Shown here: positions 1 to 64,000 of the stretch, one piece after another
How positions within the stretch are numbered: the first letter of the stretch is position 1
Layout of the letters: each line of letters opens with the position of its first letter
NCBI GenBank assembly: GCA_000004985.1
Contig: GG738908.1
Length of the DNA stretch: 64,000 nt
Source: Naegleria gruberi
Taxonomy: Eukaryota
Direction: 5' to 3' (one strand)
Translations under genes and position numbers: made by a program
The notes under the pieces: model-generated
Seen by the model: only the letters and a program-made list of their open reading frames with translations
Told to the model about the DNA's origin: nothing
Databases searched by the model: none

Positions 1-1028
1 GTGAATTCATTATTTGAGTCTGGTGTACAATATTGATCTGATTTTGAACAATATTCGGCAAAATAAATACCAGCTCCAAATAATCCACTCAAACTTGCAA
101 CTCTTTCATCAGATCCATGCTCAGTAATTGCTTGAACGTATTCAGGTTTAGTTCCATGCCATAAATATTTTTCATTCATATCAGAATTCAATCCACTATT
201 TTTCATCCATTCGAATGCTGTTGATGATTTTGGAATTTCTTCAGTTTTAACTTGAATATAGTTTGGAGGATCTTGATATGATTGTAAATGATTAACTCTT
301 GCTGCAAAAGATGAAAATAAAGAATAATTTTCCACTCTATGAACACTTGAAACTATTAATTTAGAATAAAATGCTTTTTGAATCTGATCTCTACCTGATC
401 CGAGTGTACGGGTGTTACATGTGGAATTCATAATTTCTTGTACAATATCTTTCAAATATTGTGAAACATCAATTACATAATATCTTGAAGTGAATGATAA
501 GAAAGTATTATTCTTCCAATAACTTGGAAGTGAAACAATTAATTGTTGTGATTGGGTTGATGGTTGAAACACCTTCTCAATCAACCATTGAACACTTGAA
601 TAATGTCCATTGACTTGAACAATGGATGAATAATTTGATTTCTCATCACTTTTAACACCCAAATATAATTGACTGTTGAGATTGATCAGAGAAACTGAAT
701 TATGATCACATTTCTTGACAATCCATTGGTAATTTTTCCAAGCAGGATTATCCCATTGAATGATAGAAACTCCCTCATTCATATATCCATTGTCAGCACA
801 AACATATTTACCGCTGGCTTCACATTTGATGAGAACAATTAGATCATTCTGGTTGTTTCCTGTATCACTACTTTTTATCAAGACAAATTGACTACGACTG
901 ACACTTGGATTCTCCCATAATTGAAAATAGGCTCCATTATTTGAAAAATCACTAGAAATATTCAAATATTTCCCACTGTTAACATTTTTAATAGTAACAG
1001 GTGTGTTTAATAGTGCTTGAACATGCAT
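1..1028 (-). CDS. Ricin-B lectin (beta-trefoil, QxW repeats) + PARP-type ADP-ribosyltransferase catalytic domain protein. The 5' end is complete and the 3' end runs off the window start.
   Basis: Manual minus-strand translation from ATG at 1028: MHVQALLNTPVTIKNVNSGKYLNISSDFSNNGAYFQLWEN...IIQWDNPAWKNYQWIV...SSVQWLIEK (three QxW beta-trefoil repeats), then ...KYLWHGTKPEYVQAITEHGSDERVASLSGLFGAGIYFAEYCSKSDQY (PARP H-G-S/T and GxGxYFA NAD-binding motifs). The frame is open through position 1. It is absent from the ORF track because it is incomplete. Confidence 0.7.
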   Translation of the reverse strand, partial: MHVQALLNTPVTIKNVNSGKYLNISSDFSNNGAYFQLWENPSVSRSQFVLIKSSDTGNNQNDLIVLIKCEASGKYVCADNGYMNEGVSIIQWDNPAWKNYQWIVKKCDHNSVSLINLNSQLYLGVKSDEKSNYSSIVQVNGHYSSVQWLIEKVFQPSTQSQQLIVSLPSYWKNNTFLSFTSRYYVIDVSQYLKDIVQEIMNSTCNTRTLGSGRDQIQKAFYSKLIVSSVHRVENYSLFSSFAARVNHLQSYQDPPNYIQVKTEEIPKSSTAFEWMKNSGLNSDMNEKYLWHGTKPEYVQAITEHGSDERVASLSGLFGAGIYFAEYCSKSDQYCTPDSNNEF

Positions 1029-1270
1029 GTTGAAGAGATCACTGTGAAATATTGGTGGAAGATTTTTTTAAGTTGACTCTTTTTGCTTTGGTGAATGCTT
1101 AGCAAAGAATGCAGATGTTTGGATGTGTAAATGACAACTCGTCATTGCATTCGCACAGCGTTGCCTAATACTGATGAATCTTGGACCAGGTGATAAAGAG
1201 AGGCTTTTAAATCTGTAAAGGAGGTTAAATCATGATGAATAAAGCCATTGTAAAATTTCCAAACACAAAT

Positions 1271-2065
1271 TTATTGAGATAATTCTCTCAACTTGGTCAT
1301 TGCCTTGGAAATAATAGATGGGAATCTTCCATACATTGAAGCATCATAAATAACTTGTTTGATTTCAGATATTACCTGACTTTGCTTGATTGCTTTCTCA
1401 AGAGACATTTCAATGACATGATCATATTGACTTGGATTTGAGTTTTTAATTCCAACTCCATTGGCGTTGGCAGCAACAGAAAGTGATAAAGCAGTCATAT
1501 CACTCAACTCCAAGGCCCTCAAATAGGCATTCTCAACAGTTTGGTATAAAATGTTTGGATTTCCATTCTTGGTGGACATGGCATCTGCTGTTGTGGCCAC
1601 TGCCATAGCCATGGAAGTTGAATCTGCCAAATAAATTGATTTTTCAAAAGATTTCAACACAACATATTGATAGAGGAGTGGATTTCCATCCTTGCTTCCA
1701 GTAGCATCAGCGTTGGTAGCCACAGCCAAACTCAATGGTGTAGAATCAGCCAATTTAATAGCGCTCAAATAGGCATAATTAATTGATTCCAAATATGAAT
1801 TTAAATTCATCACTTCCATTGCAGATGCATCAGCATGTGTGGCCACAGCCATAGCCAAACTACTTGTTGAACATAAATCAGCAGCCTTTCTATAATAATT
1901 ATTGGCATCTCTGACTTGTCCAGCAAGAACTGATTGATCTGCCAATCCCAACAAATAAACTGCTAAATTATCATTCGTCTCGGAATTGACATGAACCAAA
2001 CTTCCCAAACAAATAAATATCAAGATGAGAATAACCAATTTTCCAATCATCATCTTTACTGACAT
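1271..2065 (-). CDS. Secreted Sel1-like (SLR/TPR-like) repeat protein
   Basis: ATG at 2065. The N-terminus is hydrophobic (MMIGKLVILILIFICLGSLVHVNS). It has 4-5 tandem ~36-aa repeats of the form YL.ADS....MAVATTADA.....G.GV..N...A..wY, which fit the Sel1-like repeat consensus. Confidence 0.45.
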   Translation of the reverse strand: MSVKMMIGKLVILILIFICLGSLVHVNSETNDNLAVYLLGLADQSVLAGQVRDANNYYRKAADLCSTSSLAMAVATHADASAMEVMNLNSYLESINYAYLSAIKLADSTPLSLAVATNADATGSKDGNPLLYQYVVLKSFEKSIYLADSTSMAMAVATTADAMSTKNGNPNILYQTVENAYLRALELSDMTALSLSVAANANGVGIKNSNPSQYDHVIEMSLEKAIKQSQVISEIKQVIYDASMYGRFPSIISKAMTKLRELSQ

Positions 2066-2245
2066 TTTTTTAGATGGAGAAGGGCGTGTAATTTCAGGAG
2101 TTTCTGGTGGGTCATTCGAATAGGTGCGCGGACTTTCAAATTTTTTCTTTGAATTGTAACAAAGTTTACAATTAATATTTTAATATCTTTAATAGTACAA
2201 TATTTCAAGATTCTCGCTTAGTAGAAATAATTATTTGAAAAAAAA

Positions 2246-3601
2246 ATGCAAAAAAGTTTTGTGAGGAATTGTTATCAAAATGTTGTTGCATCAATTAAAT
2301 CATCTCATGAATTATGTACAATTCGGAGGAATATAATTTTTAATCAAAGAATGTTTGCAATTTTATCGAATGATCATCATCGTGATGGAGTAATGGAAAT
2401 AGCATGCAATAATTTCGGAAATGTCAGAGATTCGATTATTAAATTACAGAAAGTTATTAGTGAAAATAATTATTGTGAAGGAGAGAAGGAAAAGGAGAAA
2501 TTAATTTCCAATTTTTTGCAGTATTCGCAAGGAATGATGTTTTTGATTAAATCAATTTCTCAGGAGAGTTTTAATATTTCAGAAATGAAGCCAATTCATA
2601 ATTTAGAAATGGGAATTTCAATAGATGGAAAAGATGTTTTAGAGATTGATCAGGTCAGCTATTTGAATTTTCTTAGAAAAAGCTATTTAAGAGAATTCAA
2701 TAAGGAATATTTATGTTCAAGAGAAAAGCTAATTAGTTTAATTTTGTTGACTACCGAATTAATTTATTCAAAGAATGCAGAAGGGCTGAGAGCGATGGCC
2801 ATGTTTGTTCGAGATTATCCAAGAGTGAAAGAATTATATACTAAACTGTATGAAGGATCAATTGAGCAATCTTGGACTAGCATTTTAGGGAAACGATTTA
2901 GTGAAGATGAATTTGATTGGATTTATGATTTGGAAACTGAACTACCTCTAAATATTAATGGAATGTATAATATTTTCAAATCTATAACTACTAAGCAAAC
3001 CAAAGATGAAATAATAGATATTTGCGATGATGAAATGGTAAAATCCCCACTCAATCCTTATATTCCACTCATGAAAGGAGTTCTATTTAATAATTCTGAA
3101 TCTATCAATCAAGCTCTAGAAATTTTGAAAAATTCAAAACAAATCAACATAGATACCCTCCATAGAATTCATCAATCTAATTTATATAATAATGAAACTA
3201 CTAAGGAACGAATTAATGATCTAAAATTCACTCCAATCCTATTTTGGAAGTGTCACTTTGAAAATTCTAATAGTAACGTATCTGATTGGATCCACCAAAT
3301 TGAAACTCATTCAAGATTTCCTACGCATTACAATTTAATTCAATTAGGACTAACTTCATCATTTAGAAATGGAAATTACACTAGAGTACTGGATTTTATT
3401 CAATTAATGAAACATTACGAATCTCAAATACCTACTGATGAATTATTTGAATCTATTATGCTGGGAATTGAAGCAGCAAGAAAACTAAATAGAGAAAATG
3501 AGTTAAAATCATTCATTGAAATGCTCATAGACAAACATGGAGACAATTCACCATTTCCTTCTCTATTACAAAATCTTACAAACATTGAAAGCATTTCATA
3601 A
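2246..3601 (+). CDS. Hypothetical protein (451 aa), no recognised domain
   Basis: Long ORF with a true ATG at 2246 preceded by an A-rich leader. Codon usage matches neighbouring genes. Confidence 0.5.
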   Translation: MQKSFVRNCYQNVVASIKSSHELCTIRRNIIFNQRMFAILSNDHHRDGVMEIACNNFGNVRDSIIKLQKVISENNYCEGEKEKEKLISNFLQYSQGMMFLIKSISQESFNISEMKPIHNLEMGISIDGKDVLEIDQVSYLNFLRKSYLREFNKEYLCSREKLISLILLTTELIYSKNAEGLRAMAMFVRDYPRVKELYTKLYEGSIEQSWTSILGKRFSEDEFDWIYDLETELPLNINGMYNIFKSITTKQTKDEIIDICDDEMVKSPLNPYIPLMKGVLFNNSESINQALEILKNSKQINIDTLHRIHQSNLYNNETTKERINDLKFTPILFWKCHFENSNSNVSDWIHQIETHSRFPTHYNLIQLGLTSSFRNGNYTRVLDFIQLMKHYESQIPTDELFESIMLGIEAARKLNRENELKSFIEMLIDKHGDNSPFPSLLQNLTNIESIS

Positions 3602-3779
3602 TGAACTATATTGATTTCAATAGCAGACTATAGTAGATTAGAATAATATACAATCATTGAATCTTTTCTTATAGTACCTCAACACAAATAGTTCTAATTG
3701 AAAAATACAAGATCTTGTATTGTGGTTAAAACTTTGGCGCCAAAATGGTGTACGAATAAAAACACAAATTGAAAAAAAA

Positions 3780-4287
3780 ATGTTGACATCCCTACCATTT
3801 CAACTCGTTGTATTAGGAAACACTATTTGGTCTTTTGTTGTTATTGCAATATCCATAATTACACTGATCGTAAAGGGATCCATATTGCTTTATCCTTCAT
3901 ATGCTCTTGCGTTGGAATTTATTGGATGGTTCTGTTATGCAATCATCACGTATGCAAACTTGAAATTAAGTATGTAAATGTATTAATGCTTGATTGTTTG
4001 AACATTGACATTCCGAATACCTTAGATTCACTTGGAAATTTCACTGAAAATTATACACCAATTTTCTTGAGCTTGCCATTTCTATTGTTAATGTTGGGAG
4101 GTTCAATTTATTTTCTTTGTCTTCAAGTATATGTGTAAGTGGAATCAAAAATGATAATATTGATCAATTATGTAATAACAGATTAATGTTTGAAGTTATT
4201 TTCAACAGTATTTCCCTTGTATTAATTGTAGCAAACTTTGTTGCCTCTGTAATTGTTGGACTAACATTTGTTAGATTTGCTGTTTAA
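3780..4287 (+). CDS. Candidate 3-exon gene for a small (~135 aa) 4-TM membrane protein
   Basis: Exons 3780..3969, 4026..4134 and 4182..4287. Donor A|GTATGT at 3970 is phase 1, and acceptor TTAG|AT at 4025 follows it. Donor GT|GTAAGT at 4135 is phase 2, and acceptor AACAG|A at 4181 follows it. The splices join the two overlapping ORFs 3720..3977 and 3827..4138 and add a third hydrophobic segment (VLMFEVIFNSISLVLIVANFVASVIVGLTFVRFAV*). All exons encode TM-like helices. Confidence 0.3.
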
Positions 4288-4467
4288 TCCATTCGAAACA
4301 GTTTAAATTTGAGAAATTAAATTATTGCTGTATGAAAATATGTGATGGTAATCACATACTTCTGTTCAACAGCCTTATTATAGAAAACTGAAAATGTATG
4401 AGGATCAAAGAAAGTAATATTTAAAATAACAATATCGGAATCCAATCAATTCAAATACAAATAAAAA

Positions 4468-4896
4468 ATGAGTTCAAGTAAACCAAAGCTTGCCAACCCA
4501 AGTTTTCAAAAGAGCGAAAAGGCTAACCAAGAAGCCGCTATAGATGAATTAGAACAAATGTACAAACATAAATTCTCTTGGATGGATGATGTTGTTGATA
4601 TTAGAGATGAATGTCCATTGTGTATGGTCTATGTAAATTCACCTTGTTATGATGCTTTCAGTGATTATAACAAATTGGATGATGTTAAACTTGAATTGAA
4701 GAATTCCATCCGAAAGGAAAAAACATCTGAAAAGGAACTTGAATATAAACTCTATGTTCAAAAAACTGATTTGGCTTGGGATAAATTAATGAAGTGTGTC
4801 AATCCACAACAAGAATTATATTTGAATAGACAAAAAGAATTGAGATCATACATTAACAATGTCCAACAATATGAAAAGAAAGCATTAGGAGAGTAA
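4468..4896 (+). CDS. Hypothetical small protein (142 aa) with a CPLC...C...C cysteine motif
   Basis: ORF with ATG start and A-rich leader. No confident homology is recognisable. Confidence 0.4.
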   Translation: MSSSKPKLANPSFQKSEKANQEAAIDELEQMYKHKFSWMDDVVDIRDECPLCMVYVNSPCYDAFSDYNKLDDVKLELKNSIRKEKTSEKELEYKLYVQKTDLAWDKLMKCVNPQQELYLNRQKELRSYINNVQQYEKKALGE

Positions 4897-5167
4897 TTTT
4901 ACAATAGGGTTATCATCAAAATAATAATAATAATTGAAATTACCAATTGAAAAGAGATCTCGGATATAATACTTGACAATATTATGATGCACAAATAATC
5001 ATCATAATAAAGTATACTACTCAATAAATATATTAATTTATAATCACAATAATTCCTAAACAATTTCAAAAGTGTAGTAAGGTAAGTTGTATGAAACTTT
5101 CCCGCCCAAAAAGAATTATTTTGCACCAACACTGCTACAATATTTCCCACCAACACAATACAAAAAA

Positions 5168-5686
5168 ATGCAAAAATACGGTTCTAAGAAGATTGGTGCA
5201 ACCAGTGCTACATCAAGCAATAAGCAAAAGGTACAAATTGAATTAACTGATGAACAAAGACAAGAAATTAAAGAAGCCTTTGATTTATTCGATATGGATG
5301 GTTCAGGTAAAATTGATGCAAAGGAATTGAAGGTGGCAATGAGAGCACTCGGTTTTGAACCAAAGAAAGAGGAAATTAAAAAGATGATCTCCGGAATTGA
5401 TAATGGATCTGGTAAAATTGATTTTAATGATTTCCTTCAATTAATGACAGCAAAAATGAGTGAAAAGGATAGCCATGCCGAAATAATGAAAGCTTTCCGT
5501 CTCTTTGATGAAGACGATTCTGGATTTATTACATTTGCAAATCTCAAAAGAGTTGCTAAAGATTTGGGTGAAAATATGACTGATGAAGAATTGAGAGAAA
5601 TGATTGAAGAAGCTGATCGATCGAATCAGGGACAAATCTCAAAGGAAGATTTCCTCCGTATTATGAAAAAGACAAACCTCTTTTAA
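5168..5686 (+). CDS. Centrin (caltractin), an EF-hand Ca-binding protein of 172 aa
   Basis: Four EF-hands: [38 protein letters not shown] and [13 protein letters not shown]. The basic N-terminal extension [13 protein letters not shown] is typical of centrins. The in-frame ATG at 5168 is chosen as the true start; the ORF-track start at 5087 lies upstream in the same frame. Confidence 0.9.
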
Positions 5687-5836
5687 AATTTTTCAAATTC
5701 CCTTCTGTACAATTTCGCAACAATGACTAATATAATCATCCACCAATCTTCTATTTATCCTCCTTTTTTCTAATTATTATCAATAAATTAAAACTAATTC
5801 TACAAGAATAACAACAATTATTAATATTTAAAAAAA

Positions 5837-6301
5837 ATGAAATCCTTCGCTTCAACTCTTGCTCGCATCAATCGTCATAGCAGAATCTCAACAATTTCTT
5901 CTATTCGTTCTTTCCACTCATCAAGAGCTTCCCTTTTGGACATTAATATTGAAGATGATTTTAAAAAGTTTGAAACTTTGGCCGAACAAGGAAAGTCTGC
6001 TGAAGTTATTAGTATCATCAACAAGGACCAATTAGATGGTAAAATTACATATAAAAACGCTTGGAGATATATTCGCGGATATGCTCTCTTGAAGAAGGAA
6101 GCTGAAGCTGAACAATTATATAACCAATTTATTGATGTTATTAATCCTGATGATAAAATCTCGTTGATTTATCACTACAATGCTATCCTCAATGTTTACA
6201 TCAATACTCAAAATACTGACAAGGCTAGTAAGATTTTCCGTCAAATTCCAAAGATTCCAAAGAAGGCTTTCGAAGAATTGTTGGCTCAACAAAAGAAGTA
6301 A
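5837..6301 (+). CDS. Hypothetical small protein with an N-terminal mitochondrial-presequence-like region
   Basis: MKSFASTLARINRHSRISTISSIRSFHSSRAS is R/S-rich with no acidic residues. It has an ATG start and compact flanks. Confidence 0.4.
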   Translation: MKSFASTLARINRHSRISTISSIRSFHSSRASLLDINIEDDFKKFETLAEQGKSAEVISIINKDQLDGKITYKNAWRYIRGYALLKKEAEAEQLYNQFIDVINPDDKISLIYHYNAILNVYINTQNTDKASKIFRQIPKIPKKAFEELLAQQKK

Positions 6302-6566
6302 ACAATACATTATCTTGAATTAATCATAACAATAATTTTAAAGTAATGCAAACCACTATCACACAAAGTTTTGGGACCTCCAACAATAACTTTAAACATC
6401 ATAGGACTTTTTAATAATAAAAAAACAATAATTATGTAAAATTACAGTAGGTCTTTATTAAATTATTATTAAATACTATTAGAGGAGCTGTTATGTGTTG
6501 TTAGTCAATGGTTAAATAATAACAATTTAATAATTTAATGAACAAGAAGCTATTTAATAATAAAAA

Positions 6567-8163
6567 ATGGATAGAAATACACCACAAGTAAGTTGTCGGA
6601 CCACTTTGCGTTTAACCATAAAATTAACCTCTTTTCATCACTAACAACAAATAAATACAACAGAATAACAACAATTATTCATCATCATCACATCATTATC
6701 ACGGTGGAAGGGATTACAATCGTAGAGATTATGACAGGTATGATAATAATTACTATCACAATGATAGAAGAGATTATGATGGGTATAATTCTTACTCAAA
6801 CCGAGGTGGAGGATCATCATATCACAACAACAACAACAACAACAACAGAACACCTCCTCCACGATCATCAAATTATAGGGAACAACAAGAAAATGGAGAT
6901 TCATCACCTCCTAGAAGTCCAACATCCTCATCCCAAACATCAAAAATTAGAGAAATGTCGTATGCTGAGAGGGTTAGTATTTTCAAGAAAATGTTAGATG
7001 ATTGTAAAGTTCAAATAGATGATGATTGGTCTAGAGCAATGAAAAGAGTTGGTAACGACTCTAGAGTTAAAATAATTAGTAGGATTCAAGATAGAAAGGA
7101 CATCTTTCATCAATACATTTCCGAAAAAATTACTAGGGAAAGAGAAATGAAAAGAGAAAAACGAAGAAAATTAAGAGAGGATTTTTTAAGTATGTTAGCA
7201 GAACTAAAATCTACTCCTATATTTTCTCAACCTAAAGCCTATCTATCAACAACTTATCAACAGGTTTTACCAAAAATTGAAAATGACCACAGATTTTTAA
7301 ATGTGGAAAGTGAGGATGACAGATTGGATTATTTTTACTCTTTTCTTGATGAATTGGAAAATAAGGATAAGGATATTTCAAAACAAGAAAAGAAGGAGAA
7401 GAAAATACGTTTTAAAGAGTTACTCATCAGGAAGAAGGAACAAGGCCTAATTTCCTACAGAACTCTTTGGAGACATATCAGAGAAAAAATTCAATCAGAG
7501 GAAGAATATAAAGCTTTAGATTACTGTGATAGATTGTTAGTTTGGGAAGAATTCATTTCAAATTTGGAGCTTGAACATTATAACAAGAAAAAGCAAAGAC
7601 GTGAAGAAAGAGAAAGACTCATTAAACAACATGCAGATAATTATTGGGATTTACTCTCTGATTTGAGAAAGAGTGGTAAAGTCAATGTACTTTCTAGCTG
7701 GAAGGAGGTTAAGCCAATAATTGAAACTGAGGATCGTTATCAAGCTATTGCTAATCAAACTGTAGACATACCACCATCTTCACCAATGAGGCATCAAGAA
7801 CAAAGATCACGTAATACTATTGAAAAGGCCAGAGCTATTTTCAATGATTTTATAGATCATTTACTTTCAATCTACAAACAAGACAAGAAAACATTTAGAA
7901 AATTGATTAAGGATTTGGATATTGTAATTGATGATACAAGCAACTTTGAAGAATTCAAATCAAAGATAGAGAAGGATGACAGAGTTTCATCAATTAGTCC
8001 TGACAATATTTCTATTCTTTTTGAGGAAGCTGTTGATAAGGCTAAAGACAAGAAAAGAAAATATCAACCAACCTCGGAAGAAAATTTCAATCAGGATGAG
8101 GTAGGTGAAGATTTTAAACACAGGAAAATTGAAGGCTCTGAACAGATGACAAATCAGCAATAA
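6567..8163 (+). CDS. FF-domain protein (Prp40/TCERG1-like) with an RD/RS-like and poly-N N-terminal region. Two exons.
   Basis: Exon 1 is 6567..6587 (MDRNTPQ) followed by GTAAGT. The 76-nt intron 6588..6663 ends in ACAG. Exon 2, 6664..8163, is in frame with ORF 6955..8163 and extends it by 97 stop-free codons (NNNNYSSSSHHYHGGRDYNRRDYDRYD...NNNNNNNRTPPPRSS...SPPRSPTSSSQTSKIRE-MSYAERV...). FF-like repeats are present (IFKKMLDDCKVQIDDDWSRAMKRV...DIFHQYI). Confidence 0.6.
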
Positions 8164-8253
8164 ACTCAAATTATTGTGATGTTGTAAATATTAAATATTT
8201 TTGTCTATCAAAATGAAGTAGAATTGAAAAATGTAAATAATCAGTTAAAAGGT

Positions 8254-8327
8254 TACAGCGAGCGGGGCTTGAACCCGCGACCTTAAGCGTGTTAGGCTTA
8301 CGATCTAACCAACTGATCTATCGCTGC
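8254..8327 (-). tRNA. tRNA-Val (anticodon AAC)
   Basis: The minus-strand cloverleaf GCAGCGA-TA-GATC-AGTTGGTTA-GATC-G-TAAGC-CTAACAC-GCTTA-AGGTC-GCGGG-TTCAAGC-CCCGC-TCGCTGT-A. The anticodon loop is CT-AAC-AC, the T-loop is TTCAAGC, the discriminator is A, and there is a G1.U72 wobble. Confidence 0.85.
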
Positions 8328-8476
8328 TTACATTTTGTGAATCATAACCTTATTCCACGTAATCTGGAAAGAGCAATTTCAGTTCTGTTATTTAAAAGTT
8401 TCTGTTTTGGCTGGAATTAAAACAGAATATTTCCATTTTAATATCTTTAAAAATAGAAAATAAAAAGCTTAAAAAA

Positions 8477-10123
8477 ATGGATCCGCAACAACCTGAAGAA
8501 GATACCAATCTTTTCGAAGAGATTCTACTCCGATCTGTTTCGACAACTGTTTCCAGTGAACCAAGTACAACATCTGAATATATTTATGATCATAAGGATT
8601 ATAAATTTAAATCTGATTCGGATATTCCAAGACTTTTACTACAAAGAAAAATACATTTTGGATCGGAAAGATATTTTCCAAATATTTGTAAGAGAATCAA
8701 TCCTTATAGTGATGTAAGATTTAGTCCGCATAAAAAATTGAAATCACATTCTTCCTTGATTTATCAAATGCATTTGAGCCATGTGATTCATGATAAGAAG
8801 AATGGACATAGAGGTTGTGTTAATTCTGTTAATTGGGCACCAGCTGAGGATGTATTGAAGAGTAATTGTTATGGAGGTGTAGATTTGAATAATTTGCTAA
8901 TTTCTGGAAGTGATGATTGTCATATTAATATTTGGGATGCAAACAAATCGAAATGTCTTCAAAGAGTTCCAACACCTCATACAGGAAATATATTTTGTGT
9001 TAAGTGGTTTCCAAATACTAACTTGTCGACATTTATTTCTAGTGCAGCTGATGGAAAGATTGGAATTTATAGAAATGGAAAACATACTCAATCTATTAAG
9101 GAACATAATGGAATGGTACATAGGGTTTGCATTGAGAATGGATCTTCTGATATATTTATTTCAATATCACAAGATGGTAGTTGTAAATTATTTGATTTGA
9201 GACAACCTGTGCATCAACATACAACTTTATTAACCTTAAAAGAAGGTTCCACTGGAACTAAATCAGTTGATATCAATAGTATTGACATGAATCCATTGGA
9301 TGTAAATGAATTCATTTTGGGATGTGATGATCAATACGTGAGACTCTTTGATAGAAGAAGAATTTTGAATAATGAACCAAGGAATACCTATTGTCCTACT
9401 AATTTAATCACAAGAAATCAAGAAGGAACACAATATCTATTCCCAACTCATGTGACAGGTGTTAGATTCAACAAACATGGTAACGAAATATTGGCTACCT
9501 ATAGTGGGGATAATATTTATTTATTTGATAAGAATGGCCCAGACTCAAAGATGAAATACAATGGGCATTGTAATATTAGAACAGTTAAAGAAGTTAATTT
9601 CTTTGGAGAGGATTCTGAGTTTGTAATATCAGGAAGTGATTGTGGAAATGTTTTTGTTTGGGATAAGAAAACAGGTTGTATTGTAAATATTGTAAAGGGA
9701 GATCAGCATGTAGTTAATTGCCTATCTCCTCACCCTTATTACCCAGGTGTATTGGCTACAAGTGGTATTGAGTATAATATCAAATTATTTGAAATGGGCA
9801 AATTGGACTATTTTGGAGATAAAAAAGAAACTAAAATTTCAAATAATATTGCTTACAGAGTTAATAATCAATCAAGCGATGTTTCTGAGTTGGTAAAGGA
9901 AAATGAAAGAAAATTGAGAGAAGGTCATCAAAGTTTAATTCTTCCAGCTAGTATGGTTTTGAATATTATGCAACTATTGAGTGAGACTGAAACTGAAGAG
10001 GCAACAAATCAACCACGTGTAAACAGAAGACAAAGAAGACTCAGAGAATTACTTCAATTCCTCGGAGATATGTGGCAAAGTGATGACGATTCTGATGAGG
10101 AAGACGAAAGTGACGAAGAGTAA
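8477..10123 (+). CDS. WD40-repeat protein, DCAF8/WDR42-like, with an acidic C-terminal tail
   Basis: WD repeats such as LLISGSDDCHINIWD, FISSAADGKIGIY, ISISQDGSCKLFD and VISGSDCGNVFVWD. The C-terminus is DDDSDEEDESDEE. ATG at 8477. Confidence 0.65.
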   Translation: MDPQQPEEDTNLFEEILLRSVSTTVSSEPSTTSEYIYDHKDYKFKSDSDIPRLLLQRKIHFGSERYFPNICKRINPYSDVRFSPHKKLKSHSSLIYQMHLSHVIHDKKNGHRGCVNSVNWAPAEDVLKSNCYGGVDLNNLLISGSDDCHINIWDANKSKCLQRVPTPHTGNIFCVKWFPNTNLSTFISSAADGKIGIYRNGKHTQSIKEHNGMVHRVCIENGSSDIFISISQDGSCKLFDLRQPVHQHTTLLTLKEGSTGTKSVDINSIDMNPLDVNEFILGCDDQYVRLFDRRRILNNEPRNTYCPTNLITRNQEGTQYLFPTHVTGVRFNKHGNEILATYSGDNIYLFDKNGPDSKMKYNGHCNIRTVKEVNFFGEDSEFVISGSDCGNVFVWDKKTGCIVNIVKGDQHVVNCLSPHPYYPGVLATSGIEYNIKLFEMGKLDYFGDKKETKISNNIAYRVNNQSSDVSELVKENERKLREGHQSLILPASMVLNIMQLLSETETEEATNQPRVNRRQRRLRELLQFLGDMWQSDDDSDEEDESDEE

Positions 10124-10325
10124 CCTTAATAAATATTTATATTCTTACTTTTACTGAAGAATAATATTCAGAAATTTAATTATATAGAGGATTACTGAAT
10201 TACTAATCTTGAAAGTTGGTATTTTACAAGATTTAGTCTTTGATCCTTTCTAATGCCCAGTTTCTAATCCATAGTAGGTTTGATATTTTCAGGTGTTTAG
10301 TTATTGCTTAATCACCCTTAAAAAA

Positions 10326-12308
10326 ATGCCACAAGTATCCATTCGGTATGATCAAGGTTTGATATGGGAGAAAAACATCCCTTTTCAAACTGCAGTTTCA
10401 AATGTTCTAGAAGATTTCAAAGCCTTAACCGGTCACTCTTGGAAATTTTACTCTTCAAAGTGGGTGCTAAACGAGAGACTCAGAATAGAACATGATCTGA
10501 TACTTGAGGCAAAACGTACTAACAATCCCATCACAGTTTCGGTTTGCAGATCAAATTTCTTATCTAACGAAATTGTTAATGTAGTAGTTACTCTATCTAG
10601 GGACCAGCAAATAGGGGATGCACTAGAAACGTTTCTCCATGCTAATTCTGGACAGTTTGGTTTTATTATCAACAACAAACCTGTTGTCAGCAGTGATGAG
10701 TGTAGCTGGTATTGCAGAGACAATGTTATCATCATACACGCTACTGTGGCAGCAGTTATGGTTCCTGGTAAAGACTATTCTGTCCACAAAAAACAATACC
10801 TGTTCTTTGACAAAACTTTATTTATCAAACGAGCTATAGAAACAACAGCAGCAGGGTTTCCAATTGTAATTTTAAGACCCAGAAGATTTGGAAAGTCTTT
10901 CAACTTGAGAATGCTTAGGGCATTTGTTGATATTAAGCAAACAGAAGATTTATTTTCAAGAACAAAAATTGAGAAACATATCACATTTTGGGAGAATCAT
11001 TATCACAAACATCCTGTTGTCTCTTTGTCTTTCGGTATGAAACCATTTTCTTCCTTTACTGCGTTTGTTTCGAACCTATGGATGTACATATCTAAGGCGG
11101 CTGAACGCTACCAAGAGTTGGAAACAAGTTCCAAATTGAATGAAATGGAGAAATCTCAATTTAAAAAGATACTCTCAGGCAATTGTGATGAAAGTTCCTT
11201 ATCTTTACTGATTGGCTTACTCTACAGACACTTTAATTCTAAGGTTGTTTTATTGATCGATGAATATGAAACTCCAGTCCTGGCACATATTAATTCAACA
11301 TTTTCAAAAGAGGTTCTAGATTTATTCTTTGGCATGTTCATATTCTTGAAAAATGATGAGTTCATTTTGGAAAAGATACAAACAGTACTTTTTAGTGGGG
11401 TGATTTTATTGAAAGATAAAGGATACCTGTCTGGAATGAATAATTTAGTTGCTTACTCTCTGGATAAAGACAATTACTTTAGTGAAGATTTTGGAGTTAC
11501 TGAAAATGAGCTATGCCAATTTCTTACTACTTTAAGACATGGAGAAGATGTTAGTCTTGAGCTTACCAAATTGAAATCATGGTACAATGGCTATGATGTT
11601 AACAATACTCCCAAATTTCTGTTCAATGTTTGGTCGCTGAGTTGTTATTTCTCGTTTGGTAGAACTGATTATTATTGGATTAAAACAGGATCGATTGATG
11701 AACTTGCAATGTTAATCAACTCATCTTGTGTCGATGTTATTGGTGATCTTGAATTGTTAATCAATGGAAAGGAGATAAGGAAAAAATTCTCTTCAAGTGT
11801 TGACTATAAGGCCCTTTCTTTAGAATGCTCAAGAGAAAAAACCTCACTCTTTTGGCAGATGATGTATTATGCTGGATATTTAACAGGATCTAATTCAAAG
11901 ACCAAACTATTTCATCTTGAGCAACCCAATGAGAATGACGACGATGTGATACGTTTGAGGATTCCAAACTTTGAGGTAAAATCAGCTGTTTGCGAACTAA
12001 TGGAACGCCTTCAAAGACACCCAAATCTAATTCTAAACGAAACTGTTTTTATTGTGCTAACCTTTAAAGGTGCTACACATGCCATCTATCAAACAATTGA
12101 ACTTACCAACTATTACAAATGGATCAATTGTTTCGAAGAGGAACTAGAATGCAAAGGCGTTGATGAAAAGTATTCTATCAAGTACTATTTCCCGAAATTA
12201 GAACAGTACTGTTCATTCACAAAATCTGCATGTAAAACAGTATTTCCTACTTTTACAAATAAAGAATTTAAATTTGTTATTGAAAATAAGATGGAAACTG
12301 ATAAATGA
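10326..12308 (+). CDS. Predicted AAA-ATPase-like domain protein (AAA-ATPase_like/DUF1703 type)
   Basis: The motif FPIVILRPRRFGKSFNLRMLRAFVD matches the 'predicted AAA-ATPase' family P-loop-like RPRRFGKS signature. The true ATG is at 10326; the track start at 10293 is a GTG. Confidence 0.5.
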   Translation: MPQVSIRYDQGLIWEKNIPFQTAVSNVLEDFKALTGHSWKFYSSKWVLNERLRIEHDLILEAKRTNNPITVSVCRSNFLSNEIVNVVVTLSRDQQIGDALETFLHANSGQFGFIINNKPVVSSDECSWYCRDNVIIIHATVAAVMVPGKDYSVHKKQYLFFDKTLFIKRAIETTAAGFPIVILRPRRFGKSFNLRMLRAFVDIKQTEDLFSRTKIEKHITFWENHYHKHPVVSLSFGMKPFSSFTAFVSNLWMYISKAAERYQELETSSKLNEMEKSQFKKILSGNCDESSLSLLIGLLYRHFNSKVVLLIDEYETPVLAHINSTFSKEVLDLFFGMFIFLKNDEFILEKIQTVLFSGVILLKDKGYLSGMNNLVAYSLDKDNYFSEDFGVTENELCQFLTTLRHGEDVSLELTKLKSWYNGYDVNNTPKFLFNVWSLSCYFSFGRTDYYWIKTGSIDELAMLINSSCVDVIGDLELLINGKEIRKKFSSSVDYKALSLECSREKTSLFWQMMYYAGYLTGSNSKTKLFHLEQPNENDDDVIRLRIPNFEVKSAVCELMERLQRHPNLILNETVFIVLTFKGATHAIYQTIELTNYYKWINCFEEELECKGVDEKYSIKYYFPKLEQYCSFTKSACKTVFPTFTNKEFKFVIENKMETDK

Positions 12309-12400
12309 AGCATTTCTATAATTAAAGTTATTATTTTTTAATTAATATTGAGCCTTAATACATAAATATTAATATTTAAATGTTATAAAAAATAAGAAAA

Positions 12401-13830
12401 ATGCTTCACTTATTACACCCATATTATGGCTACTCGGAGGGGTGTAATCTCACATCTGCCGAATCATTAAGGCAAACAATGATGAAATTGGAATCGGATG
12501 ACAATGATCATGATATCGGAGTGAAATTAAACAAAGAATTGAGAAGAAGAAAGATCAACGTGACGAAGGTTGTTTGTGCTTTTGGACTAGTACTATTCCT
12601 TATTACAGGTAATTTTTCTTTCATACATAAACCGATGAAATTATGGAATTGCATAGATAATTCATCCGTCTATGCTTTAGGTCCAAATTCAATTCCTAGT
12701 GGTGCTAAATATGCTCCATCGGAATTTGTTGATAATGGTTATTTGAAAGAACCTTATCTAATTATTGATGGAAATGAAATTCCAGTTAGAGATATAATTT
12801 CCTCTTCATCTCATAATCTGTTTTTGACCTATAATAATGATATTTATGGATGTGGACATAATGGAAGAATGCAAATGTACACAAATTCAAAGAAATCATT
12901 TTCTGATTTGGAAGAAGTTACAAAATTATCAATTCCAAACGCTGGAAATCCAAAGTTTAAACTTGCTTCTTCAGGTAATTGTTGGAATTGTTTTTATATT
13001 AATTAATTATGAATATTGAAACAGGAACTGATTTTAGCATTTGTATTACAGATGATAACAAGATGTTTGCAAGTGGAGTTAATTATTCGGGACAATGTGG
13101 AATTGGCTCTTCAAAACCTCAATTCATGGCCATGATAGACTATGAGAGCCAGTTATTATCATTAGATCCAAATTCTAATTGTGAAATTATTGAAATACAT
13201 TCAAACGATAACTCTACAATCTTCAGAACTAGTGAAGGGAAATTGTATGGATTTGGAAACCATTCTTATGGATGTTTTGGTTTGGGGGAGGATATCGAAA
13301 GAGAAAATCATGAAATATGTCGGGTTGGTAGTGGATCAAAAGAATTTATGAAAGAAAAGTGTATTTCCTTCTCATGTGGAATGTTCTTTGTTTGTGCTAT
13401 CACCGAATCAAATCATTTATATGCATTTGGATATAATAATTGTCATCAATTATCAGCTAAGGATTTGCACACTGTTTATACACCTGTCAAGATTAACTTG
13501 ACTGATTGTCTTTCCAATAATGCCAGTAATATTCCAGGTTACAGTGGGTTAGTTTCATCAGTAGTATGTGGAGGTTATTCCACTTTTGCTCTTTCCATGG
13601 ACAATAAGATATACATAACAGGTTATTTCAAATCAGATGACATTATCAAAAGTTTTAAATGCTTGACAGAATTTGAATTGGAAAGCAAAACCCCAATTCA
13701 AATGAGTAACGGTGATTTTCACTCTGCAATTCTAGTCAAGTATGATTATATTTCACATTTATTCCCTAGACTATCAACATTGCTTCAAATAGCTTACCTA
13801 AGTGATGTTTGTTTTCATTTTGATTGTTGA
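12401..13830 (+). CDS. RCC1-like repeat protein, two exons
   Basis: Exons 12401..12974 and 13025..13830. The 50-nt intron 12975..13024 runs from G|GTAATT (phase 1) to AACAG|GA and fuses ORFs 12401..13006 and 13009..13830 in frame (...KLASSG-TDFSICITDD...). RCC1 repeats: YGCGHNGRMQ, SGVNYSGQCGIGS, YGFGNHSYGCFGLGE and YAFGYNNCHQLSA. Confidence 0.65.
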
Positions 13831-13964
13831 AGCCTAAGATAAATATTGGAATATCAAGAAGAAGCTTTGTTGTTTGGTCACTTAAGTATTTTGTACTGGA
13901 AAAACCAGACAAACAAGATGTATAATCAATTCCACAAAATAGTGTTACTATTTATTATTCCATT

Positions 13965-16900
13965 CTATAAATGGACATTATCATTCTTATTCAACACCTT
14001 GTGGAAGTGGTGAATTGATAAGAAATAAGCCTCTGGTCTACCACTAAGATCAACCCACTCTTGTGTGGTCATATCATTTTCATGATTGAACCACAATCTG
14101 AAAATATGGTGTCTGGCAGGAACCCATGTGTGGTTAGTTACTGAATCAGTAAACAATGTAATACCTTGGAATTCACCCTCCAGAAGCATCTTGACCTTTT
14201 CCTTGAAAAGTGGAATATTTGGTGAATATAATGCTCGAGAGAATGCCATAGCATCACCCTGACCTCTCTTTCTTCCAAAAATCATACCAGCAGCTTCATA
14301 AATATCAGAAGTGGAAGCAAAGAGAGAGGCAACTCTGGCCACACTACAAGAGTTCATTTCTGAGATAAAGTTTGCATAGAGTCCGTTTCTCTTGTTTTGT
14401 ACATGTTCTAGAACAATTTTTCTCAAATAGTTAGTACGTTCCTCTTGGGTGGATGAGAATGGTGAAATGTATTCATTTCTTTGGATAGCCTCTCTTCTAT
14501 TAGCATTCTTTTGATGATTAATGGTTTGAATAAGGAGGCAGATCTTGGCTGAATTATCAATATCCAAAACAATTTCATTTTGTTGTCCCATCCAGTTATT
14601 GATCTTTACAAGGTACTTTTGAATTCTCTTTTGGAAAACCTCAGAAAGCTTTGTATACAATTCTTCAGCCTTTGGTGTGAGCTCTGTTAAATTCAAAATA
14701 TAATCTTCAATGTCTTGGTTTTCATTAACAGTTTCCTTAACAGTTTCAGTTGATGTGGTTCCAGACGATTCAGTTGAAACAACAGGAGTATTTGAAATTC
14801 CCAACATGCTTCTAATAGTTTCTCCATAGTGAGTTTCTTGAGATGAACTGTTGTTAATCATTTCACGATACTTTTCCTTCTTGATTTCTACAAATTCAGT
14901 AATCATCTTGTTAGTGTCGATACCAAGTAATGAGAACCACAAATCAACAGTAACTTCATCTAAATTCAATGAGAATCCACCCTTTCTTCTCAATTCTTCT
15001 TCAGCAATATTCTTGAAGAATAATCCCATGTCCACAGAGTTTACATCAACATATCCCAGCTTTTGGGCACAGATTAATTGGGCTAGGAATACTTCATTAT
15101 TTGGAATAACGTCTACAGTTCTGGTTTCTGGCTTGGTATTGTAATCAGTTAAGAGCTTTAACAATGTTTCAGACATCTTTTCTTGCATGTGTTCAGATGA
15201 GCATTCTTTTACAATTTGTAAACAAGTGTCCATAACAAGGTTTAATCTCATACTTTGGAATTCTGTGAGTTCAGATTCTGAACTTTCTTGTAATAACTTA
15301 TTGAGAACCAAGAATGGAATAGTCTTGAATTGTTCGAAAGCATATCCCATAATATCCAATGTTGCAATAAATCCCAAAATTGGCTTCATCTTTTGTCTGG
15401 AAACCTTCCAATGTTCTTCGCTGATAAACAATGGAAGAACTGCATTGATGCTTTCTCTTGAAGCACCAGAAATAATCTTAGCTTCATTTGGATTATGTTG
15501 TTCATTGACTCGAACATCCTTGAAACCACCATGAGAACTTTCTACATTATAAGCACTTCCAATAGAGAAGGTAACTGAGTCAAGGAAAGATTCCGCTGAC
15601 ATAAGAGATGTGGAAACTGAACTAATTTGAACCTTGCTAGAATCAGCAATAGCTGTTTGAGGACGATTGACCTGTAATCCCAAACATAAACAGTCCTTAT
15701 CTTGCAAGAGATCGATCCAATTACAACATGTGTAAAAACATGGTCCTATTTCATCTGCTTGCTTGGAGTACTTTCCCTTAATTTCTTCAAAATTCATAGT
15801 ATCTACAGAATTTTTGATTATTTCTTCTGCCTTTTCGAACAATTCAACATTGTTTTGAGCTCTTTGATCCAACTTCTTTTGTAAACTTCTCTTGGTAATA
15901 GATCTGTAAGCTAAAGAATTGAGGTTGGCAATCTTTTCATTGGAAAGAGTTCCAACCATAGATTCAGCTAAAACCTTGTTGAAATTCGCCAATGAATCAA
16001 AGATAGGTTCAATCAATTGGAAAAGAGCTCTTCTAACAGATCTGTCACGATTCTTTCTAATGTCTGAACTAATAGATTCCAGCTTTTCTTCAATAGTCTT
16101 TCCCTTGGTGTGAATCTCCTCCAATGAAGTAGTTTCGCTTGAGATGGTTCCAGCAGCTTCAATCAAAAATCTTTCAATTGACTTGATTTGTAAGGAGAGC
16201 TTTTCTATTGATGATGGTTCGCTTCTTTCGAATGCTTCTAACGATACAGGTACAGTTGTATTTTCGAATTCTAGGTAAATTTGAGATTCTGGAGCCAGTT
16301 CAATATTAATGAAAGATTGGAAAGTTATTAATCCATCATCATTTTCCAAATTAATCCTTTCCTTCAAAATTTCAATTCCTTCCTTATCCTTGACAATTAA
16401 ATTACAAGTCAAAGAACTTCCCTTTACAAGTTCAGTTAAACAATTAACACAAGTTGAAATAGAAGAAGCAGATTCAGCATATTGGAAAGTACCTTGAGCT
16501 GATCCCAATCTTGTCATATCTGTCAATAATCTTGCATCGTGTCCTGATGAAAAACCAATTGTATGGAACTCAAACGATTCACTCTCAGTTGTTAATCTCT
16601 TCTTCATCATGTCAATTGCAGTTTCTCTATTGCCATTATAACCATCTTGACCATCAGTAAAGAACACGATAGCAATTTGTCCATCCAACGCACCAGTAAA
16701 TAATCTAATAGCATCAAATACACATGCAAAATCAGTACCACCTCCTGCATGCACTCTTTGAACTTGATTTAACTTTTCAGTAAGTGACATTCTTGACATG
16801 TCAATCAATTCAGCACTTGTATCATAAGGAATGAATAGTACTCTCTCATTGTGACCATCAATATTTGTCAAGAGTGATTCCAGTGCCAATTTTGCTTCAG

Positions 16901-17123
16901 AGATGGCAGATCCACTCATTGATCCCGAACGATCAAGAGCAATGACCAGCAATTTACCTCTCTTTGATGATAATTCTTCCACATTTTGACCTTCCATTCT
17001 CAGCTGCATGGAAATTATATTCATGATTGATGAATCCAATGGAGACTCCACTTGGACCATCTTTTGCTTTTCAATACGAAATACAACTCCAGATGAAGTT
17101 GTTTGTTCTTCTTGGTGAGACAT
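13965..17123 (-). CDS. Large protein with an N-terminal von Willebrand factor A (vWA) domain
   Basis: MIDAS-type motif LLVIALDRSGSMSGSAI...VHAGGGTDFACVFDAI...IAIVFFTDGQDG. The true ATG is at 17123 (MSHQEEQ...); the track start at 17162 is a GTG. The remaining ~850 aa are unassigned. Confidence 0.6.
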   Translation of the reverse strand: MSHQEEQTTSSGVVFRIEKQKMVQVESPLDSSIMNIISMQLRMEGQNVEELSSKRGKLLVIALDRSGSMSGSAISEAKLALESLLTNIDGHNERVLFIPYDTSAELIDMSRMSLTEKLNQVQRVHAGGGTDFACVFDAIRLFTGALDGQIAIVFFTDGQDGYNGNRETAIDMMKKRLTTESESFEFHTIGFSSGHDARLLTDMTRLGSAQGTFQYAESASSISTCVNCLTELVKGSSLTCNLIVKDKEGIEILKERINLENDDGLITFQSFINIELAPESQIYLEFENTTVPVSLEAFERSEPSSIEKLSLQIKSIERFLIEAAGTISSETTSLEEIHTKGKTIEEKLESISSDIRKNRDRSVRRALFQLIEPIFDSLANFNKVLAESMVGTLSNEKIANLNSLAYRSITKRSLQKKLDQRAQNNVELFEKAEEIIKNSVDTMNFEEIKGKYSKQADEIGPCFYTCCNWIDLLQDKDCLCLGLQVNRPQTAIADSSKVQISSVSTSLMSAESFLDSVTFSIGSAYNVESSHGGFKDVRVNEQHNPNEAKIISGASRESINAVLPLFISEEHWKVSRQKMKPILGFIATLDIMGYAFEQFKTIPFLVLNKLLQESSESELTEFQSMRLNLVMDTCLQIVKECSSEHMQEKMSETLLKLLTDYNTKPETRTVDVIPNNEVFLAQLICAQKLGYVDVNSVDMGLFFKNIAEEELRRKGGFSLNLDEVTVDLWFSLLGIDTNKMITEFVEIKKEKYREMINNSSSQETHYGETIRSMLGISNTPVVSTESSGTTSTETVKETVNENQDIEDYILNLTELTPKAEELYTKLSEVFQKRIQKYLVKINNWMGQQNEIVLDIDNSAKICLLIQTINHQKNANRREAIQRNEYISPFSSTQEERTNYLRKIVLEHVQNKRNGLYANFISEMNSCSVARVASLFASTSDIYEAAGMIFGRKRGQGDAMAFSRALYSPNIPLFKEKVKMLLEGEFQGITLFTDSVTNHTWVPARHHIFRLWFNHENDMTTQEWVDLSGRPEAYFLSIHHFHKVLNKNDNVHL

Positions 17124-17550
17124 TTTTTTTTCAAAGTTCATCCTTGTTGATTTGATTCCCACAAGATGTATTTATGCAAAACCTGTGGTGCATTTTCAAA
17201 AGTGATAAATGGATAATAATTGAGTGATGAGTGCATTTTAAAGAACGATCAATTGGATGAATTTTAATGCTACATGAATTTTGTTGTGTTGTTTAGTTGA
17301 TATTTGTGAAGTATCATTACAATGCATTTATTTTTTGATCCAATAAGCTGGAGTGATTTTCTCATATTGAGTATTCCATAATGTTGTTCTAATCTAAGTG
17401 GTCCCAATCCGATTGCATAATAAAACTTTCCCAATAATATTTTAACTTTCGAACAGTAACATTAAAATTTCAGTAAAACCAATGTTCATCACCAGCATTA
17501 CAATGACCCAAATAGTTAACATAAAAATCCGATATCCGTTCAAAAAAAAA

Positions 17551-18956
17551 ATGCTCAACTGGAAAGCTCCTCTCAGATTTTATTTATTTATTGTTGTTAT
17601 CAGCAGCTTCTTTACCTTGTCTATAATTCACAACAGCTTTGCCAAACCACTTTTCGGAGAGATACAAACAACATCACTCAATCAGAATATTATTTTCAAA
17701 CATGGGAGAGTGCTTCCGATCACGAATCAAACACTTCCTGTCGTATTCGATTGGTCGGGTGTGAGTATTACCTCTGCTTTTAGAATGGATAGTGAACAAG
17801 TTTTGGATATTAAAGTTCAACTCACAATGCACGATGTTGGAAATTTGTATAATGTTTACTTGTGGAAGGAAACTGAAAATGGTCCAAGAAAATTAGTTTC
17901 CAATCAGATTTTGACAACTATTTCATCACCAATTCCAAAGCAGTATACTGTTAGATTTACATTCCTTGGTGATCCAGAGGCATTATTCGTTTTTGAATTT
18001 GAAAAGAGAACTGAGGCCTTCCTTGGAACTGTTACATTATCTGATGTACAATTAATAAGTACTTTGGATGTTCAATTAGTTGAACAAGAAACAAGTCAAA
18101 CAAAAGGTTCAAATGGGAAATTAATTGTTGAGTTTCTTGGCGATTCTCTTTCTTGTGCATATGGTTTGTAATCATTTAATTAATATGGTCACTTTACAAT
18201 TTTCATTCTTTAGGAAATCTTGGAAAGCCACCATGTGGATATAGTGTAACCACTCAAGATGTTCATCAAAGCTTTGTTGTCAAGACAGCTCAGTATTTAC
18301 AAGCTGATGAGTATCATGTCGAATGTTACAGGTTAGTTTAAATTAATTCATAAATTAGTAACCATCTAATATTCTTGTTATAATGACGACATGCCTTAAT
18401 CTCATACATGGTGGATATGTTTTCAATATTGAATGTAAAATGTTTTTGCAGTGGAAAAGGAGTGGTTAGAAATTATGCAGATCCTTCATCCACATCTAAG
18501 GATCCTTATCCAGTTTATTATCCACGAACTGTTGCCAATCAAAACATTTCCAATTGGAACTTTACAGACTACATTCCAAGTCTCGTTGTTATTACTCTGG
18601 GTGGCAATGATTTCTCAACTGCACCTAGACCTTCCTATGAACAATATTATGGTGGATATATTAATTTATTGAACTTTGTTTATGGAAAATACCTTGCCAA
18701 AAAGCCTGACCTTAAAGTAGTTCTTGTTTGTGGCCCATTAGAGTTCGATTGTTGGGAAAATTACACTGAAAGAGTTTCAAATCAAGCAGCTCCTCAATTT
18801 CCTCAAAACTCACTCTATTTCCTTTCAATGCATAATTTATTGAATCAAAATACCGACATTGGTTGTGCATCTCATCCAAATGTTCAAGGAGATGAGAAGA
18901 TGGCCAAATTACTGTCCTCCTTCATTCAAAACAAGGTCTTATTACCTAGTCATTAA
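17551..18956 (+). CDS. GDSL/SGNH-family esterase/lipase, secreted, three exons
   Basis: Exons 17551..18163, 18214..18331 and 18452..18956. Introns are 18164..18213 (G|GTTTGT...TTAG, 50 nt) and 18332..18451 (AG|GTTAGT...TGCAG, 120 nt). Block I is FLGDSLSCAYG, block III is ITLGGNDF, and the C-terminal block is GCASHPN. The signal peptide is MLNWKAPLRFYLFIVVISSFFTLSIIHNSFA. The splices fuse ORFs 17482..18171 and 18408..18956. Confidence 0.65.
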
Positions 18957-19621
18957 ATAATTAATATTAATAATATACAACACTATTAAGTACTGTAACA
19001 CCACCATTCTGAAACATCCATCTCTCTAATTTGAACTATAATTTTCATGTCTCTTTTATAAAAAACATCTCTTTATTTACTCAAATTGACAAAATCCATA
19101 AAAGTGGCATCCCGTTCTAACTTCGAATGGAGAGATGCGGAGATTAAACAACTTCAAGTGTGAAAAGATTCTTCAGTATTACTGCGGATGCCTTTTTTTC
19201 TTTATTTCCACTTGTTTGCCTTTTTTCAACTCAAAACAACAAGGTCACAACACTTAAATCTCCAACAGTGAGAATACTTTGAAAAAGTGCCTAGATTCAC
19301 TCTAGCTAAATCAACTAACTCTCAAACTTTGAAGTTTATTTCCAACACAACACAATATCCAAATAGGTCTATCTTTTTTACAAGCTCTCCGTTTGCTTGA
19401 TGTGTGGATAACTTGTGTCTTCTCTCCATAATATATTACTCTTCTTGTCGACCATCTCTCTCAATTTGTAAATCGACAATTTCTGTTGTTGTTGTTTGAC
19501 ATATATTGAAAAATCAAGTCGAAAACACAATTAAGCACACCACAACACAAACCGACCTACTATTGTATCCTTGTATCATCATCTTTAATCATCATCATCA
19601 TAACAATTATTTTAATACATA

Positions 19622-21274
19622 ATGAAATTTCAAATCAATAAGGAGCAAATACAGCAATACTTTCATCTACCATTGGAAGAGGCTGCTATCAAGTTGGGAT
19701 GTTGCTCCTCTGTTCTGAAGAGAACATGTAGACAATTAGGTATTAAACGATGGCCCTACCGAAGAATGAAAAGCCTCTCAAAACGACAAAATCAACTCCA
19801 ACAACAATTAACAACCCTCCACGATCAATACATGAAGAGTAGGAAACAATTGGAAGATGTTGAAGGAGAGATGGATGTTATTATCAAGGAAGAATTGAGT
19901 GGTATTGCTGAAGGTGCTACTGTCATTATAGATGATGCAAATATTGATGTTGATCCAACACTGGATTATGATCAGAATGATATTATTAATATTAATACTG
20001 CTTCTTCTTCAACTGGTAATCCTACTACTTTTAACTTTAATAACAACTTTGAAATCATGTTGATTCCTTCATCATCAACATCATCAACATCTTCACCACC
20101 TTCAAGTAGTACATTGGCATCATCGTCTTCGGTATCATCTCTTCCTAATCATCATGTACATACATCATCCTCATATGTTTCTCCACAACAACAACAACCA
20201 TCAAAACCTGTTATTTCTCCATCACAACAACATGTTATTAGAGATGTTGAGTTGAACATGCAGCACAACAACAATAGCAACATGGATATGATGATGCCTA
20301 TTCATAATGCGAGTTCTAATTCGTTCACTGCTCCATCCACATCCTTCAATAACAACCTTCATCGTACAATGTGTGAATCCAATAATGGAGATCCAATTTC
20401 AATGACTACTAACATGCATATTTCTCCTCAGCAACAACAAGTAGGTCATCAGCAACATGCTAACAATCTTTGCAATACATCATTACATGAATCATTTGAC
20501 CATGCTTTTGGAAATGTTGTGAATAATAATCAATTTATGCAATCTTCGCATGTTGATGCTAATAAGCACTCATGTAATGGAATATCAAATACAGCATCAT
20601 CAAGTAGTAGTGGATGGAATAATGAAAAATCAGAATTGGATACATCTCAATATAATAATTTGGATAATGAACACTCGTTCGATGCATCTGTACATGAATC
20701 AATTAATACTGCTGATTATACAACGAGAGGGAGAGGAGGTTATTCATTTCCAAATCATAAACATGATTCAAGTAGGTCACCATCATCAAATTATGCCATG
20801 CAACATGTGGAGCCATGTTTTAGACCATTAATTTCAACATTGGATGGAGTGAATGTAAATGCTGCACTAACTAATGATAGAGGAGTGTTAATGTGGTTTT
20901 CTAAGGGGCTAATGGAAACACTCCCATCCTATTTTAATACAAAGGCAGTGAATAAGGATTATACTAAGGATGATACATTTAAAGGATCAACTATTGATGT
21001 ATATGAATCGTTTTATAGAAGAAGAGCCACACATGGAACTATTAGAATGATTCAGTGCTTTTTTGAAAGATATGTAGTGGTGGATAGTCATGGAGTGATG
21101 CTTGATCATTACTCTGCGCATCCATCTGCTGGATCGCATTACATGTGGTATTTGCATGTGAGGAAGGAAACTGATTTTTCTCTCATTTCATCTTATTTCA
21201 ATCCTTCCGATAGAAATAAGGCACTTCAGTTTGGGGTACCTTATACTTTCGAATTGGAGGATGACAACAAGTAG
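19622..21274 (+). CDS. RWP-RK domain transcription factor (Q/N/S-rich)
   Basis: The N-terminal HLPLEEAAIKLGCCSSVLKRTCRQLGIKRWPYRRMKSL is an RWP-RK DNA-binding motif. It is followed by long poly-S/N/Q low complexity. ATG at 19622. Confidence 0.7.
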   Translation: MKFQINKEQIQQYFHLPLEEAAIKLGCCSSVLKRTCRQLGIKRWPYRRMKSLSKRQNQLQQQLTTLHDQYMKSRKQLEDVEGEMDVIIKEELSGIAEGATVIIDDANIDVDPTLDYDQNDIININTASSSTGNPTTFNFNNNFEIMLIPSSSTSSTSSPPSSSTLASSSSVSSLPNHHVHTSSSYVSPQQQQPSKPVISPSQQHVIRDVELNMQHNNNSNMDMMMPIHNASSNSFTAPSTSFNNNLHRTMCESNNGDPISMTTNMHISPQQQQVGHQQHANNLCNTSLHESFDHAFGNVVNNNQFMQSSHVDANKHSCNGISNTASSSSSGWNNEKSELDTSQYNNLDNEHSFDASVHESINTADYTTRGRGGYSFPNHKHDSSRSPSSNYAMQHVEPCFRPLISTLDGVNVNAALTNDRGVLMWFSKGLMETLPSYFNTKAVNKDYTKDDTFKGSTIDVYESFYRRRATHGTIRMIQCFFERYVVVDSHGVMLDHYSAHPSAGSHYMWYLHVRKETDFSLISSYFNPSDRNKALQFGVPYTFELEDDNK

Positions 21275-21550
21275 ATTGGTCATCTTTGTAGATTTAATTT
21301 ATTGTTGCCAACTGTAGTTTAAAATTCTATTGATTCATGTTCTTTTTGATTGAGGTTATTGTGAAGATAGAATTTATGAAACTTAGTTTTCGGTTCAAAA
21401 TCATGGCTTAACCTAATTGTGGAATGGATTTGGAATAATTGGATAATATTTTGAAACAATCTTCCCAAATCACCTTGGTTTTGAGAAACTGAAATTGACA
21501 CTTTCTTTTGAAACAAAATCAATCTTGGTGTTTACTTTGTTTTTTTAACA

Positions 21551-23806
21551 TTATTCCATTTTGGAATAATAAACTCCAGAATATTGTTCATCAGATGGTT
21601 CTCCACTAGTGGTTGTGGTCGAATTTCCATTTTCAACCACTGTAATTTTCTTCTTGAAACATTTTTCAATTATTGGAGAAAGTACTTTCAACCAAATGGT
21701 ATCATAATAGAATTCCTTCAATGAAATCTTATCTGCCAATAGGAAAATCACATAAATTTCCAATGCATCAGTTGTGATTTGCATTGTAGTGGATGAGAAA
21801 AAGTACAGAGCTGCTAAAATACTATCGTAACCAAAATATAATGTCAATGCAGAGATAAGTGTTGGAATGAATTGAGCCATTGAAACAATTGCATAAGTAA
21901 TCGAAGTGGCAAGATAATTAGTGCTCACAAATGAGACATCTGAAGCTTGTTTCAATTTTCTTTGAATGAGAACAGACAAGACAAAGAATCCCATTAATGT
22001 AATTATGATTGGTGTTGCAATCAAGACCAGTATCATTACAATCAACCCTTCAGCGCCTGACCCATCTTCATCAAATATATGAGGTATATAGTTCAATAAA
22101 ATTGCACTTAATATAATTACCAATCCACATCCAATTGTAATGGTATAGTAGAAAATGAGCATGATTATTGAGCTCAAATAGGTTTTCTTTCTACTCAAAT
22201 CTGCATTTTGCTTGGTATAAAGTTTGATTTTTTGATAGGTTTGATTCCACTTGATTACCAGAGGAATGAAAACATAATCGAATCCAATAGTGTCCATCGC
22301 TATGGAAATTAAGGTTTTGACAAATCTACTGGACTTGTCATCTTGTGCAGGTTCTGAAAATCCATCTGTCAATTTAATGATACAGTAAGAAAGTCTAAAG
22401 ATCCAGAAAGGAATTACTGAGAGAGCTCTCAAAATCATATCAAAATCTTTAAAAGCATATTTTCCTCTCCTAACGAAATCCCTCACTAATGGTAATACAA
22501 GTACAAAAGTAATTACAATAAATAATACAATTTCAATGCCCAATTCTAAATATGGATTCATAATTACTCTATAAATTGGATAGATAAATATGTGAATACT
22601 GTCACATCTACTTGAGTAAATGTTATTTTCATAACAATAACACATGAATGGATTACCAGTGGTCTGTAAATATTGATCCAGAGACATATATGGATAAAAT
22701 ACAGAGAATCCATTCTTCCCCAAGCAATTTCTTTCTGCAGAACGAGCTGGATAATTTACCATAAATGGACATTCTTGTTTTTGGACTCGAGTTCTAAATT
22801 GAGATTCTGATTTACAATATTGACATCTGTTGGTAAGAATTGATAAAATATGAAGATCTCTATACAGGAATGTTCTCTGTTCAGCATTTTGATAAATTTG
22901 TGAATAATTCTGAGCTCTAAAATACAAATTGAATGGATCATACAATGATTCATTCACATTACAAAATAAATTTTCACATGAAGTGAAATTTAAACTAGGA
23001 TATAAATGTAATAAGTGTTCTTGTCCATTTCTAGTTAATTTTGAAACTAGTTTTGAAACATCTCCACAAATATTAATATAATTGTCCTCTTCCACAGTAA
23101 TTACTTGATAGGTTGACGTAATTGGATAAAATAAATGGCTATCCTGAGTAAATAAATTCATATTCACTTGATCAATAAACGAAACCACCTTACTATAAAA
23201 CATTCCAAAAAAAGAAATTTTAAAGTTTGAATAACTTTGAAAAAACCTAATTTCCTGACATTCTATTTTACCAATCACTGGAGCCATCATTCCATCATTG
23301 AAATAATTATAATACTCATCCGAATTTCTTCTCGTTGTCTCTGTATAATTCAAATTATATGAACAATTCTTCCAGTGCAGTGAATTATGACTCATTGAAT
23401 TAATTGTTCTTGTTTTTCTACTCATAGATCCCAACTGTGATTTTCTTCTATTATTTAATAATGATATCTGTTCATCCTCAAGAGTTGGAACATCAAACTC
23501 CGATTCATCAACATTATTTAAATAATTATTATCATGAAATAATTTCACATCATGGCCACTAGTGTGCACGTTATTAGAATAGAGTGTGTCCATCAAGACC
23601 AAGACCATGATAATGGTCATGTAAATCATCAACAGTATGGTCACTATTTTGCAAAACACATTCATCGAAGATGGTGAGTTGTGTTCTTCTTCTTGTCGGT
23701 GGCTAGTCTTCTCCTGCTGTTTATATCTGCTTCTCGTCGACTCCACCTTTCTCTTTACGTTTATTTCATCAACACCATTATAATGATGAGAATCATTTAC
23801 AGACAT
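21551..23806 (-). CDS. Membrane protein with a large Cys-rich, N-glycosylated ectodomain followed by a ~7-TM C-terminal bundle (receptor-like)
   Basis: It has an N-terminal signal anchor, a ~380-aa Cys-rich region, then seven hydrophobic helices (LGIEIVLFIVITFVLVLPLV ... VIFLLADKI). ATG at 23806. Confidence 0.5.
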   Translation of the reverse strand: MSVNDSHHYNGVDEINVKRKVESTRSRYKQQEKTSHRQEEEHNSPSSMNVFCKIVTILLMIYMTIIMVLVLMDTLYSNNVHTSGHDVKLFHDNNYLNNVDESEFDVPTLEDEQISLLNNRRKSQLGSMSRKTRTINSMSHNSLHWKNCSYNLNYTETTRRNSDEYYNYFNDGMMAPVIGKIECQEIRFFQSYSNFKISFFGMFYSKVVSFIDQVNMNLFTQDSHLFYPITSTYQVITVEEDNYINICGDVSKLVSKLTRNGQEHLLHLYPSLNFTSCENLFCNVNESLYDPFNLYFRAQNYSQIYQNAEQRTFLYRDLHILSILTNRCQYCKSESQFRTRVQKQECPFMVNYPARSAERNCLGKNGFSVFYPYMSLDQYLQTTGNPFMCYCYENNIYSSRCDSIHIFIYPIYRVIMNPYLELGIEIVLFIVITFVLVLPLVRDFVRRGKYAFKDFDMILRALSVIPFWIFRLSYCIIKLTDGFSEPAQDDKSSRFVKTLISIAMDTIGFDYVFIPLVIKWNQTYQKIKLYTKQNADLSRKKTYLSSIIMLIFYYTITIGCGLVIILSAILLNYIPHIFDEDGSGAEGLIVMILVLIATPIIITLMGFFVLSVLIQRKLKQASDVSFVSTNYLATSITYAIVSMAQFIPTLISALTLYFGYDSILAALYFFSSTTMQITTDALEIYVIFLLADKISLKEFYYDTIWLKVLSPIIEKCFKKKITVVENGNSTTTTSGEPSDEQYSGVYYSKME

Positions 23807-23968
23807 TTTTTGTTGTGTTGATATCTGTAATGATTTTGGTTTTACTGGAGTTTATTACTGATAATTAGAATAATCCTCATCATTTATTTGATCAGTGCAC
23901 TGAGTGGGCTTGTTGTGTAATGGCAGTTTTGGTGGTAAAGAGTTTGATATTTACAAATATGGAAGGTA

Positions 23969-25327
23969 TTAAGTATTGCTTTGAATGACAATATCAGTAA
24001 AATTATACAAGTGATAGTAATCACAGGTAATGATATTGAGGAGGGATTGGTCATAACTAGGAATCCATTGTTGAATGGGACTTATCATTGGTTGAGTAAT
24101 ATCGAGAATGGAATAAGGTCGATTGAAGAATCCCTGAACAATCGTTCCAATGTTGGGTGTTAGAACTAGTTGGAGACTGAGGAGAGTATTTGAAATATCA
24201 TCTTTTGATTCAGATCTTTGCTTTAGCTTGCGGAGATTGTATTCATTGAGATAGTTGATATTGAGAGTGTCTCCCCAAGTATATTCAATATCGTCATTGG
24301 TGTGGAAATATTCGGCAATATCAGGACTCGTAGCTTTCAAGTAGTTATCATTGTAAAAAATAAAAACTCTTCTAGTGGTATTAGCCCACATACTTTCCAA
24401 TGTAGAATTCAATTTAAACTGAGATGGTTTGATCATGACATCTCCAACCTGAGTAATTATCTTCGACAATAAATAATCGTGATCCTTTTGAGAAAGTCCA
24501 TAAAAGTGATTGAAATCCAAAATGATAAACTCAGATGGAGCTACATTGATTACAAAATCTCTCACTTCACTCAAAATGTCCATAATTTTTCCAGCATAGA
24601 AATTATGGCAAATTTTGAATTGATTATCCAACGATTCTCTATCATCTTTACATATTCTAACATCAAAATATCTTATTCCGTGATTGAGTTGTTCCGTGGC
24701 AGTACAACTTTGAGTATTTGCCCAAGGAACCAACATCATTAACATGAAAGTTTTTGGAATAAACGGCACTGAAAAGACTTTCCACATTTCAGATGGTGAA
24801 TCATTTGCAAACATTAGTGCAGAATCATTATTTCTAAAATTAATGGAATTTGTAAATGAATCGTGAGTTCCAGGAATTTTAATTCTATTCAGTGGTTTCT
24901 TCTTAATCTTTTCATAGTTATCTGCCATCCATTTGTAATTTTTGTTCGACAATTCTTTACATTTCTGTTCCATCTTTCCTTCTGAAAATATCTTTATAAC
25001 AGGTTCAGTTATATAGAAGGGCTTTTCAAGTTGTGTATCTAAACTTGACGAAACTTTCATTAATTGTTCATCTCCAATTTTTTTTCTTTTCAATTCTTGA
25101 TGAATTTTCCAATCCTTTTCCAAGAGTTTCAATCGATAAGATTGTAAATTATTATTTGATGAAAATATCTTTCCAATAATCTCATTAGTAGAAGAAAATT
25201 CATGAATAAATTGTACAAAAGAAGAGTCATGAAAATATAAAATAGAAAAGAGAGCCACCACACTGATCAAAAATAACAAGCATCCTCCGATGATGAGAGA
25301 AATAAATGATGATGAACTTGTTTTCAT
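23969..25327 (-). CDS. PI-PLC X-domain (PLCXD-like) phosphodiesterase with an N-terminal signal anchor
   Basis: NRIKIPGTHDSFTNSI matches the IPGTHDS catalytic motif of bacterial-type PI-PLC X domains. The true ATG is at 25327 (MKTSSSSFISLIIGGCLLFLISVVALF); the track start at 25408 is a TTG. Confidence 0.55.
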   Translation of the reverse strand: MKTSSSSFISLIIGGCLLFLISVVALFSILYFHDSSFVQFIHEFSSTNEIIGKIFSSNNNLQSYRLKLLEKDWKIHQELKRKKIGDEQLMKVSSSLDTQLEKPFYITEPVIKIFSEGKMEQKCKELSNKNYKWMADNYEKIKKKPLNRIKIPGTHDSFTNSINFRNNDSALMFANDSPSEMWKVFSVPFIPKTFMLMMLVPWANTQSCTATEQLNHGIRYFDVRICKDDRESLDNQFKICHNFYAGKIMDILSEVRDFVINVAPSEFIILDFNHFYGLSQKDHDYLLSKIITQVGDVMIKPSQFKLNSTLESMWANTTRRVFIFYNDNYLKATSPDIAEYFHTNDDIEYTWGDTLNINYLNEYNLRKLKQRSESKDDISNTLLSLQLVLTPNIGTIVQGFFNRPYSILDITQPMISPIQQWIPSYDQSLLNIITCDYYHLYNFTDIVIQSNT

Positions 25328-25535
25328 TTTTTTTGTGCGTTGACTGAAGTTCTTAATTTGATGAAGAGACCAAAGAAAGATGTCAATATTTACAATACTC
25401 GTTTTCAAATTATTAGAAGAGCTAAGGCCTGGTTTATGATTGGTTTGGTGGTAAAGATTTTATGTTGTTTAGATGTTGTAAAATGAATTAATTTCAAGTA
25501 TTGTTAAATAAAGGTATAATTCAAAATGAATGTAA

Positions 25536-25608
25536 GGGGATGTAGCTCACATGGTAGAGCGCTTCTTTAGCATGGAAGAGGTACGGGGATCGATACCCCG
25601 CATCTCCA
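25536..25608 (+). tRNA. tRNA-Ala (anticodon AGC), copy 1
   Basis: GGGGATG-TA-GCTC-ACATGGTA-GAGC-G-CTTCT-TTAGCAT-GGAAG-AGGTAC-GGGGA-TCGATAC-CCCGC-ATCTCC-A. The G3.U70 identity pair is present, and the discriminator is A73. Confidence 0.9.
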
Positions 25609-25685
25609 GCTTACTTTTTCTTTTGTTGGGAGGCTTTACAATAACAATTCCATTTTCCCTAACACGTTAATAATCGAATATGTAT

Positions 25686-27179
25686 TTAGAGTCGAATTCC
25701 AATTATCTCTGAAAGACTATCAATGGTGGAAATATCATCCTTTAAAATTTCTCTCTTATAAAGGTCAATCGGTTCAAAACCAGTTCTTAACATTGCAATA
25801 AATCTTCTCTTTTGAGATGAAAAATAACTTGTTTTCCATTCTTTTTCAGTCAGCAAATACCATGCTTTCAAGAATCTCTTTTCATAGAAAAAGTGAATCT
25901 TCTTGGAAAGAGTTGGATGTGATAGTTCCACAAATGAAGAAATAATTGAGTTAATTACATATAACTCCCTTGAAGAAATAGTTTCCATAGCATAGTAGAA
26001 CTCGTCAAGATTGTTTGTAAAAAAGTCAACTACTAATTTCTGTCCAATAGGAACATTTGATACTCCACTTATAGATTGAACGCTTTGATAAATGCATGTT
26101 GCAACAATTGTAGCATCCTTTTGAAATTTCTCATCGATTAACGAGTAGGCGTCAGGAGTTGAATAAATCAATCGTCTAACAATTTCCTCATCGTTTAGGA
26201 GAGTTTCACCACAGTCTGTCACTATTGTAGGTACATTATGCATTCCATAATACACTAAATATCTTAAAAGTTTCTCCTTTAAAACATTATTGCTTGACAT
26301 TTCATAACAATCCTTTTTCTGTCTGAAAAAACTGAAACAAATTATTGCTGCAAGCTTGTCACAATAGTAGCAATCAATAGTTGAAAATAATTGGTAAAGC
26401 TCTTCAATAGAGCCAAGAAAATAATCATTATCACTTTTCAGTATTGAAATAATTCTCTCACAATCGGTATACTTTTTAGAAACAAGTACAAGCTCATTTG
26501 GTATTTTCAAGTATTGTTCCTCAAAATAGGTTTCATAGTAAGCTTTCCAATGAAATATTCTCATGCACTGATTTATAACCCTGTCTACATCCGATACCAC
26601 TGAAAGGAGACTAGAAACTGGAATATTCAACGTGTCAACACTAATGATTTTTTCTGTACCCTGTGATAATTCCTCTACGTTTACCTTTTTCTTGATTATA
26701 TTTATGAAAGCTGAAACCATTTCAATAATTCTGTCAATTTTAAAAAAGAAGTCTTCATATTCATTTCTGTTAACTTTAAATAACCTTCGGAATTTACGTT
26801 CCATTAGTACTAAATCTCTCTCAAATTTTAAGTGTTCAAGAAAAGTCAACTCTGGAAAATTCAAATAAAACACAATTGGCAAAACTTCACTCAAATCATC
26901 GTTTTCAATATTGATGAATTGCTCTTGCAATTTTTCAAAACGTCCATTTCGTATGCCAAGACAATAAAATTGAATAAATTTGTCAAATTGGAATGGATTA
27001 TGCTTGTCCATTGATCTAAGAATTTTCGAACAAGTATGTGGAAATGCAAGGCTTATTCCGTGCTGGTCATTATCTTGATCAAATTCATCTTTAAAATTTG
27101 TACTGGCACGCAACGGAAGCTGATAAATAAACGAATAGATGAGAGGAAATAAATCATCATCCAAATCTTGTAATTTCAT
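25686..27179 (-). CDS. Hypothetical protein (497 aa); possible N-terminal F-box-like motif
   Basis: Long ORF with ATG at 27179. The motif DDDLFPLIYSFIYQLPL weakly resembles an F-box. Confidence 0.4.
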   Translation of the reverse strand: MKLQDLDDDLFPLIYSFIYQLPLRASTNFKDEFDQDNDQHGISLAFPHTCSKILRSMDKHNPFQFDKFIQFYCLGIRNGRFEKLQEQFINIENDDLSEVLPIVFYLNFPELTFLEHLKFERDLVLMERKFRRLFKVNRNEYEDFFFKIDRIIEMVSAFINIIKKKVNVEELSQGTEKIISVDTLNIPVSSLLSVVSDVDRVINQCMRIFHWKAYYETYFEEQYLKIPNELVLVSKKYTDCERIISILKSDNDYFLGSIEELYQLFSTIDCYYCDKLAAIICFSFFRQKKDCYEMSSNNVLKEKLLRYLVYYGMHNVPTIVTDCGETLLNDEEIVRRLIYSTPDAYSLIDEKFQKDATIVATCIYQSVQSISGVSNVPIGQKLVVDFFTNNLDEFYYAMETISSRELYVINSIISSFVELSHPTLSKKIHFFYEKRFLKAWYLLTEKEWKTSYFSSQKRRFIAMLRTGFEPIDLYKREILKDDISTIDSLSEIIGIRL

Positions 27180-27418
27180 TTTTTTTAATTCTCTCTTTGC
27201 TGAACCAAGTTAAATTATGATGACCTGGAAAGATTACAATTTAAATTAAAAATTAAAAAAAATGTCGTCATGATCAATAGGAGGAGATCGCATGTAATAA
27301 TCGTAACAATCCTTTACAATTATGATCAATAATTAGGAAATAAGATATCCAGTACTCAGGATAAAGGGAATTAAAAAGGAATATCTAGATACAAATAACT
27401 AGAAATATAAAACAGAAT

Positions 27419-27491
27419 CGCCCACCGTGGGGGTCGAACCCACGACCACAAGGTTAAGAGCCTTGCGCTCTACCGACTGAGCTAGACGGGC
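27419..27491 (-). tRNA. tRNA-Lys (anticodon CTT)
   Basis: The minus-strand GCCCGTC-TA-GCTC-AGTCGGTA-GAGC-G-CAAGG-CTCTTAA-CCTTG-TGGTC-GTGGG-TTCGACC-CCCAC-GGTGGGC-G. The anticodon loop is CT-CTT-AA. Confidence 0.85.
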
Positions 27492-27686
27492 TACATATCA
27501 CTCCCCAAAAATCTCAATAAAAAATTATTAAGACTTACTTGTTTAATGGCTGAACTTAATAAAAGAATATTAAATAATGAAAAGAAATTTACTTAATTCA
27601 CTCTTACTTCTCTTGGTTTGGATTATTTCATACAAATACTAGATCAATTAACAAGTAGTTAGTGCATCCACATCATTCAGAATAAT

Positions 27687-29244
27687 CTAGTTTTGCCACT
27701 CGAAGAAGGTTTCGAGAATATGTGTTGGTATTTTATCTCTTTCTGGTACCGAAAGTAAGATTGCAACTTTCTTGAGTTTAGTGCAAGAGTTGCAAATTTC
27801 CTCAACAAGATGGTGAGTACATTGATAGCCTTCAAATCGAATGGACTCCAGTTCTTTAAGATTAGCTATTTTCAGTGCACCAACATCTGTGAGCTCTGGA
27901 GAACCAAGTATTTCAAGCTCTTTGATGCGTGGAAGCTCACAAATGAACGAAACATTTGAGTCTGTAACTTCAGCAATTTGAAGTCGTTCCAATTTTCGAA
28001 GAGGTGAAATGAATGGTATTGAATCTTTCGCACTCCAATTACACGAAAGATTTTTGAGATTGGTAAATGATCCTATTGTTTGAAACATTGAAAGATCCGT
28101 TTCTATTTGAACCAATTGTAATTCGGTCAAATTTGGCAATTTGTTGAAAAGCTCCTTAAATTCCCAGCTTGATATGTCCTCATTTTCAAATGCTAATGAT
28201 GTCAAATTATTGCACTTCGAGAGAGATTTGAAGAACTCTAAATTTTCGACTTCTTTTTGGTGATTCCAAATGTAGTCATTAAAACATGTTTTAAAGGTCT
28301 TGAGTTCTTTCCAATTGTTAATATTCGAGATATATTTCACAGATATGCTTCCTTCTATGTACAGTTTTTCCAATTGAGGAGTGTTCTCTACAAATTCTTT
28401 CGTGATAATTGGAACATCTCCTACATAAAATACTTCCTTAATTTTCTTATTTGTTTTTGCTAACATTTTTCCAATATTTTCAGAGTTGAAAGGAAGTTCA
28501 ACTTGCATATTTAACAGGATAGGCAGGATATGATCCAATTCGAAGAATTTCCACATTGTTAAAAATGTCAAACACTTTCTCTAAAACTACACTTGCACTT
28601 TTAACTCCAATTATATCCAATCTCTTAAAAACTCCACACAAATCAGAATGGTATCGTTTGAGTTTTGACAGTCTCCTCAATGCTTCCTTTTGAGATTGAA
28701 CATCTGCTTTACATTCACACAACTTGTTGACTAATCTTGTTTCCAACATTTCATTATTAGTAATAAACTGATGTCTCAATAGGAGCAGCAACTCTGAATG
28801 ACAATATAACGACAATACTTTTGCATCCACAATTCCATATCTAAATAAGAATTTGACTTGAGTATCTACCTTAAATCTTCCATACCAAGTTCTCATAAAC
28901 GTTTTCAAATTGAAAATTCCTCTCTCTGATGTTGCACTCGACATGAAATCTCCTCCCAAAAAATCGAAAATATATAAAACAATATCAGAAGGAATAAAGG
29001 ATGTTTTGAAAATTTCAAACACTCCCATTGTAGAACTCTTTTTAACGACCGATGCCTTCCTCGTATCACCAACAATCTTTGAGACTCGTGGCTTTGTCTC
29101 TTCCCTCTTGGTGTATGTTATCTTACTTGAAACTAATTCATTCTTTTTCAAAGCTGTGCCTGCGACTTTCTTTTTCTGATCGACCACAAGGCCTTTCCTT
29201 TGATTTTTACCTTCATCAACTTTACTTATCGTTGATTTCTTCAT
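27687..29244 (-). CDS. F-box / leucine-rich-repeat protein, interrupted by a +1 frameshift (possible pseudogene or sequencing error)
   Basis: ORF 28498..29244 encodes an F-box (FIPSDIVLYIFDFLG). ORF 27687..28571 encodes LRRs (LTSLAFENEDIS..., LPNLTELQLVQIE..., LKELESIRFEG...). The two overlap by 74 nt in adjacent frames, and no GT-AG intron can bridge them. Deleting one T from the T5 run at 28561..28565 (minus strand) fuses them. Confidence 0.45.
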
Positions 29245-30017
29245 ATTTTTTTTAAACTTAAAAACAAAAACTTTAAACTTAAAAACTTGTTGGTTGTTCA
29301 GTTAACCGCCTTAACTGATATTTGAATTATTCATCTGTTTTAAAGATTAAATACTTAACCAGTAAACTTAATAAAAAATGCTTAAAGACAAAGAAGGGGA
29401 TCAATCACTGCCACAGGCTGCAGTAAATCCGGCATCCATTCGTATTGAATATGGACCAACTAGATGCTGAGGACAAAAGACACCTCTTCATAAAACTGAA
29501 CGTTTTGAAAGTTTGGTTAGGAGGTGTAGAGTGCAATACAATTTAAAAGTTTGTTATGAAAAGGCTTCAAATTTGAATTCCGTTCAAATTTATTGGGAGG
29601 CAGAGAATGAAAGGGAATTAATATTTGAAGGATATTTGACTAGCTTTAGTGTGTTCGGAAATGGGCCTGGAGACAAGGAAGTGTTGGAATGGATCGAAAA
29701 CAAGATGAAGAAATAGTAATTTTAGATAATATCGAAATTAATTATTAAATTGGAATAGAAAGGATGACAGATTTTCTACCCTTGCAATTATTCTCATCAC
29801 GCAACACTAGTTGCTGTGAGACAAGGAATTGTCTTGAAGATTTCTTGAACGATTTAAATCATTAATAAGAATTTAATATTATTATTTAATTTTAATTATT
29901 TGATTTATTAGGTGTTGTCGAACTAAACATTGCCTACACGACAATGAATGTTCTATTAGTTGCTATTATTGCTCAGAGTCAGTTTATACAATTATAAGAA
30001 TGTAATAATTATTACAC

Positions 30018-31364
30018 TTATTCATATTGTGGTTCAGTTTCACCTTCAATATCACCATCAACTTGATCATCGACAGTGGCATCTTGGTATTGTTGATATT
30101 CATTAACCAAATCAGTCAAGTTGGATTCAGCTTCAGTGAATTCCATTTCATCCATACCTTGATCAATGTAAGTGTGTAAGAAGGCCTTTCTCTTGTACAT
30201 TTGTTGGAATTGAGTACCAATTCTCTTGAAAACTTCTTGGATAGCAGTTGAGTTACCAATGAAAGTACCAGAAACCTTTTGACCAACTGGAGGAACATCA
30301 CAAACAGATGACTTGATATTGTTTGGAATCCATTCAACAAAGTTTTGAGAATACTTTCTTTGCATTCCCAACATTTGTTCATCAATTTCGTTAGTTGACA
30401 AGTTAAGACCTCTGAAAGTAGCACTGGCAGCCAAATATTTACCCATAGATGGATCACAAGCAGCCATCATATTCTTCTTATTGAACATTTGTGAAGTCAA
30501 TTCAGCAATTGACAAGGCAGAGTATTGTTGAGATGAAGTAGCAGCCAAAGGAGCAGAACCAACAACGAAGAAGTGCAATCTTGGGAATGGAATCAAATTG
30601 ACAGCCAACTTTCTCAAATCAGAGTTCAATTGACCTGGGAATCTCAAGCTTGAAGTAACACCAGACATGACACCAGCAACCAAATTATTCAAATCAGCAA
30701 ATGATGGTTGTGGTAACTTTAAGGTTCTAGTACAAATATCGAACAATGCTTCATTGTCCAAACAGAAAACTTCATCAGCAGATTCAATCAATTGATGCAA
30801 ACTTAAAGTAGCATTGTATGGTTCAACAACAGTTTCAGACATTTTTGGTGATGGCAAAACAGAGAAAGCAGCCAACATTCTATCAGGGAAATCTTCCTTC
30901 AATTTAGATAACAACAAAGTACCCAAACCAGAACCAGTACCACCACCCAATGAGTGAGTCAATTGGAATCCTTGCAAACATTCACAATGTTCAACTTCCT
31001 TTCTCAAAACATCCATAATTTGGTCAGCCAATTCAGCACCTTCAGTATAATGTCCCTTTGCCCAGTTGTTACCAGCTGAACCTTCAGAAGCAATGAAATT
31101 ATCTGGACGGAACAATGTACCACTCTTTGATGATTTAACAGTGTCTAAAACTGATGATTCTAAATCAACCAAGACACTTCTTGGTACGTAACGGTTTCCT
31201 TGGCTTTCAGAGAAGTAGACACCCAAGTTTTCCTTTAAAATTGGATTAGTTTCGACGAATTCACCATCGGCATTTAAACCATGTTCATTACGAATGGTTT
31301 CCCAGAAATGTTGACCAATTTGGTTACCACATTGACCAACGCTGATTGATACGATTTCTCTCAT
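30018..31364 (-). CDS. Beta-tubulin, a highly divergent paralogue
   Basis: The sequence has [17 protein letters not shown], the GGGTGSG nucleotide loop ([14 protein letters not shown]) and an acidic C-terminus. It has many substitutions relative to canonical beta-tubulins. ATG at 31364. Confidence 0.9.
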
Positions 31365-31466
31365 TTCTATTAGATTATTTAGTGTTGTGTTTTTTTTTGT
31401 TGTGAAAATAATTTTTTGGCACCTGGCAGGTTAAATACGCTTGTGTGACACTTTGTGGTTGTAATG

Positions 31467-31531
31467 TTGGCGCTTTTTTGATATTTTTAAAAATGAGCGC
31501 CAAAGTGTTAAACGTTCACAATTGGCGCCAA
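31467..31531. promoter_or_regulatory. Cluster of three E2F-like GC-rich motifs 100-170 bp upstream of the divergent beta-tubulin start
   Basis: TTGGCGC at 31467-73, GCGCCAAA at 31497-504 and the palindromic TTGGCGCCAA at 31522-31. These are isolated GC 7-10-mers in an AT-rich spacer. Confidence 0.35.
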
Positions 31532-31871
31532 CATGAGACTTGCCTTTTTGCTGGTGTGGGCAACAAATTTCGGTTGAAGTTTGAAGATTGTATCAAACTA
31601 ATCCGTTGATATGCAGTTTTCACAACTGTAAAGAGTGATGGAGGGTTTATTAAAACGTCAAACTGTTAGTTCACAATCTTCACAATAATATTTCAAACTG
31701 ACTCATTTACAAACCCAATAGCATTGAACAAATAAAAGGATTTTGAGTTATATTGCGTGCCCAAAGCGAACAGACATGTTTCATATGTTTTCAATACGCA
31801 GCAACAGGTTTTGAGTTCCCATGAAATTCAAGTATTGTTAAATAAAGGTATAATTGCAAATAAACGTAAGG

Positions 31872-31944
31872 GGAGGTGTAGCTCACATGGTAGAGCGCTT
31901 CTTTAGCATGGAAGAGGTACGGGGATCGATACCCCGCATCTCCA
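31872..31944 (+). tRNA. tRNA-Ala (AGC)-like, copy 2, with an altered acceptor stem
   Basis: The 3' 64 nt are identical to copy 1, but the 5' end reads GGGGAGGTG instead of GGGGATG. The best fold is GGAGGTG/CATCTCC, which gives A3:U70 and G5.U68 and so loses G3.U70. About 45 nt of the 5' flank and about 12 nt of the 3' flank are shared with copy 1. Confidence 0.6.
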
Positions 31945-32047
31945 GCTTACTTTTTTAACAGCAGGCACTAATTTGACAAATATTAAACGTTTCGTAAAAG
32001 TTCAGCTTTTTTGGCCTCAACTAATTTGTTCCAACAGTTAAAATTAT

Positions 32048-44677: not shown

Positions 44678-46344
44678 TTAAATACCACCGGCAACTTCTA
44701 ACTCCTTAATTTTCTTATTATTCTTAATCTTCTTGACGTATTGTTTAAACTCTGAACTTTCCAAGAAGTTTTGGTAGGTACCATTTTCGTTAAGAACAAG
44801 TTTGAGTTTTTCAATGGCAATATCAAACAAATCAATTGGGACTTCATCATCATAAGTAATTTGATTGTATCTGTGAATAATTCTCTTCTTTACCTTACCA
44901 GCAATGTTAATTTCATTAAGAGCATCATCCTTGATATAATTTTCAATAATATTTGGAGCCATGTGAGATCTTTCATCAGGTGTAGCTCTCTTATAATTCA
45001 TAACATCCTCATAGAAAAGAATAGTTTCACTGCAAAGGGCTTTCAACAAGTACTTCTTAAATAATTCTCTGGTTACATCATTTTCAAGCATCTTTTCAAT
45101 ACTATTTGGAATTTCCATCTTTCCTAGTTCAGTCATACTCATACCTGTTTTCTTTCTGAGAGCATTATAAGCAAGTAGGAGAACTGGATAGTATAAACAA
45201 GTGGTATGAATTGCTTGAACCCAAATTTGGGCCATAACAACAAATGCAAATGAGAGATTTGTAAATGAAAGAACTGCAAGGAAAATAGTACCAATAATTG
45301 AAATGACAGTAGCAACTCTGATTTCAGTATTCAATGAATAGGAATCGTTAACTTCTCTCAACATGATAACTTCAATCAATAACATGATATCAACAATAAA
45401 CATTAAAGGAACAACAAGTCTAGGGTAGAGAATGTAGGTCATGATTGGATTGTTGGTTTCTCTTTCATTGATTTGACACAAAAAGTCATGAGGACATAAT
45501 CCTGGATAAGCCAAAGAAACTGGAAGCATCAATACAACGACAACAATTAGCATAATGACAAAGAATTTGACAAGATTGCTTTCTTCAGCTCTTCTCTTAT
45601 TGACATTGCTAGTGTTGGTTGCCTTTTGTTTTCTAATCATTTCAGAGACTTCTGTGGCATCAATCAATGTTGGCACATCTTCAACATCAAGAACTGAAAT
45701 TTGATCAGTTTGTAAATCATCTTGATTATTATGACGCCAACCTCTTGTGCTCGTTGATGGTTTTTGTGGTTGTGATGGTGGAGCAGTACTTTCTCCGAGA
45801 CCATCTTCAATGGCTTCACCTTGTTGTTTTGCCTTGTTTTGCAATTTTCTATTCAAGTTTCTTGCATTTCTCCTTTCCTTTGAAATTTCTTCTTGTTTCT
45901 TTTGTTCTGCAATCATCCTGAAGATTAGTTTCGAATAACAACATTGTCATTGAGAATAATTTCCAACACAAGACATTAAAACAATGATGACATTCAAGGT
46001 AAATTATTTCGGTTAATTAATACTTACTTTGAATTCCAGTGGTAGATAAAGTAAATTCTCCAAGCTCTCAACAGCAATGGAGCCCACAGAACATAAAAAC
46101 TTATGTTAGCAACAAGAACAATTAAACTACATGGTGTTTCCGGAATGCTATATGATAGAGTGTAGGCACCTAAATATATGGAAGCACCTATTGATGACAA
46201 GGATGATAGAACAGGAGCTCTTGCACGCATAGACTGATTGTTTCTGAATACAACAATCACAATAGCACAAGCAATACACAACAGAAATTGTAGACACCAC
46301 AATACTATGAAAAGTATTTCAGAGCCTTGTATGCTAAATGTCAT
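44678..46344 (-). CDS. 7TM-RGS protein: a seven-transmembrane receptor-like region fused to a C-terminal RGS domain. Two exons.
   Basis: Exon 1 is 46028..46344 and carries 3 TM helices. The 110-nt intron 45918..46027 runs from AA|GTAAGT (phase 2) to TTCAG|G. Exon 2, 44678..45917, carries a long loop, 4 TM helices and an RGS domain (IEKMLENDVTRELFKKYLLKALCSETILFYEDVMNYKRATPDERSHMAPNIIENYI). The split codon AA|G gives ...HWNS-K-MIAEQ.... Confidence 0.55.
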
Positions 46345-46669
46345 TTTGAAAAAGTTAAAAAGTTAGTGATGAGAGGTTATTAATAATATTGAATAGAATA
46401 AGAATTATTATTTCAAGAAGAGGAATGGAAAGGCTTGTCTCTCAAATTCCACGTTTGACGAATGGTCTTGTTGTGATGGTTTTAGCTTTGTTTTTTTCTC
46501 TTTAGACTTCTCTTCCATCAACACAAAACGTTCACATCATTGTTGCCTCCAAATAAAATCCGGATATTCTACTGATAATAGGCAAGAGAAGAGCCTTCAT
46601 TGTTTGGGGTGAACTAAACGATTTTTGTAACATGTGAACGAAAATTGTCCAACAGTTTTTTTCTTGGGT

Positions 46670-48487
46670 TCAAATAGAGCTGTTGACGTTTGAAGTTGTT
46701 CTTGCTACACATGCAGCACCAATAAAATATTTTGCCAATTCTTTGGCATTACTGTCTGCCATTTCTCTCTTCACAATAGGACTTATTGAGGGTTGTTTAG
46801 GTGGTGAGGCAATAATTTCTTCTTCTTCTTTGCTAGAGAGATTATCTTGCTTTGCTTCTTTTTCTGGAGTTTTGTGTGAAATCGAGGTTTTGTTTTCTTG
46901 TTTTACCTTCTTGTTGGAAGAGGGTTTAGTGGAAGATGAGGATGATTGAGATTTAGATGATGAAGGTGTTGATTTGGAGGATCTGGTTACTCTCTTAGTA
47001 ATCTTTACTTCCTCTTCGCTTCCAGAACTTTCGGAAGAAAGTTCTACTTCCTCTTCACTTTCAGAGCTTTCTACCTTTGTTTCTTTTTTTACAGAGGGTC
47101 TTCCACGTTTTCTGGCTGGTTCTTGTTTTGTTGTGATGACTTCCTCTTTCTTCGCCTTAACCTTAGAGAGTTGCTTCTTTATATCTGCTTTGTCTGAAGC
47201 CATCATTATAAACTGTTCCAATGCATTTTTACCATCATATTTGCATTCAGATAGAGAAATTCCACTTTTTTTAGTGCATAGTGGAGAATCACATGAATAT
47301 CTACAGTGAGTACAAACCCAACCTCCATTGTAAAGGTAATGATCAAAATCTCCTAACTCTTTTTTTTCAAAGCAATCCTTGCATGTAGTAACCATACATG
47401 GCAATCTTTGAGTAAATTGGAAGTTTGGATCTGGTTTGCTAATATTGTGTTTTTCATAGAATTCTCTCTTGTTACTAATCTTTGAAATGTCACATATCAT
47501 TCTACAACCCTGTTTTGTTCTGCAAAAATGGCAGTAGAATGTAACAAAACCATATTCTCGTATTGTTTGAGTGAACAATATATCAATAATAAATTCTTCT
47601 TTCTTGGTATTCAATGCATTGATAGAACAAGTTAAGAAACAGGTTTGTTTGATTTTGTTCCTGTCTTCATTGAAAAATTCTGGAAAATCTTCCATAAGGT
47701 TTGTTATTTCCACTGGTAAATCATCCATATCCTCAAGTTCTGGTATGATATCAGTTAAATTTATAATCAGACGTTTGCTTAATTTTTTTACAGGGAATTT
47801 TCTTCCTCCTATCATAACACAGTTTGTAGAATCAATATGTAGGACGGTCACTCCTTTTTTTCTTGGTTTTCTACTTCTCTTTGCAGGCTTCTTTACCTCT
47901 TCTTCATTGATTTCAGTTTCCCCTGTGTTTTCTTCATTGATTTCTTCAGTCCTTACCACTTCCTCGTTTATAATTGGATCAATTGGTTTCTCCTCCTGTT
48001 CTTCTATTAATTCCTTCTGTTCTTCCTTTTTTTCTTCCTCAACTGCAGTTTCACAAATAGCAGGTATTGGTGGAGCTTCATGCATTGGATCCTTTATATT
48101 CGGTGAATCGACATTATCACTAGTTACATCCATCATGAGTTGGGTTGCATTCTCCACAGAATCACTGGTAAATGAAGTATTCATCAAGCTTGGGGAATCT
48201 TGTGATTGAACATTCTTAAAAAATCTTCTCTTCTTTTTCGGAGATGTTACCACTTGAACACTACCACCACTATCATTATCATGATGATTTGTTGGTGATG
48301 TTGGCTCATCTATTGGTGGAGGTGGGTTGATTTGATGATCATTAACTTGACTTGATTCTTTATCAATATTAATACTACTAGAAGAAGAGGTTGATGTTTC
48401 CGTTGAATAAGATTCCAATGATGATGATAACTGTGATTCTTCCAAAGCACCAGAGCGACGAATAAACCTTCTAGGTTTGTGAGACAT
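46670..48487 (-). CDS. Nuclear-type protein with an AT-hook (PARKRGRPS), a Cys-rich zinc-finger-like cluster and S/E/K-rich tails
   Basis: The AT-hook core is RKRGRP. The Cys/His cluster is CFLTC...CHFCRTKQGCRMIC...CMVTTCKDC...CTHCRYSCDSPLC. The termini are highly charged and Ser-rich. ATG at 48487. Confidence 0.5.
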   Translation of the reverse strand: MSHKPRRFIRRSGALEESQLSSSLESYSTETSTSSSSSINIDKESSQVNDHQINPPPPIDEPTSPTNHHDNDSGGSVQVVTSPKKKRRFFKNVQSQDSPSLMNTSFTSDSVENATQLMMDVTSDNVDSPNIKDPMHEAPPIPAICETAVEEEKKEEQKELIEEQEEKPIDPIINEEVVRTEEINEENTGETEINEEEVKKPAKRSRKPRKKGVTVLHIDSTNCVMIGGRKFPVKKLSKRLIINLTDIIPELEDMDDLPVEITNLMEDFPEFFNEDRNKIKQTCFLTCSINALNTKKEEFIIDILFTQTIREYGFVTFYCHFCRTKQGCRMICDISKISNKREFYEKHNISKPDPNFQFTQRLPCMVTTCKDCFEKKELGDFDHYLYNGGWVCTHCRYSCDSPLCTKKSGISLSECKYDGKNALEQFIMMASDKADIKKQLSKVKAKKEEVITTKQEPARKRGRPSVKKETKVESSESEEEVELSSESSGSEEEVKITKRVTRSSKSTPSSSKSQSSSSSTKPSSNKKVKQENKTSISHKTPEKEAKQDNLSSKEEEEIIASPPKQPSISPIVKREMADSNAKELAKYFIGAACVARTTSNVNSSI

Positions 48488-48574
48488 TTTTTTTAATAAA
48501 TTATTTTACATTTTTAAATATTATTTATTTAAATATATTTATTATAATATTTAATTATATACTAAATGTTATTA

Positions 48575-51025
48575 CTATTTCAAATGATGAAGAAGTGCCT
48601 CACATCTTGTATGAATTTCTTCAATAGAGGGACAATTACTTTCATCAACCCCAAACTTTTCTCTATAGAGTTTGAGTTTTTCCTCAAAAGTTTCATTCTT
48701 AAATTTATCAACCATACCTTTCAAAGTTTTCTTATTCTTCTTTACATAATTATCAAATAGTTCCTTAACTTTCTTTCCAGGAGATTTTACAAAGAGAAGT
48801 TCAGTAAATTTACTCTTCTTTGCTGTAGGAATTGTTTGACGATTTTCATCCAAATCTATACCAAATGCTTCATTAGAATCCAAATTAACGATCACATTAT
48901 TCAAGTGAACATCTCCAATTCCTAAAATATATCTTCCAATAAAATCTGTTGAAATTGATTCATAAATTTTTGATGAAATATCTTCTTGAGTTTTGAAGTA
49001 TTCTGTTGCAAGTGAAATTCCAAGACATTTCCTATCTTTAACAATATTGTGCTTATTGAGATTCTCTCCCTTATCCTTAATATCAGAATCAGTCATATCA
49101 GAACCAATTCTAATATATCTGAGATAGTAGTTCGAATCACTTTCGAATTTCACAACTGTTGGAATTAAAATATTACTCAAACCAATCTCAGTATTCAATA
49201 AATTTGTTCTAAATTGAATTTTCCTAATATTGACCATATCTTTTTCATTTGTTTGGCTATAAGGTCCTTTGAATACATATTCACTAGTAATGTAAACCTT
49301 CTTCTTTGAACTACTTGTAGGAGTTTGACCAATAGGACATTCGAGAATATTCTCACAAAGTTCTGTATCTAATAATTCAAAATCAGAAATCATTTCAATT
49401 TTTGTTTTCTTCTTGATTCTCAGTTTTGGAGTTGATTTTCTCTTTTTTGATTCCACTTTCTCTTCTTCATCACTTGAATCCTCTTCTTCATCACTATCTT
49501 CTTCCTCTTCTTGTTCAAAGTTTTTCACCCATTTTTTGTAAACATCTGGATAAATGCTATTAGTTCTAGCCTTTTTTGTTGTATTCTTTTCTTCCAGATT
49601 CATGTAAATTTTGTAAGCTTCATCCATATATATATTGTCAATGTTCAAAACTAAACTCTCATCTAATTTTAATCCTTCATCAAGAAAATGTGACATTTGA
49701 GTAGGAAGTCCCTCTTTCTGATTCTTAAATCTCTTAATAACATTTGGATGTGATTTGTTGAGCTCGTCTTCACCCCATTCTGAAATATCAATCTTCTTAT
49801 TCTTACAATATTTCTTCAAAGTTGTTCTTGTATCCTTCCCTTTACCAGCATGAGTGTGTTTATCAAAGTAAACATCTAACATTGTCATTTCTCTTCTTTT
49901 TGATAATAATGAAGCATCTGGCTTTTCTACAACATTGGAATATAATCTTTCCATAGAATCCTTAATAGATTCTTCATCAGTAATTTCATCATAATCAATA
50001 TTCTCCCATTCATCATCAATTTGTAACATTTGAGACCTCACTGCATACAGTATACCACACTGGACATTAAGTTTGAGCGATCCAACTCCCAAACAAATAA
50101 TTTCCATCAATGATAATATATTCAAAAGTCTCATTTCCTTATTATTAACTTCCATTTTCAATAATTTACCCAATATGAAATGGAACAAACAAATTAATAA
50201 TCTTGACTGATGCTTAGAAGTGTCGTCCATACTATATATACAATATTTCTTTACAAAATTAATACAATCATCCCTCTTCTCTTTTTTGAGATATTCCAAT
50301 ACTGACCTCACCATCTTTTGCTTATTATTTTCTACTTTCTTCTTTTCAATTTCTTCCATCATTATTATACAATGTGTTAATTGCAACAATTCAATTTCAC
50401 TTTTCTTTACAGTTTCAAGTTTTTCATTTGTTTTTCCATTTTCCAAATAATCATTCCAATTTGTAAATGTTTCATCAAATACTTTTTCAAAATTCTTTAA
50501 AATCAATTCAGCATCCATTCCTTTTGTTTCATTAATATTATGAACCCATTTCAAATTATTAGAAATCTTTCCATCATTTTCCAATTCTGTAAATTCACTA
50601 TTCAAAGCAACAATACTTCCCATAGCAGCAATTCTAGATTTCAAAGTCCTACAAACAGACAAAGCACCACCAACCAGCATTTTCCTACTCTTTTCTGATT
50701 CCTTCCAAGCAGTACTAGTTTTGTTTTTACATTCCTTCTTTACATGTTTCTTCCAATCAACGTATAATTCTAATAATTGAATTGGTAACTCCAAGCTTCC
50801 GAAACAATCTTCGCATGCATAAGTAAACAAATCTTCGAATGTACCATTTCCATAACCAGAAACATCCTGTTCAATCGTATAAAACAAGACATCATTCGAA
50901 AGGTTTCTTCTACATGCTTTTTGAATAGAACTAACGCAAGCACTATATTCATACAAGTGTTTAGTGTGAGAGATTCCTAAAGGCATTTTTTTATGTTGTA
51001 AATTGTTAACAAATGCACTTATCAT
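48575..51025 (-). CDS. Large protein with a C-terminal atypical kinase-like region (PI3K/PI4K-type catalytic-loop-like motif)
   Basis: ...FIGRYILGIGDVHLNNVIVNLDSNEAFGIDLDE... resembles the G[IL]GD[R]HxxN[IL] catalytic loop plus a DFG-like FGIDLD, but with R->V. There is an acidic EEEEDSDEEEDSSDEEE stretch. ATG at 51025. Confidence 0.35.
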   Translation of the reverse strand: MISAFVNNLQHKKMPLGISHTKHLYEYSACVSSIQKACRRNLSNDVLFYTIEQDVSGYGNGTFEDLFTYACEDCFGSLELPIQLLELYVDWKKHVKKECKNKTSTAWKESEKSRKMLVGGALSVCRTLKSRIAAMGSIVALNSEFTELENDGKISNNLKWVHNINETKGMDAELILKNFEKVFDETFTNWNDYLENGKTNEKLETVKKSEIELLQLTHCIIMMEEIEKKKVENNKQKMVRSVLEYLKKEKRDDCINFVKKYCIYSMDDTSKHQSRLLICLFHFILGKLLKMEVNNKEMRLLNILSLMEIICLGVGSLKLNVQCGILYAVRSQMLQIDDEWENIDYDEITDEESIKDSMERLYSNVVEKPDASLLSKRREMTMLDVYFDKHTHAGKGKDTRTTLKKYCKNKKIDISEWGEDELNKSHPNVIKRFKNQKEGLPTQMSHFLDEGLKLDESLVLNIDNIYMDEAYKIYMNLEEKNTTKKARTNSIYPDVYKKWVKNFEQEEEEDSDEEEDSSDEEEKVESKKRKSTPKLRIKKKTKIEMISDFELLDTELCENILECPIGQTPTSSSKKKVYITSEYVFKGPYSQTNEKDMVNIRKIQFRTNLLNTEIGLSNILIPTVVKFESDSNYYLRYIRIGSDMTDSDIKDKGENLNKHNIVKDRKCLGISLATEYFKTQEDISSKIYESISTDFIGRYILGIGDVHLNNVIVNLDSNEAFGIDLDENRQTIPTAKKSKFTELLFVKSPGKKVKELFDNYVKKNKKTLKGMVDKFKNETFEEKLKLYREKFGVDESNCPSIEEIHTRCEALLHHLK

Positions 51026-51365
51026 TCTATTAATAGGGTTTTCAAACAGTTCGAATGTTGGCTCGAAGTGAAATCAATGAAAAACAAATAGTTCACCAAA
51101 TTATTTGACCTTATTTTTGGAATAGTGACTTTCTTTGAAACATGATTATTCAAGTTTGATTTTCAATACTAATCTTTAATCTGCTTCTAGCTTTGATTTT
51201 TTCCCGCCTTTAATCAAAAAAAATACTAATACCATCATTACCAGTAATATTAATCATAGGATCAGAAAATAATTTTAGTATCGTGAATGAAATGTAGATG
51301 AAATTGAAGAAGAAGGCTAACATACACGTTCCTTTTAACAATATTTTGTAATTTATGTACAGGAA

Positions 51366-54300
51366 TTAAATTGTTGTTGGATTATCAAAATGAACATCAA
51401 TAACATCAATAGTAGAGAAGGTCTTCATGGCAATGCTATATGGCTGTCTGTGGCCTATGGTCGGAGTTGTAGAATCACGATGTTCAAATCTAAAAGCATT
51501 TTGAGAAGAATTTGATTGTAATGTGGAGGAAGTCACAACTCTTTCGTATTGAGGATTAGGAGGAGCCTCCTTGTTGGTTTCCTTTGCATTATCCCTCTTT
51601 CTCTTTTCTCTCACTATAATACAGCCAACAGTTATTGGAATAGCGATGAAACAACCACAACAGATAAATATTGGAATCAAGATTACAGCAGCTGCTCCAC
51701 TACTGTCATTGCTAAGTGGTGCGTTAATGTCATTTGGAAGAGTTTGTTCAAGGTAATCAGCAGTTATTCCAACCATTGAATTGTTCATGAGGTTGGAAAG
51801 AGAGGATAAATCACACAAACAATGGACAATGAGAGTTTGTTCACTTGCTTTGATATCTGTCAATAATTGGAAAGATGTCTTGACAAATTTACAACTTGAT
51901 TCAGTTTCAAAATTTGTAAAATCAAGAGTCAAACTGCATCTGAATGTTTGATTGGTTCTTGAACTGATTGGTGCAATATAGGATGGAATTGGAATATTGA
52001 TATGAACACTTCCTGTCAATGAATTTGAAATGTTCAATTGTGAAACATATTCCTTTTTTACATCTTCAACTTTTCTTGATAATTTGGTTGGGAATTTGAA
52101 TAATGAATTTGCAATATTGACCATTTGAATGGTGGAAATCATGGAAACACTAAAAGAGACCAATGAACTATTAGAATTGGAGAAGGAAAAACTATTTGAG
52201 TTCAGTGCTGAAATAGATGTTTTTACAGCATTAATAGAAACCAAATTGGATGGTTTTTCACCTGGGAAAAAGTCTAAAGTTGTCAATTCTGTTTTAGTAC
52301 CCAAAGAAATAGCAGCATTCACAATTGAAGATGCCAATTTGATGGTTGATGTTTCTGGAATCTTTGATGCGACATTTACCAAAATTTCAGAAAGTGAATT
52401 TGAAGAATCTGATGACCAAACAGCTGCCTTACTTGAAATATCAACAAACTTGTTAATCATGTCAACAGTTTTCGATGTAGTTTCTTCTGTTAAGAATTGA
52501 GGTTTTGAAAGTACTTTGACTTGGTTCATGTAATTGGACATGTCTTCAGAAGTGACTGAATTTTGTGCAAGATTTGTATCTAATTGAGTAGAAAGAGATG
52601 TTGCTGTTGCATTTAAGGCGAGTGGAATAATTTTAGAAATTTCACTAATGACAGAATTATTTTGGGCCACTGTACCGATATTAGAAACAATTGAAATAAC
52701 CAAATCATTGCTCTTATGGAAATCATTTGTTGGACTTGATAACGAGTTTGAAAGAGAGGAAACTACATCATTTGTGAACAAACTATTGGTACTGAACTCG
52801 ATGACGTTTGTCAACTTGATAGGCATTGTTAGTTTACCACCAGTTTTGGTGTCTGAAAAGAGAATTTTGAAATTTGAACCAAATTTTGTAGTCTTGAAGG
52901 ATATTGGGAAGGATACCGATGTTGCAACGATACTATCTTCATTAAGAAGTGTCATACTAATGGTAGAGAGTGGATTTCCCATGGTACAAGAAAGCTTTCC
53001 AATTGTAAAACCAACTTCAAGTTTAGAAGGAGTGATGGTACAATCTTTGAGTTTGATTTGATCAGATAGAGAATCTTGTACAGTGACTGGAACTGTAACA
53101 TCTGTAACGTCGCTGGTTCCCATCAAGGAGAGGGTAAAGTATTTACCAACATTTTGAATTGTTGAATCTTTGGATTTGAGTTTTCCGTTTTTATATTGCA
53201 ATGGGAGTAAGTATCTCGTACCACTAACAAAAATTGAAGCTAATGGATATCTTTCAAATTGTGAACCAATGTAACGAATATCAACTTGGCAATTAGAAGC
53301 TTGGGATGTCAAAATATCCAAAAAGTAAGTTGTAGATTCTTCCAAGGATGGAATAACATTATTAACTTTCATACCAGTTAAAGTTGCTCCAAGTACGTTG
53401 CATGATGATACATCTATGCGAGTATCAGGGATGAATGAAACCACTTGGGTGGATTTTCCAATGACAACTGGTTGATTTTCAGAATTGGTCATGAGGTTCA
53501 ATAAATCAGGGGCTGGTGCTACTGAATAATAATATGATTGGAGACATGCAACTGTAAAGGTATGATCAATGGTCATATTAAAATCAGGGTAAATTGTATT
53601 CACTGGTACTGAAACAGTTGCAGAGGAAGTCTCTAAACTAATCTTCCTGTACACGTGATTATTTTCCAACAGCAGGAAAACAATTGATTTTTGTAAAGAC
53701 TCTGCACCATAATAATTCTTGCAAGTGAGTGTAATACTAGGAATTCTGGATGGCTTATACACAATCAGTGATTCCTTGATCAAAACAGTTGGAGCAATCA
53801 TTTGTAATTGGAATGGAAGTGTTGTACCATCAATAAGTTCTATTGTGAATGACAAATTCTCACTGAATGTTTTTGGTTTGATAACAATTGCTTTTTCAGT
53901 TGTTTCCCAATTAAAATAATAAGTTGGATAGGTAGAATGGACTTGGAAGGAAACAGTTCTGGCGTCGACACATTCTTGATTCTCAGCGAAGAATTGGGCA
54001 AGGGGTATTGTTGCTTGCGTAGAGGTCATTACAATCTTGGTTGTTGGAACTTTGAGTAGTAATTTTGGATAGGATCCTTCGATTGGGAACGAAAGGTTTT
54101 TGGTGTATGTTAAACCAAAATTAGAAATCACACTGACAGACATGTCAATAGTAGAAAGCTTTAAAATATCTGAAACATATGGGAAAGTCCATTCCAATTG
54201 ATTTTGGGAATTTTGAATGGCATCACTCACTAATTTGTTAGACATTAAGGCAACTGAATTTCCTGTCAATTCCCAAGTCATTGCTTGGAAATTTCCATGT

Positions 54301-57300
54301 TCTGGTTGAGAATATTCAGCCTTAACATTGCTTTCAAAACATCTATTCATCGATTTGGAACTGATCTTTCCATTGGAAATTTTAGCAGAAACTCCATCAT
54401 AATAATGTTGGAAGGAGCTCAAAAAGGCACTCACATCTAATTGGACGGAAACGTATTTGTCAGACTTTGGATTCGACCAAAATACGTTGAACATTATTGG
54501 TTCTCTTGGACTGAAGATTGCATCTGATTGAGATACATATGCTTTGATGGTATATCTGTAACTGTGCAGGTCAGAATTCAATCTATTTTCTGTTACATAA
54601 CATAGCATTGGATAAGAAGTGGAACTCTTGGTGACTAACTTGTCAATATTTCCAAATATTTTCTCGCAATCCACCTTTGAACTAGTGTATCTGTAATTAC
54701 TATTGGTAACAATGCTGAAAGCTGCCAATTTTTTTCCAATTCCCCAAAGATTTTGATCCATATTCAAGTCAACTGAATAATCAAAATAGGTAGCTTGATC
54801 TGATTCCAAGAAATTGAAACAATCATCACCAAAGTGAGCTCCTATACAACCAGAACACGATTGTCCAGTGTAATAGTCGAGACATTGTTCACAATAAGTA
54901 CCATTGGATCTCGTATTGCATTTACAAACATTGTAGGAGGTACAAGTTCCTCTATAATTACAAACTGATTCTTCAGAGTGTGGTACATTGTCACATGTCC
55001 AATTTCCACACTTTGACCCATAGTAACCGGTAATGCAATCTTGGCAGGTATCTCCCTTAATAGTTTCCGATTCACAGACACAGATGTTTACAGATTTACA
55101 ATGACCTCTTGCTGAACAAACGGCTGGTGAAGAATTTTCAATTCCTCCACATGTCCATTTTTCACAATGAGTGCCATAATAACCATCTTCACAAGTTTGG
55201 CAATTACTACCAATGGATTTTGGTCTCGTACAAGAGCAAGTATCGAGAGCTGTACATATACCATTTCCATTGCAAACATTTGGATCCATGAAATGAGTTC
55301 CATTACATGTGAATTGTTCACAATTTTCACCAAAATATCCATCAGTACAGTTACAGTTATTGTAATCAACACATGTACCCTTAGAGGAACAGACTCTTGG
55401 TTGTGAGCTATCAGTTCCGTTACAACCAAAACTTTGACACATGCTTCCGTAATAACCAGTCTTGCAAGAACAAATACCAGGTTTCACACAAGTACCTTGC
55501 CCAGAGCAAACATCAGTTTCGTTTGCTACTTTCCCAAAACAAATTGGAAGTTCACAATTTTTACCTGCATAACCAGTACTACATTCACACAAGTCAATGT
55601 CCGTACATTTTCCATGGTTTGAACAGACACCATAACTACTCTTGGAAATTCCAAAACATGCGGCTTCAATTTCACAAGCATCACCATAATAACTACGATC
55701 ACAAGCACAGGTACTATTGAAAAAACAAGTACCTCTTCCATGACAAGATCCTGAATTGTAGCTTGACAAATCTTCACAAAAACCATAAGGAACACAAGTA
55801 CCTGAATCACTAGGAGAAATGGATGCAGAACAAGAGCAAGTGTTTGGACCAGTACATTTACCTTTTCCATTGCATACATTAGGGTTGGTAGCTTCGAGAT
55901 CATAACAAACAGGAGTATTACAGGAGGCCCCTGTGTAGCCACTTGCACATGAATATGTTGGCCAGTAGCCATAATGGTACCAAATGGAATCAACAACAGC
56001 GCCACAAGACATGGATGCTCCAACTAAATCGAGGCCACTAGGGACGTACTCAATATTACCACCCCAGCAACCATTTGCACCGTAGCTGTTCTTATTAGTA
56101 TCAAATCTAATACATGCCAATGTTGTGGATGCCCAAATCCAGAAACCATAGTCTCTATACTCGTGATGAATTTTAGTGATGTATTCATCATCAGCAAGTG
56201 TAAATTCAGTTTCCCGATTATCGCTGCTACCAATTGATTGACTGGTACCATCTCTAAACCTGAATTCGATACCGTACACATAGTCACTACTGTGTTTAAT
56301 TTTCATTCCTTTGATAAATTTAGATGTTGACTGCGGTGAACTCGTTTTACCTCCGTAGCTTGCACTACTTGTCACATACTGATATTCTGTACCTAAATAA
56401 TAACCATTAGAACTAAAAGACAAGGCTTTCAACTCTTTGGAAGTACCAGAAAGTCTAATGTAAATGATTGGCTTTTGCTCGCCTACATAATTATTGGAAT
56501 TCACAATAGGACTTGATGTTGAGACGATAAAACTATCAGTAATATCGTATTCTGTTGATAGTTGTTGAACTTGAATGATTTTTCCTTCCAGATGTCTGAA
56601 TCGGAATTGATACACACTCTTAGATTGAGCTTGCATAGTTCTGCTATTACCATCCACAATTGAATAAGGATCAGCGCTTGTACCAGTAATGACTGTTGCA
56701 ATGGTATTGTCTCGCTCAATTGACAATGAATGGATCTTGAAATAATCTTGTTTGAACTGGGAAATTTGAATGAAATTCTTTGTGAATGTAAATGTTGTCT
56801 TGATATAATCATATTGCAGAAGGAAGATATTTGGAGAGATTGCATTTCCATTCAAAAAACAATCAGCTTCACATGACAAGAGAATGTTGAGCTTCCCCAA
56901 TGAATCGAACTTAATTTTTGGAGTGGGAATCATGGCAGATGAACTGTGGAAGACTTTCTGAGAATGGACATAGGATCCATCCTTTGGATTTAACAATAGA
57001 ACCCATAGGGAAGACTGATGAGGTAAATATTCCTTATTTTCCCCATCAATGATCAGTTGGAATTCTTGTGTATCAAAGAACGAAACAACAACCCGATCAT
57101 ATACTACCGAGTAGTGAATAGCCATAACTTTACACTTTGTTGTGTCTTCACAACCTGCTATTGCCTTCTTTAGAATAACTTGATCTTTGTAAATGATCAA
57201 GTAAATTTGATATCCTTTCTGCATAATGAAGTATCTCTTTCCGCTTACATTGTCAATGTACATTGCTTGAATAGAATATCCAATCAAATTACTAAAAGGG

Positions 57301-57833
57301 GTGACAGATTGTACAACTCCTGCTGATGAAAGAGTTGCCATAAATGGTATATTCTTAAAGCTTGAGAATGTCTGTGAGGTGACTTGGAAACGTCCAATAC
57401 AAACTGGATACTGAGCAACAAAATACCCAGTCAACAATATATCTGCTTTGGAATTGAGGAATGTAATAGATTCACCCTCAAGTTGTGCTCCTCCACAATC
57501 ATCCTTTATGTTTACCTCCAGGAAGGAATTAAAAGTTTCACCAGAACGAACATTTCCCTGAATCATCACTCGTGAGGAATTTAAACTTGGAAGTGGAACC
57601 TTAATCAACATGTAATGTTTTTCATTATTGTCGGAAATTACATCCACAAAGGACGAACCCTCCCCAAGTGTTTTAATGGTACTGTCAAAATTCTTGATGA
57701 GGCCGTATTTGCAGTTTGGTGCAATCTTGGTCATATCTGAGCAAGGTTCCCCTAAACCTGCCTTAATCACATCAAATATTGAACATGATACAATTAAGAA
57801 AATTAGAACAAACGGCAAGACTGTTGTTCTCAT
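51366..57833 (-). CDS. Giant (2155 aa) type-I transmembrane glycoprotein: signal peptide, beta-rich N-terminal domain, jacalin-like lectin-type segment, ~14 tandem EGF-like/tenascin-type repeats, a long S/T-rich stalk, a TM helix and a short cytoplasmic tail
   Basis: The signal peptide is MRTTVLPFVLIFLIVSCSIFDVIKA. The EGF-like repeats take the form C..G.C.....C.C..GY.G..C. The TM helix is AAAVILIPIFICCGCFIAIPITVGCIIV, followed by REKRKRD. ATG at 57833. Confidence 0.8.
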   Translation of the reverse strand: MRTTVLPFVLIFLIVSCSIFDVIKAGLGEPCSDMTKIAPNCKYGLIKNFDSTIKTLGEGSSFVDVISDNNEKHYMLIKVPLPSLNSSRVMIQGNVRSGETFNSFLEVNIKDDCGGAQLEGESITFLNSKADILLTGYFVAQYPVCIGRFQVTSQTFSSFKNIPFMATLSSAGVVQSVTPFSNLIGYSIQAMYIDNVSGKRYFIMQKGYQIYLIIYKDQVILKKAIAGCEDTTKCKVMAIHYSVVYDRVVVSFFDTQEFQLIIDGENKEYLPHQSSLWVLLLNPKDGSYVHSQKVFHSSSAMIPTPKIKFDSLGKLNILLSCEADCFLNGNAISPNIFLLQYDYIKTTFTFTKNFIQISQFKQDYFKIHSLSIERDNTIATVITGTSADPYSIVDGNSRTMQAQSKSVYQFRFRHLEGKIIQVQQLSTEYDITDSFIVSTSSPIVNSNNYVGEQKPIIYIRLSGTSKELKALSFSSNGYYLGTEYQYVTSSASYGGKTSSPQSTSKFIKGMKIKHSSDYVYGIEFRFRDGTSQSIGSSDNRETEFTLADDEYITKIHHEYRDYGFWIWASTTLACIRFDTNKNSYGANGCWGGNIEYVPSGLDLVGASMSCGAVVDSIWYHYGYWPTYSCASGYTGASCNTPVCYDLEATNPNVCNGKGKCTGPNTCSCSASISPSDSGTCVPYGFCEDLSSYNSGSCHGRGTCFFNSTCACDRSYYGDACEIEAACFGISKSSYGVCSNHGKCTDIDLCECSTGYAGKNCELPICFGKVANETDVCSGQGTCVKPGICSCKTGYYGSMCQSFGCNGTDSSQPRVCSSKGTCVDYNNCNCTDGYFGENCEQFTCNGTHFMDPNVCNGNGICTALDTCSCTRPKSIGSNCQTCEDGYYGTHCEKWTCGGIENSSPAVCSARGHCKSVNICVCESETIKGDTCQDCITGYYGSKCGNWTCDNVPHSEESVCNYRGTCTSYNVCKCNTRSNGTYCEQCLDYYTGQSCSGCIGAHFGDDCFNFLESDQATYFDYSVDLNMDQNLWGIGKKLAAFSIVTNSNYRYTSSKVDCEKIFGNIDKLVTKSSTSYPMLCYVTENRLNSDLHSYRYTIKAYVSQSDAIFSPREPIMFNVFWSNPKSDKYVSVQLDVSAFLSSFQHYYDGVSAKISNGKISSKSMNRCFESNVKAEYSQPEHGNFQAMTWELTGNSVALMSNKLVSDAIQNSQNQLEWTFPYVSDILKLSTIDMSVSVISNFGLTYTKNLSFPIEGSYPKLLLKVPTTKIVMTSTQATIPLAQFFAENQECVDARTVSFQVHSTYPTYYFNWETTEKAIVIKPKTFSENLSFTIELIDGTTLPFQLQMIAPTVLIKESLIVYKPSRIPSITLTCKNYYGAESLQKSIVFLLLENNHVYRKISLETSSATVSVPVNTIYPDFNMTIDHTFTVACLQSYYYSVAPAPDLLNLMTNSENQPVVIGKSTQVVSFIPDTRIDVSSCNVLGATLTGMKVNNVIPSLEESTTYFLDILTSQASNCQVDIRYIGSQFERYPLASIFVSGTRYLLPLQYKNGKLKSKDSTIQNVGKYFTLSLMGTSDVTDVTVPVTVQDSLSDQIKLKDCTITPSKLEVGFTIGKLSCTMGNPLSTISMTLLNEDSIVATSVSFPISFKTTKFGSNFKILFSDTKTGGKLTMPIKLTNVIEFSTNSLFTNDVVSSLSNSLSSPTNDFHKSNDLVISIVSNIGTVAQNNSVISEISKIIPLALNATATSLSTQLDTNLAQNSVTSEDMSNYMNQVKVLSKPQFLTEETTSKTVDMINKFVDISSKAAVWSSDSSNSLSEILVNVASKIPETSTIKLASSIVNAAISLGTKTELTTLDFFPGEKPSNLVSINAVKTSISALNSNSFSFSNSNSSLVSFSVSMISTIQMVNIANSLFKFPTKLSRKVEDVKKEYVSQLNISNSLTGSVHINIPIPSYIAPISSRTNQTFRCSLTLDFTNFETESSCKFVKTSFQLLTDIKASEQTLIVHCLCDLSSLSNLMNNSMVGITADYLEQTLPNDINAPLSNDSSGAAAVILIPIFICCGCFIAIPITVGCIIVREKRKRDNAKETNKEAPPNPQYERVVTSSTLQSNSSQNAFRFEHRDSTTPTIGHRQPYSIAMKTFSTIDVIDVHFDNPTTI

Positions 57834-58237
57834 ATTGAGTTGTTGAGTGTTTTGTTTTTCGGATTTTGGAGAAGGGACGCAAAGTCGATGAGGCCAACAC
57901 TTTTGACACTCAATTCACACCCACACAATTTGTGGTTGCATATTTCCTGTTGTTTGGTCCACTGTAAATAGTGTTAAAAAGGGTGCAGATGGGCTCACAT
58001 AGAGTCCACCACAGCCCTTCTCCAAAATTGTAAATCTTGAAAAATAACAACTTATTAAGACTTGATTACAGTTGCCAAGGGCGCAAACAGTAAATGAAGG
58101 AAATTGCCAGCACGCAAACAACAACATTTTGAGGTGTGAATGCACAGTTTGTCACAGATGTTTGCCTCTTCGTCAATGCGTCTTCTTTTGAAGCAAAACT
58201 TGAAAAAAACAACAACACAAACAAACAACACTCAGAG
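57834..58237. promoter_or_regulatory. Shared divergent (bidirectional) promoter region between the two head-to-head EGF-repeat paralogues
   Basis: A 404-bp spacer lies between the two start codons (57833 on the minus strand, 58238 on the plus strand). Its GC content is higher than that of typical spacers in this window. Confidence 0.4.
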
Positions 58238-61200
58238 ATGAAACTTCTTCATCATCACTATTTAACTTTCCTGTTATTGTTGTGGGTAGCGAGCTGTGTA
58301 GTGGCTGTGACCTTAGAACCATGCGCGGACATGACCAAAACAGCTCCTTATTGTAAGAATGGCCTCACTAAGAATTTTGAAAAATCCATCAAGGTATTTG
58401 ATGGTAGTTGGGAATTAAGGGATTCAATTGCTGACCAAAATGAGAGACACTATATGTTAATTAAGGAAAATTCATCAAAGATTATCATTCAGGGAAATCA
58501 ACGTTACGGCTCAAATTTCACACAGTTCTCATCTACCACAATTCAAGATGATTGTGGACAAGCAAATATTGAGGGAGAATCAATAAGGTTTTTGAACTCT
58601 GATGGGCAAATTCTATTGAGTGGTTGGTTTGTGGCCAGTGAATCTGTTTGCATTGGTGATTTTCACGTGTATCCACAACAAAATTCTTCAGCAAACTCAA
58701 CAGATCTCGCAGAAACTAGTATCCCTTTTTTAGCAATTCTTTCACCAATTACTGCTGCTGTGCAATCAGTGGTAACTCTTACGGATATGATTGGGTTCAG
58801 CCTGCAATCCTTGGATATAGATCAATATACTGGTAAGATTTACTTGATTATGCAAAACAAGACTCAAATCAACTTGGTGACACTCTTCAAGAATCAAATC
58901 ATTCTCAACCAGCAAATTGCAACCTGCCAAGATCCAACCAAGTGCCAAGTCTTGTCTATTCACTTCTCTGCCTTGTATGAAAGAATTATTGTCTCTTTCT
59001 TTGAGAAGTCTTCCTTTCAATTAACAATTGCTGGCGATATGAAAACGTATTCATCTTATCAATCAGCTCAATGGGTACTATTGCTCAATAAGGATGGATC
59101 CTATATTCACAACCAAAGAATCTTTCATAGCTCGGACTCTGTTATGTCCACACCTAAAATCAAGTTTGATTCTATTGGAAAACTCAACATTCTCCTTATT
59201 TGTGAAAGAAATTGTTACCTTAATGAAGATGCTGTTTCACCAAATGTATTCCTTCTTCAGTATGATTATGTAAACACAGTCTATTCATTTGTGAAGAACT
59301 TTATTTCTACAACTGGAAATTTCACATTCACCATTCATTCACTCTCTGTTGAAAGAGATTTAACACTGACTACTGTAATCTCACCACTTAATTCAGTTTC
59401 GTATACAATTAAAGATGTAGCAGGAAGATCTATGCAAGCTGTAAATAATACTGTCTATCAGTACAGATTCAGACATGTTGATGGAAAGATTATTCACATT
59501 CTTCCTCTCACTTCTGAAGTTGATTTGACTAATGCATTCCTAGTTTCAACTTCCAGTCCAGTTGTCAACACTAACAACTTTATAAGAGAACAGAATCCAA
59601 TCCTTTACACAAGAACATCACCAATTACATACAAGACAGAACTTTTTGTTCAAGCATATATTTATTATGGCAATAGAGATAATGAAAAGGACTATACCTA
59701 CATCTCGAAAAGTCCTAGATATGGTGGTGATAGTGGAGCTGGAGATCCAACAACCCAAAAGGTGTCAAGAATTGATATTTTGGGTGATGGATACGTTTAT
59801 TGCTTCAAATTCACATACACCGATGGAGCTATCAAATATTTTAATGAAGCAAGATGTATTGGTAGAGTTATCACTGCCTATTTAGACAATGATGAATATA
59901 TCAAGGAGATGAGCCACGATTATACCACCTTTGGGAGTGCGCAGATATTGCTTTGCATTTCGTTTAAAACAAACAAACAAACCATCAATTTTTTATGTGA
60001 CAACAAAGTGAAATTTGTGGAATATGTCCCAGAAGGATTAGAGGTAATAGGGTTTGGAGTTAAAAGTGGTTATTGTATTGATTCAATCTCCTATATGTAT
60101 GGCTATACCAATACTTATTCATGTGCCAACGGTTACAGTGGTGATGACTGTTCAGCCCCAGTATGTTATGATGTTGATTCTTCCAGTAAGTTGGTGTGTA
60201 ATGGAAATGGTCGATGTGCAGGTCCTAATAATTGCTCCTGTATGTCATCAAGTGTTAACACTGACTCTCACAATTGTGCATCATATTCATTTTGTAATGA
60301 TGTTTCATCCAACAGCGTGGCCATATGTTCTGGAAGAGGATCATGCCATTACAATGGAACATGTAGTTGTGAAAAAGGTTACTACGGAAATGAATGCTCA
60401 ATCGAAGCACAATGTTTTGGTATTCCAAAGAGCAGTTATGGAACTTGCTCTAATCATGGTAATTGTTTAGACATTGATACTTGCGAATGTAATGTAGGTT
60501 ACACTGGAAGAAATTGTGAACTCCCAATTTGTTTCGGAAAGGCGGCTAACACTTCAGGTATTTGTTCTGGACATGGATCTTGTGTGAGGCCAAGTGTCTG
60601 TTCTTGCAAAACTGGTTACTATGGTCCAAAATGTGAATATTTCTATTGTAATGGAACTGCCAATGCTTCTCCATCAGTTTGTTCATCAAAAGGTGGCTGT
60701 ATAGACTACAACAAATGTGTTTGTAAGGAAGGTTACTATGGTCCAAACTGTGAGCTCTATAATTGTAGTGGAATTGTGTATAATGATCCAAATGTTTGTT
60801 CAGGAAACGGACAATGCATTGGAGTAAATAATTGCGCATGTACCACTCCAAGATCTAGTGGTCAATCGTGTGAAAAATGTGATTCTGGTTACTTTGGGTC
60901 TCACTGTGAAAAGTTCACATGTGGCAACATTGAGAGCACCTCTCCAACCGTATGTAGTGGAAGAGGCATTTGTAAATCTTTAAATACTTGCATTTGTGAA
61001 AATGACAATATTAATGGAAAGCTTTGTGAAAGTTGCATCACTGGTTACTATGGGGAAAAGTGCACCAATTGGACATGTAATGGTATTCCAAGTACTAATA
61101 GTTCAGTTTGTAATTATAGAGGAGTTTGTTCTTCGTATAACAATTGTGTATGTAATAGCAGATCATATGGCACATATTGTAATCAGTGTATTGGATTCTA

Positions 61201-64000
61201 TGTTGGACAAACATGTGGATCATGTGCTGGATCTCATTATGGTGATGAGTGCTACAACTTTTTAGAATCAAATAAGGCCCCATATTTGAATTATCAAAAT
61301 GGTTTCATAATTATAACCAATACCAATTTTAGATTCCAGCAGGGAACTGTTGATTGTTCTCGTGTGTTTGAAAATGTTGGTGATATTTCTAAAGTTATCA
61401 ATGTTGTAACTTGTAAAGTTACAGAAATTGGACTCAATTTGGATAAACGAAGTTATAGATATACTATTGAAGTAACTATACCAAATAACTATGCAATTTT
61501 CAATCCAAGAAACCCTATCAGCTTCAACGTTATGTGGTCATCAACTAAAGCTCCTATTTATCAAATGGTCAACTTGGATATAAGTGACTTTTTGAAGAAT
61601 GAACAACCTTATTATCGTGGAGTATATTTCCAAGTGACCAATGGAGTTGCTAGTGGTAAAACAATTAACAGATGTTTTGAAACCAAAATCAAGGCATATT
61701 ATTCTCAGCCAGAATTTGGTACTTTCCAAAGCTTAACTTGGAATTTGACTGGAAACTCTGTATCATTAATGAAAAACAAATTAGTGAGCGATGCCATCCA
61801 AAATGCTCAAAACAAGCTCGAGTGGACTTTCCCTTACATTCCAGAGCTATCTCACTTTGGTTATATTGAATTATCTGTCAGTGTTGTCACTAATTTTGGT
61901 TTGAAATATACTTCTAGTGATGCGCTGAGCGTGAGTGGAAGCTACAGAAAAACACCTTACTATTTCCCAAGAACAACATTCCTTCTCACATCTAACGAAC
62001 TTACAATCCCATTATCACAATACTTTTCAGAAAATCTGGAATGCATTGATGGAAGAACTATTTCATACACAATTTCTAAACATTTCAAAATATTGGATAG
62101 TTACTTTTCTTTGGAGTTTACAGAAAAGGATATTGTCTTCAAAGCAAAGACCACTTCTATGTATATGTTTATTACAATCCAAATGATAGATGGTACTCAA
62201 ATTCTACTCAATTTCAATTTCAAACCTCCAACAGTTTCAATTAAGGAAACTGTAGTTGTTTACAAAGAATCAAGTGTTCCAACTTTGACTCTTTCTTGCA
62301 AGTATTATTATGGAAGAGATCAAATTTCCATTCCACAGATGATGTTAATAATGGAAAATAATCAAGTTTATAAGAGAATTATGATGGCTCAAACAGACGA
62401 AACTGTTTCATTGCAAGTCAATCAATTGTATCCTTGGTTTGATTTAACGATTCCTCACACCTTCACTGTTGCTTGCTTGCGGTCAACTGATTATGCTCTT
62501 TCTGACCTTTCTTCTCTTTCAAGAGTTATTACAAACTATAACAGTATCCTACCAGTTGTTGGAATTACAACACAAACAGTTTCCTTTATATCTGAAACAA
62601 TTAATGATTATTCTTCATGTAAGGTCCTTGGTGCAAGTTTGATTGGTTTAAAGTCAAATACCATTCCATTCCCAGAAATTTGGACTACCTATTTCCTTGA
62701 GATTTTGACAACTCAAGCTCCAAACTGCCAAGTTGATATTTCATATATTAATTCTCAAAATGAAAAATATATGTTAGATAATGTTTCTGTGAGTGGTTCT
62801 AAATATGTACTTCCATTACAATTTTTAGAAAGAAAGCTCAAATCTAGGTTGACAACAATTTCAAATCTCTACAATTATTTCACACTTTCCTTAAAAGGAT
62901 CCAATGATTTAGTTGAAAAAACTACCAATTTAATTGTACAAGATTCATTGTCTTCCATTGTTAATGTTGCTGATTGTACCATTTCTCCTTCAAAGATTGA
63001 AATTGGCTTTACACTTGCAAAACTTTCATGCTCAATATCTCCACCCTCCACATACTTAATGACACTTTATCATGAAGATTCTATTGTGGCAACTTCGTAT
63101 TCCTCACCAATTTCATTCAAGTTTTCAAAGAGTGGTAAGAATTTCAAGCTTCAATTCCTAGATGAAAAAACAGGAGGACAAACAACTTTGCCAATAACCC
63201 TGATGAACCAAATTGAGTTTAGTACAAGCAGTTTGTTTACAGATGAATTGGTTTCATCTATATCAAGTAGTCTGGCAAATTCAAGTTCAGATTATTTCAA
63301 GAATAATGATTTGGTAATTTCAATGGTTTCTAATTTCAATTCTCTTTCTTCAAATAATTCTATTGTTATGGGAGAAATTCAAAGAATAATTCCAGCTGCT
63401 TTAGCTGCCACTACTTCTTCAGTTTCCACCCAACTGGATGTCAATCTAGCCCAAGGATCTGTGACATCCGAAGCAATTTCTAAATATATCAATCAAGTCA
63501 AAATTCTTTCAAAACCTGAATTCCTTACTAAGGAAAGTACAATGTCAACTGTTGATATGATTAACAAGTTTGTTGATATTTCAAGTAAGGCAGCTGTTTG
63601 GTCATCAGATTCTTCAAATTCACTTTCTGAAATTTTGGTAAATGTTGCAGCAAATATCCCAGAAAGTTCTACTATCAAATTGGCATCTTCAATTGTGAAT
63701 GCTGCTATTTCGTTGGGAACTAAGGCCGAGTTGACAACTTTAGACTTTTTCCCAGGTGAAAAACCATCCAATTTGGTTTCTATTAATGCTGTCAAGACTT
63801 CAGTAGCCTTTTTGAATTCGAATAGTTTTTCCTTCTCCAATTCTAATAGTTCATTGGTCTCTTTTAGTGTTTCCACGGTTTCCACCATTCAAATGGTCAA
63901 TATTGCAAATTCATTATTCAAATTCCCAACCAAATTATCAAGAAAAGTTGAAGATGTAAAAAAGGAATATATTTCACAATTGACCATTTCAAATTCATTG
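58238..64000 (+). CDS. Paralogue of the 51366..57833 gene (EGF-repeat giant TM glycoprotein). The 5' end is complete and the 3' end runs off the window.
   Basis: Manual translation from ATG 58238: MKLLHHHYLTFLLLLWVASCVVAVTLEPCADMTKTAPYCKNGL.... This is collinear with the minus-strand gene and roughly half the residues are identical (...PKIKFDSIGKLNILLICE...; EGF repeats CNGNGRCAGPNNCSC...; ...KLVSDAIQNAQNKLEWTFPY...). The frame stays open to 64000. It is not in the ORF track because it is incomplete. Confidence 0.8.
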   Translation, partial: MKLLHHHYLTFLLLLWVASCVVAVTLEPCADMTKTAPYCKNGLTKNFEKSIKVFDGSWELRDSIADQNERHYMLIKENSSKIIIQGNQRYGSNFTQFSSTTIQDDCGQANIEGESIRFLNSDGQILLSGWFVASESVCIGDFHVYPQQNSSANSTDLAETSIPFLAILSPITAAVQSVVTLTDMIGFSLQSLDIDQYTGKIYLIMQNKTQINLVTLFKNQIILNQQIATCQDPTKCQVLSIHFSALYERIIVSFFEKSSFQLTIAGDMKTYSSYQSAQWVLLLNKDGSYIHNQRIFHSSDSVMSTPKIKFDSIGKLNILLICERNCYLNEDAVSPNVFLLQYDYVNTVYSFVKNFISTTGNFTFTIHSLSVERDLTLTTVISPLNSVSYTIKDVAGRSMQAVNNTVYQYRFRHVDGKIIHILPLTSEVDLTNAFLVSTSSPVVNTNNFIREQNPILYTRTSPITYKTELFVQAYIYYGNRDNEKDYTYISKSPRYGGDSGAGDPTTQKVSRIDILGDGYVYCFKFTYTDGAIKYFNEARCIGRVITAYLDNDEYIKEMSHDYTTFGSAQILLCISFKTNKQTINFLCDNKVKFVEYVPEGLEVIGFGVKSGYCIDSISYMYGYTNTYSCANGYSGDDCSAPVCYDVDSSSKLVCNGNGRCAGPNNCSCMSSSVNTDSHNCASYSFCNDVSSNSVAICSGRGSCHYNGTCSCEKGYYGNECSIEAQCFGIPKSSYGTCSNHGNCLDIDTCECNVGYTGRNCELPICFGKAANTSGICSGHGSCVRPSVCSCKTGYYGPKCEYFYCNGTANASPSVCSSKGGCIDYNKCVCKEGYYGPNCELYNCSGIVYNDPNVCSGNGQCIGVNNCACTTPRSSGQSCEKCDSGYFGSHCEKFTCGNIESTSPTVCSGRGICKSLNTCICENDNINGKLCESCITGYYGEKCTNWTCNGIPSTNSSVCNYRGVCSSYNNCVCNSRSYGTYCNQCIGFYVGQTCGSCAGSHYGDECYNFLESNKAPYLNYQNGFIIITNTNFRFQQGTVDCSRVFENVGDISKVINVVTCKVTEIGLNLDKRSYRYTIEVTIPNNYAIFNPRNPISFNVMWSSTKAPIYQMVNLDISDFLKNEQPYYRGVYFQVTNGVASGKTINRCFETKIKAYYSQPEFGTFQSLTWNLTGNSVSLMKNKLVSDAIQNAQNKLEWTFPYIPELSHFGYIELSVSVVTNFGLKYTSSDALSVSGSYRKTPYYFPRTTFLLTSNELTIPLSQYFSENLECIDGRTISYTISKHFKILDSYFSLEFTEKDIVFKAKTTSMYMFITIQMIDGTQILLNFNFKPPTVSIKETVVVYKESSVPTLTLSCKYYYGRDQISIPQMMLIMENNQVYKRIMMAQTDETVSLQVNQLYPWFDLTIPHTFTVACLRSTDYALSDLSSLSRVITNYNSILPVVGITTQTVSFISETINDYSSCKVLGASLIGLKSNTIPFPEIWTTYFLEILTTQAPNCQVDISYINSQNEKYMLDNVSVSGSKYVLPLQFLERKLKSRLTTISNLYNYFTLSLKGSNDLVEKTTNLIVQDSLSSIVNVADCTISPSKIEIGFTLAKLSCSISPPSTYLMTLYHEDSIVATSYSSPISFKFSKSGKNFKLQFLDEKTGGQTTLPITLMNQIEFSTSSLFTDELVSSISSSLANSSSDYFKNNDLVISMVSNFNSLSSNNSIVMGEIQRIIPAALAATTSSVSTQLDVNLAQGSVTSEAISKYINQVKILSKPEFLTKESTMSTVDMINKFVDISSKAAVWSSDSSNSLSEILVNVAANIPESSTIKLASSIVNAAISLGTKAELTTLDFFPGEKPSNLVSINAVKTSVAFLNSNSFSFSNSNSSLVSFSVSTVSTIQMVNIANSLFKFPTKLSRKVEDVKKEYISQLTISNSL

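Follow-up and report, generated by a model that had tools for sequence, protein, structure and literature searches.

The gene at the very start of the DNA analysed here (the window, a stretch of 64,000 nucleotides from Naegleria gruberi) was read in a preliminary description as a fusion of a ricin-type lectin with a PARP catalytic domain, reminiscent of toxin-like or secreted mono-ADP-ribosyltransferases (mono-ARTs). The locus thus raises the question of whether such a fusion exists in the organism and, if so, whether its product is a secreted toxin or an enzyme working inside the cell, and whether the copy in the reference genome is functional.

The gene and its locus

The fusion of the ricin-type domain with the PARP domain is a real gene of N. 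gruberi, already present in the catalogues as NAEGRDRAFT_73830 under the automatically assigned name PARP: the product of the window ORF matched this protein (P0001, XP_002671123.1, EFC38379.1, D2VXQ3, 370 aa) with 100% identity at 100% query coverage. The features that delimit the gene are the following.

1..1028, minus strand: ricin-PARP gene, first 342 codons (ATG at 1028..1026; the ORF is open to base 1 and continues beyond the window start)
1068..1070, minus strand: in-frame stop 14 codons upstream of the ATG (translation and sequence)
1174..1281, strand not assigned: direct repeat (~108 bp), upstream copy (alignment to contig L001)

The in-frame stop rules out an N-terminal extension within the same exon. 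At the other end the gene does leave the window at its start, as had been noted, yet only 28 annotated codons of the reference protein are absent, or 73 in comparison with an intact allele. The latter, found on the metagenome contig L001, is syntenic with the window, shares 97.5% nucleotide identity with it and encodes a protein of 415 aa (P0017); it was reached via P0017, which is a member of the same 90% cluster as the reference protein. In L001 two copies of the direct repeat bracket the entire gene (L001:168-276 and L001:1910-2018, 95% identity). Positions 1281..1174 of the window match L001:1910-2017 with 94.5% identity, and the second copy of the reference would be situated just beyond the window start. 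One neighbouring gene encodes a product of 264 aa.

Several alternatives were considered. A merger of two genes by an artefact of gene modelling was rejected, as two independent assemblies both show an uninterrupted ORF. Bacterial contamination or recent horizontal transfer is unlikely, since the GC content of the gene (34%) equals that of the window and its closest relatives are Naegleria paralogues. A scan of viral contigs with a profile of the clade gave only distant PARP-like matches of 28-30% identity and did not indicate viral origin. When the entire window was searched by tblastn with the two domains, no nearby paralogue of either was detected. The protein is not described in the literature found with searches for Naegleria PARP, ricin, lectin and ADP-ribosyltransferase and for the project accession of L001; it is missing from the supplements of two surveys of PARP evolution, and 73830 has no occurrences in Citarelli et al., 2010 (PMC2964712).

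The N-terminal β-trefoil

The N-terminal part of the protein is a ricin-type β-trefoil, joined to the catalytic domain by a short linker.

570..1004, minus strand: ricin-type β-trefoil, aa 9-153 (Pfam PF14200, phmmer, AlphaFold, Foldseek)
~873-1004, minus strand: trefoil lobe α
~711-848, minus strand: trefoil lobe β
~570-701, minus strand: trefoil lobe γ
537..569, minus strand: linker FQPSTQSQQLI rich in Q, S, T and P, aa 154-164 (low pLDDT)

In the Pfam search the domain was recognized as RicinB_lectin_2 (PF14200; E-value 2.9e-13, score 50.7 bits, threshold 25.6), with a match in three stretches, the best of which covers aa 11-92; in phmmer the multi-trefoil protein P0022 matched aa 11-153 with an E-value of 2.5e-37. 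Trefoil relatives were obtained by an exhaustive HMMER search, as a word-indexed search had no matches to the isolated trefoil and missed even the query protein. In the AlphaFold run with the full-length protein aa 1-143 stayed below a pLDDT of 50 and the trefoil did not fold, since hardly any rows of the alignment covered it. A separate run on the trefoil, for which the corresponding segments of homologues were cut out and aligned, yielded a confident model with 12 strands (pLDDT 89.6, pTM 0.87). The linker is of low confidence in both models, with pLDDT below 50 at aa 154-162 in the full-length one and at aa 158-162 in that of the trefoil; the L001 allele has P in place of its S157. The best structural matches of the trefoil in Foldseek were ThreeFoil (TM 0.80/0.93), CBM13 modules, MOA, SSA, HA33 and MTX; RSA and cocaprin (7znx), a protease inhibitor with a non-lectin β-trefoil, were also among the matches.

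The initial count of three QxW repeats holds only loosely: Gln and an aromatic residue are kept in each lobe, while the motifs closing the lobes are SQF48, YQW102 and VQW148, none of them a literal Q-x-W. The only strict QxW (QLW36-38) occupies the internal aromatic, i.e., stacking, position instead of a lobe-closing one. Comparison of the lobes revealed that the stacking aromatics W38 and W92 are retained and that of lobe γ is deleted; in the same way, the subfamily signature x-W-(D/E)-N-P ... Q-(W/F) is kept by lobes α and β and lost by lobe γ. The position that we take to be that of the canonical sugar-binding Asp of the ricin/CBM13 type, by comparison with the ricin B motif, is occupied here by N23, C77 and G124; therefore, carbohydrate binding by this domain is not assured. 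The nearest homologues also carry Asn or Ser at this position.

The PARP catalytic domain and its triad

The portion of the gene lying within the window encodes about two-thirds of the catalytic domain with two of the three triad residues.

1..536, minus strand: PARP catalytic domain, N-terminal two-thirds, aa 165-342 (Pfam PF00644, Foldseek)
156..158, minus strand: codon of His291, first triad residue, in LWHGT (aligns to the tankyrase HGS motif)
111..113, minus strand: codon TCT of Ser306, within HG(F)DER, an aberrant substitution (TTT, Phe, in L001)
63..65, minus strand: codon of Tyr322, second triad residue, in GAGIYFAE (sequence and translation)

The motifs quoted in the preliminary description were found at aa 289-293 (LWHGT) and 318-325 (GAGIYFAE), and the stretch of aa 230-340, on whose PARP/ART fold that description depended, includes the PARP match: PF00644 covers aa 248-339 of the window fragment with an E-value of 3.6e-14 (score 53.2 bits, threshold 26.7) and aa 248-413 of the intact allele with 92.8 bits. 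Thus, both domains exceed their Pfam thresholds and both are backed by fold search, in agreement with the initial reading of a ricin-type lectin fused to a PARP; the architecture, with the β-trefoil placed N-terminally to the catalytic domain, is non-standard for a PARP, as was also recognized at the outset. In the full-length AlphaFold model aa 180-415 mostly had pLDDT of 80-95, and the closest folds to the catalytic domain in Foldseek were those of tankyrase-1/2 (E-value 1.7e-16, TM 0.73-0.75). The domain opens with the clade-specific motif PxYW, whose P168 is present in 65 and W171 in all 66 of the relatives.

The third triad residue, Glu395, was seen in the intact allele, where it aligns with the catalytic Glu of tankyrase in ‘AEYVIY’. 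As L001 supplies this residue, the triad is H291-Y322-E395, and the choice between E and I/L/Y at the third position, with which the preliminary description had been concerned, is settled for the intact allele in favor of Glu and not of I/L/Y typical of mono-ARTs. All three residues are conserved within the clade (H291 in 64/66, Y322 in 66/66 and E395 in 60/66 relatives). Judging from the sequence, Glu at this position would correspond to the poly-ART-competent state, although the H-Y-E triad alone does not distinguish poly- from mono-ADP-ribosylation.

Apparent truncation of the reference copy

The window ORF and the intact allele are 99% identical at the protein level and differ by four synonymous and three non-synonymous substitutions, which is too few to show either constraint or decay. 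The deposited reference protein, however, ends at 370 aa, short of Glu395. A deletion of ‘GA’ at positions 1093-1094 of the L001 coding sequence (codon 365) is the only indel of 1-2 nt that reproduces the reference C-terminus. We infer from the deposited protein that the reference copy carries this 2-nt deletion just outside the window; as a result, KKTPRN followed by a stop would take the place of the final 51 residues, among them Glu395 and those of the terminal β-strands. An intron as the cause of the short protein was rejected, as the tail exactly matches the -2 frame of L001.

It has to be considered whether the premature stop of NAEGRDRAFT_73830 is an artefact of sequencing, assembly or haplotype, in which case the reference gene would be intact and the window would encode an active enzyme. 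In line with this, the remaining ORF is open and nearly identical to the intact allele in its product, the supposed deletion falls in the purine-rich run GAAAGAAGA, and it is known from the deposited protein and not from DNA at that point. Against it, two nucleotides are lost, whereas the more usual error is a change of a single nucleotide in a homopolymer. Moreover, the same copy has the F306S substitution, which was read directly in the window DNA and affects a position occupied by F, L, M, V or Y in 66/66 relatives and never by a polar residue. Weighing these points, we regard an intact reference gene as possible, but rather unlikely. With the 2-nt deletion and Ser306 combined, the copy in the N. 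gruberi NEG-M reference genome is most likely inactive. The deposited 370-aa gene model is probably frameshifted, and the 415-aa allele is the form to study.

Relatives and fusion partners within the clade

The catalytic domain belongs to a clade of H-Y-E PARPs expanded in heteroloboseans, and the domain itself is nearest to tankyrase by both sequence and fold. The closest paralogues are two short proteins of N. gruberi, 72525 and 80603 (P0002 and P0004), described by Citarelli et al., 2010 (PMC2964712) as ‘unplaced’ PARPs with an H-Y-E triad. They share 65-71% identity with the ricin-PARP protein over the whole catalytic domain, as well as this triad and the N-terminal extension PxYW ... TC..LG.GRDQ. 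Unlike it, they are only 220-265 aa long and possess no recognizable N-terminal domain, whereas the ricin-PARP gene has a β-trefoil of 150 aa in front.

Fusions to other N-terminal partners are frequent in this clade: a protein kinase domain (Pkinase) is present in 21/66 relatives, and PDZ, WD40, C2, zf-CCCH and AAA domains occur as well. Fusions of kinase and PARP, found among the relatives in N. fowleri, N. lovaniensis and N. gruberi, are architectures of intracellular signalling type. Three of them, FDP41_002250 (N. fowleri), C9374_000562 (N. lovaniensis) and NAEGRDRAFT_47537 (N. gruberi), have catalytic domains of the same clade with 45-54% identity, likewise located at the extreme C-terminus, but their N-terminus consists of a protein kinase, sometimes together with SNase, and a coiled coil and has no lectin fold. 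The gene belongs to a family of PARP enzymes that is specific to amoebae and probably intracellular.

Only one other protein combining ricin and PARP domains was found, the metagenomic P0032 (JGI 3300045138, contig L002, 69% GC). Its trefoil (PF14200, E-value 1.8e-17; PF00652, 4e-9) also stands N-terminally to a PARP domain, which is 43% identical and belongs to the same clade, but it is of another subtype, undetected by phmmer with the Naegleria trefoil; P0032 differs further in that it has additional repeats at the N-terminus and that a long coiled coil separates trefoil and PARP, and its organism is unrelated and GC-rich. P0032 is probably an independent fusion. When bacterial and archaeal genomes were scanned for its relatives, only ricin-only matches were found.

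Proposed function and alternative readings

We consider it rather probable that the gene arose by domain shuffling specific to its lineage, within a PARP clade prone to fusions, and that its intact form is an intracellular ADP-ribosyltransferase targeted by the trefoil, with the reference copy likely inactive. In the N. gruberi lineage a single ricin-type β-trefoil would have been placed before a tankyrase-like H-Y-E catalytic domain, whose equivalents in the relatives usually follow a protein kinase and a coiled coil, or PDZ, ankyrin, WD40, C2 or zinc-finger domains. The 415-aa form encoded by L001, a putative intracellular enzyme, would bind NAD+ in its C-terminal domain via His291/Gly292 and Tyr322 and catalyze the transfer with Glu395, while the N-terminal trefoil may serve as a targeting or ligand-binding module, the ligand most likely being a glycan, through lobes α and β.

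The likeness to toxin-like or secreted mono-ARTs proposed initially was not borne out. The N-terminus contains no signal peptide, its most hydrophobic 10-residue window scoring only 0.81 on the Kyte-Doolittle scale in comparison with 3.89 in the signal peptide of the neighbouring gene, and in the confident model the trefoil starts at residue ~9 and its first strand at residue 10, leaving no room for one. The lack of a signal peptide together with the upstream in-frame stop does not support secretion. A lectin-targeted mono-ADP-ribosyltransferase of AB type, in which the ricin domain would bind glycans of the target cell and deliver the ART, does have precedents, as lectin-ART toxins exist, the trefoil has a structural match in the MTX holotoxin (2vse), and PARP-like toxin domains with the H-Y-E triad (Tox-ART-PARP) are described in bacteria (PMC3482391). 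Nevertheless, it is very improbable here, considering that the catalytic domain is tankyrase-like with Glu and not I/L/Y as the third triad residue, that its nearest relatives are the kinase-PARP fusions of Naegleria, that there is one N-terminal trefoil as against multiple C-terminal ones, and that the reference copy appears to be truncated before the Glu. An adaptor function, in which the trefoil binds a protein or a lipid instead of a sugar and recruits the PARP to a partner, as the ankyrin clusters of tankyrase do, is more probable than a toxin, though still rather unlikely. The replacement of the sugar-site Asp in all three lobes and the missing stacking aromatic of lobe γ agree with it, as do the existence of non-lectin binders such as cocaprin among β-trefoils and the occupation of the same N-terminal place in the clade by protein-interaction modules (PDZ, WD40, Ank). 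On the other hand, the best sequence relatives of the trefoil are multi-trefoil proteins of the RicinB_lectin_2 type, whose linkers are Thr-rich and mucin-like, and it is with these proteins that lobes α and β share their signature.

By analogy with MOA, the protein might also be a cytoplasmic ‘chimerolectin’ of defence or immunity, acting upon ingestion by a predator or as a glycan sensor-effector; in the latter case, it would recognize glycans that are foreign or have become exposed, as on giant-virus fibrils, intracellular bacteria or ruptured phagosomes, and ADP-ribosylate targets there. The signal-less layout resembles that of MOA, which together with SSA and RSA belongs to the best structural matches. 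A function in defence is ascribed to fungal cytoplasmic β-trefoil lectins (PMC3355094), and PARP genes are reported to evolve rapidly in host-virus conflicts (PMC4038475). Furthermore, the gene occurs in one lineage and is intact or frameshifted depending on the strain, which is common in conflict genes. However, nothing in our data supports this reading directly, two alleles are too few to reveal rapid evolution, and the canonical sugar-binding residues are kept only in part, so that we consider it improbable. Slightly more doubtful still is its specific version, according to which the intact allele encodes a cytosolic glycan-sensing ADP-ribosyltransferase, a sensor-effector of amoebal innate immunity or defence that is dispensable and strain-polymorphic as conflict genes are; its candidate glycans may be found on giant-virus particles, intracellular bacteria and ruptured phagosomes or in the predator gut, with nearby targets being ADP-ribosylated.

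The fusion was recognized correctly at the outset but is already catalogued, and its product is most unlikely to be a toxin. Provided that the intact allele is active, recognition of a glycan or another trefoil ligand would be coupled directly, within a eukaryotic cell, to ADP-ribosylation of the PARP type; no description of such coupling of glycan recognition was found in the searched literature. Besides, the gene illustrates how freely N-terminal targeting modules are swapped in the tankyrase-like PARP clade of Naegleria.

Comparison with known systems

Among proteins of solved structure, tankyrase-1/2 (PARP5a/b, PARP clade 4) are the best match both by sequence (E-value 1.2e-15 with the intact allele as the query) and by fold, sharing with the Naegleria protein the H-Y-E triad and the near-identical segment GFDER...G.FGAGIYFAE..SKS.QY. 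The latter protein differs in having neither ankyrin repeat clusters nor SAM, its Pfam domains being RicinB_lectin_2 and PARP only. The zinc-binding loop, a feature of the catalytic domain unique to tankyrases (PMC8941426), is replaced by a short loop, the query having gaps opposite most of the tankyrase-1 loop. With the intact allele as the query, PARP12 and PARP15 score nearly as high as tankyrase; therefore, the domain stands between clades.

Toxins of the MTX and pierisin type likewise combine an ADP-ribosyltransferase with ricin-type β-trefoils. They are secreted or stored proteins with an N-terminal ART of R-S-E type and four C-terminal trefoils, whereas the ART of the Naegleria protein is of the H-Y-E PARP type and C-terminal, preceded by a single trefoil and no signal peptide. 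In its layout the protein resembles MOA (Marasmius oreades agglutinin) and other fungal cytoplasmic ricin-B chimerolectins, in which an N-terminal ricin-type trefoil without a signal is followed by a C-terminal enzyme, but the effector of MOA is a papain-like protease and not an ART. The trefoils themselves superimpose with TM of 0.76-0.78 at 16-18% sequence identity (Foldseek), and the resemblance to MOA is one of layout, an analogy and not a homology of the whole proteins.

Ricin-PARP Gene and Its Surroundings

The minus-strand ORF at the start of the window is still open at base 1, so the gene does run off there, as the preliminary description stated. The features of this locus, of the remaining window and of two related metagenome contigs are listed below.

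Features considered in this section (window coordinates unless a contig is named)
1028..1026 (ATG), open to base 1, minus strand: ricin-PARP ORF, 342 codons, from translation
1068..1070, minus strand: in-frame stop, 14 codons upstream of the ricin-PARP ATG
1174-1281: upstream copy of a direct repeat, whose start coincides with the final codons and stop of the neighbour
1271-2065, minus strand: signal-peptide repeat protein, 264 aa, directly upstream of the ricin-PARP gene
5087-5686, plus strand: four-EF-hand protein resembling centrin/caltractin (EF-hand_7, E 2.1e-30)
51366-57833, minus strand: very long uninterrupted ORF, 2155 aa
L001:168-276 and L001:1910-2018: direct repeat copies, 95% identity
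L002:12-1916: P0032 (JGI metagenome 3300045138, 69% GC)

The translated fragment is 100% identical to Naegleria gruberi NAEGRDRAFT_73830 (EFC38379.1 / XP_002671123.1 / UniProt D2VXQ3, 370 aa), automatically named 'Poly [ADP-ribose] polymerase' in UniRef and carrying precomputed PF00644 and PF14200 matches; the gene and both its domains are therefore already public. Pfam analysis of the fragment revealed RicinB_lectin_2 in three stretches (E 2.9e-13, 50.7 bits; curated cut-off 25.6 bits) and the PARP catalytic domain at aa 248-339 (E 3.6e-14, 53.2 bits; curated cut-off 26.7 bits), with the motifs LWHGT (289-293) and GAGIYFAE (318-325). The fusion of a ricin-type lectin with a PARP domain, including the placement of residues 230-340 in the PARP fold, was thus correctly recognized, as both domains exceed the curated thresholds.

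The AT-rich window (GC ~33%) is gene-dense and contains ordinary eukaryotic genes, with no operon-type context to interpret around the ricin-PARP gene. The centrin/caltractin-like gene agrees with a flagellate-capable amoeba, and several further ORFs exceed 900 aa. The 264-aa neighbour, with its strong N-terminal signal peptide (MSVKMMIGKLVILILIFICLGSLVHVNSE), about five internal 'AD.T.L.LAVAT.ADA'-type repeats and no Pfam match, is an uncharacterised secreted repeat protein.

Intact Allele and Apparently Truncated Reference Copy

The 90% cluster of the reference protein has a second member, P0017 (415 aa), encoded by the ENA metagenome contig L001 (2228 bp). As L001 shows 97.5% DNA identity to window 1448..1 and shares the upstream neighbour gene, it represents an allele or a close-strain orthologue. 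Past the window start P0017 reads '...MTNERRPPEISFTNKRVYDSVIGHSNTSIHSYREFIVYDKCQCYPEYIIKYRRA'. Its 'YREFIVYD' aligns with 'YAEYVIYR' of tankyrase-1, Glu395 falling on the catalytic Glu, and therefore the triad is H291-Y322-E395; the third position, previously hidden by the window edge and considered as E versus I/L/Y, is E. Among 66 sampled members of the catalytic-domain clade, H291 is retained in 64, Y322 in all and E395 in 60.

In L001 the whole gene is flanked by a direct repeat of ~108 bp, with copies 95% identical. The 64-kb window holds a single copy, the second being expected just past base 1. The repeat may be the footprint of a duplication or insertion that put the gene there.

The deposited reference protein ends with '...MTNKKTPRN' at residue 370, and this tail exactly matches the -2 reading frame of L001. 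When all 1- and 2-nt deletions and all 1-nt insertions within ±30 nt of the divergence point were tried on L001, the reference C-terminus was reproduced only by deleting 'GA' at CDS 1093-1094 (codon 365), which costs 51 residues; Glu395 and the terminal strands of the model (aa 381-385, 394-398, 404-414) are among those lost. Additionally, the reference copy has Ser306 (TCT, window 111-113) in place of Phe in L001, at a column occupied by F/L/M/V/Y in 66/66 relatives; the other allelic differences, 4 synonymous and 3 non-synonymous, are too few to gauge selection. The copy of the sequenced reference strain is probably inactive. As the deletion is deduced from the deposited protein and L001 DNA, a sequencing or haplotype artefact is also conceivable, though we regard it as unlikely.

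Catalytic Domain and Its Family

By sequence, the solved structures closest to the intact allele were tankyrase-1 and tankyrase-2 (E 1.2e-15), with PARP12 (1.3e-14) and then PARP15 close behind. The AlphaFold model of the catalytic domain is confident (mostly pLDDT 80-95), and its best Foldseek matches were tankyrase catalytic domains (E 1.7e-16, TM 0.73-0.75). A tankyrase identity was rejected, neither ankyrin repeats nor a SAM domain being found by Pfam and a short loop standing, in the alignment, in place of the tankyrase zinc-binding one. The closest paralogues (65-71% identity), P0002 and P0004, are N. gruberi models 72525 and 80603, which could not be placed in any PARP clade and keep H-Y-E (Citarelli et al., 2010, PMC2964712); gene 73830 was not found in that study.

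An exhaustive HMMER search of 1.84 billion representatives yielded 578 relatives at E ≤ 1e-10. By Pfam, a protein kinase accompanies the catalytic domain in 21 of the 66 sampled relatives (N. fowleri, N. lovaniensis and N. gruberi are the sources of the kinase-PARP fusions), and others carry PDZ, WD40, C2, zf-CCCH or AAA modules. This heterolobosean-expanded, fusion-prone clade has an invariant PxYW lead-in (P168 in 65/66, W171 in 66/66).

Among the best 150 matches of the HMMER search, both domains with a similar trefoil occurred only in the query's own cluster, and the Pfam scan of the 66 clade members added one ricin+PARP protein, P0032. Two 'HWPC[ED]W' repeats at its N-terminus precede a Ricin_B trefoil, which a long coiled coil separates from a PARP domain belonging to the same clade. 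Differing from the ricin-PARP protein in trefoil subtype and coiled coil, it apparently arose by an independent fusion. A scan of 185,579 species genomes of bacteria and archaea revealed no close relative of P0032. It is followed on L002 by two further genes, one with ankyrin repeats and an overlapping one with DUF4197; this arrangement looks prokaryotic. Distant PARP-like domains, with 28-30% identity to aa 285-414 and fitting the NExYLWHGT pattern, occur in five IMG/VR viral contigs (L006-L010).

Beta-Trefoil

The AlphaFold model of the trefoil, whose input alignment included six sliced trefoil homologues, is confident (12 strands, pLDDT 89.6, pTM 0.87). Its Foldseek matches included ThreeFoil (TM 0.80/0.93), CBM13 modules, Tpp80Aa1, MOA, SSA, RSA, HA33 and the MTX holotoxin; the fold assignment is solid. 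Strong sequence relatives were only two, the metagenomic P0022 (aa 11-153, E 2.5e-37) and P0063 (E 6e-23), each with several RicinB_lectin_2 trefoils and Thr-rich linkers. Of the three QxW repeats described previously, the three lobes stand, closing with SQF48, YQW102 and VQW148; the only literal QxW, QLW36-38, occupies an internal aromatic position.

In the lobe alignment, lobes alpha and beta retain NG..x-W-(D/E)-N-P ... Q-(W/F), the signature of the subfamily, and lobe gamma has lost its aromatic (IVQ-VNGH). What we take to be the canonical ricin/CBM13 Asp position holds N23, C77 and G124, and Asn or Ser stands there in trefoil homologues too. Sugar binding by one or two lobes is hence plausible.

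Proposed Function

Most likely, the intact protein would act as an intracellular ADP-ribosyltransferase, whose trefoil would carry the tankyrase-like H-Y-E domain to a target bearing a putative ligand. NAD+ would be held by His291/Gly292 and Tyr322, and Glu395 would catalyse transfer, with mono- or poly-ADP-ribosylation as the outcome. With Asp replaced and the lobe gamma aromatic lost, the trefoil might instead serve as a non-lectin adaptor, which we consider possible but doubtful.

The secreted or toxin-like reading of the preliminary description, functionally wrong in spite of the real fusion, is unsupported: N-terminal hydrophobicity indicates no signal peptide (maximal 10-residue Kyte-Doolittle mean 0.81, versus 3.89 for the neighbour's signal peptide), the first trefoil strand of the AlphaFold model starts at residue 10, an in-frame stop closes the upstream frame, and partners in the family are intracellular signalling modules. 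A secreted lectin-ART toxin is therefore highly improbable. A cytoplasmic defence or immune chimerolectin, for which MOA would be the analogue, is improbable to a somewhat lesser degree, and a cytosolic glycan-sensing PARP in amoebal defence is slightly less probable than that.

No ricin-PARP protein was found in the searched literature. PARP domain architectures number over a hundred (Perina et al., 2014, PMC4245714), so that a new partner domain is in itself unsurprising. The automatically catalogued gene thus belongs to a known enzyme family prone to fusions, of which it is a lineage-specific variant.

What the first reader, a model, noticed from the sequence alone, without database searches (positions are those of the whole stretch)
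31872..31944. Second tRNA-Ala(AGC) copy lacks the G3:U70 alanine identity pair
The two tRNA-Ala genes are 6.3 kb apart. They share an identical body and about 45 nt of 5' flank (ttcaagtattgttaaataaaggtataatt), so they arose by duplication including the flank. Copy 2 has a GG insertion in the 5' acceptor strand (GGGGAGGTG versus GGGGATG). This forces the fold GGAGGTG/CATCTCC with A3:U70. G3:U70 is the universal AlaRS determinant, so copy 2 may be an uncharged or mis-identified tRNA, a regulatory tRNA-like element, or a pseudogene.
Basis: partly seen in the sequence, partly recalled or inferred. Interest (0 to 1): 0.5.

Follow-up and report, generated by a model that had tools for sequence, protein, structure and literature searches.

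The report
Recently damaged alanine tRNA gene copy
One of two neighbouring alanine-tRNA genes in this Naegleria gruberi segment carries a 2-base insertion that removes the base pair the alanine-charging enzyme needs; a near-identical strain lacks the insertion at the same site, so this is most likely an ordinary, recent knock-out of one redundant gene copy.

Summary
Two tRNA-Ala(AGC) genes lie 6,336 bp apart, at 25536-25608 and 31872-31944. Apart from the acceptor 5' strand, their 66-nt bodies and 11-nt trailers are identical. They also share an exact 29-nt upstream block. Copy 2 has a GG insertion at 31875-31876. ARAGORN, Rfam and an alanine-family covariance model all fold copy 2 as GGAGGUG/CAUCUCC, giving A3:U70 and G5:U68. 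The bulged fold that would keep G3:U70 is 4.9 kcal/mol less stable.

The window is Naegleria gruberi, which carries about 924 tRNA genes. An independent metagenome contig from a 99.4%-identical strain covers the same locus and has the canonical GGGGATG. The insertion is therefore strain-specific and not conserved. It sits at the edge of a 124-nt cluster of strain differences just upstream of the tRNA.

Published work shows that A3:U70 abolishes alanylation by eukaryotic AlaRS. The best reading is a recent lesion in one redundant gene copy: probably still transcribed, but not chargeable with alanine. A sequence error or a functional variant cannot be excluded without reads or tRNA-seq. This is an ordinary finding of low interest.

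The parts
25536..25608 (+). tRNA-Ala(AGC) copy 1. It is canonical: acceptor stem GGGGAUG/CAUCUCC with G1:C72, G2:C71, G3:U70 and A73.
   Evidence: ARAGORN; Rfam 53.6 bits; alanine-family model R1 101.2 bits. Its acceptor stem is identical to that of 29 plant-like tRNA-Ala genes from metagenomes.
25490..25535 (+). 5' flank of copy 1. It contains the shared 29-nt block TTCAAGTATTGTTAAATAAAGGTATAATT and the leader ..ATGTAA. This is probably the Pol III upstream (TATA-like) element and leader; that role is inferred.
   Evidence: Alignments; a similar motif lies upstream of tRNA-Val.
25609..25619 (+). 3' trailer GCTTAC plus a T5 run, a Pol III terminator-like sequence. UUAC pairs with the leader GUAA.
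   Evidence: Sequence; pre-tRNA fold.
31872..31944 (+). tRNA-Ala(AGC) copy 2. It has a complete cloverleaf and the body is identical to copy 1. The acceptor stem is GGAGGUG/CAUCUCC, giving A3:U70 and G5:U68, so the alanine identity pair is missing.
   Evidence: ARAGORN; Rfam 53.0 bits; R1 97.0 bits in the shifted register; energies.
31875..31876 (+). The 2-nt GG insertion relative to copy 1 and to the orthologous gene in contig L001.
   Evidence: Offset change from 6,334 to 6,336 bp; gap at window 31875..31876 in the pairwise alignment with L001.
31826..31871 (+). 5' flank of copy 2. It holds the same 29-nt block, then TGCAAATAAACGTAAGG. After the register shift, the last two G (31870-31871) become leader nucleotides -2 and -1.
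31945..31956 (+). 3' trailer GCTTAC plus a T6 run. CUUAC pairs with the leader GUAAG, one G:C pair more than in copy 1.
31753..31876 (.). A 124-nt patch where differences from the near-identical strain (L001) cluster. It contains 8 of 16 substitutions and 6 of 8 indel events, including the GG insertion. Divergence elsewhere is about 0.3%.
   Evidence: binomial P of about 2e-7 for the substitutions and about 3e-7 for the indels.

Best explanation
Copy 2 is a member of the large Naegleria gruberi tRNA-Ala(AGC) gene family that recently acquired a 2-bp GG insertion in its 5' acceptor strand, in this strain or haplotype.

The internal A-box and B-box regions, the upstream block and the T-run terminator are unchanged. 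I therefore infer that the gene is still transcribed by Pol III. The transcript folds into a normal cloverleaf, but its stable 7-bp acceptor stem starts two nucleotides later. RNase P would then be expected to produce a tRNA beginning GGAGGUG, with A3:U70 in place of G3:U70 (inferred). In every eukaryotic cytoplasmic system tested, A3:U70 abolishes alanylation. The product should therefore be an uncharged, functionally dead tRNA. The insertion also strengthens leader-trailer pairing in the precursor, which may slow end processing (inferred).

Because the genome carries roughly 900 tRNA genes, loss of one copy should be nearly neutral. This is a young tRNA pseudogene or null allele, not a specialised element.
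For: The register is shown by ARAGORN, Rfam and the alanine-family model R1. The shifted fold scores -27.1 kcal/mol against -22.2 kcal/mol for the G3:U70-keeping bulged fold.

The organism is N. gruberi: the adjacent beta-tubulin ORF is 100% identical to the nr entry 'beta-tubulin [Naegleria gruberi]'. N. gruberi has 924 tDNAs (PMC2888827).

The variant is not conserved. Contig L001 (ENA ERZ929261) covers the same locus with tubulin on one side and the 120-aa ORF on the other. It is 99.4% identical over 2,627 nt and carries the canonical GGGGATG.

The polarity and age follow from two observations. The canonical stem equals copy 1 and 29 related tRNA-Ala genes. The body of copy 2 shows 0 differences in 66 nt from copy 1, while the 46-nt flank shows 5 differences (P of about 5e-4 at the flank rate). 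The gene was therefore under constraint until recently.

The GG lies at the edge of a cluster of real strain differences. This fits the reported 7-10-fold elevated mutation rate at tRNA loci (PMC6130373) and argues against an isolated base-calling error.

On the consequence: converting G3:U70 to A3:U70 eliminates alanylation by insect and human AlaRS, and G1-C72, G2-C71, G3:U70 and A73 are conserved in all known eukaryotic cytoplasmic tRNA-Ala (PMC9976931). G5:U68 is not an identity element even in human mitochondria, and E. coli AlaRS cannot charge that tRNA (PMC6451123).

The copy 2 precursor is 5 kcal/mol more stable because of GUAAG:CUUAC pairing.
Against: There are no expression, processing or charging data for Naegleria. 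Only one comparison haplotype exists, and it comes from a different strain, so it does not amount to re-sequencing of this genome. The rest of the N. gruberi genome could not be scanned, so I cannot say whether other GGAGGTG copies exist.

Eukaryotic AlaRS has relaxed specificity and charges G4:U69 tRNAs (PMC8583063). Some E. coli acceptor-stem mutants lacking G3:U70 still support growth (PMC9976931). Zero alanylation is therefore not certain.

Covariance scores are almost equal for the two copies, so nothing in the fold itself marks copy 2 as degenerate.
Confidence: 0.72

Rival explanations
1. The GG is a sequencing or assembly error, or a collapsed heterozygous site, in this assembly. The real gene would be a canonical tRNA-Ala.
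For: The only independent sequence of this locus (L001) lacks the GG. The insertion lies beside a G run (GGGGA). Naegleria is described as a heterozygous diploid (PMC9928731), so a consensus sequence can mix alleles.
Against: L001 comes from a different strain, not the same DNA. The GG is not a simple homopolymer-length change. It lies at the end of a 124-nt patch containing 8 substitutions and 5 other indel events (19, 6, 5, 4 and 2 nt, 36 nt in all) between the two sequences. That pattern looks like a truly divergent haplotype rather than one isolated error.
Confidence: 0.12
2. Copy 2 is a functional non-canonical tRNA. One possibility is that Naegleria AlaRS still alanylates it, through a shifted G:U (G5:U68) or through the bulged conformer that keeps G3:U70. 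The other is that it acts as a deliberately uncharged or regulatory tRNA, or as a source of tRNA fragments.
For: The cloverleaf, the anticodon loop, A73, G1:C72, G2:C71, the promoter regions and the terminator are all intact. Translocated G:U pairs occur in Drosophila mitochondrial (G2:U71) and human mitochondrial (G5:U68) tRNA-Ala (PMC6451123). Eukaryotic AlaRS accepts G4:U69 (PMC8583063).
Against: The variant is absent from the orthologous locus of a 99.4%-identical strain, so it is not conserved. The translocated systems rely on diverged mitochondrial AlaRS enzymes, and G5:U68 is not the determinant even there. A3:U70 abolishes charging by insect and human cytoplasmic AlaRS. The bulged conformer costs 4.9 kcal/mol. 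In a pattern search that allowed 0-2 extra bases at this site, all 23 matches in 22 metagenome loci had none.
Confidence: 0.06
3. The GG-bearing 5' end was copied into this locus by gene conversion from another tRNA-Ala-like gene elsewhere in the genome. Copy 2 would then be one member of a multi-copy variant family.
For: Strain differences are confined to a short patch that ends inside the tRNA, which is the shape of a conversion tract. The family is large, at about 924 tDNAs in total.
Against: An 18-nt island (TGTTTCATATGTTTTCAA, 31777-31794) inside the patch is identical in both strains and is specific to this locus. A foreign donor would not be expected to carry it. The copy 2-specific flank sequence occurs only once in the 64-kb window. 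No donor is known.
Confidence: 0.1

Closest known systems
Canonical eukaryotic cytoplasmic tRNA-Ala(AGC), including the plant-type GGGGAUG...GAUCGAUACCCCGCAUCUCCA sequence
   Same: Copy 1 matches it completely in the acceptor stem and T arm. Copy 2 shares the D, anticodon and T arms, A73, G1:C72 and G2:C71.
   Different: Copy 2 has A3:U70 instead of G3:U70, and G5:U68 instead of A5:U68, because of the 2-nt register shift.
Young tRNA pseudogenes and deleterious tRNA gene alleles in multi-copy eukaryotic tRNA families (mutational load from transcription-associated mutagenesis: Thornlow et al. 2018, PMC6130373; Bell et al. 2026, PMC13010820)
   Same: One copy of a highly redundant family carries a strain-specific lesion in an otherwise intact gene. 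Variation is elevated in the immediate flank.
   Different: The lesion here is a 2-bp insertion that preserves a perfect cloverleaf by shifting the register. It is not a stem-breaking substitution, so standard score-based pseudogene filters would not flag it.
Translocated G:U tRNA-Ala of animal mitochondria (Drosophila G2:U71; human G3-C70 with G5-U68)
   Same: There is a G:U wobble pair at 5:68 and no G3:U70, as in human mitochondrial tRNA-Ala (PMC6451123).
   Different: Those are conserved single-copy mitochondrial genes paired with diverged mitochondrial AlaRS enzymes. Copy 2 is a nuclear gene whose variant state is absent in a near-identical strain. G5:U68 is not the determinant even in the human mitochondrial system.
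G4:U69-containing non-alanine tRNAs mischarged by eukaryotic AlaRS (Sun et al. 2016, as reviewed in PMC8583063)
   Same: [quoted passage not shown]
   Different: The shift here is by two pairs (5:68), not one. No charging of 5:68 G:U tRNAs by a cytoplasmic AlaRS is reported in the papers read.

Membership tests
Functional cytoplasmic tRNA-Ala | Cloverleaf with a 7-bp acceptor stem, an NGC anticodon and an A73 discriminator | tested here: met
   Both copies meet this: ARAGORN and Rfam; R1 scores 101.2 and 97.0 bits.
Functional cytoplasmic tRNA-Ala | G3:U70 wobble pair, the major AlaRS identity determinant; conserved with G1-C72 and G2-C71 in all known cytoplasmic tRNA-Ala (PMC9976931) | tested here: not met
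   Copy 2 has A3:U70 in every predicted register. The G3:U70-keeping bulged fold is 4.9 kcal/mol worse. Copy 1 meets the feature.
Functional cytoplasmic tRNA-Ala | Aminoacylation with alanine by the cognate AlaRS | not testable with these tools
   This needs an in vitro charging assay or charge-sensitive tRNA-seq.
[quoted passage not shown] | A degraded sequence or structure score relative to functional paralogues | tested here: not met
   Copy 2 scores 53.0 bits against 53.6 bits for intact copy 1 with Rfam, and 97.0 against 101.2 bits with R1. All 21 pairs are standard. tRNAscan-SE itself was not available.
Strain-specific null allele / nascent pseudogene of a multi-copy tRNA family | The lesion is absent from the orthologous locus of a close relative and from paralogues | tested here: met
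   L001 (99.4% identical) and copy 1 both have GGGGATG.
Strain-specific null allele / nascent pseudogene of a multi-copy tRNA family | High gene redundancy, so that loss of one copy is tolerable | tested here: met
   924 tDNAs are reported for N. gruberi (PMC2888827). An intact identical-body copy lies 6.3 kb away.
Translocated-G:U tRNA-Ala systems (mitochondrial type) | The shifted G:U pair is evolutionarily conserved and matched by a diverged AlaRS | tested here: not met
   The variant is not conserved even between near-identical strains. The N. gruberi AlaRS was not examined.
tRNA-derived repeat / SINE | Many copies with long identical flanks or a tRNA-unrelated 3' body | tested here: not met
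   The window holds only two copies. Similarity ends about 46 nt upstream and 11 nt downstream, at the T-run. The genome-wide copy number was not tested.

The most novel reading that the evidence does not exclude
The A3:U70/G5:U68 tRNA is a real, expressed and stable species in N. gruberi. One version of this reading is that Naegleria cytoplasmic AlaRS charges it through a G:U pair shifted by two positions, or through a bulged acceptor helix. The other version is that it is kept as an uncharged tRNA with a signalling or fragment-generating role. Charging would be the first nuclear-encoded cytoplasmic tRNA-Ala working without G3:U70.
Probability: 0.05. Interest if true: 0.6.

Novelty: new member of a known kind. 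Interest (0 to 1): 0.15.

Why it matters
It matters little as it stands. It is a clear example of an identity-element knock-out that covariance-model scores do not flag: the copies differ by 0.6 bits with Rfam and 4.2 bits with an alanine-family model. This is a useful caution for tRNA gene counts in protist genomes. It also fits the picture of tRNA loci as mutation hot spots that carry segregating null alleles. It would matter only if the variant tRNA proved to be charged or conserved, because that would challenge the universality of G3:U70 in cytoplasmic alanine identity.

Tried and rejected
- Orthologous tubulin loci in N. fowleri, N. lovaniensis and an unnamed Naegleria contig (L002-L005) have no tRNA within 10 kb. 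Synteny is not conserved, so there is no outgroup for this locus.
- Exact-protein look-ups for the neighbours gave no further N. gruberi-like contigs. The 497-aa and 631-aa ORFs returned nothing. The 120-aa ORF and P0009 returned only L001 again. A homology search with the 120-aa ORF found only L001's copy.
- The metagenome scan with the 41-nt N. gruberi tRNA-Ala body found nothing.
It returned 22 loci, all plant-like tRNA-Ala genes with no insertion. This is a useful control but these are not Naegleria sequences.
- The project accession PRJEB11402 is not mentioned in the paper library.
- I considered a tRNA-derived SINE and rejected it because the shared flanks are short and there are only two copies.
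- I considered that L001 might be an assembly chimera of two tRNA-Ala loci. I rejected this because it matches locus-2-specific sequence on both sides within 65 nt of the tRNA, and its -23..-1 flank differs from both window copies.
- I could not scan the rest of the N. gruberi genome or examine its AlaRS with the available collections.

Full report
**What is in the sequence**

ARAGORN finds four tRNA genes in the window: Val(AAC), Lys(CTT) and two Ala(AGC) genes at 25536-25608 and 31872-31944, both on the + strand. Rfam's tRNA model confirms all four. The two alanine genes score 53.6 and 53.0 bits. The anticodons are of the A34 type, each gene is followed by a T-run, and the window is gene-dense with 33% GC. 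Together these indicate a eukaryotic nuclear genome.

The ORF at 30018-31364 (minus strand) is a beta-tubulin. It is 100% identical to the nr entry 'beta-tubulin [Naegleria gruberi]', and 88-89% identical to N. fowleri and N. lovaniensis proteins. The window is therefore Naegleria gruberi. That genome is reported to hold 924 tDNAs (PMC2888827).

**Checking the observation**

The two alanine genes are 6,336 bp apart.
- Copy 1 reads GGGGATG...CATCTCCA, with G1:C72, G2:C71, G3:U70 and A73.
- Copy 2 reads GGAGGTG...CATCTCCA, with A3:U70 and G5:U68.
- Outside the acceptor 5' strand, the 66-nt tRNA body and the 11-nt trailer GCTTACTTTTT are identical.
- A 29-nt upstream block is exact, and the 46-nt flank differs at 5 positions.

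The repeat offset changes from 6,334 bp in the flank to 6,336 bp in the body. The only 2-nt insertion that converts GGGGATG into GGGGAGGTG is GG after the A, at window positions 31875-31876.

**Which fold is used**

ARAGORN, Rfam and an alanine-family covariance model all place copy 2 in the shifted register, with a contiguous 7-bp stem. I built that model (R1) from copy 1 plus seven distinct related tRNA-Ala sequences. It scores copy 1 at 101.2 bits and copy 2 at 97.0 bits.

With the two extra G included, the shifted cloverleaf has -27.1 kcal/mol. The cloverleaf that keeps G3:U70 by bulging two nucleotides has -22.2 kcal/mol, which is 4.9 kcal/mol worse. No other bulge placement does better.

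It is therefore only half met: the scores are nearly equal, but G3:U70 is lost.

In the precursor, the leader GUAA pairs with UUAC in the trailer of copy 1. The insertion extends this to GUAAG:CUUAC in copy 2 and makes the precursor about 5 kcal/mol more stable. That this could hinder end processing is my inference.

**Evidence from another strain**

An exact-protein look-up with the tubulin ORF returned a 2,630-bp ENA metagenome contig, L001 (ERZ929261). It covers the tubulin gene, the tRNA and the 120-aa ORF on the other side, so it is the same locus. It matches the window at 2,611 of 2,627 aligned positions, or 99.4%. Its tRNA is the canonical GGGGATG form without the GG.

The differences between the two sequences are strongly clustered. 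Eight of the 16 substitutions and 6 of the 8 indel events, including the GG, fall in 124 nt (31753-31876) immediately upstream of and just inside the tRNA. The rest of the alignment differs at about 0.3%. The binomial P is about 2e-7 for the substitutions and about 3e-7 for the indels.

L001's flank shares AAAATGAATTAATTTCAAG with copy 1, so L001 looks closer to the ancestral unit and the window's copy 2 looks derived. L001 is unlikely to be an assembly chimera. It matches locus-specific sequence on both sides within 65 nt of the tRNA, and its proximal flank differs from both window copies.

The orthologous tubulin loci of N. fowleri, N. lovaniensis and another Naegleria contig carry no tRNA within 10 kb. 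No outgroup for this locus is available.

**Other controls**

A metagenome scan used the pattern GGGGA-N{0,2}-TGTAGCTCACATGGTAGAGCGC, which allows 0-2 extra bases at the insertion site. It returned 23 matches in 22 loci, and every match had zero inserted bases. All 29 tRNA-Ala sequences extracted from these loci (27 called by ARAGORN and two degenerate remnants) begin with the canonical GGGGATG acceptor strand. Their sequences look plant-like; that origin is my own reading of the sequences and was not tested.

The body of copy 2 has no difference from copy 1 over 66 nt, whereas the flank has 5 differences in 46 nt (P of about 5e-4 at the flank rate). Copy 2 was therefore held under constraint, or homogenised with other copies, until recently. 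The insertion is young.

**What the lesion should do**

The identity literature is clear for cytoplasmic systems.
- Changing G3:U70 to A3-U70 eliminates alanylation by insect and human AlaRS.
- G3:U70 is also required in Arabidopsis (PMC9976931).

Copy 2 by coincidence carries a G5:U68 wobble pair, as human mitochondrial tRNA-Ala does. In that system G5:U68 is not an identity element, the mitochondrial AlaRS has a diverged recognition peptide, and E. coli AlaRS cannot charge the tRNA (PMC6451123).

Eukaryotic AlaRS does mischarge tRNAs carrying G4:U69 (PMC8583063). Some residual activity on odd stems therefore cannot be ruled out.

**Most likely mechanism**

The steps shown by the data are these: there is a 2-bp insertion; it shifts the register of the acceptor stem; the identity pair is lost; and the variant is absent from a near-identical strain.

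The inferred steps are these. The gene is still transcribed, because the internal promoter regions, upstream block and terminator are unchanged. RNase P produces a 5' end at 31872. The product is not alanylated and is functionally dead. With about 900 tRNA genes in the genome and an intact identical-body copy 6.3 kb away, the loss should be close to neutral.

The clustering of strain differences in the 5' flank fits the reported 7-10-fold elevated mutation rate at active tRNA loci and their hypervariable flanks (PMC6130373). It also fits the segregating functional variants found in nematode tRNA genes (PMC13010820). However, the local excess here is larger than that rate alone predicts. A single complex repair event is an equally plausible source; that suggestion is my inference.

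**Rival explanations**

- An assembly or consensus error (about 0.12) is not excluded, because L001 is a different strain and Naegleria is a heterozygous diploid (PMC9928731). The GG is, however, part of a cluster of real differences.
- Gene conversion from an unseen GG-bearing paralogue (about 0.10) fits the tract-like shape. It is weakened by the locus-specific 18-nt island inside the patch and by the absence of any second copy of the flank in the window.
- A functional non-canonical or regulatory tRNA (about 0.06) is disfavoured by the lack of conservation.

**The shared flank**

The upstream sequence of the tRNA-Val gene is AATAAGGTTATGATTCACAAAATGTAA. It resembles the alanine flank AATAAAGGTATAATTCAAAATGAATGTAA, and the tRNA-Lys flank also ends in ATGTA. 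The exact 29-nt block and the identical trailer do still indicate common ancestry or homogenisation of the two alanine units.

**Verdict**

The biology is ordinary: a strain-specific, probably inactivating insertion in one copy of a very large tRNA gene family. It is a new instance of a known kind, and interest is low. The decisive tests are read-level confirmation, a genome-wide tRNA-Ala census, and charge-sensitive tRNA-seq.

Noticed in passing
window 8328-8357 (minus strand, upstream of tRNA-Val 8254-8327), 25507-25535, 31843-31871, and upstream of tRNA-Lys (27492-27500): The upstream flanks of unrelated tRNA genes share a motif. It reads AATAAGGTTATGATTCACAAAATGTAA at Val and AATAAAGGTATAATTCAAAATGAATGTAA at Ala, and Lys ends in ATGTA. 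This looks like a general Naegleria Pol III upstream and leader element, with (A)TGTAA directly before the mature 5' end.
   Followed up: partly
window 31753-31876 compared with L001: Differences between two 99.4%-identical strains are concentrated in 124 nt just 5' of the tRNA: 8 substitutions and 38 nt of indels. Divergence elsewhere is about 0.3%. The excess is larger than the 7-10-fold rise reported for tRNA flanks, and its cause (a complex repair event, conversion, or transcription-associated mutagenesis) is unresolved.
   Followed up: partly
window 25532-25535 with 25612-25615; 31866-31870 with 31947-31951: The leader GUAA pairs with the trailer UUAC in both alanine precursors. In copy 2 the insertion lengthens this pairing to GUAAG:CUUAC and stabilises the precursor by about 5 kcal/mol.
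   Followed up: yes
window 30018-31364 (-); L002, L004: The adjacent gene is a divergent N. gruberi beta-tubulin, only 62-67% identical to typical eukaryotic beta-tubulins. Its neighbours differ from those in N. fowleri and N. lovaniensis. The DUF7932 gene is upstream and on the same strand here, but downstream and on the opposite strand there. This suggests a rearrangement next to the tRNA genes.
   Followed up: partly
window 32048-32410 and 32415-34310 (-): Two adjacent ORFs on the same strand but in different frames, of 120 aa and 631 aa; the larger one has a DUF7932 domain. The N. fowleri DUF7932 protein is 1,158 aa, so these may be exons of a single gene split by an intron or a frameshift.
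   Followed up: no
L021 and L023 (metagenome loci): Plant-like tRNA-Ala remnants keep an intact 5' half (GGGGATGTAGCTCACATGGTAGAGCGC) but have a degenerate or missing 3' half, and ARAGORN does not call them. They are examples of true decayed tRNA-Ala pseudogenes. In the same batch of loci, ARAGORN also over-extends many intact genes to 75 nt.
   Followed up: no
window 34556-34754: A run of 9-nt-periodic repeats (TCCTCCATT/TCCACC-like), which would encode a Gly-rich tract on the minus strand.
   Followed up: no

What the first reader, a model, noticed from the sequence alone, without database searches (positions are those of the whole stretch)
44678..46344. 7TM-RGS fusion gene (a GPCR-like receptor with a built-in GTPase-activating domain), visible only after splicing
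The ORF 46024..46344 has 3 TM helices. It ends exactly at a GTAAGT donor, and its stop codon TAA is part of that donor. A 110-nt intron with acceptor TTCAG joins it in phase 2 to the ORF 44678..45916, which has 4 more TM helices and a canonical RGS domain. 7TM-RGS proteins are a rare architecture and are thought to act as self-regulating G-protein receptors. Known examples are AtRGS1 in plants and a few protists. Finding one here is notable.
Basis: partly seen in the sequence, partly recalled or inferred. Interest (0 to 1): 0.65.

Follow-up and report, generated by a model that had tools for sequence, protein, structure and literature searches.

The report
Spliced 7TM-RGS gene, a known Naegleria type
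The two reading frames do splice into one gene for a seven-helix membrane protein with a built-in G-protein "off-switch" (RGS) domain, but Naegleria amoebae are already known to carry dozens of such genes, so this is a correct and fairly ordinary find.

Summary
On the minus strand, exon 1 (46344..46028) joins exon 2 (45917..44678) across a 110-nt GTAAGT...CAG intron in phase 2. The product is 518 aa. Orthologues in Naegleria lovaniensis and Willaertia magna have one intron at the same codon and phase. A metagenomic relative encodes the whole protein in one uninterrupted ORF.

The claim of rarity fails. N. fowleri has 28 published 7TM-RGS proteins, three of them with shown GAP activity, and the architecture occurs in many eukaryotic lineages. 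At least 93 related proteins were retrieved here.

The most likely function is a membrane-anchored GAP for Gα, gated by the 7TM domain. This is inferred. Three RGS4 contact positions are substituted, and this orthologue group has never been assayed. It is a new member of a known kind, of low to moderate interest.

The parts
46028..46344 (-). Exon 1 (317 nt). It holds the start codon at 46344-46342, residues 1-105 and the first two bases of codon 106. It encodes an 8-residue extracellular N-terminus, TM1, TM2 and TM3.
   Evidence: The start and the N-terminal sequence M[TVS]F..G.E are shared with orthologues. Pfam 7tm_3 matches aa 9-107.
45918..46027 (-). Intron, 110 nt, phase 2, GTAAGT...TTCAG. 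The apparent TAA stop of the first ORF is bases 2-4 of the donor.
   Evidence: Orthologues have an intron at the same position and phase (L001 6321-6446, L002 6321-6410). The intron is absent in L003, where the ORF is continuous.
44678..45917 (-). Exon 2 (1240 nt including the TAA stop at 44678-44680). It encodes the ICL2 insertion, TM4-TM7 and the RGS domain. The ATG at 45916 directly after the acceptor is an internal Met, not a conserved start.
   Evidence: Orthologues have Leu, Met or Gln at this position and no conserved Met.
46249..46326 (-). TM1 (aa 7-32)
   Evidence: Helix in the AF2 model of orthologue P0001, mapped onto the window protein. Hydropathy peak of 2.91.
46147..46215 (-). 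TM2 (aa 44-66)
   Evidence: AF2 helix mapped onto the window protein. It is preceded by the inside loop RNNQSMRARAP, which has 3 Arg.
46063..46131 (-). TM3 membrane part (aa 72-94). Cys72 lies at the outer end. Arg93 and Arg96 lie at the cytoplasmic end (class C K/R3.50-type position). The helix continues into the cytoplasm to about aa 134.
   Evidence: In alignment A2, C72 is conserved in 26/27 sequences, R93 in 28/28 and R96 in 22/28. These residues align with the Cys and the K..R of mGlu7.
45584..45913 (-). Exon-2 part of the ICL2 insertion (aa 108-217). It consists of a charged helical extension of TM3, a variable and disordered middle, and a conserved acidic/basic segment WR..DVEDVPTL.DATEVSEM.RK...NKRRAEESNL (aa 166-221, 45572-45739) that leads as a helix into TM4.
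   Evidence: Identity to P0001 is 24% for aa 107-165 and 70% for aa 166-221. pLDDT is below 50 for P0001 145-216, while the flanking helices 73-138 and 223-272 are confident. Of the 72 family members fetched here that cover the whole 7TM profile, 36 have an insertion of 22-493 aa at this site.
45509..45583 (-). TM4 (aa 218-242). It is followed by ECL2, which carries Cys247 and Cys253.
   Evidence: C253 is conserved in 29/29 sequences of A2 and aligns with the ECL2 Cys of mGlu7.
45362..45445 (-). TM5 (aa 264-291)
   Evidence: Hydropathy segment 263-296. AF2 helix 274-291.
45269..45334 (-). TM6 (aa 301-322), with Glu304 at the cytoplasmic end (class C E6.35-type position).
   Evidence: E304 is conserved in 30/30 sequences of A2 and aligns with the Glu of mGlu7.
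45164..45253 (-). TM7 (aa 328-357), with Pro350 and then a basic juxtamembrane stretch LRKK.
   Evidence: P350 is conserved in 24/30 sequences, and the next residue is never the Lys of the class C 'PK' motif.
44738..45103 (-). RGS domain (aa 378-499) on the cytoplasmic side. It is followed by a basic tail that ends in the conserved sequence E.AGGI.

Best explanation
This is a single two-exon gene of a Naegleria-like amoeba. It encodes a 518-aa seven-transmembrane RGS protein.

Shown here:
- The splice, and the conservation of the intron position in two orthologues.
- Seven TM helices with the N-terminus outside and the RGS domain in the cytoplasm.
- A 7TM bundle of the class C (glutamate/GABA-B/GPR158) type with no extracellular ligand-binding domain.
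- A long, partly conserved cytoplasmic insertion between TM3 and TM4.
- A complete RGS fold that keeps the catalytically central Asn (N443, equivalent to RGS4 N128) and Glu (E403, equivalent to RGS4 E87).

Inferred mechanism:
- The protein sits in the plasma membrane as a tethered GTPase-activating protein. It binds the transition state of one or more of the many Naegleria Gα subunits and speeds GTP hydrolysis, which holds them off.
- A signal sensed within the 7TM bundle changes the access, orientation or membrane residence of the RGS domain, and so releases or tightens that brake. With no ectodomain, the signal would be a small or lipophilic ligand, or a partner protein.
- Signal-driven modification of the large ICL2 is an alternative route to the same effect.
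- This is the AtRGS1 / Nf 7TM-RGS logic of a receptor-regulated GAP, not a classical GEF receptor.
For: Gene model. The upstream neighbour is conserved in L001 and L002.

Topology: 31 Lys+Arg in inside loops against 1 outside. The AF2 model has pLDDT 82.8 and pTM 0.77.

Class C likeness:
- 7tm_3 scores 40.6 bits against a gathering threshold of 33.5. With the loop deleted, the match spans profile positions 8-246 of 251.
- A 7TM-only family profile hits mGlu7 (E=4.9e-4) and mGlu4 (E=1.6e-3) across all seven helices. The TM3 Cys, TM3 basic residues, ECL2 Cys and TM6 Glu align with theirs.
- These residues are nearly invariant in the family. PMC3727952 lists them as class C / GABA-B hallmarks.

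RGS domain. E403 is conserved in 30/30 sequences and N443 in 25/30.

Functional precedent in the same genus: the RGS domains of Nf 7TM RGS2, 3 and 4 accelerate GTP hydrolysis on Nf Gα2, 3, 5 and 7. They bind the AlF4- state and are blocked by the switch-I G-to-S mutation. Gα5 and Gα7 self-activate (PMC9283941).
Against: - No expression, localisation or activity data exist for this gene or its orthologues. The N. fowleri proteins that were assayed are much larger (1215-2459 aa) and carry EGF, lectin and GPS ectodomains. They are not this orthologue group.
- Three positions that contact Gα in RGS4 are substituted: N88 to T404, D163 to G485 and R167 to N489. The RGS4 numbering is from my own knowledge; the alignments are. 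Many family members keep N, D and R at these positions. GAP strength or Gα specificity may therefore differ.
- The conserved class C 'ionic-lock' residues would suit a genuine G-protein-activating receptor equally well.
- The structure model is of the orthologue P0001.
Confidence: 0.65

Rival explanations
1. It is a true G-protein-activating receptor with a built-in terminator, which is the first reader's 'self-regulating receptor'. The class-C-like 7TM domain would act as a GEF on a slow-exchanging Gα, and the tethered RGS domain would then switch the same Gα off quickly, giving brief, sharpened pulses.
For: The class C activation residues are conserved: TM3 Arg93/Arg96 and TM6 Glu304 (listed as crucial for GABA-B activation in PMC3727952). 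Naegleria has both slow- and fast-exchanging Gα subunits, and both kinds interact with 7TM RGS proteins (PMC9283941). That paper identified only one conventional GPCR candidate in N. fowleri, so something else may supply GEF activity.
Against: No 7TM-RGS protein in the papers read here has been shown to have GEF activity. ICL2 helps class C receptors couple to G proteins (my own knowledge), and here it is interrupted by a 125-aa insertion. The TM7 'PK' motif lacks its Lys.
Confidence: 0.2
2. The RGS domain is a non-catalytic Gα- or protein-binding module, as in GRK, axin, SNX13 or RGS-RhoGEF-like domains. The protein would then be a scaffold or an effector-type Gα target, not a GAP.
For: Three RGS4 contact positions are substituted (T404, G485, N489), and these substitutions are kept across the orthologue group. 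PMC3971589 notes that some RGS domains have lost GAP activity. SNX13 and GRK1 RGS domains appear among the structural matches.
Confidence: 0.12
3. These are two separate genes: a 106-aa three-TM protein and a 412-aa four-TM RGS protein that starts at the ATG at 45916. The splice signals would be coincidental.
For: Each ORF has its own ATG and stop. Gene callers that do not model introns have called the pieces separately in other assemblies: P0008 is 107 aa, and P0004 and P0006 lack exon 1.
Against: The intron position and phase are conserved in two genera. An intronless relative has one continuous ORF. The Met at the start of exon 2 is not conserved. Only the joined product gives a full 7tm_3 match and a 7TM fold. 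The 537-aa N. fowleri RefSeq model, XP_044568125.1, is about the length of the other full-length orthologues.
Confidence: 0.03

Closest known systems
Naegleria fowleri 7TM RGS family (28 members; Nf 7TM RGS1-4 studied; Bosch, Jeck & Siderovski, J Biol Chem 2022, PMC9283941)
   Same: It shares the same genus-level lineage and the same architecture of a 7TM domain followed by a C-terminal cytoplasmic RGS box. The RGS domain is canonical and R4-like. An N. fowleri orthologue exists (XP_044568125.1, 537 aa).
   Different: The characterised members are 1215-2459 aa with EGF, lectin and GPS ectodomains and are described as adhesion-GPCR-like. This protein is 518 aa with an 8-residue N-terminus, a class-C-like 7TM bundle and a large TM3-TM4 insertion. 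Its own RGS domain has not been assayed.
Arabidopsis AtRGS1 and plant RGS1 proteins
   Same: They have the same domain order and similar size (about 460 aa against 518), a short N-terminus and no ectodomain. AtRGS1 is a GAP for a self-activating Gα. It is the functional model adopted here.
   Different: Sequence homology of the 7TM halves could not be shown. hhalign gave probabilities of 4-18%. The 7TM-only profile hit 2 of 120 plant RGS1 proteins, at no more than 15.6 bits. Plant RGS1 proteins reach at best 27.6 bits on 7tm_3, below the threshold. Plant proteins lack the ICL2 insertion and have a longer Ser-rich C-terminal tail (the tail is from my own knowledge).
Mammalian orphan class C receptors GPR158/GPR179 in complex with RGS7-Gβ5
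   Different: In mammals the RGS protein is a separate polypeptide recruited in trans. GPR158 also has its own extracellular domain. Here the RGS domain is fused in cis directly after TM7, and there is no ectodomain.
Class C GPCR 7TM domains (Pfam 7tm_3: GABA-B, mGlu, CaSR, TAS1R, GPR156, GPRC5D)
   Different: There is no ligand-binding ectodomain, the Lys of the TM7 PK motif is absent, ICL2 carries a 125-aa insertion, and an RGS domain is fused at the C-terminus.

Membership tests
7TM-RGS architecture (as defined in Bradford 2013, de Mendoza 2014 and Bosch 2022) | Seven transmembrane helices N-terminal to the RGS domain, on one polypeptide | tested here: met
7TM-RGS architecture (as defined in Bradford 2013, de Mendoza 2014 and Bosch 2022) | RGS box present and located on the cytoplasmic side | tested here: met
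   Pfam RGS scores 67.4 bits against a cut-off of 23.9. The positive-inside count is 31 to 1, which places the C-terminus in the cytoplasm.
7TM-RGS architecture (as defined in Bradford 2013, de Mendoza 2014 and Bosch 2022) | RGS domain accelerates GTP hydrolysis on a cognate Gα | not testable with these tools
   The only evidence is precedent from other N. fowleri 7TM RGS proteins.
Plant RGS1 (AtRGS1) family, in the sense of common descent of the whole protein | 7TM region detectably homologous to that of plant RGS1 | tested here: inconclusive
   hhalign gave probability 17.7% for A3 against Camelina RGS1, and 4.4% for A3 against the plant 7TM profile A4. The A3 HMM hits 2 of 120 plant proteins at no more than 15.6 bits. 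One plant RGS1 gives a sub-threshold, full-length 7tm_3 match of 27.6 bits, so a distant link is not excluded.
Class C GPCR 7TM domain (Pfam PF00003, 7tm_3) | Match to the 7tm_3 profile above Pfam's gathering score | tested here: met
   The window protein scores 40.6 bits against 33.5, and the loop-deleted construct scores 40.7 bits over profile positions 8-246 of 251. Most of the score comes from TM1-3.
Class C GPCR 7TM domain (Pfam PF00003, 7tm_3) | Fold closest to solved class C 7TM domains | tested here: met
Class C GPCR 7TM domain (Pfam PF00003, 7tm_3) | TM3-top/ECL2 cysteine pair, basic residues at the cytoplasmic end of TM3, and an acidic residue at the cytoplasmic end of TM6 | tested here: met
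   C72, C253, R93/R96 and E304 are nearly invariant in the family and align with the corresponding mGlu7 residues. The feature list comes from PMC3727952.
Class C GPCR 7TM domain (Pfam PF00003, 7tm_3) | PK motif in TM7 | tested here: not met
   Pro350 is conserved in 24/30 sequences but is followed by V, L, T, A or I, never K.
Class C GPCR 7TM domain (Pfam PF00003, 7tm_3) | Extracellular Venus-flytrap or other ligand-binding domain | tested here: not met
   Only 6-8 residues precede TM1. The orthologues start at the same Met, and the upstream gene ends 325 nt away. Some class C orphans also lack a flytrap domain; GPR158 is the one documented here.
Class C GPCR 7TM domain (Pfam PF00003, 7tm_3) | Activates heterotrimeric G proteins (GEF) | not testable with these tools
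   No data are available.
Catalytically competent (R4-like) RGS domain | Nine-helix RGS fold | tested here: met
Catalytically competent (R4-like) RGS domain | Asn equivalent to RGS4 Asn128 and Glu equivalent to RGS4 Glu87 | tested here: met
   N443 lies in NEINIAG and E403 in CSETILFY. Both are invariant in the five orthologues. Across the wider family they are conserved in 25/30 and 30/30 sequences. The RGS4 numbering is from my own knowledge.
Catalytically competent (R4-like) RGS domain | Other Gα-contact residues (RGS4 Asn88, Asp163, Arg167) | tested here: not met
   The window protein has T404, G485 and N489. The commonest residues in the family at these positions are N, D and R.

The most novel reading that the evidence does not exclude
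The small 7TM-RGS proteins without an ectodomain, to which this gene belongs, may form a coherent and so far unnamed family that spans several eukaryotic supergroups. Members were found in Heterolobosea (Naegleria, Willaertia, Acrasis), Amoebozoa (Cavostelium, Clastostelium), Colponema and many environmental protists. Their 7TM domain is a genuine class C receptor domain, and their TM3-TM4 loop is a hot spot for regulatory insertions. If this holds, the pairing of a class C 7TM domain with an RGS GAP is ancient. Mammals would have kept it in trans (GPR158/GPR179 with RGS7), and plant RGS1 may be a diverged remnant. That would link the 'GAP receptor' and 'GEF receptor' branches of G-protein signalling through one ancestral receptor class.
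Probability: 0.3. Interest if true: 0.5.

Novelty: new member of a known kind. Interest (0 to 1): 0.22.

Why it matters
For annotation, the case is a useful reminder that the gene is easily split. Intron-blind callers, and at least two N. fowleri gene models, lose the first three helices. A 7TM-RGS receptor is then filed as a plain 'RGS domain-containing protein'.

Biologically, it adds one orthologue to a large, published Naegleria family that is being considered as a drug-target class in N. fowleri. The modestly new points are the class C character of the 7TM bundle, the conserved TM3-TM4 cytoplasmic insertion, and the breadth of the related protist family. These bear on how receptor-linked GAPs and conventional GPCRs are related, but none of them overturns current views.

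Tried and rejected
I used the N. lovaniensis orthologue P0001 as a proxy for the structure.
- Exact look-up of the neighbouring 605-aa ORF found nothing. The window's tubulin matched only an ENA metagenome contig. The source organism is therefore inferred, not identified.
- A single-sequence search of the loop-deleted 7TM region against PDB sequences gave no hit. The 21-sequence profile was needed to get one.
- A word-indexed search with the 7TM-only profile returned only 4 proteins and nothing from plants.
- Homology of the 7TM half to plant RGS1 was tested three ways and not demonstrated. I therefore do not file the gene in the AtRGS1 family by descent.
Only the database sequences it returned were used afterwards.
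- The afdb50 fold library was unavailable.
- Anantharaman 2011 and Bradford 2013 are not held in the library. Their content is cited only through papers that cite them.
- I checked whether the neighbouring 2155-aa EGF/jacalin protein (51366-57833) is a second, large 7TM-RGS gene. It has a signal-like N-terminal segment and one C-terminal TM helix, and no RGS match at Pfam E<=1e-5.
- The alternative acceptor 11 nt downstream (gcAG at 45907) would shift the frame and stop after about 20 codons (my reading). I rejected it.
Full report
**1. The observation**

On the minus strand, ORF 46344..46024 (106 aa) ends in a TAA that forms bases 2-4 of a GTAAGT hexamer starting at 46027. ORF 45916..44678 (412 aa) begins one base after a TTCAG acceptor. 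Removing 46027..45918 (110 nt, 27% GC against 34% for the coding sequence) joins a 317-nt exon to a 1240-nt exon in phase 2. This rebuilds an AAG codon and gives a 1557-nt CDS of 518 aa.

**2. Is the splice real?**

Comparative evidence says yes.

- The spliced product finds full-length homologues: 547 aa in Naegleria lovaniensis (66% identity by BLASTP, 69% in alignment A1), 594 aa in Willaertia magna (50% / 57%), and a 503-aa metagenomic protein (68% / 71%).
- The N. fowleri orthologue is XP_044568125.1, 537 aa.
- In the N. lovaniensis and W. magna genomes the annotated gene has exactly one intron. It is GT..AG and phase 2, starts at gene position 321, and is 126 nt and 90 nt long respectively. 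This is the homologous codon, since the window protein has a one-residue deletion upstream.
- The metagenomic relative has no intron. Once the true upstream ATG is used, one uninterrupted ORF runs from MVFEIQGSE... through all seven helices to the RGS domain.
- The Met that opens the second ORF is not conserved; the residue after the junction Lys/Arg is Leu, Met or Gln in the orthologues.
- The upstream neighbour, a 605-aa protein with a weak zf-4CXXC_R1 match, is conserved in both reference genomes. The loci are therefore orthologous.

The 'two separate genes' reading can be set aside. Intron-blind callers do produce the fragments: P0008 is 107 aa, and P0004 and P0006 lack exon 1.

**3. Source organism**

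The window has 33% GC and intron-poor, closely packed genes. Its identities to Naegleria and Willaertia proteins indicate a Naegleria-like heterolobosean. No protein I looked up is on record from a named genome. The tubulin at 30018-31364 is identical only to one from an ENA metagenome contig. The species is therefore not identified.

**4. Anatomy of the protein**

Pfam gives RGS (aa 378-499, E=1.9e-18, whole profile) and 7tm_3 (aa 9-107, E=3.1e-10, 40.6 bits against a cut-off of 33.5). When residues 108-212 are deleted, the 7tm_3 match extends over profile positions 8-246 of 251 at the same score.

An AlphaFold2 model of the N. lovaniensis orthologue, built with a 31-sequence alignment, has pLDDT 82.8 and pTM 0.77 and shows seven TM helices. 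TM3 and TM4 both extend far into the cytoplasm as helices (P0001 73-138 and 223-272) around a disordered tip (145-216). A nine-helix RGS domain follows TM7 directly. Mapped onto the window protein, the helices are:

| Helix | Residues |
|---|---|
| TM1 | 7-32 |
| TM2 | 44-66 |
| TM3 | 72-94 (continuing to ~134) |
| TM4 | 218-242 |
| TM5 | 264-291 |
| TM6 | 301-322 |
| TM7 | 328-357 |

The inside loops hold 31 Lys+Arg and the outside loops hold 1, so the N-terminus is out and the RGS domain is cytoplasmic. Only about 8 residues precede TM1, so there is no ectodomain.

The TM3-TM4 loop has a variable half (24% identity to N. lovaniensis) and a conserved half (70%). The conserved half reads WR..DVEDVPTL.DATEVSEM.RK..NKRRAEESNL.

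**5. What kind of 7TM domain?**

- A 21-sequence profile of the 7TM part alone hits mGlu7 (E=4.9e-4) and mGlu4 (E=1.6e-3) over all seven helices. The family's TM3-top Cys, TM3 'R..R', ECL2 Cys and pre-TM6 Glu align with the receptor's C, K..R, C and E.
- These are the residues PMC3727952 lists as class C / GABA-B hallmarks. In the family they are close to invariant: C72 26/27, R93 28/28, C253 29/29, E304 30/30.
- The TM7 Pro is present, but the Lys of the 'PK' motif is not.

**6. The RGS domain**

Using RGS4 numbering (my own knowledge), Glu87 and Asn128 are kept as E403 and N443, the latter in an EINI motif. Asn88, Asp163 and Arg167 are replaced by T404, G485 and N489. In the wider family the commonest residues at those three positions are N, D and R. 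The fold and catalytic core are canonical, but the contact surface is somewhat unusual.

**7. How common is it?**

An exhaustive HMMER search of 1.84 billion cluster representatives with the orthologue found 279 proteins at E<=0.001, many of them multi-TM plus RGS. Of 31 aligned sequences (29 proteins plus the window's two exon translations), 30 have RGS and 14 have 7tm_3 at E<=0.01. Ninety-three of the proteins fetched match the 7TM-only profile at 40 bits or more. Seventy-two cover the whole 7TM profile, and 36 of these have an insertion of 22-493 aa between TM3 and TM4.

Named sources include N. lovaniensis paralogues, Willaertia, Acrasis kona, Cavostelium, Clastostelium and Colponema.

**8. 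What is already known**

Bosch, Jeck & Siderovski (2022, PMC9283941) report 28 7TM RGS proteins in N. fowleri. The RGS domains of three of them are selective GAPs for Nf Gα2, 3, 5 and 7. These domains bind the AlF4- state and are blocked by the switch-I G-to-S mutation. Gα5 and Gα7 self-activate. The proteins tested are 1215-2459 aa with EGF, lectin and GPS ectodomains, so they are not this orthologue group.

de Mendoza et al. (2014, PMC3971589) find 7TM-RGS architectures in many bikonts and in chytrids, filastereans and ichthyosporeans. PMC5784254 cites a count of 229 RGS genes in N. gruberi. The architecture is therefore neither rare nor new in this lineage.

I did not find a paper that calls the 7TM part of such proteins class C. 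However, the two most relevant older papers were not available.

**9. Relation to AtRGS1**

They share the domain order and size. Their 7TM half could not be linked to this family by sequence:

- hhalign probabilities were 4-18%.
- The 7TM-only HMM hit 2 of 120 plant proteins, at 15.6 bits or less.
- Only one of six plant proteins gave a 7tm_3 match, and it was sub-threshold at 27.6 bits.

The gene works like AtRGS1 as far as one can infer. Membership of one family by descent is unproven.

**10. Mechanism**

The best-supported model is a plasma-membrane-tethered GAP for one or more Naegleria Gα subunits, with output controlled through the class-C-like bundle, the large ICL2, or both.

The steps shown are the gene structure, the topology, the two folds and the conserved residues. 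The steps inferred are the GAP activity, the target Gα, the ligand and how the signal is passed on.

The rivals are a real GEF receptor with a built-in terminator, and a non-catalytic RGS scaffold. Both remain open and can be separated by the assays listed under next steps.

The mammalian GPR158-RGS7 complex is an instructive parallel. GPR158 is a class C 7TM receptor without a flytrap domain, and its job is to position an RGS GAP at the membrane. It appears among the top structural matches. There the RGS protein is recruited in trans.

**11. Verdict**

The claim of rarity is not supported. This is a new orthologue of a known and published kind of Naegleria gene. It has some modestly interesting, undescribed details: a class C bundle, an ICL2 insertion and a broad protist family. 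Interest is 0.22.

Noticed in passing
window 51366-57833 (-): A 2155-aa ORF two genes upstream has a hydrophobic N-terminal segment, a jacalin-like lectin domain, EGF/teneurin-type EGF repeats and a single TM helix near the C-terminus. It has no RGS match at Pfam E<=1e-5. Its ectodomain make-up recalls the EGF and lectin ectodomains of the large N. fowleri 7TM RGS proteins, but this is a single-pass protein.
   Followed up: partly
window 46670-48487 (-): The 605-aa Ser/Glu-rich ORF directly upstream has a weak zf-4CXXC_R1 match (E=8e-4). It is the conserved upstream neighbour of the 7TM-RGS gene in N. lovaniensis (L001) and Willaertia (L002), which shows micro-synteny across genera.
   Followed up: partly
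L003 4565-6277 (JGI metagenome 3300002220): This is an intronless relative of the gene. The metagenome's gene caller started it at an internal ATG and lost TM1. The real ORF starts about 80 nt upstream (MVFEIQGSE...). It is an example of intron loss, or of intron gain in the Naegleria/Willaertia line.
   Followed up: yes
P0004 (459 aa) and P0006 (429 aa, CAG4715911.1), N. fowleri gene models: Two of the three N. fowleri-type models of the orthologue lack exon 1 (TM1-3). P0004 starts with residues that do not align with the other orthologues. Only XP_044568125.1 (537 aa) appears complete. Counts of 7TM-RGS genes based on such annotations may be too low.
   Followed up: partly
window 30018-31364 (-); L004: The 448-aa tubulin ORF has an exactly identical product only on a 2.6-kb ENA metagenome contig (ERZ929261), and none in a named genome. 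The 605-aa neighbour has no exact match at all. The window's organism seems absent from the named genomes in the collection.
   Followed up: partly
window 19622-21274 (+): A 550-aa ORF has an N-terminal RWP-RK domain (E=4.8e-23), a transcription-factor family best known from plants and algae.
   Followed up: no
window 10293-12308 (+): A 671-aa ORF matches the 'Predicted AAA-ATPase' family PF09820 (E=7.5e-28).
   Followed up: no
window 40852-42570 and 42589-43458 (-): Two long ORFs on the same strand are separated by only 18 nt, just downstream of the 7TM-RGS gene. Neither has a Pfam match. They are probably one gene interrupted by a stop, a very short intron or a frame change.
   Followed up: no
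family alignment A2/A3 (proteins P0001-P0165): The TM3-TM4 cytoplasmic loop is a hot spot for insertions across the protist 7TM-RGS family. Of 72 full-length matches, 36 have inserts, ranging from 22 to 493 aa. In the modelled orthologue, TM3 and TM4 extend as a long cytoplasmic helical hairpin.
   Followed up: partly
P0022 (Cavostelium) and P0044 (Clastostelium), EukProt transcriptomes: Multi-TM RGS proteins of this family occur in amoebozoan transcriptomes. de Mendoza et al. 2014 reported no TM-linked RGS proteins in the amoebozoans they sampled. Contamination of the transcriptomes was not excluded.
   Followed up: no

What the first reader, a model, noticed from the sequence alone, without database searches (positions are those of the whole stretch)
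51366..64000. Head-to-head pair of diverged paralogous genes for giant EGF-repeat receptor-like glycoproteins sharing one promoter
This is an inverted duplication of at least 5.7 kb. The minus-strand gene (2155 aa) and the plus-strand gene (more than 1920 aa, truncated by the window) are collinear from signal peptide to S/T-rich stalk. Only about half the residues are identical, so the duplication is old but both copies remain intact. They diverge from a 404-bp shared spacer, which suggests co-regulation. The domain combination is unusual for a protist cell-surface protein: a beta-rich N-domain, a jacalin-like segment, ~14 tenascin-type EGF repeats, a mucin-like stalk, and a TM helix with a short tail. 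It could be an adhesion or recognition receptor family.
Basis: seen in the sequence. Interest (0 to 1): 0.7.

Follow-up and report, generated by a model that had tools for sequence, protein, structure and literature searches.

The report
Naegleria paired giant lectin-EGF surface receptors
Two neighbouring, back-to-back genes of the amoeba Naegleria gruberi are old duplicates that each encode a roughly 2150-residue cell-surface glycoprotein with a sugar-binding domain, EGF repeats and a possible GAIN-like module next to the membrane; both are real and intact, are already in public databases as unnamed "predicted proteins", and are of moderate rather than high interest.

Summary
Gene A (51366..57833, minus strand, 2155 aa) and gene B (58238 to beyond 64000, plus strand, 2153 aa in full) are head-to-head paralogs. 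They are 54% identical over 1956 aa and are separated by 404 bp. The window is Naegleria gruberi. The genes are NAEGRDRAFT_53095 (D2VXS6) and NAEGRDRAFT_73856 (D2VXS7), both deposited as "predicted protein"; both public models start at an internal Met and omit the signal peptide.

Pfam confirms a Jacalin lectin domain and tenascin/teneurin-type EGF repeats, but there are 8 full and 5 half repeats, not about 14. The "mucin-like stalk" is not supported. That region is predicted to be a helical bundle followed by beta strands carrying a conserved four-cysteine C…C…CxC motif just before the TM helix. Its best structural match in the PDB is the GAIN domain of BAI3 (Foldseek E 1.6e-4), though it lacks the HL^T/S site and matches no GPS or GAIN HMM.

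The N-domain looks like a beta-propeller (low confidence). The last ~750 bp before the TM region are homogenised (dS 0.22 versus more than 1.4 elsewhere), which indicates gene conversion. The C-terminal half has relatives only in N. gruberi, including a third, more diverged paralog.

Most likely function: glycan-binding adhesion or recognition receptors. Function and co-regulation are untested.

The parts
51366..57833 (-). Gene A, single exon, 2155 aa plus stop. It is N. gruberi NAEGRDRAFT_53095 / XP_002671134.1 / D2VXS6; the public model starts at Met34 (57734).
   Evidence: ORF; exact match of 51369..57734 to the public protein.
58238..64000 (+). Gene B, first 1921 of 2153 codons; it runs about 700 bp past the window end. 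It is NAEGRDRAFT_73856 / XP_002671087.1 / D2VXS7; the public model starts at Met32.
   Evidence: Translation; identity with P0002 over 1890 aa.
57834..58237 (.). 404-bp divergent spacer, 40% GC, with a unique central part of about 180 bp.
57840..57937 (-). Proximal upstream / 5' leader segment of gene A, homologous to the one in front of gene B.
   Evidence: Local alignment score 38 against 17.6 +/- 2.6 (maximum 33) in 300 shuffles; inverted repeats I1 and I2.
58117..58224 (+). Proximal upstream / 5' leader segment of gene B, the duplicated counterpart of 57840..57937.
57759..57833 (-). Gene A signal peptide (aa 1-25), missing from the public gene model.
   Evidence: Hydrophobic N-terminus; the public model starts at M34; gene B has an equivalent hydrophobic N-terminus.
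56394..57758 (-). Gene A N-domain (aa 26-480), all-beta and probably a beta-propeller.
   Evidence: AF2 model is all strands, pLDDT 50-82 for aa ~150-400 of the model. The top 50 Foldseek PDB hits listed are dominated by beta-propeller proteins, 44 with E <= 1e-3, but TM-scores are only 0.2-0.29. No Pfam or PDB sequence hit.
55983..56357 (-). Gene A Jacalin-like lectin domain (aa 493-617); a GxxxD motif (GAVVD) is retained near its C-terminal end.
   Evidence: Pfam PF01419 E 1.9e-10, 41.7 bits against cut-off 22. The A+B profile hits the Jacalin-related lectin 2jz4_A at 1.3e-7, plus ipomoelin, horcolin and others. Banana lectin and Heltuba are the best pairwise hits.
54819..55949 (-). Gene A EGF array (aa 629-1005): 8 six-Cys repeats and 5 two-Cys 'CxxGYYGxxC' half repeats. 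All 48 Cys positions are identical in A and B.
   Evidence: Pfam EGF_2, EGF_TEN, EGF_Teneurin; Cys map and regex; PDB hits WIF-1 and SCARF1 EGF.
52803..54809 (-). Gene A middle module (aa 1009-1677), no recognisable family.
   Evidence: No Pfam hit at E <= 10, no meaningful PDB hit, no internal repeats by BLAST. Relatives are found only in N. gruberi.
51735..52802 (-). Gene A candidate GAIN-like juxtamembrane domain (aa 1678-2033): a helical subdomain followed by a beta subdomain.
51747..51950 (-). GPS-like four-cysteine motif (aa 1962-2029): QTFRC-x14-C-x23-C-x-C-DLSSLS…SMVGITADYLE. It is conserved in all three paralogs and holds the only Cys residues between aa 1617 and the TM helix.
   Evidence: Three-way alignment; Cys map; each Cys lies in a predicted strand, in the order seen in GAIN (compared with PMC3321182).
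51612..51695 (-). Gene A transmembrane helix (aa 2047-2074).
   Evidence: Kyte-Doolittle window above 2.2; sequence position.
51369..51611 (-). Gene A cytoplasmic tail (81 aa), with NPQY about 25 aa after the TM helix and C-terminal PTTI. The counterparts are RPQY/PTTI in B and SIQY/PTSI in the third paralog.
   Evidence: Alignment of A, full-length B and P0003.
51735..52484 (-). Gene-conversion tract, gene A arm (aa ~1784-2033).
   Evidence: Nucleotide identity jumps from about 0.65 to 0.9-1.0. dS is 0.22 against 1.4 or more elsewhere. Protein-level near-identity continues to aa 2033 in full-length B.
63533..64000 (+). Gene-conversion tract, gene B arm; it continues beyond the window.
59720..60088 (+). 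Gene B Jacalin-like lectin domain (aa 495-617; GxxxD motif is GYCID).
   Evidence: Pfam E 7.1e-10.
60122..61252 (+). Gene B EGF array (aa 629-1005).
   Evidence: Pfam EGF_TEN 73.4 bits (above cut-off 65), EGF_2 E 3.9e-20; Cys map.

Best explanation
The locus is an ancient inverted tandem duplication in Naegleria gruberi. It gave rise to two single-exon genes, NAEGRDRAFT_53095 and NAEGRDRAFT_73856.

Each gene encodes a type I membrane glycoprotein of about 2150 aa with this order of parts: signal peptide, beta-propeller-like domain, Jacalin-type lectin domain, an array of tenascin/teneurin-type EGF repeats, a ~670-aa lineage-specific module, a ~350-aa juxtamembrane domain (helical bundle plus disulfide-stapled beta sandwich, GAIN-like), one TM helix, and an ~80-aa tail.

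Shown: the gene structure, the paralogy, purifying selection, the Jacalin and EGF domains, the TM topology, restriction of the C-terminal half to N. gruberi, and gene conversion of the juxtamembrane segment.

Inferred: the proteins sit on the amoeba surface and bind glycans of prey, substrate or other cells through the Jacalin domain, which is held far from the membrane by the rigid EGF array and the middle module. They would pass the signal on through the membrane-proximal GAIN-like domain and the tail. The tail's conserved [NRS]-[PI]-Q-Y and C-terminal P-T-[TS]-I motifs look like an NPxY-type sorting or adaptor signal and a class I PDZ-type ligand. That reading makes them lectin-type adhesion or recognition (possibly uptake) receptors.

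The two genes are probably transcribed divergently, each from its own duplicated proximal upstream segment across a 404-bp spacer.
For: - ORFs and paralogy.
- Identity with public N. gruberi proteins.
- Eukaryotic context (tubulin, RGS, cyclase genes).
- Jacalin and EGF domains above Pfam cut-offs in both copies. Jacalin-related lectins are hit in the PDB by the two-sequence profile and by the single domain.
- A GxxxD motif is retained at the C-terminal end of the Jacalin domain in both copies (read from the sequences; that this motif is the sugar-binding loop of mannose-type Jacalin-related lectins is my own knowledge).
- Signal peptide, TM helix, 20-21 N-glycosylation sequons and strictly conserved Cys positions.
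- Purifying selection.
- Conserved tail motifs.
Against: - There are no expression, localisation or binding data, and no paper mentions either gene.
- Both AF2 models have low confidence (mean pLDDT 45 and 54, from 2-3 sequences). The beta part of the GAIN-like model is below pLDDT 50, and TM-scores to GAIN structures are only 0.38-0.40.
- No GPS, GAIN or REJ HMM hit even at E <= 10.
- The HL^T/S cleavage triad and the conserved tryptophans of GPS motifs are absent (against PMC3321182).
- The second GxxxD site of banana lectin is not conserved.
- The tail motifs rest on three sequences only.
- In one metagenome contig of a near-identical strain, gene A carries an out-of-frame ~374-nt deletion in the EGF array, and its nonsynonymous to synonymous differences are 14:4. 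If that is real, gene A is dispensable in that strain.
Confidence: 0.6

Rival explanations
1. LDL-receptor/LRP-like endocytic cargo receptor. A beta-propeller and EGF modules capture a ligand, and the NPxY-type motif in the tail drives clathrin-mediated uptake. The main job would be nutrient or particle uptake rather than adhesion or signalling.
For: The best Foldseek matches of the N-terminal model are the YWTD propellers of LRP2/megalin and LRP6. EGF modules are present. Gene A's tail carries NPQY, with RPQY and SIQY at the same position in the paralogs.
Against: The propeller matches are generic: WD40, oligopeptidase and other propellers score equally, with TM-scores of 0.2-0.29 from a pLDDT-45 model. 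There are no LDL-A or LDL-B Pfam hits. The domain order differs from the LDLR family. The Asn of NPxY is present only in gene A.
Confidence: 0.12
2. Co-expressed heterophilic recognition pair, like Dictyostelium TgrB1/TgrC1. In that system two divergently transcribed paralogous surface proteins act as ligand and receptor for self/non-self or mating-type recognition (the TgrB1/TgrC1 comparison is from my own knowledge).
For: The two paralogous surface proteins are arranged head-to-head across a short spacer. The ectodomains are strongly diverged while the membrane-proximal module is homogenised. Differences from a second strain in gene A are mostly nonsynonymous, 14 against 4, whereas the tubulin protein is identical in the same sample.
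Against: Strain divergence is low (0.3-0.55% of nucleotides), nowhere near Tgr-like hypervariability, and 14:4 is about the neutral expectation. Head-to-head pairs with short spacers are common in this window. There are no IPT/TIG domains. N. gruberi has no known aggregative kin-recognition stage (my own knowledge).
Confidence: 0.08
3. Structural surface-coat or cyst-wall-associated glycoproteins with no receptor function. The TM helix would serve only as an anchor, and the juxtamembrane domain would be a SEA-like or otherwise non-GAIN spacer.
For: The proteins are very large, glycosylated and EGF-rich, with a lineage-specific middle module. There is no recognisable signalling domain in the tail. 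GPS and GAIN HMMs do not match.
Against: The tail motifs and the exact C-terminus are conserved across three paralogs that are otherwise about 33% identical. The Jacalin domain retains a GxxxD motif. GAIN is the best fold match.
Confidence: 0.12
4. One copy is a decaying duplicate, or the plus-strand frame is an accident of sequence.
For: A metagenome contig of a near-identical strain has an out-of-frame deletion in gene A.
Against: Both ORFs are intact over 2153-2155 codons in the reference. dN/dS is well below 1 along the whole length. All 48 EGF cysteines are conserved in position. The deletion may be an assembly artefact.
Confidence: 0.03

Closest known systems
[quoted passage not shown]
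   Same: A large glycosylated surface protein built, in the same order, from carbohydrate-recognition domain(s), EGF module(s), a module of several hundred residues, and a GPS/GAIN module directly before the first TM helix. SpREJ1 has one TM helix and a short tail (PMC1934368; PMC9672506). PKD1L1 and PKDREJ, like the Naegleria proteins, lack the HL^T/S tripeptide.
   Different: The lectin is Jacalin-type, not C-type. There are 8+5 EGF repeats instead of one. No REJ, PKD-repeat, PLAT or GPS HMM matches. There is an N-terminal propeller-like domain. No sequence homology is detectable, so the resemblance may be convergent.
GAIN domain of adhesion GPCRs (BAI3/ADGRB3 4DLO, ADGRB2 8OEK, ADGRL3 8VTI)
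   Same: About 350 residues, alpha-helical N-terminal subdomain followed by a beta subdomain. Four cysteines in a C…C…CxC pattern sit on the last strands. The domain lies immediately before the first TM helix. It is the best PDB fold match (definition in PMC3321182).
   Different: The receptor is single-pass, not 7TM or 11TM. Cys spacing is x14/x23 against roughly x18/x11. The motif reads C-x-C-D-L-S instead of C-x-C-x-H-L^T. There are no conserved Trp residues. About 10 extra residues lie between the CxC strand and the last strand. There is no HMM match, and the model confidence is low.
Jacalin-related lectins of the mannose-binding type (banana lectin, Heltuba, ipomoelin, horcolin, ZG16)
   Same: The beta-prism I Jacalin domain is recognised by Pfam and by PDB profile search. 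A C-terminal GxxxD motif is retained.
   Different: Here it is one domain inside a 2155-aa membrane protein rather than a small soluble lectin. The second GxxxD site of banana lectin is lost. Sugar specificity is unknown.
Amoebal surface lectins (Entamoeba histolytica Gal/GalNAc lectin heavy subunit; Acanthamoeba mannose-binding protein); comparison from my own knowledge
   Same: Cysteine-rich type I membrane lectins of phagotrophic amoebae with a short cytoplasmic tail, used for adhesion to prey or host.
   Different: No sequence relationship was tested or seen, and the carbohydrate-recognition modules and sizes differ. This is a functional analogy only.
Dictyostelium tgrB1/tgrC1 divergent gene pair; comparison from my own knowledge
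   Same: Two paralogous type I surface-protein genes placed head-to-head across a short shared intergenic region.
   Different: Tgr proteins are IPT/TIG-repeat proteins and are highly polymorphic. Here diversity against a second strain is 0.55% or less, and no interaction between A and B is known.

Membership tests
Jacalin-like lectin domain (Pfam PF01419) | Match to the family HMM above the curated gathering score | tested here: met
   A scores 41.7 bits and B 39.9 bits against a cut-off of 22; E 1.9e-10 and 7.1e-10, covering profile positions 4-133 of 136. The A+B profile hits the solved Jacalin-related lectin 2jz4_A at 1.3e-7.
Jacalin-like lectin domain (Pfam PF01419) | Carbohydrate-binding GxxxD loop near the C-terminal end of the domain (as in mannose-type Jacalin-related lectins; my own knowledge) | tested here: inconclusive
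   GAVVD in A and GYCID in B sit at the expected place (sequences), but the pairwise alignments printed did not extend over this loop. The second GxxxD site of banana lectin is not conserved. Binding was not tested.
EGF-like repeats, tenascin/teneurin type (Pfam EGF_2 PF07974, EGF_TEN PF25024) | HMM match above cut-off and the six-cysteine pattern | tested here: met
   EGF_2 scores 54.3 bits (A) and 72.3 bits (B) against cut-off 22.1. EGF_TEN scores 73.4 bits in B (cut-off 65) but only 39.7 in A. Eight C-x-C-x-C-x-CxC-x-C units were found by regex, plus 5 two-Cys half units.
GAIN domain (adhesion GPCR / PKD1 family; defined in PMC3321182) | Subdomain A of about six alpha-helices followed by subdomain B, a beta sandwich, about 320 aa in total | tested here: inconclusive
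GAIN domain (adhesion GPCR / PKD1 family; defined in PMC3321182) | GPS motif with four cysteines forming two disulfides between neighbouring terminal strands | tested here: inconclusive
   A C-x14-C-x23-C-x-C pattern is conserved in A, B and P0003, and these are the only Cys residues in a 430-aa stretch. The spacing differs from CL1 (C801, C820, C832, C834). The disulfides cannot be verified here.
GAIN domain (adhesion GPCR / PKD1 family; defined in PMC3321182) | Autoproteolysis site H-L^T/S after the CxC, and conserved tryptophans | tested here: not met
   The sequence is C-L-C-D-L-S-S (C-S-C-D-L-N-Y in P0003), with no His and no Trp in the motif. Some accepted family members (PKD1L1, PKDREJ) also lack HL^T/S, so this argues against cleavage more than against the fold.
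GAIN domain (adhesion GPCR / PKD1 family; defined in PMC3321182) | Position immediately N-terminal of the first TM helix | tested here: met
   The domain ends at aa 2033 and the TM helix starts at aa 2047 in A. B has an extra Asn-rich linker.
GAIN domain (adhesion GPCR / PKD1 family; defined in PMC3321182) | Sequence-profile match (Pfam GPS or GAIN) or a sequence hit to solved GAIN domains | tested here: not met
   No Pfam family at E <= 10 for aa 1678-2033 of A, and none relevant for P0003. The three-sequence profile finds no GAIN chain in the PDB at E <= 10.
REJ module / PKD1 family | REJ (PF02010), PKD-repeat or PLAT HMM match | tested here: not met
   No Pfam hit at E <= 10 for aa 1010-1678 and none in the full-length scans.
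LDL-receptor family | LDL-A and YWTD (LDL-B) repeats by HMM, with a six-bladed YWTD propeller flanked by EGF modules | tested here: not met
   No Ldl_recept_a or Ldl_recept_b Pfam hits. The only evidence is generic beta-propeller fold matches from a low-confidence model.
   Ser+Thr is at most 0.34 per 100 aa. Prolines are visibly few in this stretch of the translation. The region is predicted helical with pLDDT up to 86.

The most novel reading that the evidence does not exclude
The juxtamembrane module is a true, very divergent GAIN domain in a heterolobosean (Discoba) single-pass receptor. It would be built on the same 'lectin - EGF - large module - GAIN - TM' plan as sea urchin REJ1 and polycystin-1. 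That would push this receptor plan (or at least the GAIN fold) back to near the root of eukaryotes. It would also show a GAIN domain working without the HL^T/S site and without a 7TM/11TM partner. The gene conversion that homogenises exactly this module in the two head-to-head paralogs would then suggest that A and B share a partner, or pair with each other, through it.
Probability: 0.3. Interest if true: 0.6.

Novelty: new variant of a known kind. Interest (0 to 1): 0.35.

Why it matters
Little is known about how free-living heterolobosean amoebae recognise prey, surfaces and each other. These two genes, together with a third diverged paralog, are concrete candidates for surface lectin receptors in the model species N. 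gruberi. At present they are annotated only as "predicted protein", and the public models have truncated N-termini.

If the membrane-proximal module is a real GAIN domain, it would widen the known range of that fold to Discoba and to single-pass receptors without a canonical cleavage site. That bears on how adhesion-GPCR and polycystin-type ectodomains arose.

The locus is also a clean example of partial concerted evolution. A ~750-bp conversion tract sits inside an otherwise saturated ancient inverted duplication.

None of this overturns current views. It is a well-defined lead for wet-lab work rather than a surprise.

Tried and rejected
- Word-indexed protein search with full-length A found nothing. 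With the N-terminal 640 aa it found only a 99% identical metagenome fragment. The tool missed even gene B, so its negatives carry little weight.
- Exact-sequence look-ups of the full ORFs failed because the public models start at internal Met codons. They succeeded once A was trimmed to Met34.
- Pfam at E <= 10 and PDB profile searches for the middle and juxtamembrane modules gave no GPS, GAIN, REJ or SEA hit.
- A metagenome DNA scan with the juxtamembrane alignment matched 600 patterns, but none was confirmed.
- The AFDB Foldseek library was unavailable.
- Internal-repeat search by BLAST in the N-domain and the middle module found nothing.
- Literature searches for the locus tags, accessions, JGI ids, 'Naegleria + GAIN domain' and 'Naegleria/Jacalin/EGF' returned nothing relevant.
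- My early guess that the source was a dictyostelid (33% GC, tenascin-type EGF) was rejected once the proteins matched N. gruberi exactly.
- The bacterial promoter/terminator scan was not run because the source is a eukaryote.
- 'Mucin-like stalk' was rejected. 'About 14 EGF repeats' was corrected to 8+5.
Full report

Yes. The minus strand carries an uninterrupted ORF at 51366..57833 (2155 aa, ATG start). On the plus strand an ATG at 58238 opens a frame that stays open for 1921 codons to the end of the window. It is the first ATG after an in-frame stop 36 codons upstream. The spacer 57834..58237 is 404 bp.

BLASTP of the two products gives 54% identity and 71% positives over 1956 residues, with 3% gaps, collinear from the signal peptide onward. 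The DNA arms still align at 65-70% identity. No other copy lies in the window.

**2. Source and database status**

Neighbouring ORFs encode tubulin, an RGS protein and a cyclase-domain protein, so the window is eukaryotic; GC content is about 33%.

I ran an exhaustive HMMER search of 1.84 billion cluster representatives with a profile of the C-terminal 1150 residues. It returned only three proteins, all from Naegleria gruberi:

- P0002 is XP_002671087.1 / NAEGRDRAFT_73856 / D2VXS7. It is gene B itself, identical over all 1890 residues it shares with the window, and it supplies the missing C-terminus (full length 2153 aa).
- P0003 and P0004 (NAEGRDRAFT_67008 and 67007) are adjacent models on another scaffold. 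They align to aa 1598-2109 (33.5% identity) and aa 1223-1411 (29.6% identity) of A, so they are pieces of a third, more diverged paralog.

Gene A trimmed to Met34 is exactly XP_002671134.1 / NAEGRDRAFT_53095 / D2VXS6. All are labelled "predicted protein". No paper in the searchable library mentions them.

Both public models start at an internal Met (M34 in A, M32 in B). They therefore omit hydrophobic signal peptides that are present in both paralogs from the upstream in-frame ATG.

**3. Anatomy of the protein (gene A numbering)**

- aa 1-25: signal peptide.
- aa 26-480: no Pfam or PDB sequence match.
  - AF2 predicts an all-beta domain. Mean pLDDT is 45 for the whole 615-aa model, and 50-82 for the core.
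  - The listed Foldseek hits are dominated by beta-propeller proteins (LRP2/LRP6 YWTD, oligopeptidase B, WD40, DDB2), 44 of them at E <= 1e-3, but with TM-scores of only 0.2-0.29.
  - I read this as a probable beta-propeller of unknown type.
- aa 493-617: Jacalin-like lectin domain.
  - Pfam gives 41.7 and 39.9 bits against a cut-off of 22.
  - The A+B profile hits the solved Jacalin-related lectin 2jz4_A at 1.3e-7.
  - The best pairwise relatives are mannose-type lectins: banana lectin, Heltuba, ipomoelin and ZG16.
  - A GxxxD motif is kept at the C-terminal end (GAVVD in A, GYCID in B). The second GxxxD site of banana lectin is not.
- aa 629-1005: EGF array. There are eight complete six-Cys repeats plus five two-Cys "CxxGYYGxxC" half repeats. 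All 48 Cys are at identical positions in A and B. Pfam calls EGF_2, EGF_TEN and EGF_Teneurin.
- aa 1009-1677: no match to anything outside N. gruberi and no internal repeats by BLAST.
Ser+Thr is only 25-34%.
- aa 2047-2074: TM helix. aa 2075-2155: tail.

**4. The juxtamembrane module**

Between aa 1617 and the TM helix there are only four cysteines (C1966, C1981, C2005, C2007). They sit in a block that is conserved in all three paralogs: NIPxPSYxxPISxxxxQTFRC-x14-C-x23-C-x-C-D-L-x-x-L-S…SMxGxTAxYLE. A C…C…CxC pattern directly before the first TM helix is the signature of the GPS motif inside GAIN domains.

Araç et al. define the GAIN domain as follows (PMC3321182):

- It is about 320 aa long.
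- It has a six-helix subdomain A and a 13-strand beta-sandwich subdomain B.
- Two disulfides (C1-C3 and C2-C4) link neighbouring terminal strands.
- Cleavage occurs at HL^T.

AF2 on the three-sequence alignment gave 7 helices (pLDDT 65-86), then strands at low confidence (mean pLDDT 54). The four Cys lie on three consecutive predicted strands, in the GAIN order.

Evidence against:

- No GPS or GAIN HMM or PDB sequence hit, even at E <= 10.
- The Cys spacing differs from the canonical one.
- There are no conserved Trp residues.
- The motif reads D-L-S instead of H-L-T/S.
- About 10 extra residues separate the CxC strand from the last strand.
- TM-scores are only 0.38-0.40.

Accepted family members such as PKD1L1 and PKDREJ also lack HL^T/S (PMC9672506). 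I therefore call the module GAIN-like (probability about 0.55 for the fold, about 0.3 for true homology) and do not file it as a member. Autoproteolysis is not predicted.

**5. Evolution of the pair**

Outside the 3' end, synonymous sites are saturated (dS 1.4 to more than 2.8) while dN is 0.28-0.68. The duplication is therefore old and both copies are under purifying selection.

From A codon ~1784 (window 52484 downward) and B codon ~1766 (63533 upward), nucleotide identity jumps from about 0.65 to 0.9-1.0. In this tract dS is 0.22 and dN is 0.05. With the full-length B protein, the near-identity continues to the end of the GAIN-like module (aa 2033) and stops before the linker, TM helix and tail.

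This is a gene-conversion tract of about 750 bp between the inverted arms, covering the C-terminal two-thirds of the GAIN-like module. Whether the homogenisation is selected (for example by a shared partner) or accidental is unknown.

**6. The spacer**

The ~100 nt next to each ATG (57840..57937 and 58117..58224) are homologous to each other: score 38 against 17.6 +/- 2.6 in shuffles, maximum 33; inverted repeats I1 and I2. The duplication therefore included each gene's proximal upstream region, and only the central ~180 bp are unique. A perfect 14-nt inverted repeat (57863-57876 / 58015-58028) also lies in the spacer.

Other divergent ORF pairs in the window have spacers of 180 and 319 bp, so a short head-to-head spacer is normal for this genome. 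Co-regulation is plausible but untested.

**7. Function**

The proteins combine these features:

- A type I topology with 20-21 N-glycosylation sequons.
- A distal lectin domain on a long, rigid, disulfide-rich stalk.
- A conserved membrane-proximal module.
- A tail whose only conserved elements are [NRS]-[PI]-Q-Y about 25 residues after the TM helix and the C-terminal P-T-[TS]-I.

Given all this, the most likely role is a glycan-binding adhesion or recognition receptor of the amoeba surface, possibly coupled to uptake or cytoskeletal adaptors. The reading of the tail motifs as NPxY-type and PDZ class I-type signals is inference from three sequences.

The closest architectural analogue is sea urchin SpREJ1: lectin CRDs, one EGF, a REJ module, GPS, one TM helix (PMC1934368). 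More broadly it resembles the polycystin-1 ectodomain. No sequence homology supports common descent. The rivals (LDLR-like cargo receptor, Tgr-like recognition pair, structural coat protein, decaying duplicate) are listed with their evidence in the rival-explanations section.

**8. A second strain**

An ENA metagenome assembly (ERZ929261) contains this organism. Its tubulin protein is identical to the window's. One of its contigs (L002) covers the spacer and the first ~1430 codons of gene A at 99.4-99.7% identity.

Of the 18 coding differences in gene A, 14 are nonsynonymous and 4 synonymous, which is about the neutral ratio.

The contig also joins EGF repeat 4 (codon ~771) to repeat 7 (codon ~898) at equivalent positions within the repeats. 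It loses about 374 nt out of frame. This is either a real disruptive deletion in that strain or an assembly artefact, and I could not decide which.

**9. Verdict**

The genes are already public but uncharacterised.

New here:

- Corrected N-termini.
- The domain map.
- The candidate GAIN-like module.
- The conversion tract.
- The third paralog.
- Restriction of the C-terminal half to N. gruberi within the library searched.

Interest is moderate (0.35): a good experimental lead, but not a surprise for specialists unless the GAIN homology is proven.

Noticed in passing
window 57734..57833 (gene A) and 58238..58330 (gene B): The public N. gruberi gene models (XP_002671134.1 and XP_002671087.1, each 2122 aa) start at an internal Met (M34 and M32). 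They omit the signal peptides encoded from the upstream in-frame ATGs, so both annotations look N-terminally truncated.
   Followed up: yes
window 51735..52484 and 63533..64000 (continuing beyond the window): A gene-conversion tract lies between the inverted paralogs. It shows 90-100% nucleotide identity and dS 0.22, inside a duplication that is otherwise saturated at synonymous sites. It covers most of the GAIN-like module and stops before the linker, TM helix and tail.
   Followed up: yes
L002 (ENA ERZ929261 contig k127_79572) positions 2559-2563, against window 55144..55520: A metagenome contig from a near-identical Naegleria strain lacks about 374 nt of gene A's EGF array. It joins repeat 4 to repeat 7 at equivalent repeat positions but out of frame. 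This is either a real disruptive deletion or a misassembly. Gene A differences in that contig are 14 nonsynonymous to 4 synonymous.
   Followed up: partly
window 25536..25608 and 31872..31944: Two copies of a tRNA-Ala(AGC) gene sit within a ~135-bp repeat that is 94% identical. tRNA-Val(AAC) is at 8254..8327 (minus strand) and tRNA-Lys(CTT) at 27419..27491 (minus strand).
   Followed up: partly
window 57863..57876 and 58015..58028: A perfect 14-nt inverted repeat (ATTTTGGAGAAGGG / CCCTTCTCCAAAAT) lies inside the divergent spacer. It is not concentric with the duplicated leader segments. It may be a shared regulatory element or a remnant of the duplication.
   Followed up: no
window 48575..51025 (-): An 816-aa ORF lies directly downstream of gene A on the same strand. 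It has no Pfam match and no similarity to the A/B family. Its exact sequence is not in the protein collection, so the public gene model probably differs.
   Followed up: partly
window 30018..31364 (-), 44678..45916 (-), 38013..40829 (+), 13965..17162 (-): Neighbouring ORFs encode a tubulin, an RGS-domain protein, a protein with an adenylate/guanylate cyclase domain and a VWA-domain protein. These established the eukaryotic origin of the window.
   Followed up: partly
P0003/P0004 (NAEGRDRAFT_67008 and 67007, on another scaffold): Two adjacent short gene models are fragments of a third family member. It is about 30-34% identical to A and keeps the four-Cys motif, the TM helix and the C-terminal PTSI. 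The public annotation probably splits one large gene.
   Followed up: partly
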